In this document: positions 1-64,000 of the stretch, piece by piece
Layout: each line of letters starts with the position of its first letter
How positions within the stretch are numbered: the stretch's first letter is position 1
IMG/VR virus record: IMGVR_UViG_3300005911_000002
Span: 1-64,000 of that record
Reading direction: 5' to 3' (one strand)
From: a virus
DNA: 64,000 nucleotides
Translations under genes and position numbers: made by a program
Notes under the pieces: model-generated
Database searches by the model: none
What the model was told of the DNA's origin: nothing
The model's input: the letters and a program-made list of their open reading frames with translations, nothing else

Positions 1-15
1 CCAAGCATAAAAATA

Positions 16-37
16 AAGGCCCCCGAGGGCCTTTTTT
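16..37. terminator. bidirectional intrinsic terminator
   Basis: AAAGGCCC-CGA-GGGCCTTT hairpin with an A-run on one side and a T-run on the other. Confidence 0.75.
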
Positions 38-113
38 ATCTCCGAAAATACTCGTCCCATATCTTAATAAGTACCATTATAGAGACTATACATACCGCAA
101 AGAACAACTCCAT
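36..113 (-). CDS. 25-aa single-TM peptide (MELFFAVCIVSIMVLIKIWDEYFRR)
   Basis: Translated by hand; ATG overlaps the upstream stop (TGATG coupling); ends at the terminator; hydrophobic helix with a basic tail. Confidence 0.5.
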   Translation of the reverse strand: MELFFAVCIVSIMVLIKIWDEYFRR

Positions 114-1666
114 CAAGTACCCGAGGTGTCGACCTCTTCCTTATCCTTGTGGTAACTATCTTCTGGGACATGCTTCGCAGGAATACCTAGATCTGGTAAT
201 ACCTCTATGTTAGATAATGTCGCTAGGGCAGTATCGGGAGTTACTACTGGCGGAAGAGGCACACCGCCCCACGCAATATTTGAAACTCCGCTAGAAGGGC
301 AGATGATGACCGGGCCATTGTACGAGCTAGCGTGTAGCGCGTTCGTCTTGGTAGTTCCATCAACATCCAATGTGCTATGTAGCTGAACTCCTCCGATAGT
401 CTCCATGGTCCCTAGTAATTTCACACCCTCTCCCACCTCTAACTTCTTATTAAGCAGAACGTTATCCCTAACTTCGAGTTCTTTCCTAAGTAGGGCACTG
501 TCCATTACGTCTAGCTTGAGATGGAATAGTACGTCCTCATGGACCTCAAGTTTCTTATGTATCTCGACATTCTCGTCAACTTCCAAATTTTTTTCCATAT
601 GCACATTATGTGTGACGTATAACTCGCCATCCAGTGTTAGCTTGGGCGTGTGCATAAATACTTCCCCCGCTTTCCAACCATCTCCGTTTGGGTCGTCGTT
701 TCTTTCCACATGCACTTGGAACACACTGCCCCAACCGTCGGGAACGTTTCCGTCATCCATGCCATATAGTGGGTTCATAATTGGTTCTTCGGATCCGCGT
801 CTGTCTTCCATTTTACTGACGCCTTTTTTTAGAAGACGAATGTCAATGAAGTCACCATCCTCTCCCACACTAACCCATAGACGATCTGCTTTTTTGGGGT
901 CGGTTTTATCTCTTAAAGATATATCTATGTTAGTTTTATTATCATCGTAATATGTATGCAGATGGGCCCTACCCCCATTCCACACGTTGAGCTGATTCTC
1001 TAACACTTGATAACAGTAATTCTTTATATTGGTATATAACCTTTGACATAGGTGGGTTACAAAATTGTAATTGAATCCACCGCGCTCTACGATTATCTTA
1101 TTACCAAACCTGCTTTTTATAACTGTGCTCCCAGGGGCAACTTTTTCTGCGCCCTTCTTATACGACATGGCATCTTCCCGGAGAGCGTCCAGCGCCTCGG
1201 TTGCACCGGCGGACCCAACTGTTCCACCCACTAATGATGTTGCAGCTCTCATCGCATCGTCAGATCTATCATCTAATCTGATGGACTGCATTGTGCTGTC
1301 TACATCTGAAGATCCCTCCTGGGCACCAGTCCCAAACCCTATAATACACGCCCACCCAGATGCGTCAATAAGTGCCACACACTCACATAGCGGTTCTATA
1401 GTTGAGTATATGCCTTCTCCATTTGCCGGGTGGTAATACGGAGAATATATGGGGACATTGGAATACCTCTGCCCTGTCCTATCTATGGAAATATCCGCGG
1501 AGTGCCCGTAATTTCTAATAGAATCTACAACGCCCCGTTCAATCTGGCACCCTTCTGAAGGGCGCGAGTTGCCAGTAGCTCCACCGAGTGCCGCACCTAA
1601 TAGTATATCTTCTAACACTAATACCACCGTCCTTATTTTAAATTGTATGCCCAGTATACCACTCAT
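113..1666 (-). CDS. baseplate central spike (gp5/GpV-like) protein
   Basis: N-terminal OB-fold-like region; C-terminal 12-residue LEVxxxV repeats typical of a triple beta-helix; true start may be slightly downstream. Confidence 0.6.
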   Translation of the reverse strand: MSGILGIQFKIRTVVLVLEDILLGAALGGATGNSRPSEGCQIERGVVDSIRNYGHSADISIDRTGQRYSNVPIYSPYYHPANGEGIYSTIEPLCECVALIDASGWACIIGFGTGAQEGSSDVDSTMQSIRLDDRSDDAMRAATSLVGGTVGSAGATEALDALREDAMSYKKGAEKVAPGSTVIKSRFGNKIIVERGGFNYNFVTHLCQRLYTNIKNYCYQVLENQLNVWNGGRAHLHTYYDDNKTNIDISLRDKTDPKKADRLWVSVGEDGDFIDIRLLKKGVSKMEDRRGSEEPIMNPLYGMDDGNVPDGWGSVFQVHVERNDDPNGDGWKAGEVFMHTPKLTLDGELYVTHNVHMEKNLEVDENVEIHKKLEVHEDVLFHLKLDVMDSALLRKELEVRDNVLLNKKLEVGEGVKLLGTMETIGGVQLHSTLDVDGTTKTNALHASSYNGPVIICPSSGVSNIAWGGVPLPPVVTPDTALATLSNIEVLPDLGIPAKHVPEDSYHKDKEEVDTSGT

Positions 1667-1693
1667 GGACAGATTTGTAAAGAAACAGGCTAG

Positions 1694-1722
1694 TTGACAA
1701 TATTTTTTAAGTGTGTTATTCT
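1694..1722 (+). promoter_or_regulatory. sigma70/sigmaA-type promoter, extended -10
   Basis: TTGACA-17 nt-TATTCT with TG before the -10. Confidence 0.7.
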
Positions 1723-1758
1723 TAACTAAAGGATTGGACTAATTTAGGAGAAAAAACA

Positions 1759-3570
1759 ATGACATTTTTGCGCATCGAGCCCAGCATTAAGACTTCTGGG
1801 TACAAGCTCCCACAGCTAAAAGCTGACTGGGATAGAGCAATTGTAGAATATATATTTAACAACTTCCCATTTTTACAGGAAGCACAGCCACAGAATAGTG
1901 CGATAGTTACGGACGAGGATAACAAGAGGTTCGGGATTATTTATTTCAGTATGGGACAGGCGGTCTTTGGAGTACCTTATGTCGTAGATAGTGGCACATT
2001 AAACAAAGTAGTGTCATTTATATACGAGGATAATATGTATCCGCTAAATGAGAGTAACTTTGAAGATCTAGTAGGGGACACAGGTGCAGAGCCATCCCTA
2101 GCCGAGCCTGAGACTGGGATACTATCCCACTCACCGGATTATTCTAACTCAGAAGAGCAGATTGCTAATCAATCCCCTGATGAGTCATATCCGAAAACAG
2201 CGTCAATTATAGGGTACCCAGAGGATATTATAAAGTATAGGGGTAAGCTGGAAAGCGTACTCCAGCCAATGGGAAACCAGCTAGTTTCTCTAATAGACAA
2301 TGTTAATATAACTCCTCTTGACGTCGCTGTTAGTGACATCATTGTATACTATATTAATTCAGAAGATAGGAAAATGTATGTTTACAAAGGGACCAAGGAG
2401 TACCTGGATGTAGATATGAACGAAGTACCTATTGCAGCCGTACCTAATTATTTTAAAAGTCTTGGGTACAGTCCCGAGAAGATAGAAAAAATACTAACTG
2501 ATAAACTACATATTATTTCCCCAGAGCGGAATAAGAAGAAACAACTTATTATTGAGAATGGTTTCTACGCAGTAGATTGTGCAGATGGTACTACCAGAAA
2601 AGGCATGAAAATAGGAAAACTATTTTTATTCTCAGACGGTTCGTACGCCATAGCGAGGAGAGCAAGGGGTAGACAGATTGAGAGGATCAATCTCCCGTAC
2701 AGAAATGTCTCGTCTATTCGCACAGGGGATGAGTTTTCACTTATAATAAAAGGTCAGAATTCGGATGAGGTGAATGTTATCCCTCTGAAAGCAGAGTACG
2801 TGTATTCTAAATTTGATAAGCCCGACCTGATTGAGATATCTACCGAAGAGCTATTGCCAAACTTCCCATACCCAGATTTTAATAAACGTCTTGTAACATC
2901 GAAGAGAGTTCCACAGTTTATATTAGTGGATGGGAAAGAATCGAGCATAGTATCTCCGGGCACAAAGGTTTTGATGATGACGGAGGAAGTATCTGTTAAA
3001 AGGGAAGAAACATACGAGGAGACTACCGAGGTTGCTGCAAAACACTTCATGGGGGATATACATATTGACTCCTTGGAGACTGCGAAACTGTTTGGTACCT
3101 CCGCGTTAGATATTGGCAAATTTGCATTTTTGATGACTACGGTCGGTGCTGAGGAATACCAGGAAGCTTTTGACAACGTTAAAAGTACAGGTATGGGCCA
3201 TGTTAAATTGGGATCGTATGTTGATGGGTTTGATTTGAAACTTAAGGCCATGGAGAAATTAGCTGGGTGGGAACTTCCAGCAATAGACCTATATATCCTC
3301 TCCAAGTTCGCCGCGGAAGACCAAATACAAATGACCAATGCAGATATAGTTAAGATTATCGGAACAGGGACAGTTAACACAGATAATGTTTCCAGGTTTA
3401 TTGAGTATGTTCCGCAGTTAGACGAAGTTCTGGCTGTTCTTACTAAGATCATAATAAATGCGCAGCTATATGGTCCGACGGATGTTGCTAGTGCAGCAGA
3501 GTCTGTATATAACTCGCTTAGTTCTTTTGTCGAAAGATTGAGAGAAATTGATTCCTTATATGGAGAATAG
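1759..3570 (+). CDS. hypothetical virion/head protein (K-x-A motifs)
   Basis: 603-aa ORF, AGGAG RBS; PKTAS, EKLAG and SKFAA motifs shared with head-module proteins. Confidence 0.6.
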   Translation: MTFLRIEPSIKTSGYKLPQLKADWDRAIVEYIFNNFPFLQEAQPQNSAIVTDEDNKRFGIIYFSMGQAVFGVPYVVDSGTLNKVVSFIYEDNMYPLNESNFEDLVGDTGAEPSLAEPETGILSHSPDYSNSEEQIANQSPDESYPKTASIIGYPEDIIKYRGKLESVLQPMGNQLVSLIDNVNITPLDVAVSDIIVYYINSEDRKMYVYKGTKEYLDVDMNEVPIAAVPNYFKSLGYSPEKIEKILTDKLHIISPERNKKKQLIIENGFYAVDCADGTTRKGMKIGKLFLFSDGSYAIARRARGRQIERINLPYRNVSSIRTGDEFSLIIKGQNSDEVNVIPLKAEYVYSKFDKPDLIEISTEELLPNFPYPDFNKRLVTSKRVPQFILVDGKESSIVSPGTKVLMMTEEVSVKREETYEETTEVAAKHFMGDIHIDSLETAKLFGTSALDIGKFAFLMTTVGAEEYQEAFDNVKSTGMGHVKLGSYVDGFDLKLKAMEKLAGWELPAIDLYILSKFAAEDQIQMTNADIVKIIGTGTVNTDNVSRFIEYVPQLDEVLAVLTKIIINAQLYGPTDVASAAESVYNSLSSFVERLREIDSLYGE

Positions 3571-3572
3571 GC

Positions 3573-4805
3573 ATGTTAATAATATTCGAGCCTTCGGGGC
3601 AAACGCTCACACATACATTCACATCTGATGCAATACTCGGACCTCTGTATGTTAGAAACTTAACTACAGACCAGGCTGAGATATTGCTTACGATTACCAT
3701 TCCTTCTCAGGCAGAGGCGTTTACGACTGTTCACTATAACGATGCAGACGTAAACGATACAATAGTTTCAGAAGATATACTTATTGATCGTATATCTGGG
3801 ACCCTGGTTCCGAGCGGGACTATTTTAACCGCTACGTCTGAAATGAACGCTGAGTTTTTACAGATATACACAGAGGTCGTCAGTGAGCCAACTCAGGCCC
3901 AGATGACCAGTGCTCTAACTCTTATTGACGATATAAAGACTATAAATACTGATATGCGTGCATCCCAGGCTGCTATATCCACGGAAGCAACCCTGGTTGG
4001 CATATCCGCTCTTATCGGATCACGCATTACAAAGTGTAATACTGATAGTGTAACAATAGCTGGAACCGTGCCAGTATCCCTGCCAGCAGCATCGATTAGT
4101 AATAATCTTATGAAAGTTAAGGTGGTTGAAGACGATGTAGCTAGCGTAACTCAGCAAACTATAAATGATTTATTATCCGGACTAACGTCCCTTCGATCTA
4201 TAGCAGCTACTGATGTTACTTTGACAGTAAACCACGTAGCTACCGCTTCCCTTTTGGGAACTATATCATCTAAAGTCGATGATGTGGTTGACGCGGTTAA
4301 CAGTATGGTCAGGGTTGTAAATGTGTCCGTACCACCTCTTTCAGTAGATATGACAGGTCTTCTTCCTTTTGAGGACACGGGTAGTACTGAGAGAAAAGCT
4401 TTGACAGATACGAATGGTCGAATTATACTTTCACCTGACACACTGATTGGGATTGACCCTATCGCTGTAGCTCCTGGGACTACGTCCGTATCACATACTG
4501 ACTCGGTCACACTTGGTGCCGGGGAATCCGGACTTGTGTTTGTGTCTGAAACTAAGATGTTCATATACAACATCACAGCTACGACCGGAAATAAACAGTG
4601 CAAATTGGAGATATTACAGAACATTAGTGGCTCAGACACTGTAAAATATACAGAGGACTACACCACACAACAATCAGTGGACGATTTTACATACGAACCT
4701 CCAAAGCCAGCTATATACCGTGATGTATTAAAGGTTAGAATTACAAATACTAGCAGCGGTACTATCCAGGTATACGTAGCAATAGAGTATGAGGGGATAT
4801 CTTAA
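3573..4805 (+). CDS. hypothetical structural protein (T/S/V-rich, beta-rich C-terminus)
   Basis: 410-aa ORF tightly packed in the operon; composition typical of virion proteins. Confidence 0.55.
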   Translation: MLIIFEPSGQTLTHTFTSDAILGPLYVRNLTTDQAEILLTITIPSQAEAFTTVHYNDADVNDTIVSEDILIDRISGTLVPSGTILTATSEMNAEFLQIYTEVVSEPTQAQMTSALTLIDDIKTINTDMRASQAAISTEATLVGISALIGSRITKCNTDSVTIAGTVPVSLPAASISNNLMKVKVVEDDVASVTQQTINDLLSGLTSLRSIAATDVTLTVNHVATASLLGTISSKVDDVVDAVNSMVRVVNVSVPPLSVDMTGLLPFEDTGSTERKALTDTNGRIILSPDTLIGIDPIAVAPGTTSVSHTDSVTLGAGESGLVFVSETKMFIYNITATTGNKQCKLEILQNISGSDTVKYTEDYTTQQSVDDFTYEPPKPAIYRDVLKVRITNTSSGTIQVYVAIEYEGIS

Positions 4806-4815
4806 GGAATATATT

Positions 4816-5424
4816 ATGATTAGGACACCACTTACAAAACTTAATACAGGCGACGTACTTATAATGGGTCCATATAAACGACATATGAAACACATTCCTG
4901 ATACAATTGTGCAAAGCGCAACAGATTCTAAATTTTCACATGCGGGTTTTTATTTCCACGTGGACGACGTTCCTGCGGAGATACGGAAAGATTACGATTG
5001 CGGATGCGAGCACTGGATATTTGAAGCCAATAAGCACGAGAGCCCATTTATGCCGTTCATGAAAACTGAATATCTCGAAGACTATGAGTGGCAGGCGCTA
5101 AGGTTAAAGATGGAGTACAGAGAATATCTCCCAGATATAATAGCCACCATCGCAGGATACGATTGCGATATACATAATTTTTGGTCGACTTACTTTATGG
5201 GCACATTAATGTTTCTCCCTAAATGTCTACGGATGATAAAGTCATGGGTATTTAGCCAGCCGAATCCGTTTGCAATTGACCGAGCACACTACTGTTCTGA
5301 GATAGTTGTTGCTGCACATGAGTCCGTGGGACTTGACATTGCGTATAATATAGGGTTAAATAGAGATAGTATATGTGCAAAAGACTTTCAGAGGTGTACA
5401 TTTTTTAATAGGGTGAGATATTAG
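4816..5424 (+). CDS. permuted papain-like NlpC/P60 (YaeF/YiiX-like) enzyme
   Basis: GDVLI...SKFSHAGFY (His) comes before YCSEIV (Cys), the permuted order; start moved to ATG 4816 behind AAGGA. Confidence 0.75.
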   Translation: MIRTPLTKLNTGDVLIMGPYKRHMKHIPDTIVQSATDSKFSHAGFYFHVDDVPAEIRKDYDCGCEHWIFEANKHESPFMPFMKTEYLEDYEWQALRLKMEYREYLPDIIATIAGYDCDIHNFWSTYFMGTLMFLPKCLRMIKSWVFSQPNPFAIDRAHYCSEIVVAAHESVGLDIAYNIGLNRDSICAKDFQRCTFFNRVRY

Positions 5425-5425
5425 T

Positions 5426-6076
5426 ATGACTATTTATGATAACTACATTATAATCGATGGTAAAATGGTATCCCTGAGCACTACAGGGGAAACAACCACT
5501 TCTGAAGAGGTGACCACCACAACAACCCCTACAGACAAGTTTATCTGGGGAATATCATGGTCGACTGACGATGGTACTCGGGTAGAGTGGATGTTCGACG
5601 GTACAGCGGACAGCTTTAACGTATATCGCGTAGGGACAACAACCAATACACTCTTAGTTAATACTACCGAGTCTTACTACGAATACTCGTCCGGGGACGC
5701 TTCAGATCAATACTTAGTCGAAGCTATCCAGGATGGTTCCGCCGTAGATACAGTTACGGTAGATATTGATACATATCTACTAGATACTAACATGCGTATT
5801 TACGGAACCATAGTTACTATGGGCGGGCAACCCGCAGATGGAGCAGAGGTATTTATTTATACTGAATCGCAAATTAATGAATTTGCACATCGCACGTTAA
5901 TGTCAAAACTAAGGCTCATAGATATAACCGATGATGATGGGAATTTCCACTTTTACGTGAGACGTGGTCTTACAGTGTCCCTGTCTATACCGTTTGCATT
6001 TGTTAGGAAAACCCTCACACTCCCAACAAACATACCCTCATTGGATATAATAGAGTACGCCGATATAGGGATGTGA
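5426..6076 (+). CDS. Ig/FN3-like plus carboxypeptidase-regulatory-like domain protein (probable virion accessory)
   Basis: W..FNVYR...Y.VEA FN3 pattern followed by IYGTI..G.P..GA.V...TDDDGNF. Confidence 0.55.
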   Translation: MTIYDNYIIIDGKMVSLSTTGETTTSEEVTTTTTPTDKFIWGISWSTDDGTRVEWMFDGTADSFNVYRVGTTTNTLLVNTTESYYEYSSGDASDQYLVEAIQDGSAVDTVTVDIDTYLLDTNMRIYGTIVTMGGQPADGAEVFIYTESQINEFAHRTLMSKLRLIDITDDDGNFHFYVRRGLTVSLSIPFAFVRKTLTLPTNIPSLDIIEYADIGM

Positions 6077-6082
6077 TTCCTT

Positions 6083-6880
6083 GTGCTCTGCGAAAACTTC
6101 ATAAAGATAGCAATCATAAATAACCGAACCCTCGCGGAAATTAACGATATGTTAGTGGGTTTTAGAATGTCTTCCGTGACAGAAGCCGACATTGTCGCGG
6201 TTGTAGCCCAGTTACCGAGCAAATACCACGCTTCATTTATGTCGTTAGATCTGTTTGCCAAACCTATAACCGTACCACCAATGATCACATACTCAGACTT
6301 GTCCTGGGAAGAAGTCATGCTCATAAAAGACATCTCAGACAAGATGGCCGAGGTTATTCAGCTTGGAATACTGTTAAAGGTCAACGGGTTCATCGATATA
6401 CTCAAGAAAAGATACATAGGCTGCTTTGAACCATACCTGTTAGATTTATATAAAAAATATGTATTTAACGTTGACAGGGTATCCGCAGTAGAATTCTACC
6501 AGTACGTACAGGACGGTAAAATTACAGGAGTCACGTCTCATTTAGTCCAGGCTCTATCAAACCCTTCTTTTGCAGAGTTCCTGGTGACTGGCCAGAGCTC
6601 CGATGATCTTAACATGCTAGTTAAGAACGCTGGACAGGTAGCCTACGCTAAATTTATGGAGTGCTTCCAAACAAATAATCCCGCAGAAGCTCAAAAGTGG
6701 GCACAAGTTCTCATTAAAGCAGCACAAGTTAAAACACCTACTAAGAAGAACGACCTACTTGATCAGCTGGAACAGCTCAGCGTTGAGTGGGATGAGAAGA
6801 CAAACGCGCATTCCGAAGTACCTCAGATGACCGAGGACATAGACGACCCAGACCCGTTGGATGACGAGCTCCCAGAATAA
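6083..6880 (+). CDS. hypothetical protein
   Basis: 265-aa helical ORF with an acidic tail; near the terminase gene, small-terminase role unverified. Confidence 0.55.
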   Translation: MLCENFIKIAIINNRTLAEINDMLVGFRMSSVTEADIVAVVAQLPSKYHASFMSLDLFAKPITVPPMITYSDLSWEEVMLIKDISDKMAEVIQLGILLKVNGFIDILKKRYIGCFEPYLLDLYKKYVFNVDRVSAVEFYQYVQDGKITGVTSHLVQALSNPSFAEFLVTGQSSDDLNMLVKNAGQVAYAKFMECFQTNNPAEAQKWAQVLIKAAQVKTPTKKNDLLDQLEQLSVEWDEKTNAHSEVPQMTEDIDDPDPLDDELPE

Positions 6881-6915
6881 GGTATAAAATCACATACTAA
6901 TATTAGGAGGGTTCT

Positions 6916-7386
6916 ATGACTAAGATGATCAAAAAGGAAGTTACTATCATGATACAGAAAGCTAACTTTGAGAGGTGTGAATTAGATGGTGCAGGCTGTC
7001 AGATAATATTCTCATCCGGGATGTTAAAGATACGCGGAAACATATTCAAAAAAACAGCTCCTGGAACATCCACCTGCAGAGCATGCGGGAATAAGATAAA
7101 AAAAGGTGATGTGTGTATTTCTTTCCAGTACGACTTTGATAACAACCACACGGATATCGTTGGGAATAGCATATATTCTAGTCACGTTTACATACACGAC
7201 AAATGTGAAATTGATAACGAGATTCACCTGAGCGAAGGTGATATGGTATCCGAGAAAACTCTTAGAAGGTTCTACCCAGACATACCGGATACAGAATACA
7301 AAGAGATATGCATCGTAATAGGCAACGAAATATTCGGACGTGTGGACCTAGACGATGGCGAACATGTATTTAAGAAGTTGGGCTAG
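6916..7386 (+). CDS. hypothetical protein with PARP-type-like zinc finger
   Basis: STCRACGNKIKKG...HDKC; AGGAGG RBS; GGTATAAA upstream. Confidence 0.6.
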   Translation: MTKMIKKEVTIMIQKANFERCELDGAGCQIIFSSGMLKIRGNIFKKTAPGTSTCRACGNKIKKGDVCISFQYDFDNNHTDIVGNSIYSSHVYIHDKCEIDNEIHLSEGDMVSEKTLRRFYPDIPDTEYKEICIVIGNEIFGRVDLDDGEHVFKKLG

Positions 7387-7499
7387 CCTGACGGAGAAAG
7401 GTCGCCCTCGGTAACAGCTCTACCAAGATATCTAATAAGTCTCTCAGGGATATGCGAATAAGCAGTCTCTGAGAGATACCATCCTGCGTTCTTCACTGG

Positions 7500-9083
7500 T
7501 CATGCTGAATACCCCCACTTCTTTTTAATAATAGCTGCTACCTTCATATAGTTTACAGCGTGTACAGTGTCGTCTGGATTAGTCTGCTCATGAGTGTAGT
7601 ATTCTTCCATGTCGCCATGTCGATCTTTTCTATATTCTATTCGTACATTAAGAAAATCCTGTATAAAATCTTTTCTAATCTGCAGTGCTCTTGGCCATAT
7701 TATCTCAGATTGTTTTATGCCTCTGAATAAATCCGTTATCTGTGCGTCTCTATTAATAGTATATGTTTTCTTTTTACCGTTGTACTTTAGGGGGCATATC
7801 TGTGTCCCACTATTGTACACTTCAAATACCCGGTTAGCCCCAAATACTTTTTTTAGTTTTGGGTTCTGATACCCAGCGCCCACACCCCAGTCTGTTCCAA
7901 GGGCGGTCCACGAGAACATGCCAAGCCTATAACAAATATCATCTAGCTGGGCGTTCTGGTCTATGTCCTTGCCTTTCATGTACTTTTTAAGATGTACAAT
8001 CTTCATCCTACCATCTACAATGGCCCCTATGACAAATACTGTAAATGACACCGTCCCCAGACCCCAGTCAATACCAGCAAACAGCGGGTACATGTGATAT
8101 TTTGCCTGGATCTGGTCAATCGGGCAATTGTCGTACTGCTCGCACTCGAAATCTCTTTCATTTAGAGGTACCTCAGAGGAGTCGAAGGGCAACCCTAATA
8201 TTTCGTTATAAAGTGTTACCCGATCGGTATTCTTCACCTTGATGTAAAATTTAAGATACCTATCTGCGTCCATGATTCCTGCAAGGAGAAGCTGCGGCAT
8301 TCTAAACCCACGCATGAATCTAGTCTCACCCAGTTGATATCTCCCCTGCCACGATCCGTTTAATACGTTTAAAATTGTTGTTCTTTTAGAAGTTTTGTAG
8401 CAGTTGCTACAGATTATGCCTGCCCGTCCGATGTTTCGTAACCCTAGTATATTATGTTTCCCACACACATGGCACGCAACTACCCATTCCTCAGCAGTGG
8501 ATTTATTCATAAAGGTGGTGGATAATATATTATCTATTGCTTTTGGGGTTCCTGTGTATATGGTTACCCCACCGTCTTTGGCATGAGACAGACATTCGTT
8601 TGCAACATATATAGCATCCGAAGTTATATCCTGCATTTCATCAATGTATAGCCTATCCCCAGGGATACCACGAGCAGTATCACCATTTCCCCTGAGTGTG
8701 ATTAAATCTATAGCCGACAGATTCGCAAATCGAATCATGGATTGGGAATTTACACAATGTGAGGCTCTTGTGAAATTTACGCGGATCAACTTGTTACCGT
8801 AAACTGTGTCAGTTAGCCTGTCTCGGTGGAACCTTTTTACGTGATTATTCGTAGCACTTGCATAGATATAGTTTAATCTTGTAAGGCACGCCTCCGCGGT
8901 CAGTCTGTTGCCGATGAACGTGGATTTTTCAATCTGCCGACCACCCATAACTATTATATCTGGGTGGTTTACGTTGTATATTCTCTGCCACCATGGGCGC
9001 TTAGCTAAGCTGAACGGCTCCCCTTTAGAAGTGAACGCTAATTCGGAAAATTTAGATATTGAGTAAGTGCCCATAATATACAT
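7500..9083 (-). CDS. terL: terminase large subunit (GpA-like)
   Basis: GGRQIEKST Walker A, LYIDE Walker B, GTP motif III, CxxC pairs, RNase H-like AGIDWG and PDDTVHA. Confidence 0.9.
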   Translation of the reverse strand: MYIMGTYSISKFSELAFTSKGEPFSLAKRPWWQRIYNVNHPDIIVMGGRQIEKSTFIGNRLTAEACLTRLNYIYASATNNHVKRFHRDRLTDTVYGNKLIRVNFTRASHCVNSQSMIRFANLSAIDLITLRGNGDTARGIPGDRLYIDEMQDITSDAIYVANECLSHAKDGGVTIYTGTPKAIDNILSTTFMNKSTAEEWVVACHVCGKHNILGLRNIGRAGIICSNCYKTSKRTTILNVLNGSWQGRYQLGETRFMRGFRMPQLLLAGIMDADRYLKFYIKVKNTDRVTLYNEILGLPFDSSEVPLNERDFECEQYDNCPIDQIQAKYHMYPLFAGIDWGLGTVSFTVFVIGAIVDGRMKIVHLKKYMKGKDIDQNAQLDDICYRLGMFSWTALGTDWGVGAGYQNPKLKKVFGANRVFEVYNSGTQICPLKYNGKKKTYTINRDAQITDLFRGIKQSEIIWPRALQIRKDFIQDFLNVRIEYRKDRHGDMEEYYTHEQTNPDDTVHAVNYMKVAAIIKKKWGYSA

Positions 9084-9187
9084 AGTACCCCGATTTTAGC
9101 TAATTTGTCAACTATAATTTGACTTTGCCATATTGGTTATGCTACTATCTACTAAATGAAAAAGATTAATAACACAGGGGGACTAAC

Positions 9188-9997
9188 ATGCCGCAATTAG
9201 ATTATATAAAATACGTAGGTAGCAAGGGGTTTCTGGAAGACCAGTGCTCTGCTGAGCTGTTCGACTTCAGTGATGCCAACTTTAATGAGAACAGCAGAAT
9301 GGAGGCAGCCACACTTGTATCTACAGCATGCTTCGAGACAGACTCAGGATTTAATAAGGAAAAGTTGTATAACACCTTTGTCAAGAAATGCGAGACTCCA
9401 TTAGAGTTTATCCGTAGTAACTATGTTGGTACGGGTATCAAGCAATCATACAGGAATATAAAATTTGAAACATTTGGTGAAGGTATGGACGGGACTGGCA
9501 AAGCAGCAGTTAAAGAGTATAACTCTATCATACAGGCCCATAAAGATACAATAGCATGTTTCAAACTGAGAATACCACTAAAGGTAGTTGGGCACATAGT
9601 ACGGCATAGAAACTTCTCATTTATGCAAACTAGTCGGAGGTACACCAAAGTAGAACCGTACGATTTCTATATAAACGAGAAGGTCCCCCGGAACATGGCA
9701 AAGAGTCAGATAAGAAGTGGAATCGAGTCCTATCAGAGGTTACTTGAGTTGGGAATTAAACCGGAAGATGCAAGAGACGTACTACCATCGTATGCCCTAA
9801 TGACAACCTTATGGGTTATGGGTGATGTCAAAGCTTTCCAGAATTTCTTTAGACTACGATACTACGAAAACCTGATATCGGGAAAGGTAATGCATGAGAC
9901 CTTCGACACCGCCAAAGCTATGATTCTCCTCATAGAAGAGCATCAGCCCACCTTGTATAACCGGATGAAGCACATGAAATCTGGTATAAACAAGTAA
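9188..9997 (+). CDS. thyX: flavin-dependent thymidylate synthase
   Basis: RHRNFSFMQTSRRY matches the RHRx7S signature; EDAR and NFFRLR motifs. Confidence 0.9.
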   Translation: MPQLDYIKYVGSKGFLEDQCSAELFDFSDANFNENSRMEAATLVSTACFETDSGFNKEKLYNTFVKKCETPLEFIRSNYVGTGIKQSYRNIKFETFGEGMDGTGKAAVKEYNSIIQAHKDTIACFKLRIPLKVVGHIVRHRNFSFMQTSRRYTKVEPYDFYINEKVPRNMAKSQIRSGIESYQRLLELGIKPEDARDVLPSYALMTTLWVMGDVKAFQNFFRLRYYENLISGKVMHETFDTAKAMILLIEEHQPTLYNRMKHMKSGINK

Positions 9998-10012
9998 CAA
10001 AAGGAGGCTATT

Positions 10013-10594
10013 ATGGCAGAAAAGGTATGGTATTGGAAATTAATAAAGAAGCTCCAGGATGTGCACCCTGGCCCTGCATTAAAGAAATTAAGAGAGGGGC
10101 GGCAAAGAAAAGAGCAGGACGCAAAGATAGCAGACGTAGCTGCATTCGTAGGATTAAAGGTGTCCTCCCTGCAATCTTACGAGAAGGGTATTGAGGAACA
10201 TCTCATAGCCCCAAAGGAAGTTATGACCGCACTAGCTGCAAGGTTGTTCGTAGATCTGGACGATTTCCCAAAGATACGGGATTATTATTTGCCTAAGAAG
10301 GCTAATAGTAACGTTGAGATAATGAGGCCGACGATCCGAGCTCAAGAGGAATCTACGGTGGAAAACCAGGTGGATGATGGCAAAACCACAGACAAAATTG
10401 TAGTAGAGGTTCATAGCGATCTAGAAGAACCTATCCAGGTTGAAATGAACATTGACAACGCGGGGCATGTCCATGTTTTTCTGTACGGTACGGATACCGA
10501 AGTTAGGAAAGCAACATGGATGCCGGCCGCTACAAATAAATACGGGAGTAACGATAAGAGATACACCCCAACACTTAGAAAAACAATATATTAA
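10013..10594 (+). CDS. XRE-type HTH protein
   Basis: LKKLRE...IADVAAFVGLKVSSLQSYEKG helix-turn-helix pattern. Confidence 0.65.
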   Translation: MAEKVWYWKLIKKLQDVHPGPALKKLREGRQRKEQDAKIADVAAFVGLKVSSLQSYEKGIEEHLIAPKEVMTALAARLFVDLDDFPKIRDYYLPKKANSNVEIMRPTIRAQEESTVENQVDDGKTTDKIVVEVHSDLEEPIQVEMNIDNAGHVHVFLYGTDTEVRKATWMPAATNKYGSNDKRYTPTLRKTIY

Positions 10595-10595
10595 T

Positions 10596-10622
10596 AAGGA
10601 GGGGGGTTTCCCCTCTTTTTTT
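10596..10622 (+). terminator. intrinsic terminator
   Basis: GAGGGG/CCCCTC stem followed by a T-run. Confidence 0.7.
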
Positions 10623-10639
10623 ACTAGGGAGATACAACA

Positions 10640-11119
10640 ATGATTAAGATAGCATTATGTGGTCACAGATCAGTAGGTAAGACTACTGCTGCCGAATTCT
10701 TTTACAACAGGCTAACTGGGAAGGGGATGCGGATAGCGAAGTATGATCTACATTACCCTGTCGTGGCTTTACTGAAGCACCTGGGGGTAACTAAGCAGAA
10801 GAAGATAGATGGCATGATAAAGAGCGCCTACGAATATTTGGGTGAGGATATTTTTATAAAGGCCTTCGATGCCCGTACCACCAAATCTTCTACACAATCA
10901 TATATTATAGATAACGTGCACACTAAGCGCGAGTACGAATACCTAGTTAACAACGGATATCTATTTATATCGGTTCATATGGACGACTACCTGGAAAAAG
11001 TAGACGCGGTTGAGTATATGAAACCGTTCTTTTCCTTATACAACTTTGGAGCAAGGGAGGATTTCATGAACGATCTAGAAATACTAATACATAGGATATT
11101 AATACATTATGGCAGTTAG
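10640..11119 (+). CDS. deoxynucleoside monophosphate kinase-like P-loop protein
   Basis: IALCGHRSVGKTT P-loop; IIDNV..KRE resembles the phage dNMP kinase D-x-R-x-x-x-E motif. Confidence 0.7.
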   Translation: MIKIALCGHRSVGKTTAAEFFYNRLTGKGMRIAKYDLHYPVVALLKHLGVTKQKKIDGMIKSAYEYLGEDIFIKAFDARTTKSSTQSYIIDNVHTKREYEYLVNNGYLFISVHMDDYLEKVDAVEYMKPFFSLYNFGAREDFMNDLEILIHRILIHYGS

Positions 11120-12722
11120 AGCACAACTGGTAAACGGAAAAACAAAGTGGATATTGTTAAGAGACAGTGTAGATATAGAGAACTTTTACGGATTGCCACA
11201 ACGTACTTTTAAGGGTAGATCATATGTAGAGCTAACATATCACTCTGGGAACAAGGTCATGGAACTTGGATGGGACATCTCTGATGAACTACTGGATGCT
11301 ATTATGTGTATTACAGAAAACATGCTCATGCCGTTGGTCCTTCCGCAGGACATAAAATATAGCACAACACTCACACCCTTCCCCGAGCAGAAGAAGAATA
11401 TTATGCTACTAGCCGCAAAAGAAATGAAGTGCCTTTTTTCAGATGTCGGCACCGGTAAAACAGCTATGTGTCTAACCCTAATGAACAGCAGACCTGACCT
11501 TAAGTTCTTGGTAATTACTCGTAACGCTATACGTTACAGCTGGCTATATGAGCGAGACAAGTTCTTCCCAGAGTTGGATTTGGGGACATACAAGGATAGA
11601 TCCAAACCTGGTAAAACCAGGATCAACCAAGTAAAGGAACACAGGAACATAGTAGTCAGTTATAATGCCCTTAGTCAGAAGTTCTTTGGTGAGTGGATAA
11701 ATGATTACTCCCCGGATGTTGTTATATGTGACGAGTCTCACAACATAAAGAATAGACTTGCCCAAACAAGGTATATTCGAATGAAAGAGATGTTTTATCC
11801 CCGCGCTGTTTTCTACATGGCAACCGCAACCCCGATGCCAAGAGAGTATTTGGACGTGTATACCCAGTATTTTTTAGCTTACTATGGATACCCGATAAAA
11901 TACTTGGATCAAATATATCAGAGGTACTATTTCAAAATAAATGTAGAAGATCGGGAAGTGCACCTACCTAAGCTAGAACTAAGTAACGACTTCCGGACCA
12001 GATTTATAGCCCCTTTTGCAGCAGTTGGAGAAAAACCAGCTAACTTGCCAGCGCTACACTACCACGATATACCAGTTGAAATGAGTGCTGCTCAGGAGAG
12101 AGCATATAATCAGGCAAAGGAAGAGATGATAGCTGAACTCCCATCAAGAAATGCTCTTTTGGTCAATTCCCTACAGCAGACATCTTATTTATTCAGGATA
12201 GCTACTGGGTTTTTATCTGACGGGGTAACCGGCGAGATAACTAGATACCCTACCCCATTTAGGTTTGAGGCTCTGCAGTATATTCTTGACAGGCATCCTG
12301 ACAGCAAGGTTATAATATGGTGTCACTTCAAGGAGAACGTCAGAATGGTGTGCGAATACTTGGCGTCCAAGGGTGAGAAATATACATTTACACACGGTGG
12401 TATGGATCATTCAGCGGCCATTGCAGAATTCAGAGACGGAGATGCTCGGATAATAGTCGCAACTTATGGAACAATATCCTCCGGGTTAAACTTGCAGTTC
12501 GCCAATATTAGTATAAAGTTTACTATACCCATAGAAGCTAAAAATAGTTACCAAAGTGATGGTAGAATACATCGTACTGGCCAGACAAAAGAATGTCACA
12601 TATATACATTATTTAGTCGTGGAACTTTTGAAGAGAAGTTTTCCAAGGTTTGTCTGCAGAGAGTTAATATGAACAAAGATGTCCACTCAATAGGCCGTGT
12701 TAAACTCATAAACATGGTATAA
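11109..12722 (+). CDS. SNF2-family helicase
   Basis: DVGTGKT, DESH, TATP, GLNLQ and QSDGRIHRTGQ motifs. Confidence 0.9.
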   Translation: MAVRAQLVNGKTKWILLRDSVDIENFYGLPQRTFKGRSYVELTYHSGNKVMELGWDISDELLDAIMCITENMLMPLVLPQDIKYSTTLTPFPEQKKNIMLLAAKEMKCLFSDVGTGKTAMCLTLMNSRPDLKFLVITRNAIRYSWLYERDKFFPELDLGTYKDRSKPGKTRINQVKEHRNIVVSYNALSQKFFGEWINDYSPDVVICDESHNIKNRLAQTRYIRMKEMFYPRAVFYMATATPMPREYLDVYTQYFLAYYGYPIKYLDQIYQRYYFKINVEDREVHLPKLELSNDFRTRFIAPFAAVGEKPANLPALHYHDIPVEMSAAQERAYNQAKEEMIAELPSRNALLVNSLQQTSYLFRIATGFLSDGVTGEITRYPTPFRFEALQYILDRHPDSKVIIWCHFKENVRMVCEYLASKGEKYTFTHGGMDHSAAIAEFRDGDARIIVATYGTISSGLNLQFANISIKFTIPIEAKNSYQSDGRIHRTGQTKECHIYTLFSRGTFEEKFSKVCLQRVNMNKDVHSIGRVKLINMV

Positions 12723-12794
12723 AAAAATATTAAATACCTTGATTATCATCGTAGAATAAGCTAGGATATAATCATCAAATTAGGAGGATTGCGA

Positions 12795-14606
12795 ATGAAA
12801 AATTTGGAAGTGAACACAACTGGACTTAAGATGCTCGGGAAGATACGAATGGGTGAAAAGAGGGGTAATAGACCGGTGGCCCTCGATTATTTCGTACTGA
12901 ATGGGTGTCCGGAATTAGAGAAACTTTTCTCTATGAAAGGTATCGATAGTGAAGGCCCGGTGAATGTAAAAGAGATTCCAATCATGTTCCCGAATGTACC
13001 ATTGGAAGATCTTCTTTCACTGCACCTTAAATTCTACAAGGGCAACGGGGAGAAGAGATGCTGGGGAAACGGGGTGGACGCTCGTTGGAAATTGGAGGAT
13101 GGTACTTGGAAAGAAATTGACTGCCAGTACTACGACTGTAAGTATTATAAGCAGCAGAATGGTGGATGCGCTAAGAAAGCCATCATACGGGTGTTAGTGC
13201 CCGCCTCTGACAGAATTGGATACTACCAGATTGATACTGGTGTGATGAGCTACACAGCTCTTCTCGACCAGCTGCATATGGTACAGAGCCAATTGGGCAG
13301 GTATTGGGGGATCCCCCTCGTAATGTACATGGGCAAAGAGCATCCCATAATGCCCGACCCAAAGACAGGTCGCGTATGCAGATCAAAAATGGCTGTGAAC
13401 GTAATGCGCATCAAGTATCCAGAAAGCATGGATAATATGATTGCAAAATATTCGCTCGATAGTTCTCAGGAAGCTCATATTAACATTGTTAATGAGGCAG
13501 ATGAGGATGATTATATCCTCGAAGATACTGACGAAGCGGCAAGCACTCCCATGGAAGGTCCAATAGATAATGCACCTGAGGTTGAAGTCGAAACTATAGA
13601 CTCTGAAATAGTAGACCCCACTAAGAAGAAAGGTCTTGATAACCTTGCTGCACTTAAGGGAGAGAATACCCCACCCGTTGAAAAAGAAAGCGCTATACCA
13701 CCGATCCCAACGTCGCTCGCCGAACTAGGGGGGATGCCTGTAAAAGCGTTGCGTAAGCTAGCTACACGCGAAGGATTCCGTAATACATCTAAGATGGATA
13801 AGCCCATGGCTATAAAAGCTTTGGGAGACAAACTATTTCCAGAGAAAGAAGGGGCGGTAGATGCTGACGAGAAGAAGGGAGAACCTGAGGCTAAAAAGGA
13901 AGTTGCAGCGACAACTAGCGAACCCGTTATCGACCCAGCAACTACGGGCGATAAAGTTGAGACTGGTAATGAAGAGGCTCCAAAAGAACCCGTCGCAGAA
14001 GGTCCGAGTGTTGCCCTTGTCGACACACTATGTGCAAAAGTTCAAGCTTGGGGAGCCAAGAACATCGAAATAGCTAAGCAGATAAAAGCTCAGTACGGCC
14101 TCGAAGGCACGGCGGTGGATTGGACTGTGGACGAACTGCAGACTGTTATCGGTGAGATAAGAAAACGAACAGCAAAACCTGCTGACAAACCCGTCGATAA
14201 ACCTGTCGATAAACCTGTCGATAAACCTGTCGATAAACCTGTCGATAAACCTGTCGAAACACCCCCTGTTAAGGAAGAAGTAACTCCTCCTGTTAAGGAA
14301 GAAGTAATTCCTCCTGTTAAGGAAGAAGTAACTCATCCTGTTAAGGAAGAAGTAACTCCTCCTGTTAAGGAAGAAGTAACTCCTCCGACCGGTGCAGCAG
14401 GAGCCCCCGCAGGCGGTGACGCAGAACTTGAGACTAGACGGGCAGCCCTGTTAGCACTTGTAGCTAAATACGAGGATCAACCTAAGCTCAAAACAATAGT
14501 ATCATTTGTCAAGGGAGTTGCGGAAAAAGCAGTTACCATTTCCAAGATAGAAGGCGCGGAGAACGCACTTAAGAATGGTTTGAAGGTGGCTAAGGTAACC
14601 ATATGA
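12795..14606 (+). CDS. Gp3-like (recombination directionality factor-like) protein with Rho-N-like domain and repeat linker
   Basis: GKIRMGEK...LDYF N-terminus; MPVKALRKLA..G......K...I Rho-N/HEH-like motif; ATG 7 nt after AGGAGG. Confidence 0.65.
   Translation: MKNLEVNTTGLKMLGKIRMGEKRGNRPVALDYFVLNGCPELEKLFSMKGIDSEGPVNVKEIPIMFPNVPLEDLLSLHLKFYKGNGEKRCWGNGVDARWKLEDGTWKEIDCQYYDCKYYKQQNGGCAKKAIIRVLVPASDRIGYYQIDTGVMSYTALLDQLHMVQSQLGRYWGIPLVMYMGKEHPIMPDPKTGRVCRSKMAVNVMRIKYPESMDNMIAKYSLDSSQEAHINIVNEADEDDYILEDTDEAASTPMEGPIDNAPEVEVETIDSEIVDPTKKKGLDNLAALKGENTPPVEKESAIPPIPTSLAELGGMPVKALRKLATREGFRNTSKMDKPMAIKALGDKLFPEKEGAVDADEKKGEPEAKKEVAATTSEPVIDPATTGDKVETGNEEAPKEPVAEGPSVALVDTLCAKVQAWGAKNIEIAKQIKAQYGLEGTAVDWTVDELQTVIGEIRKRTAKPADKPVDKPVDKPVDKPVDKPVDKPVETPPVKEEVTPPVKEEVIPPVKEEVTHPVKEEVTPPVKEEVTPPTGAAGAPAGGDAELETRRAALLALVAKYEDQPKLKTIVSFVKGVAEKAVTISKIEGAENALKNGLKVAKVTI
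14175..14387 (+). repeat. intragenic tandem repeats: 7 x 12 bp (KPVD), then 5 x 24 bp (TPPVKEEV)
   Basis: AAACCTGTCGAT units at 14175-14258; ACTCCTCCTGTTAAGGAAGAAGTA units at 14259-14378 plus a partial copy. Confidence 0.95.
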
Positions 14607-15685
14607 TAGCATACCCGCTATCTCCTTCGGCACTGAATACATTCCTTTGGTGCCCCTATGCGTGGTTTGTTAAGAAGGTCCTGGGTTTAGACTCAGGATC
14701 TTCTATGTTTGCTGCGGTAGGTAGAATGTGGCATAAGGTTCTTGAACTATACGTAGCCTATCTGCTTGCTGAAGGTATCGGATCGGATATGTTAATGCTT
14801 CGAAAGATATATAATGAGGTAATAACACAGTATGGGCCAATGGACTTTGAATACGCCGAGGACTTCTACGATACTATTGCTTCGAAGTGCTATTTAGAAC
14901 CTGGTTCTCTTGTAGGACAGGAACTTCGGATAGCGCTTAATCACAGGCTAGAGGTTGTCCCGTACTTCCTTGAGAACGGGAAGGCTGATAACACCGTTAT
15001 GTGTAGGGGGATTATCGATATCGTTACCAAAGTTGATGATGAAAGAATTAAAATACGTGATTATAAGGTCACGTGGAAACTCGGTTACGACTCTGGTATC
15101 CAACTTGAGATGTATGCTATGATGGCACTCGCAAAATACCCATGGGCTCAGTATGTAGATGTAGAGCTATGGTTGATTGGGCGAAACATTGTAACTCCAA
15201 GCAAGGCGTATTCGAGAGAGCAGCTTCCCGACTTTCATCGCAAATATCTGAATTACTATAAAATAATAGAAAATGCGATAGATTTCCCGAAGACTCCTAA
15301 TCCTAATACGTGTGTGTACTGCCCAGTTCTTGAGGATTGCGCAGAGGCTTGTGGTTTAATGGAAGATATAGCAGATTACGAATCACTATGCCGTGCCTAC
15401 ACAGTTCATAAGGCCGCGGCTGACAGATTAAAGTCACGATTAGCAGTTGCATTGAATGCAAGAGCTGACGCCGGGGATCTCACATATGTAACATCTCAGA
15501 AGAGAGTTATTACGGATAAACCCGCCGCTATAGCAGCTGTACTGAAGTACGCCGACAAAGATGAAATAGCAAATATACTCAGCATTAGTGTTGGGGACGC
15601 AGCTAAGCTGGCGTACACAAAAGAATTTATCGGTGCATCAGAAACAAAAGAGTTTGAAAAGACAATCAGAGAAATACTTAAGTAG
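14603..15685 (+). CDS. PD-(D/E)XK exonuclease (RecB/Cas4-like, Fe-S cysteines)
   Basis: LSPSAL..F.WCP, GIIDIV, IRDYK, QLEMY and CVYCP...C motifs. Confidence 0.85.
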   Translation: MIAYPLSPSALNTFLWCPYAWFVKKVLGLDSGSSMFAAVGRMWHKVLELYVAYLLAEGIGSDMLMLRKIYNEVITQYGPMDFEYAEDFYDTIASKCYLEPGSLVGQELRIALNHRLEVVPYFLENGKADNTVMCRGIIDIVTKVDDERIKIRDYKVTWKLGYDSGIQLEMYAMMALAKYPWAQYVDVELWLIGRNIVTPSKAYSREQLPDFHRKYLNYYKIIENAIDFPKTPNPNTCVYCPVLEDCAEACGLMEDIADYESLCRAYTVHKAAADRLKSRLAVALNARADAGDLTYVTSQKRVITDKPAAIAAVLKYADKDEIANILSISVGDAAKLAYTKEFIGASETKEFEKTIREILK

Positions 15686-15693
15686 GAGAAACC

Positions 15694-16119
15694 ATGCGGT
15701 ACATAAAATACGCAAGACACCATGGTGAAGTTGTCAGGATTATCAGTGCTCCGGAGTACGTGAAATATATTTCCATGTACGTCGAAGTGCACGATAATGC
15801 GAAAGATGCTGGGGCCACCGTGCCCCGGCATACCCTGGCAACCATCGATGGAATACATTTTTTTAATTTCCACTATCGTGAAAGCATCCTTCCACGGGTT
15901 ATACGTGCTGTAAAAGGAAAGAAGTTCTATAGTTCGGCTGAGGCAGAGCGCACCTTGTGGGATGAATTTTTTAGGCTTGGGGAAGATGATATATTCGTTG
16001 GAGAGTTTAAAAGAATGGCGGTAACGTTAGCTGATGCGATGGTACGGAAGTCCCGTGAGCAGCTTTTATCCGAGAACACTCTTTCTTCCAGTACACCTCC
16101 TAAACCGCCTAGTGGCTAA
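15694..16119 (+). CDS. hypothetical protein
   Basis: 141-aa ORF with AGGAG RBS in the operon. Confidence 0.6.
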   Translation: MRYIKYARHHGEVVRIISAPEYVKYISMYVEVHDNAKDAGATVPRHTLATIDGIHFFNFHYRESILPRVIRAVKGKKFYSSAEAERTLWDEFFRLGEDDIFVGEFKRMAVTLADAMVRKSREQLLSENTLSSSTPPKPPSG

Positions 16120-16158
16120 GGTGGTATAAAAGCATAACATTATACTTAGGAGCCATAA

Positions 16159-18759
16159 ATGGAGATACAACGAAGTTTATTTGAGAGTATTGAGGAATCT
16201 TCTCCTGTAGCCTGCAACGGTTGCCCGTACAACAAGCACCATAGGGTGCGGTTTTACGAAGAGCGGGAGATTAAATGCTCAGATACTCTGGTAATCGTAG
16301 ACGCTAGGACGGACCACGAAATGGGTGGTTTCAAATATGACAGATACATTAAAAAATTCTACCCCGGGGCTATGGTAATTCCACATATTATGTGCGGTCT
16401 CAAATATCCAGGGGAGATACCAAAACAAGGTGCCATGTCTCACTGCAAGAGACTAATAAACAAGTACATAGAAAAGTTTAATTACAAGAAAATAATCGTT
16501 AGCGGCTCAAAAGCTGTTAGCCAATTCATAGGTACTATCGGAGGCGACCTTAAGAATCATGGTATAATATACGATTATAACGGAACACCCGCAATTGTGG
16601 AGCTTGGTCTTGCTATGCTGATGAGCTCCCCCGAGATATCCGATATGGTAGTTAAAAAAGACCCTAGTAAGATGAAGCCCATAGAACTAAAATATACTGT
16701 GATATCATCCGATTCGGAGCTGGAGCCAATAATCCTTGATGTAATGAATGACATTCTTACATCAGAGATAGTGGCGCTCGATATTGAAACTAACGGTCTA
16801 AAGGACGTCCTGTACGGAATAACAGATAAAGAAGTATACCTCGAACAGGAGATGTTCAAAGCTGACATAAAGAAACCTATAATAACAGCCATAGGGATAG
16901 GGACAGATGATAACATATACATCTTCCCTGTCAAGCATTTCCAGAGAGAATACGTAGGGACAATGCTGTATGACGTGATTCTGCCAACAGTACTAAGTAG
17001 GGAGGTAGTGGGGGCAAACATAGGGTTTGATCTGCAATGGTTAAATAGAGCACTCAACATGCCTTTCCCGGAAAAAGCCAGGGATATTTTGTTAGAGGAT
17101 TTTCTTGAAAGACAACTCCCCGGACATGGTGGTTTGAAAGAGAACACTAGAAGAAATTTCTATTACCCTGACTGGGAATCAGATATACATCTTTACCCAA
17201 GCTATGAATTAATACCATGGCCTAGACTCGAGGAGTACCTCGCACATGACATAAATGCAACACGGATGAACGCTAGGTACTACCCACCAAGAATACAACA
17301 TGCGTGGGAGTTCTACAACGATGTTCTTACAACAGCGGTGGTTTCATACGCCAAGATGCAAAACAGAGGTATGAAGCTTATACCAGCATCTGGTAGCGGC
17401 ATAGACAAGAAAATACAAAGTAGTTACATGCGTATTCAGAAAGAAGCGAAGCTGGTTGGCAGCAAGAAACCAAGGATCAACCCAGGGTCAAACAAAGACC
17501 TAGCGCATGTGTTGTTTGAATTGTCTGGCTTCTCCCCCGTAGAGGAAACGGATTCGGGAATGCCATCTCTCAATAAAGAGTCATTGCATATCTTCTCAAC
17601 AAAGCTCGGTAGTGATTTTGCAGAGGCGGTACTTGAATGGCGAGCTCTCACGAAGATAAAAAGCACCTACCTATCCATCCCAACAAAAAAGTCCACTAAG
17701 GACTATATTGTACACACAAATTACTCCTTGTACCGAACAGCGTCTGGAAGAACAGCGTCAAGTAACCCAAACTTTCAGAACCTCCCGCGTGGAGATTCTC
17801 CGGTTGCTGCCCTGGTAAAAAAGATGGTGGTGTCGAGATACAGAGGCGGTCTCATAATAGAGAGCGACTTTAGCCAGGCCGAGCTTAGATGTCTTGCATC
17901 TGTGTCGAGTGATAGAAACATGATTCGCGAGTACTTGCAGCAGATGGCAGATGCTGGCTATTCCCCCGACCTACATAAACTTGCTGCATCTTATATGCTG
18001 GACTTGCCCGTGTCGGAGATAACCAAGGCACTACGCCAGTTCGGTAAAGTCATCAACTTCGGTTTGTTCTATGGTATGACAGAGTATGGCCTACATTACA
18101 ATCTACGGAAAGTATGTGCTGAAAAAGGGATAGATGTACCGCATGAAGTTGAGGACTGCATAGTTCTCCTCACTAAGTATTTCAAAGGATTCCCCGGAGT
18201 AGATAGGTACATGAAAAAATACCGTGCGTTTGCGAAAAACAACGGTTACGTTCTATCACCAATGGGTAGGAAGAGAGTTCTTATGGGGGCTACTGACAAG
18301 AATTCTCCAAAGCATAAAGGTGCCATGAACAAAGCTATCAACACACCCATACAAGTTCTAGCAAGCGACCTTAAGATAATGACCGTAAACAAAATTACGA
18401 AGTTGATCGAAGATCAGGATCTACCATGCTCCCTTATTAATGAGGTACATGACTCCTGCATAATAGATCTACACGACGCAAAATATGCGGAGGAAGTTAT
18501 TGGGCTGATGGAGATGTGTTTCGGTGCCAGTTCCTTTCCAGGAATGGTTGTGCCTATGATAGCTGATAGTAAGATTGGTCCGTCCTGGGGAGAAACTAAG
18601 ACGGTTATGCCTAAGAGATGTTGGAAATGTGCCAACATGCAGAGTGGAATATGCTTGATAGGTATGACCAACATAAGTAAAGGGTTTCTCGAAGATACCC
18701 TACAAGCTGAGAATAGATATATACCTTGTTTGGGGTATAAAAAGATAGATAAAAAATAA
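16159..18759 (+). CDS. polA: family A DNA polymerase with N-terminal UDG-like domain and 3'-5' exonuclease
   Basis: Exo motifs ALDIETNG, NIGFD, YLAHD; motif A SDFSQAELR, motif B RQFGKVINFGLFYG, motif C VHDS; N-terminal CxxCP...C...C like family-4 UDG. Confidence 0.92.
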   Translation: MEIQRSLFESIEESSPVACNGCPYNKHHRVRFYEEREIKCSDTLVIVDARTDHEMGGFKYDRYIKKFYPGAMVIPHIMCGLKYPGEIPKQGAMSHCKRLINKYIEKFNYKKIIVSGSKAVSQFIGTIGGDLKNHGIIYDYNGTPAIVELGLAMLMSSPEISDMVVKKDPSKMKPIELKYTVISSDSELEPIILDVMNDILTSEIVALDIETNGLKDVLYGITDKEVYLEQEMFKADIKKPIITAIGIGTDDNIYIFPVKHFQREYVGTMLYDVILPTVLSREVVGANIGFDLQWLNRALNMPFPEKARDILLEDFLERQLPGHGGLKENTRRNFYYPDWESDIHLYPSYELIPWPRLEEYLAHDINATRMNARYYPPRIQHAWEFYNDVLTTAVVSYAKMQNRGMKLIPASGSGIDKKIQSSYMRIQKEAKLVGSKKPRINPGSNKDLAHVLFELSGFSPVEETDSGMPSLNKESLHIFSTKLGSDFAEAVLEWRALTKIKSTYLSIPTKKSTKDYIVHTNYSLYRTASGRTASSNPNFQNLPRGDSPVAALVKKMVVSRYRGGLIIESDFSQAELRCLASVSSDRNMIREYLQQMADAGYSPDLHKLAASYMLDLPVSEITKALRQFGKVINFGLFYGMTEYGLHYNLRKVCAEKGIDVPHEVEDCIVLLTKYFKGFPGVDRYMKKYRAFAKNNGYVLSPMGRKRVLMGATDKNSPKHKGAMNKAINTPIQVLASDLKIMTVNKITKLIEDQDLPCSLINEVHDSCIIDLHDAKYAEEVIGLMEMCFGASSFPGMVVPMIADSKIGPSWGETKTVMPKRCWKCANMQSGICLIGMTNISKGFLEDTLQAENRYIPCLGYKKIDKK

Positions 18760-18771
18760 GGAAGGTGAATC

Positions 18772-18870
18772 ATGAGATATCTTTTGTGTGGTGCTATGCT
18801 ATCTTTGTTTATTGTTGCTGGTTGGACTTTTTTCAGAGATAACACCGAGAAAACAATACGATTAAACTAA
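18772..18870 (+). CDS. 32-aa membrane peptide (MRYLLCGAMLSLFIVAGWTFFRDNTEKTIRLN)
   Basis: Translated by hand; GAAGGTGA RBS, GGTATAAA upstream, terminator immediately downstream. Confidence 0.55.
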   Translation: MRYLLCGAMLSLFIVAGWTFFRDNTEKTIRLN

Positions 18871-18871
18871 G

Positions 18872-18896
18872 AAAGAGGCCCGGGGGCCTCTTTTTT
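18872..18896. terminator. bidirectional intrinsic terminator
   Basis: AAAGAGGCCC/GGGCCTCTTT stem between convergent genes. Confidence 0.8.
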
Positions 18897-19000
18897 ATTA
18901 CGTAGACATGTCTGTATGTCTAACTTCGTAAACTCTCCTTATTACATTAACCGTACAACTTTTGACAATCGACTCGCGGCTATTTTGGTTGTATTGGGTA

Positions 19001-20815
19001 TCATGACTGTCTACCACACATACTCAACAACTTATACACCGAAGCCATCTTATTCTTAGCGTTCCAAGTATCCTTAGTTACGGAGGTAGGTCCTGGAGCA
19101 AACGGTTTCAATGCCTTAGCCTGTGTTATCGGTTCCGGCACCTTCTCCAGTGGAACCTTGGTATCGGTGTTTGGTTTTACTACACCTTTTATCTTCTTTG
19201 TACTACTACTTGTTCCTGATGGAGTTGAAACCATCGACATCTTATGAAGATTAGCACCTATGCCATGCACGCCCTGGGCGATATTGTTATTCATGGTAGA
19301 GGGTGCTCCAGGCGTTGTTATTGTCGCAGGTGTGATTGGTACTTTGGCCATATCACTCATAGACGTAGCCCCTTCCTTTGGTGCAGTCACGAGCTTAGAT
19401 ATGTTTCTGAAAGTGTTCCCGGTGCTGTTTCCAATATTACCAATGCCGGCATTGCCGATAGGGGTAATTGGGAGTGTCATATTTCCAGCAGCTTTTATCT
19501 CAGCAGCAACCTTGTTGTGTGAGAGTACGTCGTTTAGACCTTCGATAACAGTGCTATCCTTCGAAGACTGTTTCGTTAACTTTCTTAACGTAGATATATT
19601 AGAGTCTATTTGATCACTATCGAAATGAAACCTGTCATATTCTGGAGACCATGACTCCCAGTCGATTACGGTGGGTTTTGCCTTGTCGGATATAAATATG
19701 TTCCCGCCGTGAATATCATTGTGACTTATTTGTTTCTTTTTTAAGAACCCTCGCAAATCCTCAAGACCTTTTATCGCAGGCTCGTACATCTTTTCCTCCT
19801 TCCCCTGAATTATGTCCGCAACACTCATCCCGGGAGCCCTGGTCATTTTAAACCAATCTTTTCCCTTAGAGTGTATCTCTGGCGTAAGTGTGTCCCCCTT
19901 TGACATTGCATAAAATTTCAACTCGTTAGCCATCCGTTCTTGCCAATTAGACGGCTCGATAGTACCACCGTCAAATATCGCCTTTCTTGAGAACTGTTTT
20001 TTTACCAGTTTTTTGTACATGGTAATTAGTGCTGTTGGGGATTCAATTGTTAGCGCTGCAATCTTCTCAATTGCCGTTGTCTCTAACCCCTCCCGAGATA
20101 CACTCGAAACCTTATGTATATGTGAATGTGGGTTTGCATGTCCTGGTAATTTATGTGTAGTATTTTCCGTTCGTTTTATTAATCTTCCTAGTATATCATA
20201 TATGTTCTGGCGTGTATATGCGTCACCCCTAGAGCTTGCAACTGTCTCGTCTACTGTCTTAGTTATTCCTGGCATTACTTGTTTTGCGTAAGAGTTCGAG
20301 TACTTAGTATAACGCCCGGCATCGTCTACCGACATCTTATCTATGAATGTCTGGATGCTGGCTACCTTCTCTTCCACGGGAAGGGCCTCCGCAACCTTCT
20401 CACCCTTAAGCGATCCGAATAACTTCTTCTTGAAATCTTCGATAGACATGATAGTCATCGACCCAAAGAATTTAGGTGAATCATAATGCTTAAGGTACGC
20501 ATTCTTGGCGGAGATAGGTGTGCTGAACCCAAGCATCACCTTATCCTCATCGTACTTACCAGTCTTTGGAAAGTTCTGATGAACCACGTAGACTTCCTTA
20601 GGCTCTTCAACAGGTCCGACGTATACGTCAAGCTTGTCGCCATCGGTACCCCTGCTTCCGAGAATCTCACCATAATGATTACGCATCATGGTGAAGCCCC
20701 CTTTCCAATGTCTTTTCGAACCGGGCTTATTTTCTACGTGGATAGTAATGCCATGTCGTTTTACCGTACCGATAAATGGGTACTCCTTCCGATTTCTTTT
20801 CGGAGGAGGACCCAT
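19001..20815 (-). CDS. polyvalent protein: inorganic-pyrophosphatase-like domain plus protein-kinase-like domain
   Basis: HYGEI...GTDGDKLDVYVG...DEDKVMLGF (InPase-like); HNDIHGGN and IDWE (kinase catalytic loop and Mg-binding motif). Confidence 0.75.
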   Translation of the reverse strand: MGPPPKRNRKEYPFIGTVKRHGITIHVENKPGSKRHWKGGFTMMRNHYGEILGSRGTDGDKLDVYVGPVEEPKEVYVVHQNFPKTGKYDEDKVMLGFSTPISAKNAYLKHYDSPKFFGSMTIMSIEDFKKKLFGSLKGEKVAEALPVEEKVASIQTFIDKMSVDDAGRYTKYSNSYAKQVMPGITKTVDETVASSRGDAYTRQNIYDILGRLIKRTENTTHKLPGHANPHSHIHKVSSVSREGLETTAIEKIAALTIESPTALITMYKKLVKKQFSRKAIFDGGTIEPSNWQERMANELKFYAMSKGDTLTPEIHSKGKDWFKMTRAPGMSVADIIQGKEEKMYEPAIKGLEDLRGFLKKKQISHNDIHGGNIFISDKAKPTVIDWESWSPEYDRFHFDSDQIDSNISTLRKLTKQSSKDSTVIEGLNDVLSHNKVAAEIKAAGNMTLPITPIGNAGIGNIGNSTGNTFRNISKLVTAPKEGATSMSDMAKVPITPATITTPGAPSTMNNNIAQGVHGIGANLHKMSMVSTPSGTSSSTKKIKGVVKPNTDTKVPLEKVPEPITQAKALKPFAPGPTSVTKDTWNAKNKMASVYKLLSMCGRQS

Positions 20816-20904
20816 TGTTACCTCGGTAGTATTTTTGGTAAGTATCTCTGCTATCTTAATTCCCGTGCTTGTCTCCTGTGCTTATCTGCTATTAACCATC
20901 AGTA

Positions 20905-22023
20905 TTACCTACGATCCGTAAGTGCACCATATCCAGAAGAAGCGGCCATTATCCCGCCGAATGTTCCGGGTGCGTAACTAGCTACGTCGGTTATTTTGTT
21001 CGTAATCGCCTGGGTACCGAGATTTTTTTTGGCAGTTGTGAATTTAGATCCTAGCGCTTCGTTTTTTGATATCTGGGAGTCTATTCGGGACTCATTAGCT
21101 TTTAGCGCATCGGTATATACGCCTCTATTAAGTGTCAGATTCTCAGGATCCAATTTTTTAGTTATGCTAGCTCTTGTTTTTGAGAAACCATCCAATTTTC
21201 CTGTACCTTTCCTAAAGTTTCTATCAGCGGTACCCACATCTTCAGCAAGACCCATTAACTTCTGAAGCCTAGCAGGTTCTTGCTTAGCATACCACTTTCT
21301 AAACGCAACTCCACCCACAAGAGCACCTATTGGGATAATCATAGAAAGAGCTCTATCAGTGAATGTTCTATCATCACGATATCTATCGTTATCTCCCTGA
21401 GATCTTTCAGCTGTTTTCTTTTCATCGGAACTGCCGAACAGAATATTAGTAAGTGCAGCTGCACCTGTAAGTCCTCCGGTTGTTTTAATCAGGTCCATCT
21501 CTAACGAAGCATCTGAATCATCAAGTCGCTTAGTAGACTTACCTATTAAACTCGTGGCGTCGTCCTGCCTTATTTGATTAACGTCTAGACGTCCCTGGAG
21601 ATAATTTCCAACCTCGCCAGCGTTCCGACTTTCTGGATTGTTATCCAAGATACCTTTGGTTTTATCATACAGCTTTCGCTCTCTTTCACGTCCCAACCCG
21701 TGGTGTACAAGCCTGCTATTCGGATCGATTATAGTCTTTGTGGTTGGGCTCAAACCCATACTTTTCATAGCTGCGCCTTCCGCCGCTGTGTGCATAGTTG
21801 CTCGTCGATTCTCTACGCCACTTATCATTTTCTTAAGACTGTTGCCCTCATCTCCTAACCCGCTTAAATTATGAGACGTCATTCGGATGGTTTTCTTTAA
21901 ATACTTCTGCAATGCGCTGTACCTGCCAGCAACCAATAGCGGTGATGCCATAGCCGCTACGCCAAGTCCCGCTGCTGCATAATCCCCAACAACCCATTCT
22001 GCCTTCTTAATCTTACTAGTCAT
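20905..22023 (-). CDS. membrane/coiled-coil protein with two TM-hairpin modules
   Basis: Four Gly/Ala-rich hydrophobic helices; KKTAE between the halves. Confidence 0.6.
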   Translation of the reverse strand: MTSKIKKAEWVVGDYAAAGLGVAAMASPLLVAGRYSALQKYLKKTIRMTSHNLSGLGDEGNSLKKMISGVENRRATMHTAAEGAAMKSMGLSPTTKTIIDPNSRLVHHGLGRERERKLYDKTKGILDNNPESRNAGEVGNYLQGRLDVNQIRQDDATSLIGKSTKRLDDSDASLEMDLIKTTGGLTGAAALTNILFGSSDEKKTAERSQGDNDRYRDDRTFTDRALSMIIPIGALVGGVAFRKWYAKQEPARLQKLMGLAEDVGTADRNFRKGTGKLDGFSKTRASITKKLDPENLTLNRGVYTDALKANESRIDSQISKNEALGSKFTTAKKNLGTQAITNKITDVASYAPGTFGGIMAASSGYGALTDRR

Positions 22024-22044
22024 AATACATACCTTCCTTTTTTT

Positions 22045-23481
22045 TTAAAATCTAACTCGGCGCCGGACCATCGGTCTTACGCTAGCGTTAGTTAAGTTTA
22101 ATGGTTGTGAGAATAGCTGATCTACTCTCATTTTGTTTTTCTTCTTTTCTATCTCTTCGTAAGTATCCGGGAAGAAACCTCCCGAGCCAGCTATCCCCGC
22201 ACCGCCTACTATTGCAGCGGCTGGGTACCCCATGCCACCCCGAGCTTTCTCCAGCAACTCCTCAGTGCGGTCACGGTCAGTAAATGCCGGCAAGTGTTCG
22301 TCGGTTGCGTCGATATAGTTCTTCCGGGAACTCGAAAGATCACCGTCAGCGTGGCTTTTAATCGCCTTTCGCGCGGCAACTGCATTATCACTGGCAGTCC
22401 CAAGGTTCTTGTGGGCAACACCTTGTTCCATCGAAGGTGTTGTGTCGGAAAGGTTGCGCATGGTATTTTTAGCACTATCAAAAGCGTCGTTGGCCTTAAC
22501 CCTACTATTATTAAGCTTTTCCGCCTTCCATTGTTCTGATTTCCACATATTCCTAGTTTTAACTACCTGGTCATCGAGGCCTTTGTACCTAGCAGCGCCA
22601 TCCTTAAGAACTTTCTCTAACCCCTTGATCTTCCTACCTTTTAAATAAGCATAGATAGCCCCCCCAGCAGCAATGGTTGTCCCTACTCCTGCAAGTATAA
22701 TCCTCATGGCTTGGTTGATTGTTGTGTCCTCAGCTAATTTGTAGTTCTTGTTATTCTGCTCTTCTGAGTACATTCTAGACCCAAGAATAGTCCCAGAGGC
22801 CAGCATACCGCCCCCAACTAATCCGCTAAATCTTGCTCTATCGTATGTGTATTCTCCGACGTCACTTAGCTCCTGTAGCTCGGAACCCTTACGTTTAAAT
22901 TCATTCAGTGTATTGATCATATCTGTTTTAGTTTTATTAACATGCCCCATATAATCGGGCTTTCTGGCCATCGTGCCCTGTAAATCGTCGAGGTGTCCCC
23001 TAGCTGCTTTCAGGTTTATGGCCGAATCTGCCATATCATTCTGTTTAGCATGAACTTGGTCAGAAAGATCTTTTATCATACTCCGTGCTCGTGAATAGGA
23101 CTCTGTTGGAAGGCGCTCGGCGTCCTGCTTAAGTGCCATTATTTTACTTTTCAGATCCTCTATGTCAGCCACATTCTGCTTAAATATACCCTCCGCTCTG
23201 AGTGCCTTATCTGTCCTGCTAGCAAGATCGGCCATAACCTCAGGACCATTTTGAAATATCTTCTGAGCATCTGCATTACGTGATGTTGCCTCAAGGAACT
23301 CAGCCCCTATGTCTGCAAGGTCTTCTCTTCGTTTCTTAAGCTCTGGCATAAGTTTTTTTAACTTGTGCCTTGCGCCTGCACCCATCAAAGCTATAGCAGA
23401 ACCTACAGCAATAAGTACCGCCGGTACCTTATAGTTCATAGCTGGTGCTGGCTTTCTATCTTCTGAATAATATAGTCCCAT
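22045..23481 (-). CDS. membrane/coiled-coil protein with two TM-hairpin modules
   Basis: GGAGG RBS; TM-coiled coil-TM twice, separated by YKLAE. Confidence 0.6.
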   Translation of the reverse strand: MGLYYSEDRKPAPAMNYKVPAVLIAVGSAIALMGAGARHKLKKLMPELKKRREDLADIGAEFLEATSRNADAQKIFQNGPEVMADLASRTDKALRAEGIFKQNVADIEDLKSKIMALKQDAERLPTESYSRARSMIKDLSDQVHAKQNDMADSAINLKAARGHLDDLQGTMARKPDYMGHVNKTKTDMINTLNEFKRKGSELQELSDVGEYTYDRARFSGLVGGGMLASGTILGSRMYSEEQNNKNYKLAEDTTINQAMRIILAGVGTTIAAGGAIYAYLKGRKIKGLEKVLKDGAARYKGLDDQVVKTRNMWKSEQWKAEKLNNSRVKANDAFDSAKNTMRNLSDTTPSMEQGVAHKNLGTASDNAVAARKAIKSHADGDLSSSRKNYIDATDEHLPAFTDRDRTEELLEKARGGMGYPAAAIVGGAGIAGSGGFFPDTYEEIEKKKNKMRVDQLFSQPLNLTNASVRPMVRRRVRF

Positions 23482-23494
23482 GATTCCTCCAAAT

Positions 23495-26400
23495 TTATTC
23501 TATAACGGACGGGCCGTAAACATATCTAGTAAACATAGATGATTCTGGTCCAGCTATGTGAGTACTATCTCCAAACGCTACTCCCTTCTGTAACGATCCT
23601 TTGAGCTCTCTGTACCCAAGACGCTGTAACCAGTCCTGGTTCATAAGTGGAGACCTGTTAGTTCCAATTATAACCTTGTCGGCCTTTATCGGAGTTGTAA
23701 ACACTCTAACTGTTTCCACACCCTCGTTTAGAAGAGCTTCCATCATCTTATCATCTATCATTGACCTGATAGGAAATCCTGACACACTTTCAGCCAGACG
23801 TTTCCCAACAGAAAATTCTACATCCATTTCTTTAACTGAGTTCTCATTATAATGGTTTACAAACGATGTGTCAACTATGTCTCCAGGAACTACTGATGAT
23901 GATGTTCCTGCATCTGTCACCCTGGAAAATTTACCCATTGACCTCGTAACTACTTCTGCAGTAGATCTCTTAATCCCAACTCCTGCAGATTGGTACAGAC
24001 TTGTTAACTCATCAGCTATAAAATCTAGCGCCGCGTCTGCACCTTTAATGTCCTTAATATCCATTGGATGTATATTTCCATAGCTAACAGAATCCCCAGC
24101 ATGTATCATGTCCCCCTTTTTTACTTTAAGACCTACGGCCGCTGGCACATATAATTTTTTAGTTCCTATATTGACGTCCCAGCCGCCTATAGATGATTCA
24201 TTAATATCCGTAACAAACCCATCCTTAGGGGCTAGGATAGCTCTATCTTTAATCTTCTTAGGTAGTTGGGTTATCTGCCTTATTCTGTCTAAAGACCCGA
24301 TAGCCCCAACACTTGATCCTACTGTAGAACCAGTATGGAACACCCTCATAGCCATTTGAACAAGAGGCTCTCCTAATGTCTGGGCTGCCAACGTTCCTAC
24401 GTTATCACCTTTTCCAGGAAGAATCCCGTTTGCCAGATAGCCATGGCATCTTCTGCAGATACCCTTTATAGCTTTGCACTTAAGAGGAGATCGTGCGTAT
24501 ACTTCCCTAATACCATGATTCTTTAAGTTTTTAATTGCGTTAGCGTCAAGGTGCTGATCTTTTGGGTGAATAACCTTACCACCCACCCGGATGTTACGTA
24601 CTGCAAATCTATTAAGCACCTCTGGTGATGATACAGGGAACATTTTACCTTCTGATGTTTTACAGTCCTCGGTTGTAATAGTTATTCCAGACGAAGCAGC
24701 GAGTATCTCTTTACTGAATGCACCCGGCTCTACAACCGACTTAGCTTTGGACACACCACCCATCCTGGCAGCATAACCCATACCCCAAAAGGCAGATGGG
24801 CTGAGTCCCGATGCGTATGAATCCTTTGATATTATCGGAGGAACGGATCCACCAGGACCCTGGAACATAATAGGTGAACCGATTATCTGTGTAACCGGTG
24901 CCCACTGTCCTTTTGCCCCCGACGCGTCTACATAGTCGTAATATGTGTCTTTCATTCTATCTTTGATAACGTCTTGTATCTTACCTTGGATCTCAGCAGC
25001 GTTCTCTACGCCAGTAACCGTCTTTATAAGGTCGTCGACTTCTTTTATTGGTGCTAAATCATCGTAATTCAAAGACATGCCACGTCTTGTTGCATACGTA
25101 TCTCCAATTAGTTTGACGTCTTTTAGAACCTTCCCTATTTGGTCGGGAGTATTCTTCACCACGCTCTTTACAGCAGCGGACAATGATCCGTCAGTAACTG
25201 CTTCGTTAATATCAACACCATCTGGGAGCGCGTTATTCACCATGATACGTCCTATATTAGTCATTTTGCGTTTAACTTTTATCATATCATTTTCGGAAAT
25301 ATCGCCGGCAAGGTATGCTTCGAGAGCATCCGTAGTCGTTTTATATTTCTTGTCAGTACTCTTACCATCCTTAGTCATAGCATACAGCCCTGTTAGGTCG
25401 TCCCAGCTAGGCATGTTCATAACCTCCCCCTTAGTTGGGTGAATTACGTTATTACTTGGAAGCATGAGGTGCGCCTCGGCCTCAGCCTTAGCAGTTACGG
25501 GAGTATGTACCAGTACCTTGTCACCGTCGAAGTCCATGTTAAACCCTTTAACAACCATCAAAGGTACACGTATAGATTTTCCCTGTACCAGCTTAGGCTT
25601 AAATGCCATAACCCCATACTTGTGTAACGTCGGGGCTCTATTAACTATAACATGTTTTTCGTCCATAACCTTTCCCAGAATCCTGGCTGCTACCGGGGTC
25701 TTGTTATCCACTTCAGCCATAGCCTCGAACGGAGTCATACCTGCAGATAGCATCTTTCTTTTGATCATTGGTTCGAACATCTTATATGCCATCTCTTCCG
25801 GAATACCTATCTCATCTATATCCATCTTAGTGTCAATCGATACCACGCCAGCACCAGTTAGGTTCTGTCTTTTCTTGACCATCTTCTTTTGGAAGTATCC
25901 CTCTTTTGGGCTGTCCCCTGCGATTAGTTCTACAAGTCCTTTCTGGTTAGCTTTCTTTGGGTTGAGTCTAGCTTTATCTGAGGCAGTCGCGTATCCCATA
26001 AGCCTCTTAGTTTGATCGTAGATATCCTTAGCTATATTTTCCTGCTCACGCTGAGGAACAAACTTACTTTTCGATGCATTATTTAATAGTATTAAATCTT
26101 TATATAGATCATTTAAAGGTGAGTTAATTAAATTCCCAGTATCATCTGGATACACGGGCCTAATCTTAGGTGGTACAACCGGCACATTGTGTAAAAAGAA
26201 TGATCTAGCTGTGAGTTTCCCGTCTATCATGTTCTTGAGAAACCTCATCTTCTTGTTCAATTTATTCAGCGCACTACCTTCTGCAGTAGCCGCTTCTTTT
26301 TTTAGGTTAGCAAGCTCCTCCTCCGGAGATATTTTGGATAGCATGGCCTGCATAGCGTCCCCAAATTTTTTACCATCAACCTCAGTTCTGCCCGCTACTA

Positions 26401-29400
26401 AGTCGTCGTACTGCGTTTGGGTTATATCCAATATATTCTTAATAGCTGGCTCAAATACTGGGTTAGGTATCTTACGTGTAAGTGCTATGTGTGACCAATT
26501 CTCTCCGTCGGTGCCGCCAGTTATCTTAATATCAAATAACCCGTTTTTTTCCGGTAGCAATGTTTTTGCAATTACCACTTTTGCCTCAGTAACCTCTCCC
26601 TTAGACTGCCCTAAAATATCCCTGTCGGTAAGTGGTACAAGTTTTATCTGATCGCCACTCTTCTTAGGCTTTATCCCGGCGCCCTTTAAATAGTCCATAA
26701 ACATATGGTATGAAAAAGTTGGGCTCGGTGTAGGTAGTTGTGATCCTGTGATATACGATCTCCAAAATTCAGGGTTGTCCTGTGATTTATATATGGCTAT
26801 GTCTCGGAGGTTGGCCTTAGCACCGTGTGCCATTAGAGAATACATCGGCAACATCCCTACGGTCTTCCCCCCAGACTTACCACCAGCAGTAGGAGTCTTA
26901 TCGAATCCTGTCGGCCCATAATAACTTCTAGCAGAGAACCCCTTATCCTCTTTGTATTTTAGTTTATAAATATATTGCTTTCCCCAAAGAACCTTGTCGG
27001 TAGTCTCTTCCCCCTCTACCATGAGTTTCTCATTGGGCTTTATTCCTAGTTCATCAGCTTTTTTTTTAACCGAAGTATAATAACTTTCATCGCTAAACCC
27101 TGGAACCATTATAGGCGCACCTTGCGCATCCGCAACCCTGCCGAGAACAACTTCGTGCTCCTGTCCAACGTTCAATCTCTTCTGTACTGGTAGAGGTGAC
27201 ATGATCAACCCTATCTTCTCACCATTAGGAGCCGTCGGGGCTTTCTCATCTGGGAATACTGCAGAAATTATACCCTTGTTACCGTATCGTCCGGAAACCT
27301 TATCACCCTTCTTTGCTTGCTCGGATGTTTTTACCTCTATGAAAATAGCCTTACCAGTATCGCGTACTGATATAACTTCACCGGAAGCTCCATGCTCCCA
27401 TCTAACTATCTTTTCCCTGAAAGGACTAGACAATGTAGAATGCACTTTTGCCAAAAGCTTGTCTTCCTCGGACAACGACTTTTCTACAAGGTATGCGGCG
27501 ATCACACTTCCGTCGTGAACCTTCGACCCTTTCTTAACAATACCATCCTGATCCAAGTTACTTGTCTCCAGGGAGGATAACTTACCCATCGCAACGTTCT
27601 TAAAACGTGTGAAATCGAAGTGAGCTCCCTTTTTTGAAATCTCCATCTTGTACATATGCTCTGACGTCATCTTCTTGGCACCAGATTCAAACAGCACGAT
27701 AGCATCCTCTGAATTCATAGAATGATACGGCATATAAGCCACATTAAGATTAACGCCAAGAGCCAGTGTATCGTCTTTTTCATAGTTTGACCTCATAAGT
27801 TTATCGCCTTTCTTAACGGTGCTACCTTCTGATACAGATGCTTCTGTAGTAACGTAAGAACTATCCCCTATCTTGTAATTCTGGTAGAAGGGTAGTTTCT
27901 CCGTTTCACCATTCTCATACTCGACGGTCATGCTCTTCTTTCCAACCGAAGTAACCTTCCCAGCTCCTTGTGCGGTAGGGACAGAATCCCGTGCCATAAT
28001 CTTCTCGAAGGAGGTTCCTGTTCTGTCATCAAGTGTCTGTATAAGGGGGGCTTCTGGGTTCTTTAGTAGTAATGTCTGCCCTGCCATCTTGGCGGACATA
28101 TTAACCCTGTTACCCATATTACTGCTTAAAAACGGAGTTAGGTTTGTTGATGGTGAGTATAGCTCAGTAGCATACCTGAATATATAATCCACCTCGCTAG
28201 AAGGAACTTTATCCTCACTCCCCTTACTAACGGCATATACCTCGTCATCACGCCATTGTTTCTTATTGTAGTCATATTGGCCTGCAAATGCGATCGTGTA
28301 CTTGTACATGTCATCATTAGATACACTCTCTTCCTGGCCTGTTTTTGGATTATATAATTTCTTAGAAAACGCATCGCCCTTCTGCATAGTTCCAACAGGA
28401 AGTTTGACAGAAATACCAGCAGCGTCATCCGGTGTATGGAGTGGATCCAGTACCCCTGCAGAAGAGCCGTAAACCATCATGGCTTTTTCGGTTATAGCAT
28501 GGTCTGACTCAATACCACCCTCACCTTTCCTGGTGTAGTGTATATCCTCATCTATAAAATTTAGCGGATTTACAAAATCTATAGGGGCTGCAAGCGACGA
28601 CTGGTTAAATAGCGGTGTTATATTCCCATTAAGGTAGTTAGTTGGGACAATCTCTTTAATAGTTTTACGAGTTCTCATACGAACTTTTAACGCACCCTGG
28701 CTACTCTTGACCTTGCGTGGATTTAGTATATAATCGTCCGATAACATGGCTACCTCATCAACTGCCTTTGCAAAATACGAGTCATCCTTGTTATCCTGTT
28801 TCCCGTTGTCCTTGAAAACCTCGAGTATCCTTGATGACGTAGCTAACAGGGTTTTGGCATCCATCTTTTCGAAGGATGTTCCGAGAGTTTTCTCAGTTGT
28901 TTTTTTGTCGAGGACTGTGTCGTTAAACCTGTCCTCCACAGCTCCCTCGGCGGCGTCTATATCTTTGTATGCTTTGTATGTATAGTTTGTTGCAAAGTTT
29001 AAAAAGTCAGACTCATGCTTGCTACCCCTAGAAGAGTTCGCTTCAAAAAGTTCTGGCCCCCATGCTTCTCGCATATCAGAATCAGGTATATCCAGGTGTG
29101 TAAGTATCGAGTACACCGGATATTTTCTGCCTTTAAGTACAACAGTGAATATCTTCTTTACAGGGTCAAGAGACATTGTTAGGTTGTGTCCTTTTTGGAG
29201 GTTCAACTTGGCCTCGATCTCCCCGTTTTTCTTCACTTCGGTGTATACTCCAGACCGCAGCCTGAGCATTTTGGTTACCTTGAATTCGGTACCACCCACG
29301 ATATATGTGCCAGCAGCTGTTCTAACGGGCATATCCCCAATCTTGACCTTAGCCTTATCAATTAGCTCAGTACCAACCCTAAAGGAAAAGGTTCCGTAAA

Positions 29401-29605
29401 TAGGTACAGTCAGGGACTTATCGCTTTCCAGGAGTTTCCTGAATTTTTCAGGGTTTATTACATCCGCGTTGTTTGTATTAATACTTAGCTTGTCTAGTGA
29501 GAGTGATCTGCTACCGTCCGTTATTGGGAACGCTGCTTCCTTGTATTTCTCAAATACCTCAGCGAGTCTATCGTTAAATTCCTTGGCACTTTTTATATTA
29601 TACAT
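23495..29605 (-). CDS. rpoBC: phage multisubunit-type RNA polymerase, fused beta-beta' single chain
   Basis: beta: GDKVSGRYGNKG, NSEDAIV, GGKSGGKTVG; beta': NRAPTLHK, NMDFDGD, bridge helix, CxxC Zn site, AAQTLGEP..Q.AMRVFHTG trigger loop; no internal stop; start at ATG 29605 (GAAGGGG RBS plus promoter). Confidence 0.95.
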   Translation of the reverse strand: MYNIKSAKEFNDRLAEVFEKYKEAAFPITDGSRSLSLDKLSINTNNADVINPEKFRKLLESDKSLTVPIYGTFSFRVGTELIDKAKVKIGDMPVRTAAGTYIVGGTEFKVTKMLRLRSGVYTEVKKNGEIEAKLNLQKGHNLTMSLDPVKKIFTVVLKGRKYPVYSILTHLDIPDSDMREAWGPELFEANSSRGSKHESDFLNFATNYTYKAYKDIDAAEGAVEDRFNDTVLDKKTTEKTLGTSFEKMDAKTLLATSSRILEVFKDNGKQDNKDDSYFAKAVDEVAMLSDDYILNPRKVKSSQGALKVRMRTRKTIKEIVPTNYLNGNITPLFNQSSLAAPIDFVNPLNFIDEDIHYTRKGEGGIESDHAITEKAMMVYGSSAGVLDPLHTPDDAAGISVKLPVGTMQKGDAFSKKLYNPKTGQEESVSNDDMYKYTIAFAGQYDYNKKQWRDDEVYAVSKGSEDKVPSSEVDYIFRYATELYSPSTNLTPFLSSNMGNRVNMSAKMAGQTLLLKNPEAPLIQTLDDRTGTSFEKIMARDSVPTAQGAGKVTSVGKKSMTVEYENGETEKLPFYQNYKIGDSSYVTTEASVSEGSTVKKGDKLMRSNYEKDDTLALGVNLNVAYMPYHSMNSEDAIVLFESGAKKMTSEHMYKMEISKKGAHFDFTRFKNVAMGKLSSLETSNLDQDGIVKKGSKVHDGSVIAAYLVEKSLSEEDKLLAKVHSTLSSPFREKIVRWEHGASGEVISVRDTGKAIFIEVKTSEQAKKGDKVSGRYGNKGIISAVFPDEKAPTAPNGEKIGLIMSPLPVQKRLNVGQEHEVVLGRVADAQGAPIMVPGFSDESYYTSVKKKADELGIKPNEKLMVEGEETTDKVLWGKQYIYKLKYKEDKGFSARSYYGPTGFDKTPTAGGKSGGKTVGMLPMYSLMAHGAKANLRDIAIYKSQDNPEFWRSYITGSQLPTPSPTFSYHMFMDYLKGAGIKPKKSGDQIKLVPLTDRDILGQSKGEVTEAKVVIAKTLLPEKNGLFDIKITGGTDGENWSHIALTRKIPNPVFEPAIKNILDITQTQYDDLVAGRTEVDGKKFGDAMQAMLSKISPEEELANLKKEAATAEGSALNKLNKKMRFLKNMIDGKLTARSFFLHNVPVVPPKIRPVYPDDTGNLINSPLNDLYKDLILLNNASKSKFVPQREQENIAKDIYDQTKRLMGYATASDKARLNPKKANQKGLVELIAGDSPKEGYFQKKMVKKRQNLTGAGVVSIDTKMDIDEIGIPEEMAYKMFEPMIKRKMLSAGMTPFEAMAEVDNKTPVAARILGKVMDEKHVIVNRAPTLHKYGVMAFKPKLVQGKSIRVPLMVVKGFNMDFDGDKVLVHTPVTAKAEAEAHLMLPSNNVIHPTKGEVMNMPSWDDLTGLYAMTKDGKSTDKKYKTTTDALEAYLAGDISENDMIKVKRKMTNIGRIMVNNALPDGVDINEAVTDGSLSAAVKSVVKNTPDQIGKVLKDVKLIGDTYATRRGMSLNYDDLAPIKEVDDLIKTVTGVENAAEIQGKIQDVIKDRMKDTYYDYVDASGAKGQWAPVTQIIGSPIMFQGPGGSVPPIISKDSYASGLSPSAFWGMGYAARMGGVSKAKSVVEPGAFSKEILAASSGITITTEDCKTSEGKMFPVSSPEVLNRFAVRNIRVGGKVIHPKDQHLDANAIKNLKNHGIREVYARSPLKCKAIKGICRRCHGYLANGILPGKGDNVGTLAAQTLGEPLVQMAMRVFHTGSTVGSSVGAIGSLDRIRQITQLPKKIKDRAILAPKDGFVTDINESSIGGWDVNIGTKKLYVPAAVGLKVKKGDMIHAGDSVSYGNIHPMDIKDIKGADAALDFIADELTSLYQSAGVGIKRSTAEVVTRSMGKFSRVTDAGTSSSVVPGDIVDTSFVNHYNENSVKEMDVEFSVGKRLAESVSGFPIRSMIDDKMMEALLNEGVETVRVFTTPIKADKVIIGTNRSPLMNQDWLQRLGYRELKGSLQKGVAFGDSTHIAGPESSMFTRYVYGPSVIE

Positions 29606-29639
29606 GAACGTTGTGTCCCCTTCATAACCGATTTCTCTA

Positions 29640-29668
29640 ATTCTATCACGTTCAAGATTTGTTGTCAA
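29640..29668 (-). promoter_or_regulatory. sigma70/sigmaA-type promoter of the RNAP gene
   Basis: TTGACA-17-TAGAAT with extended TG on the minus strand. Confidence 0.7.
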
Positions 29669-29727
29669 TTTGCATAATATATTATATATTAACCCAGTAA
29701 TAGGAAGGTGACTAGGAAATATCATTC

Positions 29728-30178
29728 TGTCATGTTTTGACCCATAAATGTCATGTTTCGGGTCAAAAATGTCATGTTTCGGGTCAAAAATGTCATGTCT
29801 AAAAATCAGTGCTCACCTACTACTATACTATACTATAACTATTATATTTATATATATATAATAATAGAATACATGACAAAATACCAGAATTATTAATGGT
29901 AACTACTCATGTACGGATTGAAAAAAATTATTAATTAGTGTTTCATTTTTTTTTATGGTTTCCCTAAGGGGGTACATTTTTTTTTCTACATTTTTGTCAT
30001 GTCTGAGAGTAAATGCCTTGGTACGACTGGTCGGAAGCGCGAGACATTTTGTTTTCAAAATGTCATGTCTAGTTTTGATAGAAGTCTGATATCCCCGTCT
30101 ATGACTAGTCTAGACCCCTGTCAAAAACGTCATATTTTTGTCATGTCATTTTGTCCTGTTTGGGTATTTTTGTCCTGT
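29728..30178. repeat. iteron array plus AT-rich tract; candidate replication origin
   Basis: TGTCATGT at 29728, 29749, 29770, 29791 (21-bp period), inverted at 29871, again at 29995, 30061, 30139; TGTCCTGT at 30152, 30171; AT tract 29820-29870. Confidence 0.75.
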
Positions 30179-30248
30179 TTTGTTTATGATCGCACATAGT
30201 TTTGTAACAATTGTTACAATTTTGGTATAAATGACCAAGGAGGGATTT

Positions 30249-30635
30249 ATGAACCGAGAAAAAAATTGGGAGAATCCGGCTGTGGGATATTTGTATGCTA
30301 GCGGACGGATACATGATTCAAGTCTTGTTTGTAGTGGTATTCCGTGTGGGAGAAAAAACCAGAGTGCGGTAGTAAGCCTGGACTATCTTGGCTGCATAAT
30401 GCGTAAGCACCACCCCGATGGAATACAAAACATACTAAACCTGCTTTCTGATAGTGGGACGGGTTATGTAGTAGTTTCGTCGGCTAACTATCTTAAGAAG
30501 CTATCTACTAGTGCCAGACTTCTGAGTCAGTGCCATGGGTACTTTGTTCTAACCAAACTAGAGTACCCTGTACTACGGAGAGCTAGGATGTATAATATAT
30601 ACATTCTAAAAAAGAGGTGGGGCGTTATAATATAG
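30249..30635 (+). CDS. hypothetical protein
   Basis: ATG after AGGAGGG RBS; GGTATAAA upstream; hairpin and T-run downstream. Confidence 0.55.
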   Translation: MNREKNWENPAVGYLYASGRIHDSSLVCSGIPCGRKNQSAVVSLDYLGCIMRKHHPDGIQNILNLLSDSGTGYVVVSSANYLKKLSTSARLLSQCHGYFVLTKLEYPVLRRARMYNIYILKKRWGVII

Positions 30636-30671
30636 AGAGAGGGGCCCACCCCTTTCTTTTACCTGATAGAA

Positions 30672-30700
30672 TTGACAACAGAATTGTAATATGTTATGAT
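30672..30700 (+). promoter_or_regulatory. sigmaA-type promoter of the head operon
   Basis: TTGACA-17-TATGAT with extended TG. Confidence 0.75.
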
Positions 30701-30727
30701 ATGAAAAAGTAGTCCAGGAGTAAAAAT

Positions 30728-31420
30728 ATGAAAGTACCTACAGATATAATGAAGCACGCGGAGCATGCGGCGTCTAAATATCTCAACGATGGTGTTGAGA
30801 TGAACTACACCATAACTAAGATAGCTAAGGATTCCTGCATGAACTCCGACAAGATTGATAGGGTATGTGAGGTTGCTAATCATTTGGTAAATAAGGTTGC
30901 GGTTAAAGTTCAGGATCGGTACACAGCATTTCCCGTAGCGGACCCAACCAAAGTAAAAGTGGCAGTGGATTCTCTTGAAGGAAACCTTTCTCCTTTGAGC
31001 CGACGGGTATCCGACACTACAAAAGATAGTGATAAGGTAGAGAAGAAGACCGCATCGATTAAAAATACCCGGGAGGATATACCAACGTATGATCAGTTAT
31101 CGGTTAAGATAGCTAAAGTACGAATGGATCTCGGAGATAAGACTGCATCGGTTATTGATATTATATCAAATATCGCCAAGGAAGTTGGGATTGATAACGC
31201 CGAGGAGTATCTTACAAAGGTAGGTAGTGCTCTGCCGGAAATGATTAAAGATCACATATTAATAGAAGCGTTGGATAAGAGCGCCAGTACTATAACTACT
31301 AAAGTGGCTAACATAGTGTTTATCGAGGATGACTCGGATGCAGAGTGCATACAAGGTCTCGCCGACTCACTCAAATTATCTCACGAGTTATCTATTTTGA
31401 GGGACCATTTTTATGGCTAA
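30728..31420 (+). CDS. head-module protein (K-x-A rich)
   Basis: KKTAS, DKTAS, DKSAS and TKVAN motifs; first gene of the head operon. Confidence 0.6.
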   Translation: MKVPTDIMKHAEHAASKYLNDGVEMNYTITKIAKDSCMNSDKIDRVCEVANHLVNKVAVKVQDRYTAFPVADPTKVKVAVDSLEGNLSPLSRRVSDTTKDSDKVEKKTASIKNTREDIPTYDQLSVKIAKVRMDLGDKTASVIDIISNIAKEVGIDNAEEYLTKVGSALPEMIKDHILIEALDKSASTITTKVANIVFIEDDSDAECIQGLADSLKLSHELSILRDHFYG

Positions 31421-32891
31421 CATCACAAAGTCAGCTATCTACGATTTTGGAATCAGTAAAACCCTACCCATGTCTGCCGCGTACCTTGACAGCATTAAGG
31501 ATAGCTTCAGAACTAAGGGCATGGGGGAGAAGGTTCTGAATTGGTTAAAAAAACCAAGTACTTTCAAACTCCGGAATTCACTCGGGGTTTTTGATTTTGC
31601 AGCTGATGGACTATTCAGCTTAGTGAATGTGGGTTTGAGTGCGGGCGTTAAGCCGTCCCTGTTCTCTTCTAGAACCCCCAGTAGATTAACCCCGACTATA
31701 TCAAAGTTAACAAATAATTTTAAAATAAAAAAGAGCAGTGCCGGAGGAAACATGGTTAAGAAGACAGCAGCAGAAATGGAAGACGGGATACGTTCGCAGG
31801 TAAGCCAATACCAGCGCATGTTTCCAGATTTATCGGTTAGCCAAATAGTACAAGAGATGCAAACTAGCCGCGCAGTAGAGGAAGATGACTTTATACGGGG
31901 GATGGCCCGATTGTCTAATGCAGAGGTTTCTCCAGAAGTGGTCCCAAACTTGAAGCGTGTATACCCGACCCTGGATGCCGGGGAGCTCTACGGAGCTTCT
32001 AAGTATAACATTAACCATGAGGGTGGAGACCAGAAGGCGCTATACAAATATCTTGATAGAGTTCTAAATGCGCAACCCATCGACCCTAGCGTCGTAGCTA
32101 GAGATGCGGCTAATATTACTAAGGTTATGCCAGAAGGAACCCATGTGGGTGACATTGGTAAAATGATATATAAGTCTAATGGCAATAACGAAAAGTTATT
32201 CACAGACCTCAAGATGCATACCAAAGAGTTGGCAGATACAGAATTGTCTAAAAATAAAAAGTTACTTGTTGGGAGCGGGATTGCACTGGGTACCATGTAC
32301 CTCGGTAAAAAATTGTATGATTACGTTTCCAATAGTTCTAGACGAAACTTTGCAGAAGAGAAATATCCCGAATTATATAGCAGATATCAAACACACGAGG
32401 ACGGAAATAGCTACAGGTCAGAGCCAAAGTACGAGAAAATGGGGCATATCCTAAGTGAGGAAGATTTCATTAAGAAGACTGCCGGACTCAAGAGTATACT
32501 TACTAATCTTGGCGTTGGTCTCGGGTTAACGATGGCACCATCAGTAATAGGGTCTATCACGGGTGGTTCGTCTGCAGGTGCTTCGAACGATGACGTTCTG
32601 GAACTGTCTATGAACCTACTAAACTTTGATCCTAGTTTGAATGACATACCACGGCAGATTCTTTTTGATTTAGTTAAGAGCGTTGTGATACACTCGCCGT
32701 CTTTGGCACAGGATCTATCTGCATTGTCGCAGGCAGTAAAGTCTGCACATTACTACGGTGGAATGGGACCTCAGATGGTACAGAGCCTGACTAAGATTGA
32801 GTCCGATAAGGGCAAGATGAACCAGACGGCAAACAAACCGATATTGGATGCTCTTGGAATGATGACTAGCATTAACGTACTATCGAGGTAA
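31413..32891 (+). CDS. head-module protein with Gly-rich TM segments (K-x-A rich)
   Basis: KKTAA, KKTAG; LLVGSGIALG and LGVGLGL helices. Confidence 0.6.
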   Translation: MANITKSAIYDFGISKTLPMSAAYLDSIKDSFRTKGMGEKVLNWLKKPSTFKLRNSLGVFDFAADGLFSLVNVGLSAGVKPSLFSSRTPSRLTPTISKLTNNFKIKKSSAGGNMVKKTAAEMEDGIRSQVSQYQRMFPDLSVSQIVQEMQTSRAVEEDDFIRGMARLSNAEVSPEVVPNLKRVYPTLDAGELYGASKYNINHEGGDQKALYKYLDRVLNAQPIDPSVVARDAANITKVMPEGTHVGDIGKMIYKSNGNNEKLFTDLKMHTKELADTELSKNKKLLVGSGIALGTMYLGKKLYDYVSNSSRRNFAEEKYPELYSRYQTHEDGNSYRSEPKYEKMGHILSEEDFIKKTAGLKSILTNLGVGLGLTMAPSVIGSITGGSSAGASNDDVLELSMNLLNFDPSLNDIPRQILFDLVKSVVIHSPSLAQDLSALSQAVKSAHYYGGMGPQMVQSLTKIESDKGKMNQTANKPILDALGMMTSINVLSR

Positions 32892-32902
32892 GGAGACATA
32901 CT

Positions 32903-33196
32903 ATGTTTACAATATACAAAAAAACAAAACCGGTAGCTATGGTAGGGGTAGTTCAGGGAGTTGTCCTGGTATCCTCAAATACGCTACTTATCCACAACAT
33001 TCTAAAGAATGTCCTTTCAAGACCTCATTTTGTCAGGGATAAGAAGGGGCATAAAGTCCAGACTAACGACAAGAATGTAATCATAGAGGATATCCTAAGA
33101 ACTAAGGTATATTCTCCATACCGGGTAGTAAAAGAGAATGCGTTGCTAGGTGCGACTAAATATGTACATAAGGTAGTGTTATACGATGTTAACTAA
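32903..33196 (+). CDS. hypothetical protein
   Basis: 97-aa ORF with AAGGAG RBS. Confidence 0.55.
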   Translation: MFTIYKKTKPVAMVGVVQGVVLVSSNTLLIHNILKNVLSRPHFVRDKKGHKVQTNDKNVIIEDILRTKVYSPYRVVKENALLGATKYVHKVVLYDVN

Positions 33197-35213
33197 ATAT
33201 GTTCAATGGGCGAGTGTGCTTCCTGACGGCCGACCCGCTAATTACCTGATCGACCCGAATGTTAAAGTAGCTGCGGCTGTTTTATCTGAGAGTGCCGAGA
33301 TACATCCTGAAATTGTGGAGTTCATCGAGAACCTACAGCCCGAGGATACCAAGAGCTATGTCCTAGCAATAGCTATGGGTTGTGGGGAGTTCTGGGGTTC
33401 CAACCTCAATGCGGATTACTTCGGGTGGGATGAACTATACCCGGCAGACCCCAAGGCCAAGTATGGCTTTAAAACTTTTATGGGTAACAAAATGTTCCGC
33501 AGGCATAAGCATACCGACACTAGCCCTTACTTTGGGAGAGTTGTTATGGTGGCGTACAATGAGCAGATGGGTCGGGTCGAGGTAATATACACACTTGATC
33601 ACGACAAACCAGAGAATGACAAAACGCTTAGAAACATGGACAAGGGAATATTCCCACAAGTGTCTATGGGGTGTAAGATAGCGTATGATGTATGCACAGT
33701 TTGCGGGCATAGATCGGACAACGGAAAAAGACGATGTGACCATATAAGACTTAGGAGAAATCATATTTATCCTGATGGAACTAAAGCTATGATGGATAAT
33801 ATACGACCTATATTCTTTGATCTTTCCATAGTAGATGTTCCAGCGGATTGCACGGCCTGGAGTGTTAAGAAGGTAGCTTCTATGGCGTATATTCCTGATA
33901 TGAAGATGTCGTCTATTAGCAAGAGAGTGCCATCCCAGACAATCGTAACAAACGACGTCAAAGAGTGGCTACCAGGAGCATTACTAGTAAACAGCGCTAT
34001 GGATAATAGTGTGGATATTCCAGTAGAATCGTTAATGGAAAGAGTGTCTCCGGAGTCGTTACTTCATGGTATGATGCTTATGGGTATGAAGCCTAAGCCA
34101 AATGAGTTTTGCCGTATGATAAGTAAGATGTTTGGCATAGATACTCCTGAAACATTCTCGCCACACATCGTGGACAGTGTTCCAACGGATGAGTTTGCAG
34201 CGTTTAAAGATATGATCTCTAAGGTAGTGAAGTCCGTTCCGGAGTTAGACGGCATAAAAGACTTTGTGAAAGATAGGACGTCAGCATCTCCGAGAGTACT
34301 AAGGATTGTCGTGGTTAAGAAATCACCTAAAGAAGTAATGGTTAAGAATGCTATGGAACATACTCCTATACAGGACACACTGAATAACTTGTACTTTATG
34401 CTGGGAGGCCAGATGTCAGATATCGCTGTTAAAAGTGCATCAGTTATAGGGCTCCCAATATTACGTAGAGTTCTGGACTATTTTGACATTGCTAAAATGA
34501 GGCGGGTACTGGCATTTCTTGTCGGGGCACGCGTTATTAATCAGGGTACGAATATAGCAACAACGCCATATACTGGAGTATATGACAACTCAGCTGAGTT
34601 GGCTACATATACGGATATTATGACAGGCATGCCCGCTGCTGTAAGTCTTCAAATGTTTAACAACATGACAGGTAAAACAGCTGGTATTGCATCTAAAGTA
34701 TTGATACCACCAGCGGTAGCGTACGCTACAAAGGCGTATCTGGACTACAAAGTTAATCGGGATGGTGTTTCCACACCTACCCAGGAATTAGTTCGGAATA
34801 ACCCAAAGATGATGACGCTCTTACTTGCTATATCACCATGGTTAGCAAAGAAGACCGGTCTTAATGAAGCGTCCCTTCTACTGGGAGCGGGTGTAGCGGG
34901 TTACGGCGCTGGCCAAGTAGCCGCAAAGATGGCTTCGTATGATGAAATAATTCTTACAGATGACAACAGGGATGACATATTCACAAAGTTAGCGATGGAA
35001 AATATAACCCCGCAGAGAGCGGAGTTACTAAAGAATATAGCAGCGGTGTTTCTCGCTGGGGCAGGGATAGGTGCTGTTGTAGGTGTTTCACCTGCATCAG
35101 ATGAGATTAAGGTAGAACCCCAACCTAGACCACAGCAGCAGAACCAACAGGAATTGCGGGAACAGTACGCTAAGAGATATTATAGCATGTTAAAAAGGAG
35201 GGGAGAGTTATGA
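33186..35213 (+). CDS. prohead (capsid maturation) protease with long C-terminal extension
   Basis: NLNADYF, FRRH (His), VSMGC (Ser), CTVCG/CDH and FFDLSIVDVPAD, typical of HK97/herpes-fold phage proteases; upstream of the capsid gene. Confidence 0.8.
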   Translation: MLTKYVQWASVLPDGRPANYLIDPNVKVAAAVLSESAEIHPEIVEFIENLQPEDTKSYVLAIAMGCGEFWGSNLNADYFGWDELYPADPKAKYGFKTFMGNKMFRRHKHTDTSPYFGRVVMVAYNEQMGRVEVIYTLDHDKPENDKTLRNMDKGIFPQVSMGCKIAYDVCTVCGHRSDNGKRRCDHIRLRRNHIYPDGTKAMMDNIRPIFFDLSIVDVPADCTAWSVKKVASMAYIPDMKMSSISKRVPSQTIVTNDVKEWLPGALLVNSAMDNSVDIPVESLMERVSPESLLHGMMLMGMKPKPNEFCRMISKMFGIDTPETFSPHIVDSVPTDEFAAFKDMISKVVKSVPELDGIKDFVKDRTSASPRVLRIVVVKKSPKEVMVKNAMEHTPIQDTLNNLYFMLGGQMSDIAVKSASVIGLPILRRVLDYFDIAKMRRVLAFLVGARVINQGTNIATTPYTGVYDNSAELATYTDIMTGMPAAVSLQMFNNMTGKTAGIASKVLIPPAVAYATKAYLDYKVNRDGVSTPTQELVRNNPKMMTLLLAISPWLAKKTGLNEASLLLGAGVAGYGAGQVAAKMASYDEIILTDDNRDDIFTKLAMENITPQRAELLKNIAAVFLAGAGIGAVVGVSPASDEIKVEPQPRPQQQNQQELREQYAKRYYSMLKRRGEL

Positions 35214-35638
35214 TAAGCAGGCTACCAACAGACGGGAAAGCAGCATACGAAGCGACCTATAAAACGGCGTTGAGTTATTATGGGGGTGACAAAGAGGCCG
35301 CCTCGAAGGTTGCTTGGAGCACTGTGAAGAAACGTTACAAAAGAGACCCAACTTCCAAACAGTGGGAAAAACGGGCCAGTGCGGAGAGCTGGAAGTATAG
35401 TAATGTCAACATAGAGGACGAGCTTAAGAGTGCTAGTGTTACAAAGGATATGCTTATAGGCACTACCGGGGATAGCACAGACCTCAGTAAGGCGGCTATG
35501 TGGGACGACGATATAAAGATGGGGATATGTATAGCGATACGATCCCAGAACAAGGAACTGCTCAGAAAGGTAGCTCAATCAGATATTACCTATAATAAAA
35601 TACTGCTTGACAATTACTTGAACTGCGTGGTACAATAA
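35210..35638 (+). CDS. ChaB-domain protein
   Basis: LP..G...Y...Y..AL..Y.GD.E.A.KVAW..VKK.Y ChaB signature. Confidence 0.75.
   Translation: MISRLPTDGKAAYEATYKTALSYYGGDKEAASKVAWSTVKKRYKRDPTSKQWEKRASAESWKYSNVNIEDELKSASVTKDMLIGTTGDSTDLSKAAMWDDDIKMGICIAIRSQNKELLRKVAQSDITYNKILLDNYLNCVVQ
35607..35636 (+). promoter_or_regulatory. sigmaA-type promoter
   Basis: TTGACA-18-TACAAT with extended TG. Confidence 0.7.
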
Positions 35639-35669
35639 TTAGGAAATTTACGGTAGGAGGAATACTACA

Positions 35670-36275
35670 ATGGGTGTTAATGTACATGATATCCTTCGTA
35701 CGAAAACTGCAGAAGTTAAACCAACTTTCGCACAGGTACGGGAGAATTTAGTAAAAATGGCGGCAGTTAAAGTTGCTACTGAAGTTGTTACTGAACCAGC
35801 TACTAAACCAGCGCAGGAGACTGACCAGTCTAAATACGCTGCATACGGTGGAGAAGATAATGCAAAGGCTATCGTCCAATCAGCAGAATTGTTTGCAGAT
35901 GTGGCCGGAGATTTACTCATCACAAAGCTTGCAGAAGCAGTTATGGGAATGGGAGCACCAGCTCCAGCAGTTCCAGCAGCTCCAGCAGCTCCAGCAGCGC
36001 CAGTAGACCCAGCAGCTCAGGGAGCTCCAGGCGGTGGTGAAGAAGAAGCTATAATGGATGCTCTTCATCAGTTGCTCAGTGATCCAAATTCTCTGAATGA
36101 CCCAGAAGCTAAAGCGGCAATCGCTGAACTTCTCGCGGGTCTTGACGAACAGAAAATAGCAGAATTAGCGCAGGCTTATCCGGTAGTACAAGCTGTACTC
36201 CAGGAAGCTTCAGGAATGGGCGGACAGGCTCCAGCGCCAGCAATGGCACAGGCACCTGCTCCAGCAGCGATGTAA
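35670..36275 (+). CDS. scaffold-like Ala/Pro-rich head protein
   Basis: AGGAGG RBS; codon usage like a highly expressed gene; PAAPAAP linker; several K-x-A motifs. Confidence 0.55.
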   Translation: MGVNVHDILRTKTAEVKPTFAQVRENLVKMAAVKVATEVVTEPATKPAQETDQSKYAAYGGEDNAKAIVQSAELFADVAGDLLITKLAEAVMGMGAPAPAVPAAPAAPAAPVDPAAQGAPGGGEEEAIMDALHQLLSDPNSLNDPEAKAAIAELLAGLDEQKIAELAQAYPVVQAVLQEASGMGGQAPAPAMAQAPAPAAM

Positions 36276-36352
36276 TTCTTTTTTAAATCTAACTTAGATA
36301 GACAGGGGAGAGGGTGTACTTCTCCCCTGTCTTAGGTTATCGGAGGTTGTGA

Positions 36353-36868
36353 ATGGACATGAATGCTTTGGCCGAAGCATTAGAAAGTATCGCGTACCAG
36401 TATGAGGATGAGCAGCTACGTAGAGTTGGTGAATCAATAGAGCTCGGAGTAGCACGAAGTCTTGTAAAGCTTGCACGAAAACAAATAAAAGTCGGGTATG
36501 GCTCCTCTATGTTTGGAGATGATATGGACTTTTGGGAAGGGTATGAGAACGTTAAGCCAGAACCAAAGAAGTGGTTCAGAGAACGCAAGCCATTTGTAGC
36601 GGATAAGACTGTCACAAGGATGGACCCGAATCCGGCTAGAAATTTCCAAGCGGACCCGCCGAAAGCACCCGGATGGACCAAGCGATTTTTCACAGCTCTT
36701 TCGAAGAAACTAAAGAACATACCATGGAAGTATAAAGGACCTGGCGGGGCACTGCTTGCGGCCGGAACTAGCTATAAACTTCTAGATTGGATTACCAAGC
36801 GCAAACCGATGCGGGGATATGCTGGAGATCTACAAAAAGTTGTAAAGTTACCTTACTACGGGAGGTAG
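36353..36868 (+). CDS. hypothetical head-module protein
   Basis: GGAGG RBS; VKLAR motif; Gly-rich hydrophobic helix. Confidence 0.55.
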   Translation: MDMNALAEALESIAYQYEDEQLRRVGESIELGVARSLVKLARKQIKVGYGSSMFGDDMDFWEGYENVKPEPKKWFRERKPFVADKTVTRMDPNPARNFQADPPKAPGWTKRFFTALSKKLKNIPWKYKGPGGALLAAGTSYKLLDWITKRKPMRGYAGDLQKVVKLPYYGR

Positions 36869-36870
36869 TT

Positions 36871-37263
36871 ATGAATATACGAGAAGAACTTCTAAAAGTA
36901 GCCGGACTCATGAAGCAAGAGGCCGCTAAATCAGAGATTAGGAGTATTATAAAAACGTCTTCCAAGGCAGATAGTATTTCACTGGACATTCCCCCGGTGC
37001 AAGACACCACTAAGATCGCTCTCGAAGTTGCTAATGAGATGATCAATAAGGGCCTTGCACCAGAGCACCAGTACAGGAACCTTGTGAGTAACCTAATAGA
37101 AATGCCAATGGAAAAACTGGCCTCTTTTAGGGATGGTATTGGCAATGGGATTTTCGATTTAATGGACGTGGACAAGGAAAACACTAGACTTGTAGACGCC
37201 AGCTCACTAGGAAACACTAGTAGTCCAGCGTTTGCGGACTGGCTGGACAAGTATAGTGGTTAA
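36871..37263 (+). CDS. hypothetical head-module protein
   Basis: ATG after GGAGG; LKVAG, TKIAL, EKLAS motifs. Confidence 0.6.
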   Translation: MNIREELLKVAGLMKQEAAKSEIRSIIKTSSKADSISLDIPPVQDTTKIALEVANEMINKGLAPEHQYRNLVSNLIEMPMEKLASFRDGIGNGIFDLMDVDKENTRLVDASSLGNTSSPAFADWLDKYSG

Positions 37264-37269
37264 TTTGAA

Positions 37270-37298
37270 TTGACAAGTAGTGGCAGATATGTTATACT
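37270..37298 (+). promoter_or_regulatory. sigmaA-type promoter of the capsid genes
   Basis: TTGACA-17-TATACT with extended TG. Confidence 0.8.
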
Positions 37299-37330
37299 GT
37301 ATTTGATAAGTTTAATGAGGAGGAAGATTA

Positions 37331-37777
37331 ATGGAACCTAGAATGGAAATTTTAAACAGCTGCGAAAGATACAGAGTTAGAAATGTACTTCTTGCAACTG
37401 GCGTTACAGGCCTTCTGGAAGGCGAGCCAATTCAGTTGGATTCCGCTGGAAAAGGCATTAAAATTGGATCGACCGCGGCATCGAGCCCGTTTACGTATTT
37501 GGTATATGAGGAAGATTCAAACTCACCAGGTACTTGGCCTAATGCAGGTGTTGCCGTTATTGAAATATTTGGACACCTTAATATTCGTACTACTGTGTAT
37601 AACGCAGCAAAAACGTACGCAATAGGAAGTGCTCTCACATTAGTAAGTGGTAAATGGGACCTCGCTACTTTCGAACAGAAGATATTTGGGTATGCACAGG
37701 TACTCCCAGCATCGCAGGATGCACCGATGGAAATCCAATGTATTGAGAACGGCATTACATTGCCAGCGGAGGCATAA
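37331..37777 (+). CDS. capsid decoration/cement protein
   Basis: 148-aa beta-rich protein directly upstream of the major capsid gene; Y.IG..L....G motif. Confidence 0.6.
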   Translation: MEPRMEILNSCERYRVRNVLLATGVTGLLEGEPIQLDSAGKGIKIGSTAASSPFTYLVYEEDSNSPGTWPNAGVAVIEIFGHLNIRTTVYNAAKTYAIGSALTLVSGKWDLATFEQKIFGYAQVLPASQDAPMEIQCIENGITLPAEA

Positions 37778-37780
37778 TCG

Positions 37781-38740
37781 ATGAATATAACACGAGAAGA
37801 AAAAGTTAAAGTTGCTGGTGTTTTTCGCGAAACACTTATTGATGGAAATATCAAAGAAGCCGAAGCTCAGATTTCTGATTACGTAAAACTACGTATTAGA
37901 GAAGAATCTGTTGCCAAACAGCTTTTTAGGGTCCGGGACGATATTACTCTTAAGAGTAGAGAAGTCAGAGAACAAGATGAACTTGTTGATGATGCTAATC
38001 AGCTCTTTAAAGGGATGCTCGAAAACAACATAGAATTGTTCGTAAGAACAAAACTAGCAAAATACGCCACCGCAGAACAAGGCTCTTTCACTAGAAATAG
38101 TAGAGTCCGCAGAGAAAGAAGAGAATATGCTTACTTTCCAATCATGAGAATCTGGACTGACGTCTATGAATTCGACTTGGACAAGTTAGATATCCATTCT
38201 GACACAGAGCTTATTACGGAGCTTGAGAATGACTTCGTATATGCTTTCAACGACAGACTCGATGCAATTGTTCTTCAGTTATTCTTGGATGCTATTGGTA
38301 AAGTTACTGCAAACAACGTAGTTTCTGCAAATGCTAATGCTACAAGAGCGGACTGGAAAGCTTTGATTGACGCTATGGAAGCCAACAAACTGTTGGCCAG
38401 TGTACTCGCTACATCAACCACAAGAGCAAGGGATACATTCCTTCTCACTGGTACAGATATAGGTGATCACGCTGGAGAAACTTTTAGACAGGGTGACAAG
38501 TACTTTGAAACTATCGCTGGTCTTAAGAAAGTAACATCTGTTGCTTCTCCACTTACCGTCGATAATGTTGTATGGTGTATGGCTTCATCTGATTATGTTG
38601 GTGATATGTTTAATGTAACTCCAATGACAATCAGAACGAAAGAAATACCTTTCGAAAACAAAATGCAAATGAAGGGTTTTTGTGATGTAGCTGTTGGACT
38701 TGCTAACATTAAAGGTGTTGCAAGACTTAGCTTCACATAG
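37781..38740 (+). CDS. major capsid protein (HK97 fold)
   Basis: Position, size, strong codon bias, RIREES N-arm, C-terminal VGLANIKGVARLSF, strong terminator after. Confidence 0.75.
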   Translation: MNITREEKVKVAGVFRETLIDGNIKEAEAQISDYVKLRIREESVAKQLFRVRDDITLKSREVREQDELVDDANQLFKGMLENNIELFVRTKLAKYATAEQGSFTRNSRVRRERREYAYFPIMRIWTDVYEFDLDKLDIHSDTELITELENDFVYAFNDRLDAIVLQLFLDAIGKVTANNVVSANANATRADWKALIDAMEANKLLASVLATSTTRARDTFLLTGTDIGDHAGETFRQGDKYFETIAGLKKVTSVASPLTVDNVVWCMASSDYVGDMFNVTPMTIRTKEIPFENKMQMKGFCDVAVGLANIKGVARLSFT

Positions 38741-38765
38741 AAACTGTTCGCGCAACGCGATATAT

Positions 38766-38799
38766 AAAAAGCACGAGGGTTTGGCTCTCGTGCTTTTTT
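38766..38799 (+). terminator. intrinsic terminator
   Basis: AAAAAGCACGAG/CTCGTGCTTTTTT stem. Confidence 0.85.
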
Positions 38800-38859
38800 C
38801 TTGTATTTTTGTCGTATATGTGATATAATCATATTATTAAAATTCCATGGAGGATTAGT

Positions 38860-39243
38860 ATGAAAAAAGTTATAGTAAAGAATAAGTCAGAGGCGACCCT
38901 AGTATTAGATGGTGGCCCGGTAGTTAAGGGTCTAGAGGAGAAGTTAGTCGACGCTGATATTATGTTACGACCCTCAAACAAACGGCTATTAGGCAAATAC
39001 ATCCAGATTCTTGAAGCTACAATGCCTGTTGCTACCGTCCCAGAACCATTGAAAGAAGCACCTAAAGTAGCTGCGCCCGTAGTACCTGCGGTACCTGATG
39101 TAGAGGCGGTCGTAGAACCAGACCCACTCGAAGCAGACATACTCGCGGCTATGGAAGCAAGCATTAAAGAAGAGCCTGCAGTTAAAGAAGATGTTAAGGA
39201 AGACGTGCCTGAAGTTAAGAAAAAAAGAAACAGAAAAAAATAG
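38860..39243 (+). CDS. hypothetical protein
   Basis: GGAGG RBS; promoter TTGTAT-17-TATAAT at 38801-38829. Confidence 0.6.
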   Translation: MKKVIVKNKSEATLVLDGGPVVKGLEEKLVDADIMLRPSNKRLLGKYIQILEATMPVATVPEPLKEAPKVAAPVVPAVPDVEAVVEPDPLEADILAAMEASIKEEPAVKEDVKEDVPEVKKKRNRKK

Positions 39244-39313
39244 ATGAAGAAAATCGTCTCATCTAATTTTCAGACGTCAGACGAAATAACAAAAGTAGCG
39301 GAGAAGCTAAAAG

Positions 39314-39718
39314 ATGAGTATATTAGAAAAAATAAGAAAAAGGATGAAGGACACAGAGGAAGCAAACGCGATCCTAAACGCAGTTGAGTTTTCAGAAGTA
39401 ACTATGCAGGATGCGATTGATGAAGCAGTTGACGAGTTCAACACATTATATGCCCCCCAGAGTTCTGATACGGAAGAAACCATTCCGTTTTTTGCTTTAT
39501 TTTTCGGAGTATGTACAAAGCTTCATGAAACCGCTAAGCTAGTAGCCAAGAGGAACTCGATTGCGTATAACGACGCAGGTGAGTCTCTTGACTACGATGG
39601 GAATAAAGACAGGGCCTATTCAGAATCTCTGCAGTACTTTTCTACTTTGTGGGAAAGGAGACAGAGGAATCTTAAGGCCAAAAAGAATGCACTGGGGTTT
39701 ATGGGGTCACTAGTATGA
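39314..39718 (+). CDS. head-tail adaptor protein
   Basis: Helical ~130-aa protein after the capsid gene; AIDEAVDEFN and Y.D.G.S patterns. Confidence 0.55.
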   Translation: MSILEKIRKRMKDTEEANAILNAVEFSEVTMQDAIDEAVDEFNTLYAPQSSDTEETIPFFALFFGVCTKLHETAKLVAKRNSIAYNDAGESLDYDGNKDRAYSESLQYFSTLWERRQRNLKAKKNALGFMGSLV

Positions 39719-40512
39719 TCATAGGGAGAATGCTTCCAACTGGGCCGTACTCGATTTATTTAGAATGGAGTATCCGAGATATTGAGCTCTTAACCATGGA
39801 CACTGTTGAAATATACAGGAGTAGTGGTGAAGCAGGTCCCTACGATTTGAAAGTTAGCCTTGATACTGGGCCCGCAGCTTACCTAGACGAGGGTATGAAC
39901 AATGTTTCATATCAAAGAGTATTTTACTACATCATCAAACTGGTTAGGGATGATGAGGTAATCGACCAGTCCCCCAAGCTGTGCATAGAACATACGGACG
40001 GACAGCAAGACCTTCTATATGGTATGATACAACGCGCGTCGTCTATCGGCTATCGAAGGTTGTTTGGTTCCAAATTATATGTTCTCCAGAAAAGGGACTG
40101 GGGTGTCCCTTGCGAGTGTCGCGACATGATACGAGGGCACTCTAGCGAGGATGACTGTAGAGCCTGTTATGGGACTAGCTTCCATGGCGGGTTTTACACC
40201 CCAGTTATAACAAGAGGTAAAAGGTCCCCGTTTGTTAAGAAATCTATAATGCAGTATTTTGTGACAGAACCGGGTGACGAGATGATAAAGCTAATGAACT
40301 ATCCTGTAGTTAAGGTGGGGGACACGTTAGTGGATTCTATGAATCATAGATATGAAATTATAAACATCCGAGTGAATAGGCGGCTGGACTTAATGGTCTC
40401 CCAACTATTGCAGGTTCGGAGATACCCGTCAATTAGCGACTTGATTTATATGTATGATTTAGATATCCCAGCCCTTAAACCTGAAATCTACAGGACGCAT
40501 GTTCCACTATAA
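39715..40512 (+). CDS. neck/head-closure protein
   Basis: FN3-like N-terminus; CxC...CxxCxGT.F.GGF motif; position. Confidence 0.55.
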   Translation: MIIGRMLPTGPYSIYLEWSIRDIELLTMDTVEIYRSSGEAGPYDLKVSLDTGPAAYLDEGMNNVSYQRVFYYIIKLVRDDEVIDQSPKLCIEHTDGQQDLLYGMIQRASSIGYRRLFGSKLYVLQKRDWGVPCECRDMIRGHSSEDDCRACYGTSFHGGFYTPVITRGKRSPFVKKSIMQYFVTEPGDEMIKLMNYPVVKVGDTLVDSMNHRYEIINIRVNRRLDLMVSQLLQVRRYPSISDLIYMYDLDIPALKPEIYRTHVPL

Positions 40513-40524
40513 ACTGGGGGAGCA

Positions 40525-41004
40525 ATGCGAGTAGTAATAGAACCTAAAACACAACTACCATATCAGAATAAAGAGTTATCAGATGATAGATATAAGCAGC
40601 TACTGCTGTTTAAGTGTATCGAAGAGATAAAAAAAGTAATGGCTTCGGGGATATTTAAACACCCTACGGGAGCACTTATGAACTCTATAAACGGGTATGT
40701 TGTTGGCGAATATATCATTATCTATTCAGATAAACAATACGCGACAGCGCAGGAGTTCGGGGTTAAGCCCCATGCTATGTGGTATCTACTTGGGAAGACC
40801 GTCCCGATTAAAATATTCAACACATTTGGCGGTCCTCCTAAAACGATCTATAGGAAGGTTACCTTCGAAGCGTTGTCCAGGGGTAAGTGGCATCATCCGG
40901 GTTCTCCGGGGAAATACTTTATGAAAACAGGTATTGACAAAGCAATGTCCCAGGCAACGGAGTTAAGGATGAAGATGATAAGTGGGGGGAATGTATTCAT
41001 ATGA
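40525..41004 (+). CDS. neck/virion morphogenesis protein (HK97 gp10-like)
   Basis: TGALMNSI...YA..QEFG...W.HPG...FM pattern. Confidence 0.6.
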   Translation: MRVVIEPKTQLPYQNKELSDDRYKQLLLFKCIEEIKKVMASGIFKHPTGALMNSINGYVVGEYIIIYSDKQYATAQEFGVKPHAMWYLLGKTVPIKIFNTFGGPPKTIYRKVTFEALSRGKWHHPGSPGKYFMKTGIDKAMSQATELRMKMISGGNVFI

Positions 41005-41714
41005 TTAAAATAGCAGGATATCAGGGAGTTTCTACTGTAGACTACCCTGGAAAACTTTCGTTTGTGATGTATACTTATGGGTGCCCCATGAGGTGCCCTT
41101 ACTGTTTCAATAGTGCTCTCGTAGATCCATGTATGGAAAAAGATATGACATTCCTAACAAAAGATGATATCTACTCTGTGCTGGATTCTAGAAAAGATTT
41201 TGTAGAGGCTATCGTTATATCTGGTGGAGAGCCTACCCTACATTCAGGGTTAATACCGTTTATTAGGGAGCTCAGGGATAGGTATCCGTTAGCTATCAAA
41301 GTAGATACTTCCGGGATAAACCCAGGAGTCCTGCTAAAACTTATGGATGGGGTGGACTATATCGCCATGGATGTGAAAACATCTTTTGATAAGTATAGTA
41401 TGTTCTCCCCGGATGTAACTGCTTGGAGGAGAATACTCGAGAGTATGGTATTTTTAAATAATAACGGTAGGTGTGACTATGAGTTTAGAACTACCGTGTG
41501 GAAGGGCGGATTCAATCTAGAGGATGCAGTTTTAGTAGCTAGATTTATGTCAGGCGGTGCTACATATTATCTACAGAACTTGGTGGATAACGCTAGCCCG
41601 ATGCTTCTCCCAGACAAAGTCGGGGATGAGAGATATACGAAGAAAGAAGTGCTTGCGATAGCAAAAGAACTCGGGGATTCCGGAGTAACTGTAAAACTTA
41701 GGGGGTTTGATTAA
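41001..41714 (+). CDS. nrdG: anaerobic ribonucleotide reductase activase (radical SAM)
   Basis: S.VDYPG, GCPMRCPYCFN (CxxxCxxC), SGGEPT, YEFRTT. Confidence 0.9.
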   Translation: MIKIAGYQGVSTVDYPGKLSFVMYTYGCPMRCPYCFNSALVDPCMEKDMTFLTKDDIYSVLDSRKDFVEAIVISGGEPTLHSGLIPFIRELRDRYPLAIKVDTSGINPGVLLKLMDGVDYIAMDVKTSFDKYSMFSPDVTAWRRILESMVFLNNNGRCDYEFRTTVWKGGFNLEDAVLVARFMSGGATYYLQNLVDNASPMLLPDKVGDERYTKKEVLAIAKELGDSGVTVKLRGFD

Positions 41715-42361
41715 TGCGACAAGAGAGTATAGAGTATGTAAAACAAACACACCGGAATATGGTATCTTTTCCGAAAATGGTGGGGATATCGTGCTTGCAG
41801 TGGATGTTCCAAAATAACCCTGAATATCCCTGGAGCCCAAGCCCAACCGAATCAAAAATACTTATACAGGAAGATGGGATATTCCCAGAGGAAGTCGGTA
41901 CCAGGCCTATCGTAGTTATGTCTAGAGCCCCTATATCGTTCTTGAGTACATCCATGGACCAACGGAAATCAGGAACTTTCCAGTTTATGGGGGGTGCGAG
42001 GAATTACAAGGAGTCATTTCTAGACTTAGTCCAGTGTTCTTTGACGTTCAACTGTATTGGAAAAACTAGAATTGTAGCTGAATATATAGCCATGGCCGTA
42101 GTAGCTGTATTTCATTTCTTTCATACTGACGTTCAGGCGGTATTTAACATACATGACCTGGAGCTACGATCTATCGGCAGCGACCAAGCTTTAATGGGGG
42201 CTGATGGCAGGCAATTCCTAGCTCATTTTATCCCTGTGAACGTTCATATGATATGGCCTTATGAGTGGACTAAATATCAATTGGACCCGGAGGTATTAAG
42301 GCAATTGTTCATAGAGCAGGTAGATGAGAATGGTCTGACTTTTCAAACAACAGACCCATAG
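41714..42361 (+). CDS. tail completion/terminator protein
   Basis: Position in the neck module; RPIVVMSR and a beta-rich C-terminus. Confidence 0.5.
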   Translation: MRQESIEYVKQTHRNMVSFPKMVGISCLQWMFQNNPEYPWSPSPTESKILIQEDGIFPEEVGTRPIVVMSRAPISFLSTSMDQRKSGTFQFMGGARNYKESFLDLVQCSLTFNCIGKTRIVAEYIAMAVVAVFHFFHTDVQAVFNIHDLELRSIGSDQALMGADGRQFLAHFIPVNVHMIWPYEWTKYQLDPEVLRQLFIEQVDENGLTFQTTDP

Positions 42362-42394
42362 TAAAAAAAGGGGCGTGAGCCCCTGTACTGCATA

Positions 42395-42637
42395 CTACTC
42401 TACCGGAGCTTCTCCGACTTTCGAAGGGGTCTCCTTATGATTCGCGGCTGCCCAGCAATTAGTCAAAGTATGCAGGGCGTCCAACATAATATGATCACTC
42501 CGAACATTAATTCTAGACGATATTAGCTGACTCTTATTATCAGCATCCTCTTCAATAATGCACAGCACAAACTGAGTTCCATGTGTTCGACAAAGCTCGT
42601 CTACTACCGATATAGCCTTGCTTAATGATTCGTTCAT
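42395..42637 (-). CDS. hypothetical protein
   Basis: GGAGG RBS; GGCATAAA 35 nt upstream; terminator at 42363-42384. Confidence 0.55.
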   Translation of the reverse strand: MNESLSKAISVVDELCRTHGTQFVLCIIEEDADNKSQLISSRINVRSDHIMLDALHTLTNCWAAANHKETPSKVGEAPVE

Positions 42638-42731
42638 AATAACCTCCAAGTTAAGTAATATTGCTTTATGCCACGTTTATAGTATATTAGAAAAACAGGT
42701 ATAAATAAGTAACAATCAAAAGGAGGGGTAT

Positions 42732-43679
42732 ATGACCAAAAAGATATCACCGTTGGTAGCCCTCCCTAGTGGGTGGGTACTTCCGAACACACACCAGAAA
42801 TATGCTAGTGATAGGAGGAATATCATGGACACACTATATTTCGCAAAACTAGTCGGTACAATAGATAAGTTGACAGACTCTGAGAAGATCACAACCTCCG
42901 CGTGGGGTTTGTTAGATGAACTCGAGGTAGCCGCACGAGGAACATTTTTGGGAAAGATTTGCATCAGCCATGGGAGTTCCGTCGGGTGCTACTTTACAAC
43001 AGCCCCTCCGTGGGTTATGGCTAGTGAAAAAACACCCTATGGGTTATTTATGCAGCATGACGGCAGGGTAGCTCGGAAGTATTTCCTGCAAGGTAAGGTA
43101 GATAGCATCCTTAAAGTATTGGATACCTGGGCTAACCAAGTAAAAAACGGAACCCCTCTGTTAGCTATTGACGTCAAGAGAAAGCATGATTTCGAGGACA
43201 CCCTGGCGGAATACGAAAAGTTCGTAGAACTCACTGACTTAGAGTACGACGTCGGGGTGTTCCTGCTCAAGAGCACACCTGATAAAGAAGCTGCCTCAAA
43301 GAGTCTACTGGAAATTGTCAAGGTAGGCGAGCATGGTCCCAACCTGCTAGTACCACTAGACAAAATGGCGTGGACTCCGGTAGAGGGGAACAGGTACGTG
43401 ATAGAAGCGGGTAAAACTAATATATGGAATCGCACATACAGTGAGAGGCAGCGAGAATTTAAGTGCAGACTCTTGGCATACCACGCGTTAGCAAACGATG
43501 ATCTACCCGACTTCCTTGTACACTTGCTGGGTGTAGCTGATAGGGGTATCCTGGAATCCCATCTCGGCAAAAGACTAAGAGATAAAGTATATAGGCAGCT
43601 AGGAATATGGGCTCTCATGGGCAAGTCGAAAGCTGAGAATAACATCAGAGAACTGGCAGATCAGGATTTCCAAGATTAA
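42732..43679 (+). CDS. hypothetical protein
   Basis: 315-aa ORF; AGGAGG RBS; GGTATAAA upstream; no recognisable motif. Confidence 0.65.
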   Translation: MTKKISPLVALPSGWVLPNTHQKYASDRRNIMDTLYFAKLVGTIDKLTDSEKITTSAWGLLDELEVAARGTFLGKICISHGSSVGCYFTTAPPWVMASEKTPYGLFMQHDGRVARKYFLQGKVDSILKVLDTWANQVKNGTPLLAIDVKRKHDFEDTLAEYEKFVELTDLEYDVGVFLLKSTPDKEAASKSLLEIVKVGEHGPNLLVPLDKMAWTPVEGNRYVIEAGKTNIWNRTYSERQREFKCRLLAYHALANDDLPDFLVHLLGVADRGILESHLGKRLRDKVYRQLGIWALMGKSKAENNIRELADQDFQD

Positions 43680-43710
43680 GTATTATATGGTATAAAGAAA
43701 AGAATAAGAA

Positions 43711-44079
43711 ACAGTTACTACGACGGTAGTAACTGTAGGTACTACGTCTTTCCGTGCTGCGGGGGAGCGTATGTTTAGTGATAGGCAGCTGTCCTACGTG
43801 GGGACAATGGAAGTAGGGTAATTGGTACCCAACCACGAGCGGATCCTTTGTACCATCCGCTAGTAGCTACATAGCTACGCACCTCGAAGCTACGATGCTT
43901 CAAGTACCTAAGCGCATGAACGGCGCAATGTCCAACCGAGGACACTAAACTCGGCAATAATATCTTGGGGAAGATCCAAGACGCTGGTAAGGCTCAGGCG
44001 GACATAAGAGCTAAGGACTTAGATCCGAATTGAATAGGCGCAAGCCGAATTATATAAATTTAGCCTTCGGGCTTTTTTT
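43711..44079 (+). ncRNA. large structured non-coding RNA of unknown class (~370 nt)
   Basis: Intergenic and more GC-rich than its flanks; more than 12 nested stems; GCAA and UUCG tetraloops; upstream GGTATAAA; terminal hairpin with U-run. Confidence 0.7.
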
Positions 44080-44215
44080 ATCCCTAAAGAAAGATTTATA
44101 TGATATAATAAGGTGTTCTGATAGATAAAGCAAAATCATAAAAAATACACAAATATAATAAAAATTGCTTGACGAATAAACTGTATTGATGTAAACTAAT
44201 TGTAGAGGTTGAGAG

Positions 44216-44806
44216 ATGAAAAAATATATTAAACTATCAGAATATGCAAAAAATCATAATCTAAGTTATGTTACTGCCTATAACCACTTTAAAAAAGGTT
44301 TTGTTCCCAACACAAAACAATTGATAACCGGAACAATCTTGGTTGAGGAAGAGCAAGAAAAAACTGTTGGTGTGATTAAAAAAGCGTGTGTATACGCAAG
44401 AGTACCCAGTAATGAAATGAAAGACAACCTGATAAGACAACAAGAAAGACTAGAAAACTTTGCGATTTCTAATGGGTTTGAGGTTATAAAATCAGTTAAA
44501 GAAATAGGTTCTGGGTTAAATGATAAGCGGAAGAAACTTGAGAAAGTGTTAAAGGACGATAGTTGGAATGTTCTTATTGTCGAACACAAAGATAGACTAA
44601 CTAGATTTGGTTTTAATTATATAGAAACACTTCTAAATAACATTGGGAAAGAAGTAATTACGGTAAATAAACAGGATGATAAACAAAATGATTTAATGGA
44701 AGATTTAGTTTCTATAATCTACTCATTTTCTGCCAGAATGTACGGGCTGAGAAGAAGTAAGAGAAAGGCTGAAAAGATTATTAAAGAAATACAAGAGGAA
44801 GATTAG
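44216..44806 (+). CDS. tnpA: IS607 serine recombinase TnpA (catalytic Ser replaced by Pro)
   Basis: N-terminal HTH; YARVPS (canonical YARVSS); EIGSGLN; EHKDRLTRFG; FSARMYG. Confidence 0.9.
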   Translation: MKKYIKLSEYAKNHNLSYVTAYNHFKKGFVPNTKQLITGTILVEEEQEKTVGVIKKACVYARVPSNEMKDNLIRQQERLENFAISNGFEVIKSVKEIGSGLNDKRKKLEKVLKDDSWNVLIVEHKDRLTRFGFNYIETLLNNIGKEVITVNKQDDKQNDLMEDLVSIIYSFSARMYGLRRSKRKAEKIIKEIQEED

Positions 44807-46017
44807 TGAATTTAGTTGAACAACATATTATAAAAAAGAAACATAGGTTATATGACGAGCTGGATAGCCTGTCATTCCTCTCCAAAAATTTGTATAATGC
44901 TGCCAACTATATTATCAGACAGGGATTTATTAATAATAAGCAGTATTTAAATTACACTAAAGTCTTTCATCTAATAAAAAAGACGGTCGATTATAAACAG
45001 CTACCGGCCAAGGTGAGTAATCAAACATTAAGGTCTCTGGATGGTAACTGGGTTAGTTTTTTCAGGGCAATAAAAGATTGGGGAAAGCATCCAGAAAAGT
45101 ATAACAGCAAACCCGGACTCCCTAAGTATAAGAAAAAGTCGTCTGGCAGGAACATCATTATCTACGAAAAACAGGCGGTGGGAAAACGCCATCTTCTTAA
45201 ATATAATGAGATTAAATTGTCTAAGTCTAATATTAGTATAAGAACAAAAATCAGCTATACTGAGTTAAGGCAGGTTAGGGTTATTCCAAGGTATGACCAC
45301 TATATAGTGGAAGTAGTACATGTCAAAAAGGAGGTAGATAATGACCTGAATGAAAATAATTTTCTTGGAGTTGATATGGGCATGAATAATTTGTGTGCTG
45401 CAAGCACTTTGGATGGGGACTTTTTCCTGATAAATGGAAGACCCCTAAAGGCTATAAACCATTATTACAATAAAAAACTAAGTAGACTAAAATCTGAGCT
45501 GGAGAAATCTAACAGTAAAAGAAAATCGTTAAGAACCCGAAAATTAACTAATAAAAGAAACAGGAAGATAAAACATTACTTACACAAAGTTAGTAAGTTT
45601 ATTATCAACTTCTGCTTAACTAACAATATTGGTAAAATAATCGTGGGGAAAAATGATAATTGGAAGTCTGAAATATCCTTGGGCAAGAAAACTAACCAGA
45701 ACTTTGTTCAAATACCACATTCACTTCTTGTAAATCAGATTAAATATAAGGCGAAGTTACAGGGGGTGTCCGTAATTCTTCAGGAAGAGAGCTACACCTC
45801 CAAGTGTAGTTTTATAGACAACGAACAGGTTGGGAGACATGAACGGTATGCTGGAAAGAGAATAAAAAGAGGATTATTTAAGTCTAAAGAAGGAATTCTG
45901 ATAAATTCAGATATTAACGGTAGCCTGAACATTATTAAAAAAGTAGTCTCAAACTTCACTATTCGTGAAAATGAGATAAAGGGCTTTGCAGTAAGCCCAA
46001 GATTGGTAGCTTTATGA
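44806..46017 (+). CDS. tnpB: TnpB RNA-guided endonuclease
   Basis: LYNAANY; RuvC-I GVDMG; IIVGKN..WK; EESYTSK; RuvC-III NSDING..NI. Confidence 0.9.
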   Translation: MNLVEQHIIKKKHRLYDELDSLSFLSKNLYNAANYIIRQGFINNKQYLNYTKVFHLIKKTVDYKQLPAKVSNQTLRSLDGNWVSFFRAIKDWGKHPEKYNSKPGLPKYKKKSSGRNIIIYEKQAVGKRHLLKYNEIKLSKSNISIRTKISYTELRQVRVIPRYDHYIVEVVHVKKEVDNDLNENNFLGVDMGMNNLCAASTLDGDFFLINGRPLKAINHYYNKKLSRLKSELEKSNSKRKSLRTRKLTNKRNRKIKHYLHKVSKFIINFCLTNNIGKIIVGKNDNWKSEISLGKKTNQNFVQIPHSLLVNQIKYKAKLQGVSVILQEESYTSKCSFIDNEQVGRHERYAGKRIKRGLFKSKEGILINSDINGSLNIIKKVVSNFTIRENEIKGFAVSPRLVAL

Positions 46018-46070
46018 GTTATGATTCTAAAGGAAAAAGATTTTTTAATATTTTTCCATACTGTAATCTG

Positions 46071-46280
46071 ATGAAGATAAAGAATAATAGAGGTGGTGGA
46101 CCAGGTATACCTATATGGTTACTAGGTGTTTTTCTACTATGCGCATATGGTATTCCCGCGGCTAACGTAGTACTGCTAATGGTGGCTGTTTATAAAAAGA
46201 GTAAGAAGCTCGCTATAATATCAGGAGTCCTGTGGATACTAATGATAAGCTTTTACGTATGGCTAACATGCCTACGGTAA
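46071..46280 (+). CDS. small membrane protein
   Basis: Two or three hydrophobic helices; ATG lies exactly at the inferred IS right junction. Confidence 0.55.
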   Translation: MKIKNNRGGGPGIPIWLLGVFLLCAYGIPAANVVLLMVAVYKKSKKLAIISGVLWILMISFYVWLTCLR

Positions 46281-46372
46281 ATTTGGTGATCGTATTACTG
46301 GCCACCGGGGGCTCTGAGTGGTAAAAACCATACTCAGCTAGTGGTGGGCATTTTCGCGTTATCTTTTTTTAA

Positions 46373-46401
46373 GTGACAAACCTATAATATCATGCTATAC
46401 T
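46373..46401 (+). promoter_or_regulatory. sigmaA-type promoter of the sheath/tube operon
   Basis: GTGACA-17-TATACT with extended TG. Confidence 0.65.
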
Positions 46402-46437
46402 ATAATAGAAAACGTATATAAAAAGGAGGATACGAGC

Positions 46438-48276
46438 ATGACAACTACAGGAAGATCAACTGGTGTAAATGTATACCAGATTATAGAAACTGTTGCTCAA
46501 TCGTTGGGGCTTCCAGAATTAGTCCCAGTCATAATCGGTCCGTGCTACCAAATACGCGACTATACCGACGGAACTGCCGGTGCCTACGCTGCTGCGGAAA
46601 CTACATACAGTTACCCAGACCTTATTAGCGGAGCTATCCCAGATCCAGAAAGCGTTGTAGTGTATGGAAGATATCGAGACAAACCACTGGAAGTTATTGC
46701 CGCGGCAAGTTTTAGTGCTGACGCATCAGGAATCACTGTTGTAGCTAGCCTAGTCGACGCATTAAGCCGACCTTTTACAGCAATGTACATTGGATATAAG
46801 GCTTTTAGAACTGACTTATCTGATGAGGTTGTAGAGGTTCAGCACGTTGACGAAATCGAAAGTTTACTGGGAGTTATTTCTTTAGATAACCCTCTTGCAT
46901 ACGCAGCTAGTAAGTGCGCTCTTGGAACATCATATTCATTTTACGCAATAGGGATTGATGCAGATAGTGAAGTTGGCTACCAAAAAGCAGCGAACAACCT
47001 GGAAACTGAAGAATGTTACTTTATGGTACCATTGTCATCAGATGCGGCGGTCATTCAGATATTTAATGATCACGTGAATCAAATGTCAGACCCGCTGGAA
47101 AGAAAAGAGCGTATAGTTCTATCAACAGTAGACCTGATACTTAATGAAACTTATATTGAGGAAGGTGTTGCAGGGTCTATAGCAGACACGACTTCAACGT
47201 TCATCGATGCAGCGCAAGATTTCTTCTTGTCTGACGTAAGTGCGGGAATGACTGTTACAATAGACCCAAATCTCAGAGGTACTGGGACAGCGGGATCAGT
47301 TACAATTAGCACCGATGTGTTTACTGACTTGGACGCAGATTTTACTACAGATGGAGTATCCATTGGTGATTTTGTACAGATTCCTCTCGGACTGAATGCT
47401 GGATATCGCCAGGTTCTGGCCGTTACTTCTGCTACAGTGCTACAGCTAGACACAGTATTTTCAGCAACAGAAGCTAGTATCGGATATTCTATATCTGAAC
47501 TTGGCCCAAATGGCGGTGCTAAAACAATTGCAAGCGTTACTAGCGCTACCACACTTGTAATGAGCGCGGCGTTCACAACCACTGCTACTGCAATCAGCTA
47601 TACTATTATAGATGATTACTCTGACAGTAAGTATGAACAGGCTACTGCTTTGAAAAGTTATGCGGCAGCTATAGCAGACAAACGTGTTATGGTAATATTC
47701 CCAGATGTAGTCGTTGTATCAGTTAGCGGATCGGATGTTGATGTTCCGTCATACTATTTTGCAGCATACCTTGCGGGAAAGGCTTCTTTTGAGAAGGCTG
47801 ATAAGCCGTTTGCGAACCTTGCAATGGGTGGTGGTTTTGTAGGACTTAAGCACTCGAACAAATATTTTAATGAATCTCAGTTGAGAACTATCGCCGAAGG
47901 CGGTATTTATCTAGTTCAACAGGACTCCGTACAGGCTCCAGTTTATGCCAGACGGCAGTACATGACCGACACAAGTGACCTTAAAACTCAGGAATTTTCT
48001 ATTGTGAAAGCTGTGGATTGGGGAGCTAAGTATTACAGAGCTAACCTCAAACATCTTGTTGGTATCTATAATATATCGGACAGGTTTTTACAGAGGCTGG
48101 GTATCATCGTTGAGGGCATTAACGACTTCGTATCTGATGATGTGCATGGCGTATTCAGGTATGCATCGGTCAGAGAACTCGTACAAGACCCTATAGAACT
48201 CGACCACGTCGCACTCAGACTCAACATTGGTATTAAATACCCAATGAGTGAGATTGATGTGTACATGTACTTGTAA
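46438..48276 (+). CDS. contractile tail sheath protein
   Basis: GVNVYQ N-terminus; NPLAYA; C-terminal sheath domain EFSIVKAVD...YPMSEIDV. Confidence 0.85.
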   Translation: MTTTGRSTGVNVYQIIETVAQSLGLPELVPVIIGPCYQIRDYTDGTAGAYAAAETTYSYPDLISGAIPDPESVVVYGRYRDKPLEVIAAASFSADASGITVVASLVDALSRPFTAMYIGYKAFRTDLSDEVVEVQHVDEIESLLGVISLDNPLAYAASKCALGTSYSFYAIGIDADSEVGYQKAANNLETEECYFMVPLSSDAAVIQIFNDHVNQMSDPLERKERIVLSTVDLILNETYIEEGVAGSIADTTSTFIDAAQDFFLSDVSAGMTVTIDPNLRGTGTAGSVTISTDVFTDLDADFTTDGVSIGDFVQIPLGLNAGYRQVLAVTSATVLQLDTVFSATEASIGYSISELGPNGGAKTIASVTSATTLVMSAAFTTTATAISYTIIDDYSDSKYEQATALKSYAAAIADKRVMVIFPDVVVVSVSGSDVDVPSYYFAAYLAGKASFEKADKPFANLAMGGGFVGLKHSNKYFNESQLRTIAEGGIYLVQQDSVQAPVYARRQYMTDTSDLKTQEFSIVKAVDWGAKYYRANLKHLVGIYNISDRFLQRLGIIVEGINDFVSDDVHGVFRYASVRELVQDPIELDHVALRLNIGIKYPMSEIDVYMYL

Positions 48277-48287
48277 GGAGGTATATT

Positions 48288-49064
48288 ATGACTAACCCTA
48301 GATTAACCACACTCGGTGACGGGTGGGATTATCAAAATGATCATGTGCAGAATGAGATACAAGCGGGTTCGTTTGTGTCTGGGAAAAGCACATTATTGAT
48401 GGCTGGTCCTGCTAAATTAGGAGAGCTTTCTGGTAGTGCACTGGGATCTGACGTGAAACTTGCAGGCACTGCACTTGACAAGCTGTATCCAATTGGACTA
48501 GCACAGCAGTTTGGATTTAACCAAGCTCTGCCTTCTCAGGAGGTTCACGAAATCGGTTCGGAACGTTCATACTTTATGAAAGCTAGAACATCATACTCCG
48601 CTACAATCGGAACAGTTTTCTACAACGGGCCAAATATACTGCGGTCGTTGTACGCCTATTCACCGTTTGCTCTTAGAAACGGGGGCGGTAACCCAAATGA
48701 TTTTCAACCAATACTGAAGGACTTCGCCGTCGGTTACCAAAACTTCCCAACGCTGGCTAATAAAGATTTTGGAGAACTTCCAGGATACGGAAACATATGG
48801 CTGAATGGTAAATCAGATCTATTCTCTTATCCATTTGGACTAGCTGTTTTGTTTGCAGATACATCTGGCAAACTCGTTACTGCTATTTATATTGAGGATG
48901 CATACATCCAAGGACATAATATGTCTATTGGCGCAACATCTACCATTATAATGGAATCGTGCACTATACGGTTCGACAGAATTAAACCAATCAAGATGGA
49001 AATCAAGTTTGGGACAGATACTGCCGGTAGCTCAACGGGATCAATAGGATATACAACTAAGTAG
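48288..49064 (+). CDS. tail tube protein
   Basis: Follows the sheath gene; PIGLAQQF...EIGS.RSYF...YIEDAYI...I.E....FDRI.P. Confidence 0.75.
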   Translation: MTNPRLTTLGDGWDYQNDHVQNEIQAGSFVSGKSTLLMAGPAKLGELSGSALGSDVKLAGTALDKLYPIGLAQQFGFNQALPSQEVHEIGSERSYFMKARTSYSATIGTVFYNGPNILRSLYAYSPFALRNGGGNPNDFQPILKDFAVGYQNFPTLANKDFGELPGYGNIWLNGKSDLFSYPFGLAVLFADTSGKLVTAIYIEDAYIQGHNMSIGATSTIIMESCTIRFDRIKPIKMEIKFGTDTAGSSTGSIGYTTK

Positions 49065-49100
49065 CAACAGAAGTAAGTTAAAAAATACGTTAAATATACA

Positions 49101-49129
49101 AAGTGCTCCTCCGGGAGTACTTTTTTTTT
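49101..49129 (+). terminator. intrinsic terminator
   Basis: AAGTGCTCC/GGAGTACTT stem with a long T-run. Confidence 0.8.
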
Positions 49130-49227
49130 GCCTTGTTTTTCCTGCTCCTATGTGATAGTATATTTAGACAATATTGCTGAGATGCGTCAAATGCGGAAAG
49201 CAATTATAAATACTTGGAGGTATTACA

Positions 49228-49617
49228 ATGAGTGATTTTCTTAAGAATCTTTTTGACAACAGTGTGAGTGATGACTCAATAGGCAACCCCGGAGAAGCTT
49301 CCGGAATACAGGAGGACGCGGATAATACTTTTATTGGGAAGCATTTTGTAGGCTCTTTGGTAGGACACTCTGATGGGACCACGGTGCTATATTTTTATAG
49401 AATATACAAAGGGAAGTATATTAATCTAGATAGGAACGCGGCTTCGTACCTGTTGGACAAAGCAACTGAGTACTTTCAACAGTTCCCAGCATCTATGGAT
49501 AATGCATATATTAAAAGGACAGAAACAGGTTGTGGGGCATACGTTCTGTTCAAGAGTGCCAAAGAGTACGGCTATGTGTTTAAGCAGATAGTAAAAGATT
49601 TCTTCAAAACAGTATGA
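49228..49617 (+). CDS. hypothetical protein
   Basis: GGAGG RBS; promoter at 49133-49161. Confidence 0.6.
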   Translation: MSDFLKNLFDNSVSDDSIGNPGEASGIQEDADNTFIGKHFVGSLVGHSDGTTVLYFYRIYKGKYINLDRNAASYLLDKATEYFQQFPASMDNAYIKRTETGCGAYVLFKSAKEYGYVFKQIVKDFFKTV

Positions 49618-49988
49618 CCGAATCTAAAGTAAAGAGAATGCTGGATGCCAGGATATACAGGATAGCAATGTTATTAGGTGTCCCGGTCCATATTCTTCCG
49701 ATATCCGATAAGTTTAATACAGGGCTTCCTGATAGATTAATACTAACGTCAGGGGCCCCGTTTATGTATGAGGCTAAACTTGATGGTAAAAAATACGGGT
49801 TCACTAAAGTTCAGAAAGGGAAAGCTAGGCTGTTATACAGCGATTTGGGTATAAAAACATACGGCATTGAATCCAAGGATATGAAAACAATAAAAATATA
49901 TGATAGTCTTGATTCGGAAGCCATGGTGGTGCACGTAGACCATCTGGATATGATGCTAGAGCACATGCTAACGGAGGCAATAGGATGA
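49614..49988 (+). CDS. VRR-NUC / Holliday-junction-resolvase-like nuclease
   Basis: M.ES; GLPDRL; YEAK; T..Q (PD-(D/E)XK pattern). Confidence 0.7.
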   Translation: MTESKVKRMLDARIYRIAMLLGVPVHILPISDKFNTGLPDRLILTSGAPFMYEAKLDGKKYGFTKVQKGKARLLYSDLGIKTYGIESKDMKTIKIYDSLDSEAMVVHVDHLDMMLEHMLTEAIG

Positions 49989-52393
49989 TAAAATTTATTA
50001 AAGATTCAAGTGGGAATAGGAGGAAGTTTGACCCGGAGATGATAGTAAAAGCTATTAAGCGGGCATCCGACTCCCCTATTAACTATGAGGCAGTAGTTTC
50101 TAAGGTGATTGACTTTATAATGATTTCGTATAAAGCATACTCACGATACCCTACAACAGGAATGGTCGATGACCTTGTAGAAAAAGTCCTGATTGAGATG
50201 GACTACTCGAATGTGGCAAAGGCGTATATCCTGCAGAGGGAAAATGAGGATAGGGCTAAGGACGCTAAGAAGATGTTCAAGGACTCTATCACGATGATAA
50301 ACGAGTACATTGGGGAGGATATTTGGGAAGTAAATGAGAACTCCAACATGGCGTATTCTGTACAAGGACTTAACCACCACGTTGTGGGAAAGGTGGTATC
50401 AAACTACTGGTTAAACACTGTCTATTCGAGAGAAATTAGACAAGCGCACCTGTCGGGAGACCTGCATATCCATGATTTATCAGAACTTTGTGGATATTGT
50501 AATGGGTGGGATTTGGCGGATCTGCTTGCAACAGGGTTTAGAGGGGCGCCCGGTAAGGTAGAGAGCGGTCCTGCTAAGCATTTCAACACTGCCGTTCTGC
50601 AGATGGCAAACTTTATTTTCGTTTTGGCTGGCGAGGGGGCGGGAGCACAAGCTTTTAGTAACTTTGATACGCTTCTCGCCCCGTATGTGCGCAACGATAG
50701 CTTAACTCAAAAAGAAGTTGACCAGATAATACAAGAGCTGCTATTTCACCTAAACACCAGTACTAGAACGGGATTTCAAAGTCCATTTTCTAACATTACG
50801 GTAGATATCCACCCGTCTCAAAATTACAGAGACCAGGAAGTGTATATAGCCGGAGAAAGTACGGGGACTACTTACGGCGACTATCAAAAAGAAATGGATA
50901 TGATAAACAAAGCGCTCGTATCTAATATGCTCCACGGGGATGTTAATGGCGCGATATTTAGCTTTCCTATCATAACTGTAAACATCGGAAAAGACTTTGA
51001 GTGGGATAGACCTGGTATGGAAGACATGTGGGAACTTACAGCTAAGTACGGGCCGTTCTATTTCGCAAATTACGTTAACTCCGATCTTAAACCGGAGGAC
51101 GCTGTTAGTATGTGTTGCTTACGCGGAGACACGGCGGTATCCTTTGGTATGCCAAGTATCGATGACGGGACGTACACTGGTAGGTTAAGCTACTCTTTGG
51201 CAGAGGCCTTCAAAGTGTGCGGTGGGGATATCGTGGATGTGTCACGCGGTGGCGAGTCCGTCAAGGCTAGATTTGTGAAAGTTCCTTATGGGAGACAGAT
51301 GTATCGGTTGGATGTGCTTGTGGATGGAGAAAAAGACGCCCTCGTTACCACCGACGATCATCTAAACCCTACATTACATCATGGGGATGTTAGATCAGAC
51401 GAAGTTACTACATCGCATACACTAATAGGATCTTCGAATCGCACCCCCGTAAAGATTTTAAAGATTACCAAACTTGAAGAAGTAGAGGATTTCGCATACT
51501 GCGCGGAAGTTCTAGAAGGTGAGCCATACTTCGATGTAGGGGCTTCCGGAATACTAACGCACAATTGCAGATTACGCTTAGACACCAAGGAGATAAACAA
51601 GCGCGGCGGGGGTCTGTTCGGATCTAACCCGCTAACGGGATCCGTTGGTGTAGTAACTTTGAATTTACCTCGCCTGGGGTTCCTATCGAGCACAGACGAC
51701 GACTTCTTTGAAAGGTTGGATATCTTAATCGATAACGCGAAGAAGTCTCTTGTAATAAAGAGAAAGTTTATCGAGAAGTTCACCGAGCAGGGGTTATATC
51801 CATATAGTAAGTTCTATCTACGTGCGATCAAAAAACGAACCGGCAGTTACTGGACTAACCACTACAACACGATAGGTATAGTAGGGATGCACGAATGTTG
51901 CCTGAACTACTTAGGAGTTGGGATAGAAACAGACCCAGGGTTGGAATTTGCAGTGAAGGTTATGAACTACATGAGAAAACGTATCCTTGAATTACAAGAG
52001 AGCACAGGACTACTATTCAACCTTGAGGCTACTCCAGCAGAATCTACCGCGTATAGGTTGGCATTAAAAGATAGAGAGCTGTATCCTAAAATAATAAGTT
52101 CGGGTGAGGACGAACCCTACTACACAAATTCAACAAACCTACCGGTGGATTTCACCGACGACTTGTTCATGGCAATGAGACATCAAGAGCAACTACAACC
52201 CCTGTATACGGGTGGGTGCGTTTTTCACGCATTCCTAGGAGAGAGATTGGAGGACGGTGACATAACTAAAACTCTGGTTAGGAAGATGTGCGAGCAATCA
52301 GAGATACCATACATATCGATCACACCTACATTTTCAATATGCCCCGACCACGGGTATATTGCTGGGGCCCATCCGGTATGTCCTAAATGCTAG
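49985..52393 (+). CDS. nrdD: class III (anaerobic) ribonucleotide reductase with ATP cone and intein; lacks the glycyl-radical C-terminus
   Basis: ATP cone; HIHDL; YCNGW; SMC[intein]CRL; GSVGVVTLNLPR; EATPAES; YTGG; ends at CPDHG...CPKC. Confidence 0.92.
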   Translation: MIKFIKDSSGNRRKFDPEMIVKAIKRASDSPINYEAVVSKVIDFIMISYKAYSRYPTTGMVDDLVEKVLIEMDYSNVAKAYILQRENEDRAKDAKKMFKDSITMINEYIGEDIWEVNENSNMAYSVQGLNHHVVGKVVSNYWLNTVYSREIRQAHLSGDLHIHDLSELCGYCNGWDLADLLATGFRGAPGKVESGPAKHFNTAVLQMANFIFVLAGEGAGAQAFSNFDTLLAPYVRNDSLTQKEVDQIIQELLFHLNTSTRTGFQSPFSNITVDIHPSQNYRDQEVYIAGESTGTTYGDYQKEMDMINKALVSNMLHGDVNGAIFSFPIITVNIGKDFEWDRPGMEDMWELTAKYGPFYFANYVNSDLKPEDAVSMCCLRGDTAVSFGMPSIDDGTYTGRLSYSLAEAFKVCGGDIVDVSRGGESVKARFVKVPYGRQMYRLDVLVDGEKDALVTTDDHLNPTLHHGDVRSDEVTTSHTLIGSSNRTPVKILKITKLEEVEDFAYCAEVLEGEPYFDVGASGILTHNCRLRLDTKEINKRGGGLFGSNPLTGSVGVVTLNLPRLGFLSSTDDDFFERLDILIDNAKKSLVIKRKFIEKFTEQGLYPYSKFYLRAIKKRTGSYWTNHYNTIGIVGMHECCLNYLGVGIETDPGLEFAVKVMNYMRKRILELQESTGLLFNLEATPAESTAYRLALKDRELYPKIISSGEDEPYYTNSTNLPVDFTDDLFMAMRHQEQLQPLYTGGCVFHAFLGERLEDGDITKTLVRKMCEQSEIPYISITPTFSICPDHGYIAGAHPVCPKC
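51116..51565 (+). mobile_element. mini-intein (150 aa) in NrdD
   Basis: Starts CLRGDT; block B TDDH; ends ILTHN followed by Cys+1; no LAGLIDADG. Confidence 0.92.
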
Positions 52394-52409
52394 AATACAA
52401 GGAGAGTAA

Positions 52410-52691
52410 ATGTTACAAAGATTACTAACTAAGGAATATGAGCTCGGGGTTGAAATAAGAGAAAACTTCGGGATATGTAGAACTGACCTGCAGTTCAGGT
52501 CGTATGGTATAACAATGCCAGAAGAATTTATTATAATGGTACTGCCCGGGAATAACAGAACTAAATTGATTCTTGAGTTGTTCTATAATAAGGAAGTTAC
52601 CTTTGAGACACATGCAGAGGTTATCAAAGATATACTGATTTCAAATGAAAATAATGCGGGAGTTTACAGACCCGCAGATAACATGATGTAA
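52410..52691 (+). CDS. hypothetical protein
   Basis: AAGGAG RBS; terminator at about 52690-52718. Confidence 0.55.
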   Translation: MLQRLLTKEYELGVEIRENFGICRTDLQFRSYGITMPEEFIIMVLPGNNRTKLILELFYNKEVTFETHAEVIKDILISNENNAGVYRPADNMM

Positions 52692-52716
52692 AATAGGGGG
52701 CACCAGCCCCTTATTT

Positions 52717-53136
52717 TTAAATAAAAGGGCTCGGTGTAATTTTGCCCAGTGCTTTACCAGATAAGTACTCTGCACCACCTTTTGCAGCGTATATCCCACC
52801 AACTATACCAGAACCCAAAGCAAAATTCTTTAGGGCTCTTCTTAGATGTGTTGATCCATTTTTACGTTTAACCATGGCTACAAGGCCTGATATAGCGGAT
52901 ATGAGAATAGCATTTGCATAAATCCCATCCTCCGCCTCACCAAACATTATCCCACCAACTCCTCCTGGTTCCCCTGTATGCTTTGCCCGCATACCTGCAG
53001 AAAATGGTCTACCCAGGTAATGGTCGACTATTGGATACGCATCTCTGAGCTCAGCCTCAGATCCTATATTCATAACCTTTCTTGTTACATGGTATGCTGG
53101 ACTACTGTAATCTATCTCACGTGCTTTTTTAATCAT
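52717..53136 (-). CDS. small membrane protein (Gly-rich TM helices)
   Basis: Coupled to the upstream stop; IKKAR N-terminus; two hydrophobic helices. Confidence 0.55.
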   Translation of the reverse strand: MIKKAREIDYSSPAYHVTRKVMNIGSEAELRDAYPIVDHYLGRPFSAGMRAKHTGEPGGVGGIMFGEAEDGIYANAILISAISGLVAMVKRKNGSTHLRRALKNFALGSGIVGGIYAAKGGAEYLSGKALGKITPSPFI

Positions 53137-53777
53137 TATAAACCTCCTTGAGTAAGGCTAAGAACTGCTACAGCCCCTGACTCTGCTGTTATACCGTATG
53201 CAATAACTGCCACGTTGTTATCATAGTCTAGATATGCGTCTCTTACCGTAAGCAGTGCCAACCGCTCGTCGGAATTAACAATATCTTCCTGGTAATATTT
53301 TATTATTCCGGAAACCCTGTTCCCCGCTTCCGTAGCTAACGCAACAATACCTGTTTCGGACTGCAGGTACTCTGGATTCTCTGCGGCCATCCGTCTAAGG
53401 TTGCCGCCGATAGCAGGATCCACAATGTCCTCGCCTGTATTTGTTAATAGAAGCTTTATGACCATCTGCTCTAGTTTTTTTATTCCTGAAACTCCCAGAG
53501 GACTTTTACCGGATGTGAAACTAATCTGACTAGCCTGGTTTATCCCAATACCCGACGGTAGAAACTCGGTTATCTCGGTATAAGTTACGGGGGCTGTATT
53601 GAATTGTATTTTGTTACTATCAACACTAAAGTCATCTGTAGGACTACCATCTGAAGTTATTACGACTTCATTAGCACTAAAATCCGGAACAAAACCTAAT
53701 TCCCATAGAGTACAAGTACCGTCCCAATTGGACTTCGCCTCGGTAATTACCCCAACCATGTTTATTGCATAATCCAT
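53136..53777 (-). CDS. baseplate wedge / gp25-like sheath initiator
   Basis: GI.KL.Q.VIK.LLT..G.D...P..GG and ERL..L.V patterns. Confidence 0.65.
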   Translation of the reverse strand: MDYAINMVGVITEAKSNWDGTCTLWELGFVPDFSANEVVITSDGSPTDDFSVDSNKIQFNTAPVTYTEITEFLPSGIGINQASQISFTSGKSPLGVSGIKKLEQMVIKLLLTNTGEDIVDPAIGGNLRRMAAENPEYLQSETGIVALATEAGNRVSGIIKYYQEDIVNSDERLALLTVRDAYLDYDNNVAVIAYGITAESGAVAVLSLTQGGL

Positions 53778-55705
53778 TATGCCCTCCCCGTAGCAGTTAG
53801 TACTTGTTGCATCAGCCCTTCAATTTTAGACATATATTCCCTGGATTCATCTATATTTACTTTTGATAATTCAGCATAGGATGCCATTATATTACCCGAC
53901 AGCCTATTAGCATAATCGACTGAAGTAAACTCAGTTATAAGTATATCTAATACCGCAAGCATATCTACACTAGTGGTTTCGAGCTTTAGTTTCCTCAGCT
54001 CCTGACACAAGCTACCTTCGTATGTAGATGTTGTAGGCGTTGCCTTAAATACATCTTTAGTTGCACCCTTGCCAATGTCATCCCCGAGTTTTTTAAGACC
54101 CGCGGTATCGGCTGTGCTCTTTATATCCTCTAAAAAATTATCTTTAAAATCTTTAACGGGGGTAGAGTCTAACTTGTTATACGCAGATATTACACTGACT
54201 ACTTCAGTATTAAACGAAGTTAGCATGGTCTCGGTAGTTGACCGTAGTTCCGGTGTCATGACTTGCGCTCCAGTTATAAGGTCCTCTACAATCCTAAGGG
54301 CAGCACTAGCTTTATATACAACCTCGGTAGTATCCGGCTCCTCCCACGCAGACACTGCAGTTGCTGCCGATGTATACGCTGACTTTGCCACGAGAGGCAT
54401 ACTGGCTACAGCTGCACGCCCAACACTTGACGTTGCAATAGAGTCCAGATATGAAAGCATATCAGTAAACGAATCGTAAACGTCACGATAATACGGTAAC
54501 CCCTTCGACCTAGATGTCGATTGCGTATACGCCGCGGTCTTCTGCTCCAGGTCTTCGATTTTACCTTTTATAGCTCCCGGCATTACTTTTTGTAAAAAAT
54601 TAGATCGAGCATATTTCTCGGTATCGCTGAACAACGACATAGCCATATTAAGTTGATATCGTATGCCACTGGTATTCTCCGAGTTATATAGCGTGTAAGA
54701 TACTATATTTGAGAGAATATCACTGAACGATACCCCATATAAAATACCCTGCACTAAAATCCCTTCCAAGGTTGTTGTATCGTACTGACGACTAAAGCTT
54801 ATAAGATTTGCCGATGGCATGCTTCTCCCCATTAGTTGGGCAACTTGCTCTGGTGTGAATGACCCGGACATCTCTTGTAGTGCTATGGATGTAATAATAC
54901 TTTCTGGAGTAGCTCCCGACGTCATACCTACTATAACCTGCGTGGCAACCCCGTTAGGAAAGTATTTTCCGAATATACTCGATATCATAGTGTTCTGGGC
55001 TGTACCTTGCATAACTGCGGAGAGTATTTCTGGAGGAAGTAGTGCCCTAAGCTCATTATAGGCAGCGTCTTTTACAATATCACTCGTAAGGTTACGTCCC
55101 ACAAGACCATTTAGCAGGGCCGCGGATATCTTAGAGTCTATTGTTGTAGGGAGTATTTCCTGTGGGAGTGTTTTATTAGATACCATTTGTATCAGACCCC
55201 AAGCATCACTTATGGTACTTGACATCCCAGATAGTACAGTTCTTAATACCTGGGCCCCAAGGTCATATCTGTACGGCTCAGTGCTAACTATATTCTTTAC
55301 AGTTGAGATTGTGCCAGATACGTCCGGTATGTCGTAGTTACCGCTCAATGCCTCACCCAGAAGAGAGCTTATTGGGCTAGCCATATTCTCCAGGGCGCTA
55401 ACAGCCTCGTCTCTAAGGGTAGTGGCATGGGATATCGCATTAAAACCCATCCCTAGTATAGTTGTTGGAGAAGTTGTCATCCTTTGCAGCATAGACGCTT
55501 GTATTCGGTCCGTAGTACTCGTGTCTTTTAGATTATCAATGGGTGTCATATTATACTGGTCCATTGTTTTTTTCATCTGACCTGCCAATGCTAGTGCAGT
55601 TCCTTCTTCTTTATCAAGGGTCTGGTTCTTCTGCTTTTTCCACTCCTTGTACTCTTTCAGAGAATTACGCACCTCACTGTCAGTATACCATGTGTATGTA
55701 GTCAT
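53777..55705 (-). CDS. hypothetical tail/baseplate protein
   Basis: 642-aa helical ORF, coupled within the baseplate operon. Confidence 0.55.
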   Translation of the reverse strand: MTTYTWYTDSEVRNSLKEYKEWKKQKNQTLDKEEGTALALAGQMKKTMDQYNMTPIDNLKDTSTTDRIQASMLQRMTTSPTTILGMGFNAISHATTLRDEAVSALENMASPISSLLGEALSGNYDIPDVSGTISTVKNIVSTEPYRYDLGAQVLRTVLSGMSSTISDAWGLIQMVSNKTLPQEILPTTIDSKISAALLNGLVGRNLTSDIVKDAAYNELRALLPPEILSAVMQGTAQNTMISSIFGKYFPNGVATQVIVGMTSGATPESIITSIALQEMSGSFTPEQVAQLMGRSMPSANLISFSRQYDTTTLEGILVQGILYGVSFSDILSNIVSYTLYNSENTSGIRYQLNMAMSLFSDTEKYARSNFLQKVMPGAIKGKIEDLEQKTAAYTQSTSRSKGLPYYRDVYDSFTDMLSYLDSIATSSVGRAAVASMPLVAKSAYTSAATAVSAWEEPDTTEVVYKASAALRIVEDLITGAQVMTPELRSTTETMLTSFNTEVVSVISAYNKLDSTPVKDFKDNFLEDIKSTADTAGLKKLGDDIGKGATKDVFKATPTTSTYEGSLCQELRKLKLETTSVDMLAVLDILITEFTSVDYANRLSGNIMASYAELSKVNIDESREYMSKIEGLMQQVLTATGRA

Positions 55706-56418
55706 AATTTGCTTACTTTCTCTTTTAGTATATTTGAAATTCGCAGTCTAACTGAGCTAACCCACCTGGGTGACTTATTTTCCTGTATTGCAATATCTTG
55801 TGTAGATTTTCCGCTAAGTAGACTATCCATTATGCGATTTTCGGTCTCATCAAGTTCATACCTAGTCATCTCAAGTAAATCTTTTGGTGTGTAGTTCCGC
55901 ACAACGGAATCATCTCCACGTCCAACGTCAGCTTCTGGTTCGAGAGTATAATCTTTCCGAACCATTCTTCGTAGATCCCTTACTTGAGTTTGTGGTATAT
56001 TCATGTGGGTAGCTATCTCAAGCTCGTCAGGATCTCTCCCAAGGGATTCAGTGAGCTCCGTTACAGCCGTGTTATATGGTGAGATAAGTTGTATTTTACT
56101 TTCCGGGATTCTCCCCGTGTTTTGATGATTTCCAACATACCTATATAATTTTCTCAGATAGTAATCAACATGAGTTCCTATGGCAGCTTTCCCAGGTTTG
56201 TACGTTTCCAGAGCTTTGCCGGCTAGCCTATACCCCTCAGCCTTTATAGCTTGGAACGGTATCGGGGCGTTTCTATACTTACTTGCATGGTGAACTATAG
56301 CAGGTGTGAGGGACTCCATTAAATCATCAAGGGACTCTGTACTCCCCGTATCTTTCCAATCAGTCCATAACGCAAGCTGCCTATCAAATCTTGTTGTGGT
56401 ATTCGGCTGAGATTCCAT
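55702..56418 (-). CDS. sigma70-family RNA polymerase sigma factor
   Basis: Region 2 (EG...A.KALETY.P.K....T...Y), region 3 (LGRDP...EIA..M.I....V), region 4 HTH (L...E..I.......S..DIA). Confidence 0.85.
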   Translation of the reverse strand: MESQPNTTTRFDRQLALWTDWKDTGSTESLDDLMESLTPAIVHHASKYRNAPIPFQAIKAEGYRLAGKALETYKPGKAAIGTHVDYYLRKLYRYVGNHQNTGRIPESKIQLISPYNTAVTELTESLGRDPDELEIATHMNIPQTQVRDLRRMVRKDYTLEPEADVGRGDDSVVRNYTPKDLLEMTRYELDETENRIMDSLLSGKSTQDIAIQENKSPRWVSSVRLRISNILKEKVSKL

Positions 56419-58069
56419 AATATTTACTCCCCCTAATGGCTATTTCGTCAAACTCTTTCTTGAATAAAGTTACAAATTCTTTCCGGGCGGTTTGATTGAA
56501 AGTTACTTCAGACCGGTATTTATCTCCGGTAATGACACCTTTCTTTCTTTTACTCTTATACAAATCCAGGTCTGTATGCCCTTTCTTTACCATTTCTAGA
56601 ATGGTGTGGCTAAGCTGATCTCTAACACTATCAAAACTTGATGTGTTAACTAGTATCTCCGAGCCCAGTTTTGCGTACTCTTCTCCCAGAGTTGCAGGAT
56701 TTGCTATATCTGCCTTGATCCACGGATGATTAACTGTATTCACTTGTGATTCTACCATAAAACAGTATTCAAGTCCAACAGAAGTTGTAGCTACTCCTCC
56801 TACGGAGTACGAATGTGTTATTGATTGCACAGTTCCTACAATGTGGTCCTTGTCCACCGGGTCAAATATTATAGCAGGAACGCCTGCTAATATCATGGGA
56901 TCGAACATCGGAAGATTTACACTTGGGACTGCGTTGGCCCCTATACCACTGAGCTCGTGGAAATATTCCGTAGTCAACTGGTATACGTCCTTTTCCGGAT
57001 CCTGGGATTTAAGTATACCTGATACTGGTACCATCATCTCTATTCTAGGATTAGCTACGGCGCCTTTGTATATTTCATCTGACTCCAGCAATACCTTTCC
57101 CTCAAGTGTATACTGGTCGGTAAGGATGTCCTTGGGGTACCCTCGGTACTCCCACGAAATACCCGGCTTGCTAGGGATACCCTTGGTTTTTTGCATGTTA
57201 CCGAGCGACATTATTGTCCTTGTGGGAGCTGCCATAATATTCTCCACCATAGTAAATGATGTAGGTGTTAATATGTTGCACTTGGGTGGAATCGCTGTAA
57301 TAAGTTGGGGTAAAATATCAATGTTACCAAGTAGCCCACCGGTTGGGGAGAACTGCTCATACTGGTTATAACTTATAAGGCGCATAAAGGAGCGAATAGT
57401 ATAGTTTATTGAGTTGTTAGATGACTGCTGCCCCTGGTTTTTTGCGAGAATATTATCGTAAACTAACTTAGCGTTCCCTACGTCTGAGAGAAAACTATCA
57501 TCGAAAGAAACTCGGTATCTGCTTGCCAATTTGGTAGTTACCAGATAGTCTACCGTAACGCTGTCCAGCTTAGCAAGGTGTGATGTTCTTGTATCTGTTC
57601 CCCCTGAGGATACTATTGATTTTACAAATTCCCTAATTCCGTTAGTAACCGACGGGTCACCGCCAGCAGCAGTTCTCTCCGTCATCCTTGTCACTAGTTC
57701 AGAAAAAGTAGATCGTGGCAGTTTGGCTGACATCTGGTGTAGTGCTGCATACCGCACGTCTACCTGGTCATATGGTATATACTTTGTCCGACTACCGACG
57801 CCCTCAAAGGAGTATGCTACTGATTGATTTGGTCGCACACCTTGTCTAGTTGTCAGATACCCGTCACAAAGAAGAAGGTACTCTGCATCAAAACTAAACT
57901 TGTAAAAGATAGCTACGTGAGTATTGGCTTTGAGATTATATGCTGATGTTATCGGTGGTAATGATATCACCCCACTCATACCTCCCCCAGCAGAGGTTGT
58001 ATGAAAACTTAGAAATGGTACTTCGACACCTTCCATGAACACTTGGAACTTTGCACCTGCGGTATCCAT
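56384..58069 (-). CDS. baseplate hub protein (gp27/gp44-like)
   Basis: VFMEGVEVP N-terminus; PPKCN; FDP.I.AG.P...G.V.SITHS motifs. Confidence 0.6.
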   Translation of the reverse strand: MDTAGAKFQVFMEGVEVPFLSFHTTSAGGGMSGVISLPPITSAYNLKANTHVAIFYKFSFDAEYLLLCDGYLTTRQGVRPNQSVAYSFEGVGSRTKYIPYDQVDVRYAALHQMSAKLPRSTFSELVTRMTERTAAGGDPSVTNGIREFVKSIVSSGGTDTRTSHLAKLDSVTVDYLVTTKLASRYRVSFDDSFLSDVGNAKLVYDNILAKNQGQQSSNNSINYTIRSFMRLISYNQYEQFSPTGGLLGNIDILPQLITAIPPKCNILTPTSFTMVENIMAAPTRTIMSLGNMQKTKGIPSKPGISWEYRGYPKDILTDQYTLEGKVLLESDEIYKGAVANPRIEMMVPVSGILKSQDPEKDVYQLTTEYFHELSGIGANAVPSVNLPMFDPMILAGVPAIIFDPVDKDHIVGTVQSITHSYSVGGVATTSVGLEYCFMVESQVNTVNHPWIKADIANPATLGEEYAKLGSEILVNTSSFDSVRDQLSHTILEMVKKGHTDLDLYKSKRKKGVITGDKYRSEVTFNQTARKEFVTLFKKEFDEIAIRGSKYYGISAEYHNKI

Positions 58070-59649
58070 TAATTTCCCCTCGTTGCTTTATGAGAAGATT
58101 CTCCGAGTGAAACTGAGTTAGGTACTATCTTCAACGAACTTTTAGAAGGAGTCATTGGAATGCCGCCCGTGTATCCCATACTCCTGACAGCACTATATGC
58201 GGCGGATCCAACTCTACTTAAAGCATTATTTTTTGGGGTATCATAATTCCTCGTGGTAGAAAGCTGTTCAATATCTGTAGTATATACAGTGCCTGCCGAC
58301 GTGTATCCACCACCAGACACTTTTTTTAGCAAGGTGAATTTTTCTACACCAGGCAATGACTTTATAGATGATTGCCCGGCCAATAGCGTGTTATCGGCAA
58401 CCATGCTCTCTAAACTATCTAGTAGTGATATACGTATAGTTCGCTGTGTATTTGTTACAGAGTTTAACACGGGACTATGTGCTACACCAATATTCTCATT
58501 CGAATAAAGGGTTATAGCGTTAGTACTGTCAAGTGTTTCCCCCGATACTGCAGGAACTCCTGGGTAGAGTGGGCTAACCGGGGTCGTCACCCCTCCCACA
58601 ACAGCGCTCCCAGATACGGATGTTTCCCTTGCAGAAGGTGTGGTGGTAACCTTATCTTCGTGGGATATTTCAAAGAAAGATATGTTAAAAGGAACTCCCC
58701 GCGGCGTCTCCGAATTTCTGTTGAATGACGCGCTTAGTATAACCCCTTTTTTTATAACGGTTTCGTACTCTATGACTACAACTTCGTTCTTGCTCGCTAT
58801 CACAGATCCTCGTAATCTTGTTCGCATATAGTGTTCAATCTCTCGTGCCCATCGCGGACCGTTACCCACTCCGTTAGGTAATATAAACGACATATTAATT
58901 ACTGGCTTGTTAGTTCCGTAAAACAGTACAAAGTCCTTCAAGTTGGATCGCACTATTTGGTTACGCTCTGGTAAACTAACACTAACCGCCTGTAAAAAAA
59001 ACTTGTCTGTCTCGAATACTATTTTCGAAGACCCTGCGGTAGGACCATCTGAATCCCCAGTAGTCCGTTCGATCTTTATCATCGAAGGCACTCTTTCCTG
59101 ATAGTAGTTGCACCAGAATGAACCATCCTCCCTAAGGTCAGATTTTTCAGCGTAGTTATCTACATCCGTGACGTTAACACCTGCAGAAAGCGTGCTACCG
59201 AGTTCCGCGTTTCCGTTGGTTGGACGTTTCCCAGTGGTACTTTCCAGTATCATCTTCTGGCTACCGTTCATATATTTAACTAATCTATCAGCCTTGCCGA
59301 GTGGATTACCCGAGATACCGCTAGCAACGTCAATTATGTTCCCCATCACTGCGGCAATATCGTCTAGGGAGTACTCCGGGAGTACAGAGTTTACCGCCGG
59401 AGCATAGGAAGTAAGTGTGGCTGACCCGGATGACGGGATAGTTCGGGCGACCGGGAATGGCATAATTTTACTCCCTAAAGTACAGTCGAACCTGCGCGTG
59501 GCATTGTAGAGTGGTATCTTTTTTATTAATTCGGAAATCCTACCAGTGCTAATCAGGTTGCTGACTGATCTCTCTACTACGGAAGTCCCATCCAAAAATG
59601 GAGAGCCCGGTTGAAAGGAAATCTCGTTAAGTGTTACCGTATCTGACAT
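58069..59649 (-). CDS. baseplate / tail-tube initiator-like protein
   Basis: FFLQ.VS....ER.Q.......LFYG..P tube-like domain. Confidence 0.5.
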   Translation of the reverse strand: MSDTVTLNEISFQPGSPFLDGTSVVERSVSNLISTGRISELIKKIPLYNATRRFDCTLGSKIMPFPVARTIPSSGSATLTSYAPAVNSVLPEYSLDDIAAVMGNIIDVASGISGNPLGKADRLVKYMNGSQKMILESTTGKRPTNGNAELGSTLSAGVNVTDVDNYAEKSDLREDGSFWCNYYQERVPSMIKIERTTGDSDGPTAGSSKIVFETDKFFLQAVSVSLPERNQIVRSNLKDFVLFYGTNKPVINMSFILPNGVGNGPRWAREIEHYMRTRLRGSVIASKNEVVVIEYETVIKKGVILSASFNRNSETPRGVPFNISFFEISHEDKVTTTPSARETSVSGSAVVGGVTTPVSPLYPGVPAVSGETLDSTNAITLYSNENIGVAHSPVLNSVTNTQRTIRISLLDSLESMVADNTLLAGQSSIKSLPGVEKFTLLKKVSGGGYTSAGTVYTTDIEQLSTTRNYDTPKNNALSRVGSAAYSAVRSMGYTGGIPMTPSKSSLKIVPNSVSLGESSHKATRGN

Positions 59650-60374
59650 TAGGTTGCTCCTTTATAAAGTAGTTTACTGGTATCATATGAACCGGCCGAG
59701 GGTATTCGGTATTTTAACCACTCGATGTATATCCGAATGCTACTTGCATTCACATTGGTATTGTAACAGTATGCAAGAAGAGTGTCGTCGTCGAAAACAT
59801 CGTATAACATCCCAAGCATATCAAATGCCACTACCACCATTTCATATTTATTATCATATTCCGTAACACCCGCCGCTATGAGGTCATCCTCCCGCAGTGA
59901 AAATGGGTGTATTCTGTACTCCGTAGCTATAGACATTCCTTGTAACACAGAAAGTACGTCTGCTGTTACAGAATCAACCGCAGACAAAACCTGACTGTAT
60001 ATAACACTGGCAGGCCAATATACGGATATAGACGGTATAACTAGATTGCTTACGACGGCTTTCTCCGTATATTCCCCGCGCACCAGAAACTCAATAACTG
60101 AAAATTCAGTAACGTCGAGTATAATGGATTCTTCATAGTCGTCGTCTGGAAATGACAGCGTTATAGATGAAGGTAATAGTGCTATTATTTGCGCGGTAGC
60201 CTCTATAAGTGCTGAGTCTTCCGGGGGTGCTTGTATCCACGGGAACCTCGTGACTGTCTCGTTCGCTGCTGTAAATAGATCATCGAATTGTTTAAAAAAA
60301 CAAGCAATTCGATCGTTCATTAGTCCTGTTGTATTGTACTTCTTAGTTATTATATCTAAATTCTCTATTCTCAT
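59649..60374 (-). CDS. hypothetical protein
   Basis: 241-aa ORF, AGGGG RBS, coupled to the next gene. Confidence 0.55.
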   Translation of the reverse strand: MRIENLDIITKKYNTTGLMNDRIACFFKQFDDLFTAANETVTRFPWIQAPPEDSALIEATAQIIALLPSSITLSFPDDDYEESIILDVTEFSVIEFLVRGEYTEKAVVSNLVIPSISVYWPASVIYSQVLSAVDSVTADVLSVLQGMSIATEYRIHPFSLREDDLIAAGVTEYDNKYEMVVVAFDMLGMLYDVFDDDTLLAYCYNTNVNASSIRIYIEWLKYRIPSAGSYDTSKLLYKGAT

Positions 60375-60386
60375 TGTTATCCCCTG

Positions 60387-63300
60387 CTAAATATTTCTTC
60401 TCTGCTTATTGCCACCTAGTGTAACTGAACCAGTCCTTATTTCATCACGTATCTTTTTTTTCTCATCCTCTTTGGTTTTCCCTGACAAATATACAGCCAT
60501 TAGTTCTGTAGCCGCAGCTGTTCTAGCTATGTTAGTCTTATTTACTTCCCCGGTGCTATTTAGCTTATCATCTATTTTCTGTTTAATATATTTCTGTGAT
60601 TTGAACGTGTTCATAATAACATCATCGTATCCGAGTTTGTTAATAAATTCATCCCTTGGCAACGTGCCATCACTCTTAGCTAGTATCTTATTCCCAGCGA
60701 TTCTTACAGAGTTAGATAACTTCAAGCCTCCCCAGGTTTTCTGTGTTATAGAAGCTTTGTCCCCGACAGAGCCTTTTATAGCCACAAGGTCCCTGACTAG
60801 TAACGCGGCTTCTGAAAACTGGTAGGCCTTCTTGTCTTTTATAAGCGTGAGTAGTTCTTGGTAATCGTCCTCAAGAGCTGCCTTACTCATACCACCAAGG
60901 TTGTTTATTGTCCCAACCTTATCGGCCACACCTTTTCCGTCCCATGGAGAAATACCTAAGATATCATTAAGAAGACCTATATTACCCGCATTGCCATAGG
61001 CTGCTTTATGGGCTAGGGCTAGGGTTTTTGCCGCATCAACTTCTTTTCTATGGGATGCCTGTATTGCACCCTTCTTTCCTAATGTTCTAATATTGGGATC
61101 ATCAATTAGTGTGACAAGTTTATTATACCACGCGGCCATACCTTTTAGTTCGTGGGGTACGACGGTGTTACTTATCATGAATTTCTTTGTGGCGGTCATC
61201 CCCATATCCGACCTAGAGTAGTCTACAACGTTTCCCCGCAGTCTGGAAACCTTGTTAAAGTCCTCAGATAACCCATATGCGTTCAGGACGGTAGAAATAG
61301 ATTTTCCTTGAGCAGCCGATTTAGTTAGTCTGTCCCCTATTGTTCTGACGTCATCCCGGTCCATGGAACGGAGCTTACTTATTACCGATAGCGTTGGGGC
61401 TAACATAGGATCCATGCCAGGCGTAGCCCCTTTCTCTGCTAGTGAAAGTTCTCCATAATAGTCATAATTATCATAAAGAGGTGTATTTTCTTTTCCAGAG
61501 CTCTCCCCGCCCTTTAAGGTATACCCAAACACTTTTTTATTCATATCATAGATTCTCTGTTCTTGTTTTGCAAAGAATTTTGTAAACCTGGATACCTCAA
61601 TGTTGCGTGTCATGTTAAGGTTAGACCCTATTTCTGGATTCCTGTTTGCGTAGATGTTCTGTTGGTGAGTCGACTCCCACTTATCTGGGATTACTCCATG
61701 GTAGGCGTTATCAATAGCAGCATGTTCATCTAGTGTGCCGGGGTTAGAATGGGATAACATAGTTCCCATAACTTGATTTTTATACGCGCTTTCAAGAGCG
61801 TCGTATTTCTTTATAAACAGTGAACCTGCTTTTTTACCAAGTTTTTTCATTACCTCTGGTGCCCAGATATCACGATATTTCCTTCTTGTAGCATCATCCC
61901 TAGCCATTGAACCTAATAACAAAGCATTCGATGTCCCTTTGGACAGTTCCCCGTGTTTCCCTCGGAGTTTTACATAGTTCCACTTATTAACGTTTTTGAG
62001 TTTGCCTCCGAAAATAGCCCCCATGCGAGATGCCGCTTGGGAAGGTGTTAATTTCCCCGTATTAGTCAGCGTATCTATTTGATCAAGAGTACTCGTGATA
62101 GTATCCATGTCTCCAGAGTACCCTATATCAGCAAATTCTACTAACGCATGTCCGCCATCCTCCTCTGAGTTCATTATGGACGCGTACTTATACGCGTTGT
62201 CTACTCCGCCCATCATCTCAAAGTATGAGTTCTCAGATCCAAGTGTTCTCATTATCGCATCGTGTTCCTTCGCATCTTCTACGGAGGTTATTACGTCATT
62301 CATATTAATATGTGTAGCCATTGCTAAATTAGTGGACGTTTTCAGTTTATCTCTATAATATTTCTTGGTGTCATCTAGGGTATTTCCGCCCATAAACCCC
62401 CAGAAGCCTCCGGATTTCCTAAGTTGTTCCTTACGGGTTTCATCATCCTCCATGAAATAACTCCAAGTATTTGCTACCTTTCTAAAAAAACCTGTATTCG
62501 ATTGGTTTTTGGCATCTCTGTAGTATGTAGATTTAGCATTAATAGCTATACTTTTTTTCTTAAGATCTGCAGACAAGGCCTCAGACATTCTAGTTATTGG
62601 GTCCGTGGCGCTCACCATGGCGTCCCCATCCCATTTGTTACTGGTATAACCAAGACTGGTGAATGCAGCCCCCAAACTAAGCCTGGTTACAGGTATCCCC
62701 CTTGAATCCAGAAACTCTACTGCGGATCTTCTCGTCATAGCTAGGTTCGCATCTTGACCCATCTCAGATATCTCCCCACCCGATGTATACTGGTATCCAA
62801 GAATATCCTCTACAGATTTAAGATTTCTACCCGCTGATGTTTGCGTGGAACCGATCGATGTTTTCCCAGTTAGATAGTCTACGTATACTCCAGAATCGTA
62901 CTCCCCTGTTTTTGGGTCGAATGCAGAAGCAACTACGCTGCCCATATACGGGCTCTGCGCCCCCGCAACCATAGACTTTTCCAGAATAGCTCTAAACCCT
63001 GGGACGCCGCCGATCTGTTGGTATGTTCGTGGATTCATATCGGTCACAAAACCTCCATATGCAAGTCGTGCCGCCATATTTGTTATATCCATCCCCATAG
63101 TTGCATTAAATCCGCTTCCTTGGAACCCCACGCCCATCTGAGATCCCCGCTGCATAAGGCTGCCACTCGAAAAACCCGTCATCCTGGAGGTTATTCCAAC
63201 AGCTGTCATCATCTGATCGACATCCGCCCCAGTCCCACGCGCTATTTGTGAGAACATGCCCATAGAAGCTATAGCCTCCTTCGGACCTTGCTCCAAAGCT

Positions 63301-63980
63301 ACCATCCACTGATGGAGCCCGCCTTTTATTATATTCTTAAGTTTCTTTTTAAATTCACCTGCTGGGCTAAACGGGTCGAGAATTCCCTGGTTTATCATCC
63401 CTTGGGATAACTCCATAAGTGACTGTCGTCCAACGGTGCTTCCCTTAGTGTCCATGAGGATGTCCATTACTATATCCTCGATATCCATCGCTTTGACAAC
63501 AGCTTCCGCCCCAGACATACCTGCCCCAGAAGAACTACTGCCTATGCCCCTAGCTTTTGATACCGTCTTGATAGAAGACGCCAAATCGTAATAATCCGCT
63601 AATTGCACATGCGACCTAAGACTTTCATCTACAAGCATGGAAGGCCGTGATAGGTATTCACCCACTTTTGCAAACGGGGTGAGTATTGTAGAAGCAATAT
63701 TGCCCTCACCAAACATCACATCGGTACCAAGCTTAGCGATACCTGCCAAAGCACCTACCCCCATGGGGCCGGCTAGACCAGGTATAGCGGATGTTGCCAG
63801 CCAAGCAGTCCCACCCAGAACTCCAGCCCCAGCATCCTGGAAGAACTGCCCAGTTCTATCGCGAAGCTCTACCCTGGATAGCTGAGCATTTTCTTGATAG
63901 GTCTGTGCAGCTTGTGCAGATGTTATCCAAGGAGCGTAATCGGATGTCATTTTGTCCATTCTTGACTCAAGGCGATACAT
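60387..63980 (-). CDS. tape-measure-like tail protein
   Basis: 1197-aa helical Gly/Ala/Met-rich protein with a TM-like N-terminal segment; GGAGG RBS; upstream of baseplate genes. Confidence 0.6.
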   Translation of the reverse strand: MYRLESRMDKMTSDYAPWITSAQAAQTYQENAQLSRVELRDRTGQFFQDAGAGVLGGTAWLATSAIPGLAGPMGVGALAGIAKLGTDVMFGEGNIASTILTPFAKVGEYLSRPSMLVDESLRSHVQLADYYDLASSIKTVSKARGIGSSSSGAGMSGAEAVVKAMDIEDIVMDILMDTKGSTVGRQSLMELSQGMINQGILDPFSPAGEFKKKLKNIIKGGLHQWMVALEQGPKEAIASMGMFSQIARGTGADVDQMMTAVGITSRMTGFSSGSLMQRGSQMGVGFQGSGFNATMGMDITNMAARLAYGGFVTDMNPRTYQQIGGVPGFRAILEKSMVAGAQSPYMGSVVASAFDPKTGEYDSGVYVDYLTGKTSIGSTQTSAGRNLKSVEDILGYQYTSGGEISEMGQDANLAMTRRSAVEFLDSRGIPVTRLSLGAAFTSLGYTSNKWDGDAMVSATDPITRMSEALSADLKKKSIAINAKSTYYRDAKNQSNTGFFRKVANTWSYFMEDDETRKEQLRKSGGFWGFMGGNTLDDTKKYYRDKLKTSTNLAMATHINMNDVITSVEDAKEHDAIMRTLGSENSYFEMMGGVDNAYKYASIMNSEEDGGHALVEFADIGYSGDMDTITSTLDQIDTLTNTGKLTPSQAASRMGAIFGGKLKNVNKWNYVKLRGKHGELSKGTSNALLLGSMARDDATRRKYRDIWAPEVMKKLGKKAGSLFIKKYDALESAYKNQVMGTMLSHSNPGTLDEHAAIDNAYHGVIPDKWESTHQQNIYANRNPEIGSNLNMTRNIEVSRFTKFFAKQEQRIYDMNKKVFGYTLKGGESSGKENTPLYDNYDYYGELSLAEKGATPGMDPMLAPTLSVISKLRSMDRDDVRTIGDRLTKSAAQGKSISTVLNAYGLSEDFNKVSRLRGNVVDYSRSDMGMTATKKFMISNTVVPHELKGMAAWYNKLVTLIDDPNIRTLGKKGAIQASHRKEVDAAKTLALAHKAAYGNAGNIGLLNDILGISPWDGKGVADKVGTINNLGGMSKAALEDDYQELLTLIKDKKAYQFSEAALLVRDLVAIKGSVGDKASITQKTWGGLKLSNSVRIAGNKILAKSDGTLPRDEFINKLGYDDVIMNTFKSQKYIKQKIDDKLNSTGEVNKTNIARTAAATELMAVYLSGKTKEDEKKKIRDEIRTGSVTLGGNKQRRNI

Positions 63981-64000
63981 ACCTCCCCCATCACTGAATG

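Follow-up and report, generated by a model that had tools for sequence, protein, structure and literature searches.

A single-chain beta-beta' RNA polymerase in a phage, a divergent member of a large family of fused enzymes

The RNA polymerase (RNAP) gene described here lies in a 64,000-nt stretch of viral DNA (the window) and encodes a divergent member of a large, little-described family of phage RNAPs. Alignments and predicted structures show that the protein is a complete bacterial-type catalytic core in one polypeptide, in which the C-terminus of beta leads straight into the N-terminus of beta'. A preceding sequence-only reading had placed this single-chain enzyme in a phage, and the gene context of the window (TerL, PolA, ThyX, NrdD and head genes) agrees. 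The window belongs to a 73-kb record that is about 41% complete.

One chain from beta to beta'

Amino acid positions below follow the longest reading of the ORF (P0001; 23495..29725, minus strand, 2076 aa in the ORF listing), in which Met41 lies at 29605. The features are:

23495..29605 (-), coding sequence of the beta-beta' RNAP, 2036 aa plus stop (ORF listing, translation, coordinate check)
26651..29605 (-), beta module, aa 41-1025 (Pfam/NCBIfam, PDB alignment, AF2/Foldseek)
23498..26650 (-), beta' module, aa 1026-2076 (Thermus beta' alignment, AF2/Foldseek)
28076..28096 (-), SAKMAGQ, replacing the cellular NMQRQ motif (alignment, coordinate check)
27272..27292 (-), GRYGNKG, beta active-site lysine motif, aa 812-818 (alignment, coordinate check)
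26441..26542 (-), stretch of 34 aa where the N-terminal zinc ribbon of beta' has been deleted
26012..26158 (-), beta' clamp helices, aa 1190-1238, to which the phage sigma is predicted to dock (AF2 model, complex prediction)
25520..25540 (-), NMDFDGD, Mg-binding Asp triad (aligned to NADFDGD of Thermus beta')
24446..24664 (-), second zinc site, Cys at aa 1688, 1750, 1757 and 1760 (alignment, coordinate check)
24326..24391 (-), N-terminal arm of the trigger loop (..MRVFHTGS) (alignment, coordinate check)
29640..29668 (-), predicted sigma70-like promoter, TTGACA-17-TAGAAT with TG, 35 nt upstream of 29605
19001..23481 (-), three downstream genes co-directional with the RNAP gene, of 478 aa, 372 aa and 604 aa (InPase domain)
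55702..56418 (-), phage sigma70-family factor, 238 aa (Pfam, phmmer, NCBIfam, Arash Gp10 homology)

Met41 at 29605 is probably the start of the coding sequence, with the extension to 29725 not in use, because the first aligned residues of homologues fall at positions 37-44, the promoter-like site and a Shine-Dalgarno-like GAAGGGGA lie upstream, the latter just 5' of the start, and residues 1-42 have a pLDDT below 50 in the AlphaFold model. The RNAP gene and the three genes downstream may form one operon.

The earlier description of one ORF of about 2036 aa, carrying beta motifs and then beta' motifs, is confirmed by the ORF itself, by the models and by the order of the profile matches. Pfam places Rpb2_6 at 597-935 and Rpb1_1, _2, _3 and _5 across 1125-1939, and the NCBIfam rpoB and rpoC profiles span 284-1019 and 1114-1955. 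The NCBIfam scores lie below the equivalog cut-offs (267 bits against 896 for rpoB, 421 against 963 for rpoC), and the rpoBC fusion models reach 368 against a cut-off of 5372 and 320 against 4632. In the PDB alignment, residues 358-1025 pair with S. aureus beta 446-1147, so that the beta part stops at about residue 1025, and residues 8-51 of Thermus beta' align to 1027-1070. These two ends put the junction at about nt 26650, within the 26640-26700 proposed before, with no linker between beta and beta'. No stop is seen there: contigs X4 (25933-26874) and X5 (26187-27871), from two independent runs not flagged as source, bridge the junction unchanged. The two halves were modelled with a pLDDT of 85.1 for beta (Foldseek TMq 0.75-0.78 to solved bacterial beta) and 85.7 for beta' (0.78-0.84 to solved bacterial beta'), and a pTM of 0.76-0.79. 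Within beta, the protrusion and lobe are shortened and divergent; the fork, the flap, the DPBB and the C-terminal clamp part are kept. The label "streamlined" needs tempering: at 2036 aa the chain is indeed shorter than the cores of E. coli (1342+1407) and S. aureus (1183+1207), but only modestly, as it falls just about 15% below the smallest solved bacterial cores.

The three altered motifs of the sequence-only reading, GRYGNKG, NMDFDGD and SAKMAGQ, were all verified by coordinate. K817 of GRYGNKG is invariant across the family, in which the H-to-Y change from GRHGNKG is common, and the family consensus at the NMQRQ position is [AS][KR]Mxx-Q. The aspartates D1398, D1400 and D1402 do not vary in any of 33 family rows; NMDFDGD as such is a minority variant, found in 4 of 25 inspected full-length rows and absent from 21. 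Bridge helix and trigger loop are conserved in the Thermus beta' alignment, and the trigger-loop His is invariant in the family. The same reading was right about both zinc sites. Where the cellular fused rpoBC protein P0068 has 70 aa with five Cys at the N-terminal beta' zinc ribbon, the window's enzyme has 34 aa with none, and the ribbon is missing in 67 of 67 phage rows; the second site is kept, with all four Cys present. Across the rifampicin cluster I segment, presumed to hold residues that matter for the drug, most positions are unlike those of S. aureus and B. subtilis beta.

A family of fused phage polymerases

At least 338 clusters (50% identity) match across the junction at E<=1e-30 (975 at E<=1e-10), and among the matches listed all 150 representatives span it in one stretch. 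The best 80 IMG/VR loci comprise 64 full single ORFs, 10 cut by contig ends, 4 with beta plus beta'N and 2 other splits. The junction segment measures 62-70 aa in 67 phage rows, with P0064 (81 aa) as the single outlier. Fusion and zinc-ribbon loss are, as judged from these alignments, family-wide traits, and the former view of the enzyme as a singular oddity has to be given up: both traits, together with the changed NMQRQ motif, belong to a large family that includes cultured phages. Within this family the window adds one very divergent full fusion, at most 35% identical to any sequence found, with an unusual Met beside the catalytic triad.

In the beta' tree, a quick search with midpoint root that was run without archaeal outgroup and without mReC reference sequences, 18 fused phage rows form one clade (100, starred) apart from 21 bacterial rows (98, starred). 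Identity to the best 80 cellular beta' matches is flat at 24-29% across many phyla. The flat identity and the separate clade argue against a recent capture from bacteria. The split form (beta plus beta'N, with a separate beta'C) is a single clade that needs one change (FastTree); by this phylogenetic evidence, the fusion is ancestral in a phage-specific RNAP lineage.

The nearest cultured relatives are Salmonella phage Arash (gp206+gp216) and Vibrio phages D69, D181 and D148, with 29% identity over 70-92% coverage. They share the beta-beta' junction and lack the zinc ribbon, as in the window; their beta', however, is cut after about 450 residues, the rest being encoded by a further gene (about 600 aa), a derived state, whereas the window's enzyme is undivided. 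The likeness extends to other genes, since the record holds Arash/D69 homologues of TerL, PolA, a protease-like protein, four head or structural proteins, sigma and one more, at 21-36% identity. The Arash paper annotates the genes as beta and beta', and its RNA polymerase passages drawn on here name no fusion (PMC10585845).

Relation to known polymerases

The fused family is likely the mReC lineage (PMC7481178). As described there, mReC enzymes come from metagenomic tailed-phage contigs, their beta and beta' still align with the cellular subunits, and they form a clade that branches deeply outside Bacteria; the window's family likewise aligns to cellular profiles and forms a separate clade, and both sets derive from IMG/VR. 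Two of the three example contigs of that paper come from metagenome 3300017989, which in our search yields locus L118 with a fusion of 2026 aa. The Arash TerL matches PF03237, as do the mReC TerLs (PMC7481178); among the TerLs tested it is alone in doing so (25.5 bits), the window's TerL matching PF05876 and phrog_675. The window's NMDFDGD falls outside the NADxDGD inclusion filter of the mReC study, which is a filter and not a biological definition. Capsids, found in just 8 of 97 mReC contigs, matched PF07068 (PMC7481178); this profile has no match in the window's record, the L118 record, Arash or D69, and was found in a T4-like Rhizobium phage alone. The passages of PMC7481178 drawn on here speak of "beta and beta' subunits", name a fusion for crAssphage alone and contain no zinc-ribbon search; in its main text sigma and alpha each have no occurrence, and omega appears only in Clustal Omega. 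Neither these passages nor the other literature searched describes the beta-beta' fusion.

Among other phage enzymes, the phiKZ and AR9 RNAPs are two-barrel polymerases without alpha and omega, one set of which is packaged in the virion (PMC7598289, in the parts drawn on here). Their design is the opposite of the window's single chain: they are far more divergent, are split into 4-5 polypeptides and use gp68 or gp226 where the window's phage has a sigma70-family factor, as they have no sigma homologue. PHROG matches of the window's RNAP to the phiKZ/AR9 families are weak. Known alpha-less phage enzymes such as these are divided into many chains and no longer possess sigma, whereas the fused family keeps the full beta/beta' fold and a true sigma. 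In crAss-like gp66, YonO and P23-45 TMP-RNAP both barrels reside in one polypeptide, in some cases delivered by the virion; these enzymes are, however, minimal or RdRp-like, with no detectable COG0085/0086 similarity in the account of PMC7481178, unlike the window's RNAP with its full bacterial beta/beta' domain set.

The cellular fusions P0068 and P0121, which we take to be of the Helicobacter and Wolbachia types, also join beta and then beta' in one chain, of 2838-2906 aa. Unlike the phage family, P0068 carries a linker, its junction window measuring 85 aa against 62, and retains the zinc ribbon. It branches with Bacteria; P0121, on a very long branch (3.37), is set apart by the midpoint root and its place is unsure. 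The cellular and phage fusions are independent events. A different kind of phage enzyme is the bacterial-like beta' of Rhizobium phage RHph_Y65 (Kleczkowskaviridae), a T4-like phage with gp23 capsid: it shows 25% identity, but is encoded by a separate 1127-aa gene, keeps the zinc-ribbon cysteines and branches on the bacterial side. As a separate observation, unannotated Listeria and Staphylococcus "phage" records contain bacterial rpoBC.

Partners and possible modes of action

What can be said about the partners of the fused chain? The absence of alpha and omega genes reported before holds in a wider search: PF01000, PF01193 and PF01192 gave no match in the 73-kb record or in the complete Arash and D69 genomes, with 14 of 14 controls found, although in the record, given its incompleteness, absent subunits could lie off-contig. 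From this absence we infer that the fused RNAP may be alpha-independent. The proposal that the enzyme works with the phage's own sigma has gained support. The protein at 55702..56418 exceeds the Pfam cut-off for Sigma70_r3, and phmmer aligns it to sigma70 378-531, covering regions 2-3. The sigma70-ECF superfamily profile of NCBIfam (165 positions) matches residues 29-234 with its positions 2-164, but the score of 22.7 bits stays below the cut-off of 42.9, and region 4 is weakly supported. The factor is conserved in Arash (Gp10 region) and D69. Complex prediction of sigma with the beta' clamp helices scored 0.81 (best control 0.00), a mark attained by 58 of 80 solved complexes and, among 110 mismatched pairs, by 2; the predicted interface comprises the clamp helices and sigma residues 49-67, the runs sharing at least 52% of contacts with a partner pLDDT of at least 75. 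As a similar complex has already been solved, this prediction shows likeness, and the score of such a textbook pair may reflect solved holoenzymes that the model has learned. The factor is presumed, with this docking model, to be the initiation partner of the fused RNAP.

In all cellular RNA polymerases known, the two large subunits come together on a platform formed by alpha (Rpb3/11). The reading we favour, with moderate confidence, is that the fused core manages by itself: the covalent linkage would substitute for the alpha-dimer assembly platform, which is why we propose that it reaches the crab-claw fold unaided. It would then bind the phage sigma70-family factor via the beta' clamp helices and begin transcription at phage promoters as a holoenzyme and, its rifampicin pocket being altered, the drug would be expected to have no effect on it. 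If alpha-free, the enzyme would represent a minimal "cellular-type" holoenzyme, offer a direct test of the need for alpha, omega and the beta' zinc ribbon, and provide synthetic biology with a compact, sigma-programmable and probably rifampicin-insensitive polymerase. With Salmonella phage Arash and Vibrio phage D69 available in culture, the question is testable now.

It is less certain that the window's enzyme, by analogy with its relatives, travels inside the capsid and reaches the cell together with the DNA. Of 80 loci, 56 have a portal-like gene (median about 1.3 kb upstream) and 44 have TerL (median about 6.4 kb downstream) at 10 kb or less from the RNAP gene; a search for TerL homologues found one in 40 of the 80. 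In the Arash virion data, as far as drawn on here, Gp206, the beta fusion, has the most mass spectra (3516), with 1210 for Gp216 and 467 for the sigma Gp10 (PMC10585845). A capsid-borne enzyme would enter with the DNA and let the phage dispense with the host polymerase as early as the first minutes after infection. In its fullest form, a two-gene machine of beta-beta' and sigma without alpha and omega would be packaged and injected, and a phage of about 180 kb would never use the host polymerase. We regard this extension as doubtful; were it true, the fusion would be an adaptation letting a crab-claw RNAP refold after delivery without an assembly platform, and canonical-looking sigma70-type promoters would drive the whole phage programme of the simplest known cellular-type holoenzyme.

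A distinct possibility, to which we give a substantial minority of the probability, is that the enzyme is not carried in the virion and serves as a middle or late polymerase: after injection, the host RNAP would transcribe the genes for RNAP and sigma from sigma70-like promoters, before the phage holoenzyme takes over. The promoter-like site ahead of the RNAP gene recurs in similar form before 8 other ORF starts (28-40 nt upstream), and one sigma70-like class before RNAP and many other genes fits expression by the host RNAP after infection. Regions 2-3 of the phage sigma, however, resemble RpoD, so the phage holoenzyme itself may read such promoters, and over the 12 kb from 18700 to 30800 promoter-like sites are not enriched (19 against a shuffled mean of 25.5). 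The window shows no recognisable portal beside the RNAP gene, which adjoins replication genes instead; most relatives nevertheless place it by the head module. The Arash "virion" proteome is itself suspiciously broad, with 116 of 272 proteins in the "particles", so that carry-over is likely, but RNAP, beta'C and sigma rank among its most detected members (PMC10585845, in the parts cited above).

We hold it less likely than not that the fused chain assembles on a host alpha dimer, perhaps with omega, as a hybrid of host alpha2, phage beta-beta' and phage sigma. The bacterial beta/beta' folds are fully kept, so alpha-contact surfaces could persist, and cellular rpoBC fusions exist (P0068 and P0121), a type known, as in Helicobacter, to keep alpha. 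Nor could host alpha have been detected in the Arash spectra, which were searched against a phage database alone (PMC10585845, in the same parts). Yet the family shares no more than 24-29% identity with cellular beta', and its hosts are unrelated to one another (Salmonella, Vibrio, a salt-lake host), so that a docking surface conserved for the alpha of every host is less to be expected, and other phage multisubunit RNAPs function without alpha (PMC7598289, in the parts cited above).

A catalytically dead relic is very improbable: three near-universal motifs do deviate (NADFDGD to NMDFDGD, with NMQRQ and GRHGNKG changed), but the deviations are family-wide or recur across several lineages, the metal-binding Asp, the Lys and the trigger-loop His are invariant, and a 6.1-kb ORF kept open at 30-35% identity over hundreds of lineages points to selection. 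Misassembly, contaminating rpoB-rpoC, a sequencing error that removed a stop, or recent capture found no support for the window, although bacterial rpoBC does turn up in a few database records labelled "phage", and we reject these explanations as next to impossible, given the phage context, the hundreds of clusters, the 64 of 80 loci, the bridging runs, cellular identities that never exceed 29% and the separate clade.

Architecture of the fused polymerase

The record that holds the window is a 73,212-bp IMG/VR virus rated 41% complete by CheckV, which implies a genome of about 180 kb, and its gene content is that of a tailed phage. Besides the terminase large subunit (TerL), it encodes ThyX, an SNF2 helicase, a PD-(D/E)XK nuclease, a family-A DNA polymerase, NrdD, an NrdG-like protein and a head-protease-like protein; no tRNA genes were found in the window.

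Positions of the polymerase gene and of TerL
23495..29725, minus strand, RNA polymerase ORF in its longest reading, 2076 aa
7500-9083, terminase large subunit (TerL)

The most likely start of the polymerase gene is at 29605, corresponding to Met41 of the long reading (P0001, whose residue numbering we use). Homologues begin at positions 37-44 of P0001, this start is directly preceded by a Shine-Dalgarno-like GAAGGGGA and by a sigma70-like promoter, and the first 42 residues of the long reading are disordered in the model, all in agreement with the start chosen in the sequence-only reading. From Met41, the coding sequence comprises 2036 aa.

Within this chain beta precedes beta', as Pfam, NCBIfam and PHROGs agree. 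In alignments to solved structures, aa 358-1025 correspond to beta 446-1147 of S. aureus and B. subtilis, and aa 1027-1070 to Thermus beta' residues 8-51; the beta C-terminus is thus joined to the beta' N-terminus without a linker, at about nt 26650, bearing out the single beta-then-beta' ORF first described. The catalytic elements are kept, namely GRYGNKG, the DFDGD triad within NMDFDGD, the bridge helix and the trigger loop (..MRVFHTGS). As had also been noticed, the second zinc site retains all four cysteines while the N-terminal zinc ribbon of beta' is replaced by a 34-residue segment without cysteine. Relative to cellular rows, three segments are missing: the ribbon (32 columns), a piece of the clamp (39 columns) and part of the beta lobe (~63 columns). 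An apparent 130-column deletion after aa 789, seen against three cellular rows, is probably a lineage insertion in those rows, since S. aureus and B. subtilis beta show only small gaps there. The chain is about 15% shorter than beta plus beta' of S. aureus or B. subtilis and 26% shorter than that of E. coli, the comparison on which streamlining had been proposed. The AlphaFold models of its two halves (pLDDT 85.1 and 85.7) overlay bacterial beta and beta' structures at query-normalised TM values of 0.75-0.84. The enzyme is a complete yet lean bacterial-type core.

A stop at the junction was looked for in independent contigs, and those from two sequencing runs not flagged as source span it unchanged. 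Separately, contigs of run X5 (2010) carry single-base indels at window positions 24117, 24155, 26365, 27059 and 29191, the last in just one of the overlapping contigs; none recurs in the three remaining runs at the positions that these cover (27059 has zero depth in X6 and X7), and low-depth read or assembly errors are the probable cause. Run X6 has one indel, at 24901.

Breadth and ancestry of the family

How widespread is this architecture? A word-indexed search gave 126 proteins with E<=1e-10, of which the best match is only 35% identical; the one nearer protein found anywhere is a 238-aa fragment (P0122) at 94%. Among them are 28 full fusions of 2000-2150 aa, longer with inteins, and 38 split forms consisting of beta and the N-terminal half of beta' (1450-1500 aa when intein-free); they are joined by cellular sequences, namely beta, beta' and two rpoBC fusions. 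IMG/VR searched with P0001 alone gave no close relative, and BFVD no fused one, its best matches being viral beta' encoded separately (1127 and 1192 aa). In the alignment, the junction segment measures 62-70 aa in all 67 phage rows bar the outlier P0064 (81 aa), ribbon cysteines are absent from all 67, and conservation extends to the Asp triad, Lys817 and the zinc-2 cysteines. The altered motifs singled out from the sequence are present, but the replacement of NMQRQ by [AS][KR]Mxx-Q is family-wide, His, Tyr and Phe interchange at the x of GRxGNKG, and Met instead of Ala precedes DFDGD in four of 25 full-length rows examined.

When 200 residues across the junction were searched exhaustively with HMMER, 975 clusters of 50% identity matched at E<=1e-10, 338 of them at E<=1e-30, and among the matches listed, 150 of 150 run through the junction without interruption. 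At least 510 related loci are present in IMG/VR; the best 80, in a ranking that favours query-like forms, comprise 64 full single ORFs, 10 ended by contig edges, four of the beta plus N-terminal beta' form and two with other breaks. Words of the gene were found in rows of 19 studies, mostly labelled salt-lake metagenomes. The fusion is a family trait, not peculiar to one contig, and contamination or an assembly artefact is ruled out by the junction recurring in many clusters, the full ORFs and the independent bridging contigs.

Recent capture of a cellular gene would have the family branch inside a bacterial clade. Yet identity stays at 24-29% throughout the best 80 of >600 cellular beta' matches, which come from Patescibacteria, Actinomycetota, Bacillota, Atribacterota, Pseudomonadota and others, and in a tree of beta' (IQ-TREE quick search, LG+C20, 41 rows, 1029 columns) 18 fused phage sequences form one clade (SH-aLRT 100) and 21 bacterial rows a separate one (98). 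This flat identity and the separate clade rule out a recent capture. As judged from this tree, the fused family is not inside any sampled bacterial phylum, a wording to which we hold because the tree has no archaeal outgroup. The beta' of the T4-like Rhizobium phage Y65, in contrast, is separate, ribbon-bearing and placed on the bacterial side, on a long branch. The L084 beta', from a MAG labelled Alistipes, groups with Clostridia and possibly represents a mis-binned contig.

Within the phage family, all 38 split forms fall into one starred clade of a FastTree phylogeny of the shared part (one further, incomplete split-form row, P0037, was left out), so that a single change suffices for their origin. 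The fully fused forms make up the outer grade when this tree is rooted on a cellular fusion, a rooting that depends on a single long outgroup. Two IMG/VR loci are broken elsewhere, L142 (12844-12857) about 25 residues before the beta/beta' boundary and L125 (12235-12272) within the beta part, near aa 700; genuine splits, frameshifts and errors are all candidate causes. Inteins or homing-endonuclease inserts 330-530 aa long are present in many members of the family (P0002, P0005, P0008, P0012, P0019, P0022, P0025, P0053, P0060-P0067), with up to six in one protein. The inserts recur after P0001 positions 433, ~810-817, ~927-980, 1276, 1401 (within the DFDG|D triad) and ~1795 (the trigger loop).

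Phage relatives and published lineages

The nearest phage-collection records are Vibrio phages D69, D181 and D148 (~187 kb) and Salmonella phage Arash (180.8 kb), at 29% identity. Arash and D69 have the split form, as gp206 (1525 aa) plus gp216 and as 0261 (1527 aa) plus 0264, respectively, and share with our record, at 21-36% identity in local tblastn, TerL, PolA, the protease-like protein, several head proteins and the sigma factor. In most relatives the polymerase gene is located in the head and packaging module: a TerL homologue lies within 10 kb in 40 of 80 loci, and TerL follows ~6.4 kb downstream in 44, a portal-like gene stands ~1.3 kb upstream in 56, and a 413-aa protein is encoded directly downstream in 48 (window homologue at 113-1666). 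In the window, the gene string containing the polymerase is closed by a 604-aa protein (19001-20815, minus strand) with an N-terminal inorganic pyrophosphatase (InPase) domain of the kind known from virion 'polyvalent' or minor-head proteins.

Of published lineages, the multisubunit-RNAP-encoding Caudovirales (mReC) of Weinheimer & Aylward, 97 contigs whose beta and beta' fall in a deep clade, probably overlap with this family, as two of their three example contigs share a metagenome with a fusion of ours (L118) and their TerLs, like that of Arash, match PF03237 (PMC7481178). The gp23 capsid family reported in the main text for mReC is absent from the window's record, the L118 record, Arash and D69, and the NADxDGD filter applied there would exclude the window's protein with its NMDFDGD; in the passages searched there, a fusion is named for crAssphage only (PMC7481178). 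Reviews of jumbo-phage polymerases treat, in the text searched, the split, sigma-less phiKZ/AR9 type and hold no description of a fused design (PMC7598289, PMC7824862, PMC13282480). Full-text literature searches, with passages of PMC7481178 and PMC10585845 among others, turned up no account of the fused design seen here. To these searches, the family architecture is undescribed, the lineage being known in outline. In this large lineage of phage polymerases, the window's protein is a fully fused and very divergent member; the initial observation is confirmed, and its interpretation gains partial support.

Partners, promoters and possible packaging

Alpha and omega genes, reported missing from the window, are likewise missing more widely: six-frame profile searches found neither the alpha N-terminal domain (PF01000, PF01193) nor omega (PF01192) in the record or in the complete Arash and D69 genomes, whereas they gave hits in 14 of 14 control genomes. 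By its sequence, the 238-aa product of 55702-56418 is a sigma70-family factor: it has a Pfam region 3 match, aligns with E. coli sigma70 378-531, is weakly covered by a superfamily profile over residues 29-234, and matches the Arash region encoding Gp10. In a controlled complex prediction with the N-terminal 420 residues of the beta' part, it scored 0.81 against 0.00 for the best control. Of 80 solved complexes, 58 attained the mark used, as did 2 of 110 mismatched pairs. Separate runs agree in at least 52% of their contacts, at a partner pLDDT of at least 75, and the predicted interface joins the clamp helices (aa 1190-1238) to sigma residues 49-67. This structure-prediction check, suggested in the sequence-only reading, yields a predicted docking that denotes likeness, not proof of binding, because holoenzyme structures are already solved. 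The intact single-chain core and the co-conserved sigma are demonstrated; the covalent beta-beta' link would stand in for the alpha platform, and the chain would form a holoenzyme with the phage sigma. In beta, the rifampicin cluster I segment departs from that of Firmicute beta at most aligned positions, and the polymerase is predicted to be insensitive to rifampicin.

Is the enzyme carried in the virion? In Arash particles, Gp206 was the most detected protein (3516 spectra), with 1210 for Gp216 and 467 for the sigma Gp10, in a study that termed 116 proteins particle-associated after searching a phage-only database (main text of PMC10585845). These data are no more than suggestive of packaging. 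Pointing the other way are sigma70-like sites before the polymerase and other ORFs: a TTGACA-17-TAGAAT site (TG) lies 35 nt before the polymerase start, its -10 ending at 29640, and eight other ORFs, head genes among them, have similar extended -10 sites (TTGACA-17-TGnTAnAAT) 28-40 nt before their starts. Such sites could be read by the host enzyme or by an RpoD-like phage holoenzyme.

Ends of the -10 elements of the eight other sites (record coordinates)
1722
9148
30700
35636
37298
46401
65586
67088

A second element, ACATGACA, was considered as a general phage promoter and rejected, since eight of its 11 window sites are concentrated in one intergenic region upstream of the polymerase gene (29726-30230; chance mean 2.1, maximum 6). 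Four are spaced at exactly 21 bp (29728-29798) and adjoin a very AT-rich stretch; cumulative GC skew reaches its minimum in this region, and transcription diverges from it. The region resembles an iteron/origin or operator array.

Elsewhere in the window, an anaerobic ribonucleotide reductase (NrdD) with ATP-cone (49985-52393) and a radical-SAM activase-like gene (41001-41714) hint at an anaerobic or microoxic host. The segment 44216-46017, with a GC content of 0.33 against ~0.43 in its flanks, encodes a serine-recombinase TnpA (Resolvase domain, phrog_6620) and TnpB (OrfB_IS605, Cas12f-like TNB), and is an IS607-type insertion within the phage structural region.

Follow-up and report, generated by a model that had tools for sequence, protein, structure and literature searches.

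A hairpin-rich noncoding stretch beside an IS607-type element in a divergent phage, a candidate orphan structured RNA

Results

Genomic context of the locus

The DNA analyzed here (the window, 64,000 nucleotides) represents the first 64 kb of an IMG/VR virus record with a total length of 73,212 bp, for which CheckV estimated a completeness of 41%. PHROG matches in this phage comprised a GpA-type large terminase, a DNA polymerase, a helicase, and a sigma-like factor, and both NrdD and a radical-SAM protein were matched in Pfam as well as in PHROGs. The sigma-like ORF lies at 55702-56418 (phrog_351; 4.6e-8). Among 5.8 billion proteins, the best relatives of the terminase shared 59, 54, and 51% identity with it (P0122, P0123, and P0124). 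The best relatives in IMG/VR shared 29 to 33%, and identity was 26.7% or less among the 15 best-listed matches in GenBank phages. Judged by these sequence comparisons, the phage is isolated in sequence space and belongs to a lineage without a cultured relative. Metagenome runs from salt lakes carry DNA that is nearly identical to the stretch.

All genes from 30 to 52 kb, around the locus described here, are located on the plus strand. The cumulative GC skew turned at 29885 (minimum, approximately 29.9 kb) and at 52700 (maximum, 52.7 kb). An AT-rich region of repeats and palindromes at 29780-30240, situated between divergent gene blocks, coincides with the minimum; this region and the skew maximum are the likely replication origin and terminus, respectively. 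The candidate RNA locus was rejected as a replication origin because the turning points of the skew lie elsewhere, at 29.9 and 52.7 kb.

Upstream of the locus, a 315-aa ORF (42732-43679), whose orphan product had been proposed as a candidate protein partner of the RNA, is preceded by its own GGTATAAAT and a strong Shine-Dalgarno site. Searches of its product against 5.8 G and 1.84 G proteins returned only the protein itself, and neither a Pfam nor a PHROG family was matched. In protein collections it is represented solely by a version of 220 aa beginning at residue 96 (P0001); the 4,966-bp contig encoding this version also encodes a 111-aa fragment of TnpA (P0079, 97% identity). The ESM Atlas model reached a pLDDT of 0.30 and gave no usable hit, and the single-sequence AlphaFold2 model (pLDDT 34.7) was too poor for a fold search. 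The protein has a pI of 7.1.

Downstream of the locus, we identified an IS607-type element, which was missing from the original prediction. It consists of tnpA, encoding a serine recombinase (44216-44806), and tnpB (44806-46017), both on the plus strand, and was recognized by matches in Pfam (Resolvase, 7.4e-17; OrfB_IS605, 1e-25; Cas12f1-like_TNB, 1.6e-9) and PHROGs (phrog_6620, 3.5e-48; phrog_506, 1e-43). The element starts 137 nt 3' of the candidate RNA, and its edges may lie at roughly 44080 and 46020-46070. Its GC content is 0.33, compared to 0.51 for the core of the candidate RNA and 0.43 for the genome. A GGGCTT/AAGCCC hairpin is located at 45981-45998, inside the 3' end of tnpB. The tnpB stop is overlapped by an ORF of 88 codons (46014-46280) that has no Pfam or PHROG match. 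By eye, two hydrophobic stretches can be seen in its product, compatible with a small membrane protein; this ORF may represent the phage gene that lay behind the RNA originally.

A noncoding, GC-rich stretch with a high density of hairpins

The region at 43.70 to 44.05 kb had been proposed to be noncoding, and it is: stops interrupt all six frames, which rules out a coding region on either strand. Its core (43711-44046) has a GC content of 0.506, compared to 0.427 for the genome. GC content then breaks at 44080 and falls to 0.25 over the next 136 nt. Other gaps of at least 60 nt in the record range from 0.26 to 0.44, with the exception of one 113-nt gap at 0.487. The Breaker laboratory is said to find structured RNAs by way of GC-rich intergenic regions, and in that light a GC excess in a noncoding gap is as expected of a structured RNA.

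Fourteen helices had been described for this stretch, and all 14 are present and pair as proposed. Only the TTCCGT/ATGGAA helix required a correction: it exists, with one G-U pair, but its ATGGAA strand occupies 43807-43812, one base off the position originally given. The listed helices alone account for -102.1 kcal/mol. The best fold retaining them has a predicted energy of -120.6 kcal/mol, and the unconstrained minimum free energy (MFE) is -126.6 kcal/mol. By these calculations, the original fold model is near optimal, not the MFE structure; in the latter, as well as in the centroid, local hairpins replace the TTCCGT/ATGGAA and GCTGC/GCAGC helices. A comparison with dinucleotide shuffles yielded a z score of -3.57 for the plus strand, with none of 100 shuffles folding as well. 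The minus strand gave a z score of -2.76, and 2 of 100 shuffles were as good.

A stable, perfect 11-bp hairpin with a GACG loop is located at 43711-43736 (-15.9 kcal/mol; z, -6.05); none of 200 shuffles reached this energy. The hairpin is followed by a first domain (43737-43909), which, in a model from this single sequence, is closed by a stem of 7 to 8 bp, AGGTACT/AGTACCT, and holds five to seven short hairpins, the perfect ones being at 43790, 43816, 43838, 43863, and 43886. The 3' domain (43910-44046) comprises a GCGC hairpin, the helices CCGAG/CTCGG and TCTTGG/CCAAGA, and a GGC-GCAA-GCC hairpin. Its closing stem ATGTCC/GGACAT is optional, and this is a part in which the MFE structure and the original model differ. 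The pentamer CTACG occurs five times in the candidate RNA, and three of the copies place UACG in a hairpin loop; the repeat is only a marginal hint, since some 5-mer reached five copies in 100 of 2000 shuffles. The helices include palindromes that resemble restriction sites, namely, GGTACC, GGATCC, and GTAGCTAC.

To put the density of hairpins into perspective, perfect local hairpins (stem of at least 5 bp, loop of 3 to 10 nt) were counted in 340-nt sliding windows at steps of 20 nt (n = 3183). The mean across the 64 kb was 2.59 hairpins per 340 nt (standard deviation, 1.70). Four sliding windows reached 11 to 12 perfect hairpins with 66 to 71 bp in stems, and all four are located at 43641-43701. 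The dense tiling by helices noted earlier is thus borne out, with the locus forming the top cluster of perfect local hairpins in the 64 kb. A coding region at 13.2 kb contained 10 short hairpins, by chance. Folding energy corrected for GC content was less striking, being good without being unique: 8 to 18 of 749 windows scored better than those starting at 43680-43710, and 59 to 66 of 749 scored better than those starting at 43720-43750. The best GC-corrected folding energy in the 64 kb was obtained at 38506-38930 (z, -3.5), where a strong intrinsic terminator is located.

The strand cannot be told from folding. Calculated core energies were -114.5 on the plus strand and -111.7 on the minus strand, and the full plus strand folded 9 kcal/mol better than the minus strand, which is a small asymmetry. 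Nearly all strong helices are composed purely of Watson-Crick pairs and, therefore, fit either strand, or cruciforms in the DNA, equally well.

A promoter-like motif in front of the candidate RNA

The motif GGTATAAA is located on the plus strand at 43689-43696, 22 nt 5' of the 11-bp hairpin. In the 73-kb record it is found 10 times on the plus strand and not once on the minus strand, with approximately 2.1 copies expected per strand. Nine copies lie in the window (6881, 9983, 12716, 16123, 18734, 30224, 42698, 43689, and 49848) and one lies in the remainder of the record (65653). Of the nine copies other than that at 43689, eight have a start codon with a Shine-Dalgarno site behind them, at +25 to +79 (in seven cases at +25 to +38). 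The DNA polymerase gene is among the genes preceded in this way, as is the 315-aa ORF. The copy at 49848 is situated inside a gene and is the sole other copy without a gene behind it. For the copy at 43689, no Shine-Dalgarno site with a start codon was found within the +25 to +79 range; the nearest start is a weak GGAGCGTATG at +82, which opens a frame of 16 codons.

The strand bias and the gene contexts argue that GGTATAAA is a real phage signal behaving as a promoter motif, so that the earlier claim of a promoter belonging to the RNA is well founded at the level of a sequence signal. The motif resembles the T4 late promoter TATAAATA. None of the minus strand genes in the 73-kb record is preceded by GGTATAAA, which implies that the minus strand gene blocks must use another signal.

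The 3' end and its flank

The RNA had also been proposed to end at a terminator of its own. An AGCC-UUCG-GGCU hairpin with a 4-bp stem, followed by U7, is indeed present on the plus strand at 44062-44079, but it is a weak terminator-like element: its energy is -5.1 kcal/mol, a value reached by 27 of 200 shuffles, and it was not listed by the terminator scan. The 3' end of the candidate RNA is consequently uncertain. By comparison, the clear intrinsic terminator at approximately 38771-38799 in this phage reached -20.9 kcal/mol; TGATATAAT and a gene at 38860 come after it. That same 9-mer, an extended -10-like site, follows the T-run of the locus on the plus strand at 44099-44107, where it may be a phage site or part of the transposon's left end.

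Read on the minus strand, the 11-bp hairpin precedes a T-rich run, and the terminator scan listed it as terminator-like (43736-43711; tail, TTCTTATTCT). The candidate RNA is flanked by an inverted repeat of 16 nt with 88% complementarity (43681-43696 with 44095-44110).

Comparison with known RNA classes

A search of the 64 kb with Rfam 15, as suggested along with the original prediction, gave no match at the gathering score. At an E value of up to 10, four hits of chance level (E, 2.6 to 6.7) were obtained in 43400-44400, all of them at or beyond 44049. The reported lack of tRNA, tmRNA, RNase P, and group I or group II intron hallmarks agrees with these searches, in which no corresponding model matched, and with ARAGORN, which found 0 tRNA or tmRNA genes. 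The 6S, SRP, riboswitch, T-box, leader, and small-ribozyme families of Rfam likewise had no match at the candidate RNA.

Three further kinds of RNA were considered and rejected. No RVT_1 match was present in the 73-kb record (approximately 41% complete), which speaks against a retron msr/msd RNA; Pfam matches among the eight ORFs at 39715-46280 were confined to the radical SAM gene and tnpA/tnpB, none of which is a reverse transcriptase. A sponge of the CsrB/RsmZ type was discarded on the basis of 8 GGA trinucleotides in 344 nt, with 7.2 expected and at least as many in 883 of 2000 shuffles. An antisense regulator was discarded as well, the candidate RNA sharing no more than 12 nt of complementarity with other parts of the record (E of at least 1.3).

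A structured RNA that adjoins a tnpB element is reminiscent of the guide RNAs of TnpB (omega RNA/RAGATH-18). However, omega RNAs are found at the 3' end of tnpB, whereas the candidate RNA is located 5' of tnpA. RAGATH-18 was detected at the 3' end of four elements of phage c-st, and the corresponding region of the element described here (45700-46450) gave neither a RAGATH-18 nor any other significant match.

GOLLD and ROOL are large, ornate noncoding RNAs associated with phages, and both are included in the Rfam library; neither is known to have a biochemical function. The candidate resembles them in being a large multihelix phage RNA without a protein-coding role. It differs in having about half their size or less, no Rfam match, no family, and no tRNA genes nearby. 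It also resembles the candidate structured RNAs that Fremin et al. (2023; PMC10690425) obtained from IMG/VR, inasmuch as it is intergenic and lies on an IMG/VR virus contig. Those motifs measure 29 to 151 nt and at least three distinct matching regions were required for each, in contrast to approximately 340 nt and no relative found for the RNA described here.

Searches for homologues

No homologue was detected by blastn among GenBank phages, and the candidate RNA has no second copy in the 73-kb record. A covariance model of the first domain (R1) was used for further searches. Neither R1 nor a DNA search found a homologue in 50 IMG/VR records of terminase relatives, chosen from 80 loci by the length of their contigs, and R1 alone found none over the window and 166 loci. 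An exact 16-mer scan of IMG/VR returned a single match in GC-rich coding DNA, which is attributed to chance and had no R1 hit. Peptide patterns from the 315-aa and 612-aa neighbors likewise retrieved no relatives from IMG/VR. RNA-seq runs carrying the stretch were not listed. In contigs from four salt-lake runs, the RNA sequence was identical wherever it was covered, and no variation was seen.

The transposon was searched for in its own right: out of 726 confirmed relatives of the IS607 TnpA, 160 loci were retained. Against 162 loci, including these 160, the candidate RNA gave nothing significant with blastn and nhmmer (best E, 0.055), and R1 had no match in L002-L163. The 303 nt upstream of the closest relative (L004; 68% TnpA identity) are AT-rich and could not be aligned with the candidate RNA. 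The GC composition, the GGTATAAA motif, and the 160 IS607 relatives without the RNA argue that the candidate RNA is the phage's own, outside the IS607-type element, and that the transposon probably landed beside it later. A group II intron domain (L089:1121-1217; RF00029, 66.6 bits), unrelated to the candidate RNA, was found in one of the loci, a Bacillota MAG contig, where it lies approximately 1.8 kb 5' of the gene for an IS607 TnpA relative.

Relationship to IStrons

In IStrons, which are known from Clostridium phage c-st, a group I intron is fused to an IS605 or IS607 element (PMC4227781; bioRxiv 10.1101/2023.11.20.567912). Those of group B, such as CbISt3 and CbISt4 of c-st, combine a group IA2 intron with an IS607-family element (PMC4227781; Zedaveinyte 2023, bioRxiv 10.1101/2023.11.20.567912). 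According to Tourasse 2014 (PMC4227781), they insert after GG, begin with U, and have a long AU-rich inverted-repeat stem of 15 to 34 bp around the ORFs. Next to tnpA and tnpB, such an arrangement must be excluded, and the long structured RNA directly 5' of tnpA, a position that is the hallmark of IStrons, together with a GG|T, meant that it had to be tested. The candidate RNA would then be the 5' part of a group I ribozyme that splices the transposon out of a host transcript.

As in group B IStrons, a long structured, noncoding gap (here, 536 nt) immediately precedes the tnpA-tnpB pair of an IS607-type element in a phage genome; a known c-st IStron has a gap of 517 nt at the same place. At the possible left boundary of the candidate RNA (43689-43691), 10 nt after the stop of the 315-aa ORF, GG|T fits insertion after GG and a start with U, as given for group B in PMC4227781. 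This GG|T is, however, part of a promoter motif that is present nine other times. Inverted pairs around the ORFs (15 to 17 nt; 75 to 87% complementary), e.g., 44132-44146 with 46040-46054, are at the level expected of AT-rich DNA. Contigs of the four salt-lake runs contained no joints and no transposon-free form of the site.

For a comparison of the group I core, we used five tnpB loci of c-st, two of which have long upstream gaps and an evident group I core sequence. In 1001 bases (43400-44400), RF00028 had no hit at an E value of up to 10. In a search of equal size, on 1001 bases of c-st, it did find the c-st intron (L254:2305-2540; 55.7 bits; E, 3.2e-13). The length of the search mattered, as the filters lost the c-st introns to RF00028 in a 14-kb E-value search and in a whole-record search; hence, only the 1-kb searches are informative, and negative group I results from long stretches are not to be trusted. 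An nhmmer profile of the two c-st introns, which are 59% identical, had no match in the 73-kb record at an E value of up to 10, and among the record and all loci it matched only the two introns themselves (L254, 1e-124; L253, 1.9e-93). The five core motifs are absent, their best matches having 2 to 4 mismatches and the wrong order. A P3-P8-P7 topology fitted by hand leaves only 2 nt for J8/7, which, given the usual length of J8/7, argues against an IStron. Further differences from group B IStrons are the phage promoter motif of the RNA itself, a GC content that is unlike that of the transposon and breaks at 44080, and the U-run and two promoter-like sites between the candidate RNA and tnpA. 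Given the negative RF00028 search with its working control, the negative profile, and the absent core motifs, an IStron or group I intron was rejected, and we regard this reading as extremely improbable.

Discussion

The locus at 43.70 to 44.05 kb combines a noncoding, hairpin-rich, and GC-rich stretch with a promoter-like motif and belongs to no known RNA family. These observations favor the original view of a discrete noncoding RNA, which is weakened by the poor terminator. The reading that we prefer, with a confidence slightly short of an even chance, is that of a stand-alone phage gene for a structured noncoding RNA of approximately 340 to 375 nt. The RNA is a credible orphan candidate, i.e., a putative family-less structured noncoding RNA encoded by the phage. 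Folds of a single sequence do not show function, no homologue was found, and both the 8 to 18 of 749 windows with a better GC-corrected MFE and the weak terminator count against a gene of this kind.

Transcription, its strand, the 3' end, and the mechanism as a whole are what we infer for such a gene. The plus strand would be transcribed from the GGTATAAA-type phage promoter, and the RNA would start with the stable 11-bp hairpin and end, leakily, at the weak UUCG hairpin and U7. As a guess at the mechanism, it would function in trans, either as a stable scaffold for protein binding or as a decoy. The short hairpins on the multihelix junction could present their loops, among which three contain UACG, to an RNA-binding protein of the phage or the host.

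Several other readings account for part of the same evidence. The layout of promoter, structured RNA, weak terminator, and genes on the same strand is that of a long cis-acting 5' leader, which might work as an attenuator, a riboswitch-like element, or a processive antitermination element. Before the transposon arrived, its targets would have been the 88-codon ORF (46014-46280) and the 612-aa gene at 46438, and the U7 hairpin, which is too weak to look constitutive, would be a regulated terminator. That every other copy of GGTATAAA has a gene behind it, except the one inside a gene at 49848, fits this. Nevertheless, 340 nt is very long for a leader, the riboswitch, T-box, and leader families gave no match, and TGATATAAT provides a second promoter-like site (44099-44107) after the U-run. 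In addition, the transposon now separates the RNA from these targets, yet its sequence is intact and identical across contigs. We consider a leader unlikely. The minus strand, for its part, could encode an RNA that ends at the 11-bp hairpin and its T-rich run, as the listing of 43736-43711 with the tail TTCTTATTCT by the terminator scan would allow; this strand, too, folds better than its shuffles (z, -2.76), and its core energy is close to that of the plus strand. But GGTATAAA does not occur on the minus strand anywhere in the record, the neighboring genes from 30 to 52 kb are all on the plus strand, and the full plus strand folds better by 9 kcal/mol, which leaves this reading with a very small probability.

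It is also conceivable that the locus acts only as DNA or is decaying, be it a cluster of palindromes bound by a protein, a MITE-like remnant, or an unusual spacer, and that there is no functional RNA. The helices are perfect inverted repeats and, as such, are the same on both strands; restriction-site-like palindromes (GGTACC, GGATCC, and GTAGCTAC) occur among them; the element is single copy; and the 16-nt inverted repeat (43681-43696 with 44095-44110; 88% complementary) flanks it. However, the left arm of this repeat is the promoter motif, with its 10 copies and the genes behind them, and its right arm, which is also found before the gene at 38860, is an extended -10-like site of the ordinary kind. 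The 73-kb record contains a single copy, the turning points of the GC skew lie elsewhere, and the GC excess in a noncoding gap is what a structured RNA leads one to expect. On balance, a role confined to the DNA, or no function at all, appears improbable to us.

Returning to the stand-alone RNA gene, a bolder version of this reading would make the candidate the first representative of a new class of large noncoding RNAs in phages, with a length of approximately 340 nt, a multihelix junction, and a phage-specific promoter. We deem this rather unlikely. Family-less large structured RNAs are rare and have repeatedly proved to be ribozymes, cores of ribonucleoproteins, or self-assembling particles. 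If such a class were real, the RNA might be a ribozyme, a scaffold for a ribonucleoprotein, or a decoy against host defense or the host transcription machinery. The candidate is a single sequence, and its value is that of a well-delimited candidate. An RNA under a phage-specific promoter, in a lineage without a cultured relative, would offer a new handle on phage-host RNA biology. The host of this class would be a deeply divergent phage of approximately 180 kb with its own fused beta/beta'-like RNA polymerase. In the window, several PHROGs of RNA polymerase beta subunits (phrog_25354, 1.3e-92; phrog_3295, 7.6e-26) were matched by an ORF of 2076 aa on the minus strand (23495-29725), which, by these matches, looks like a fused phage RNA polymerase of the multisubunit (beta/beta'-like) type.
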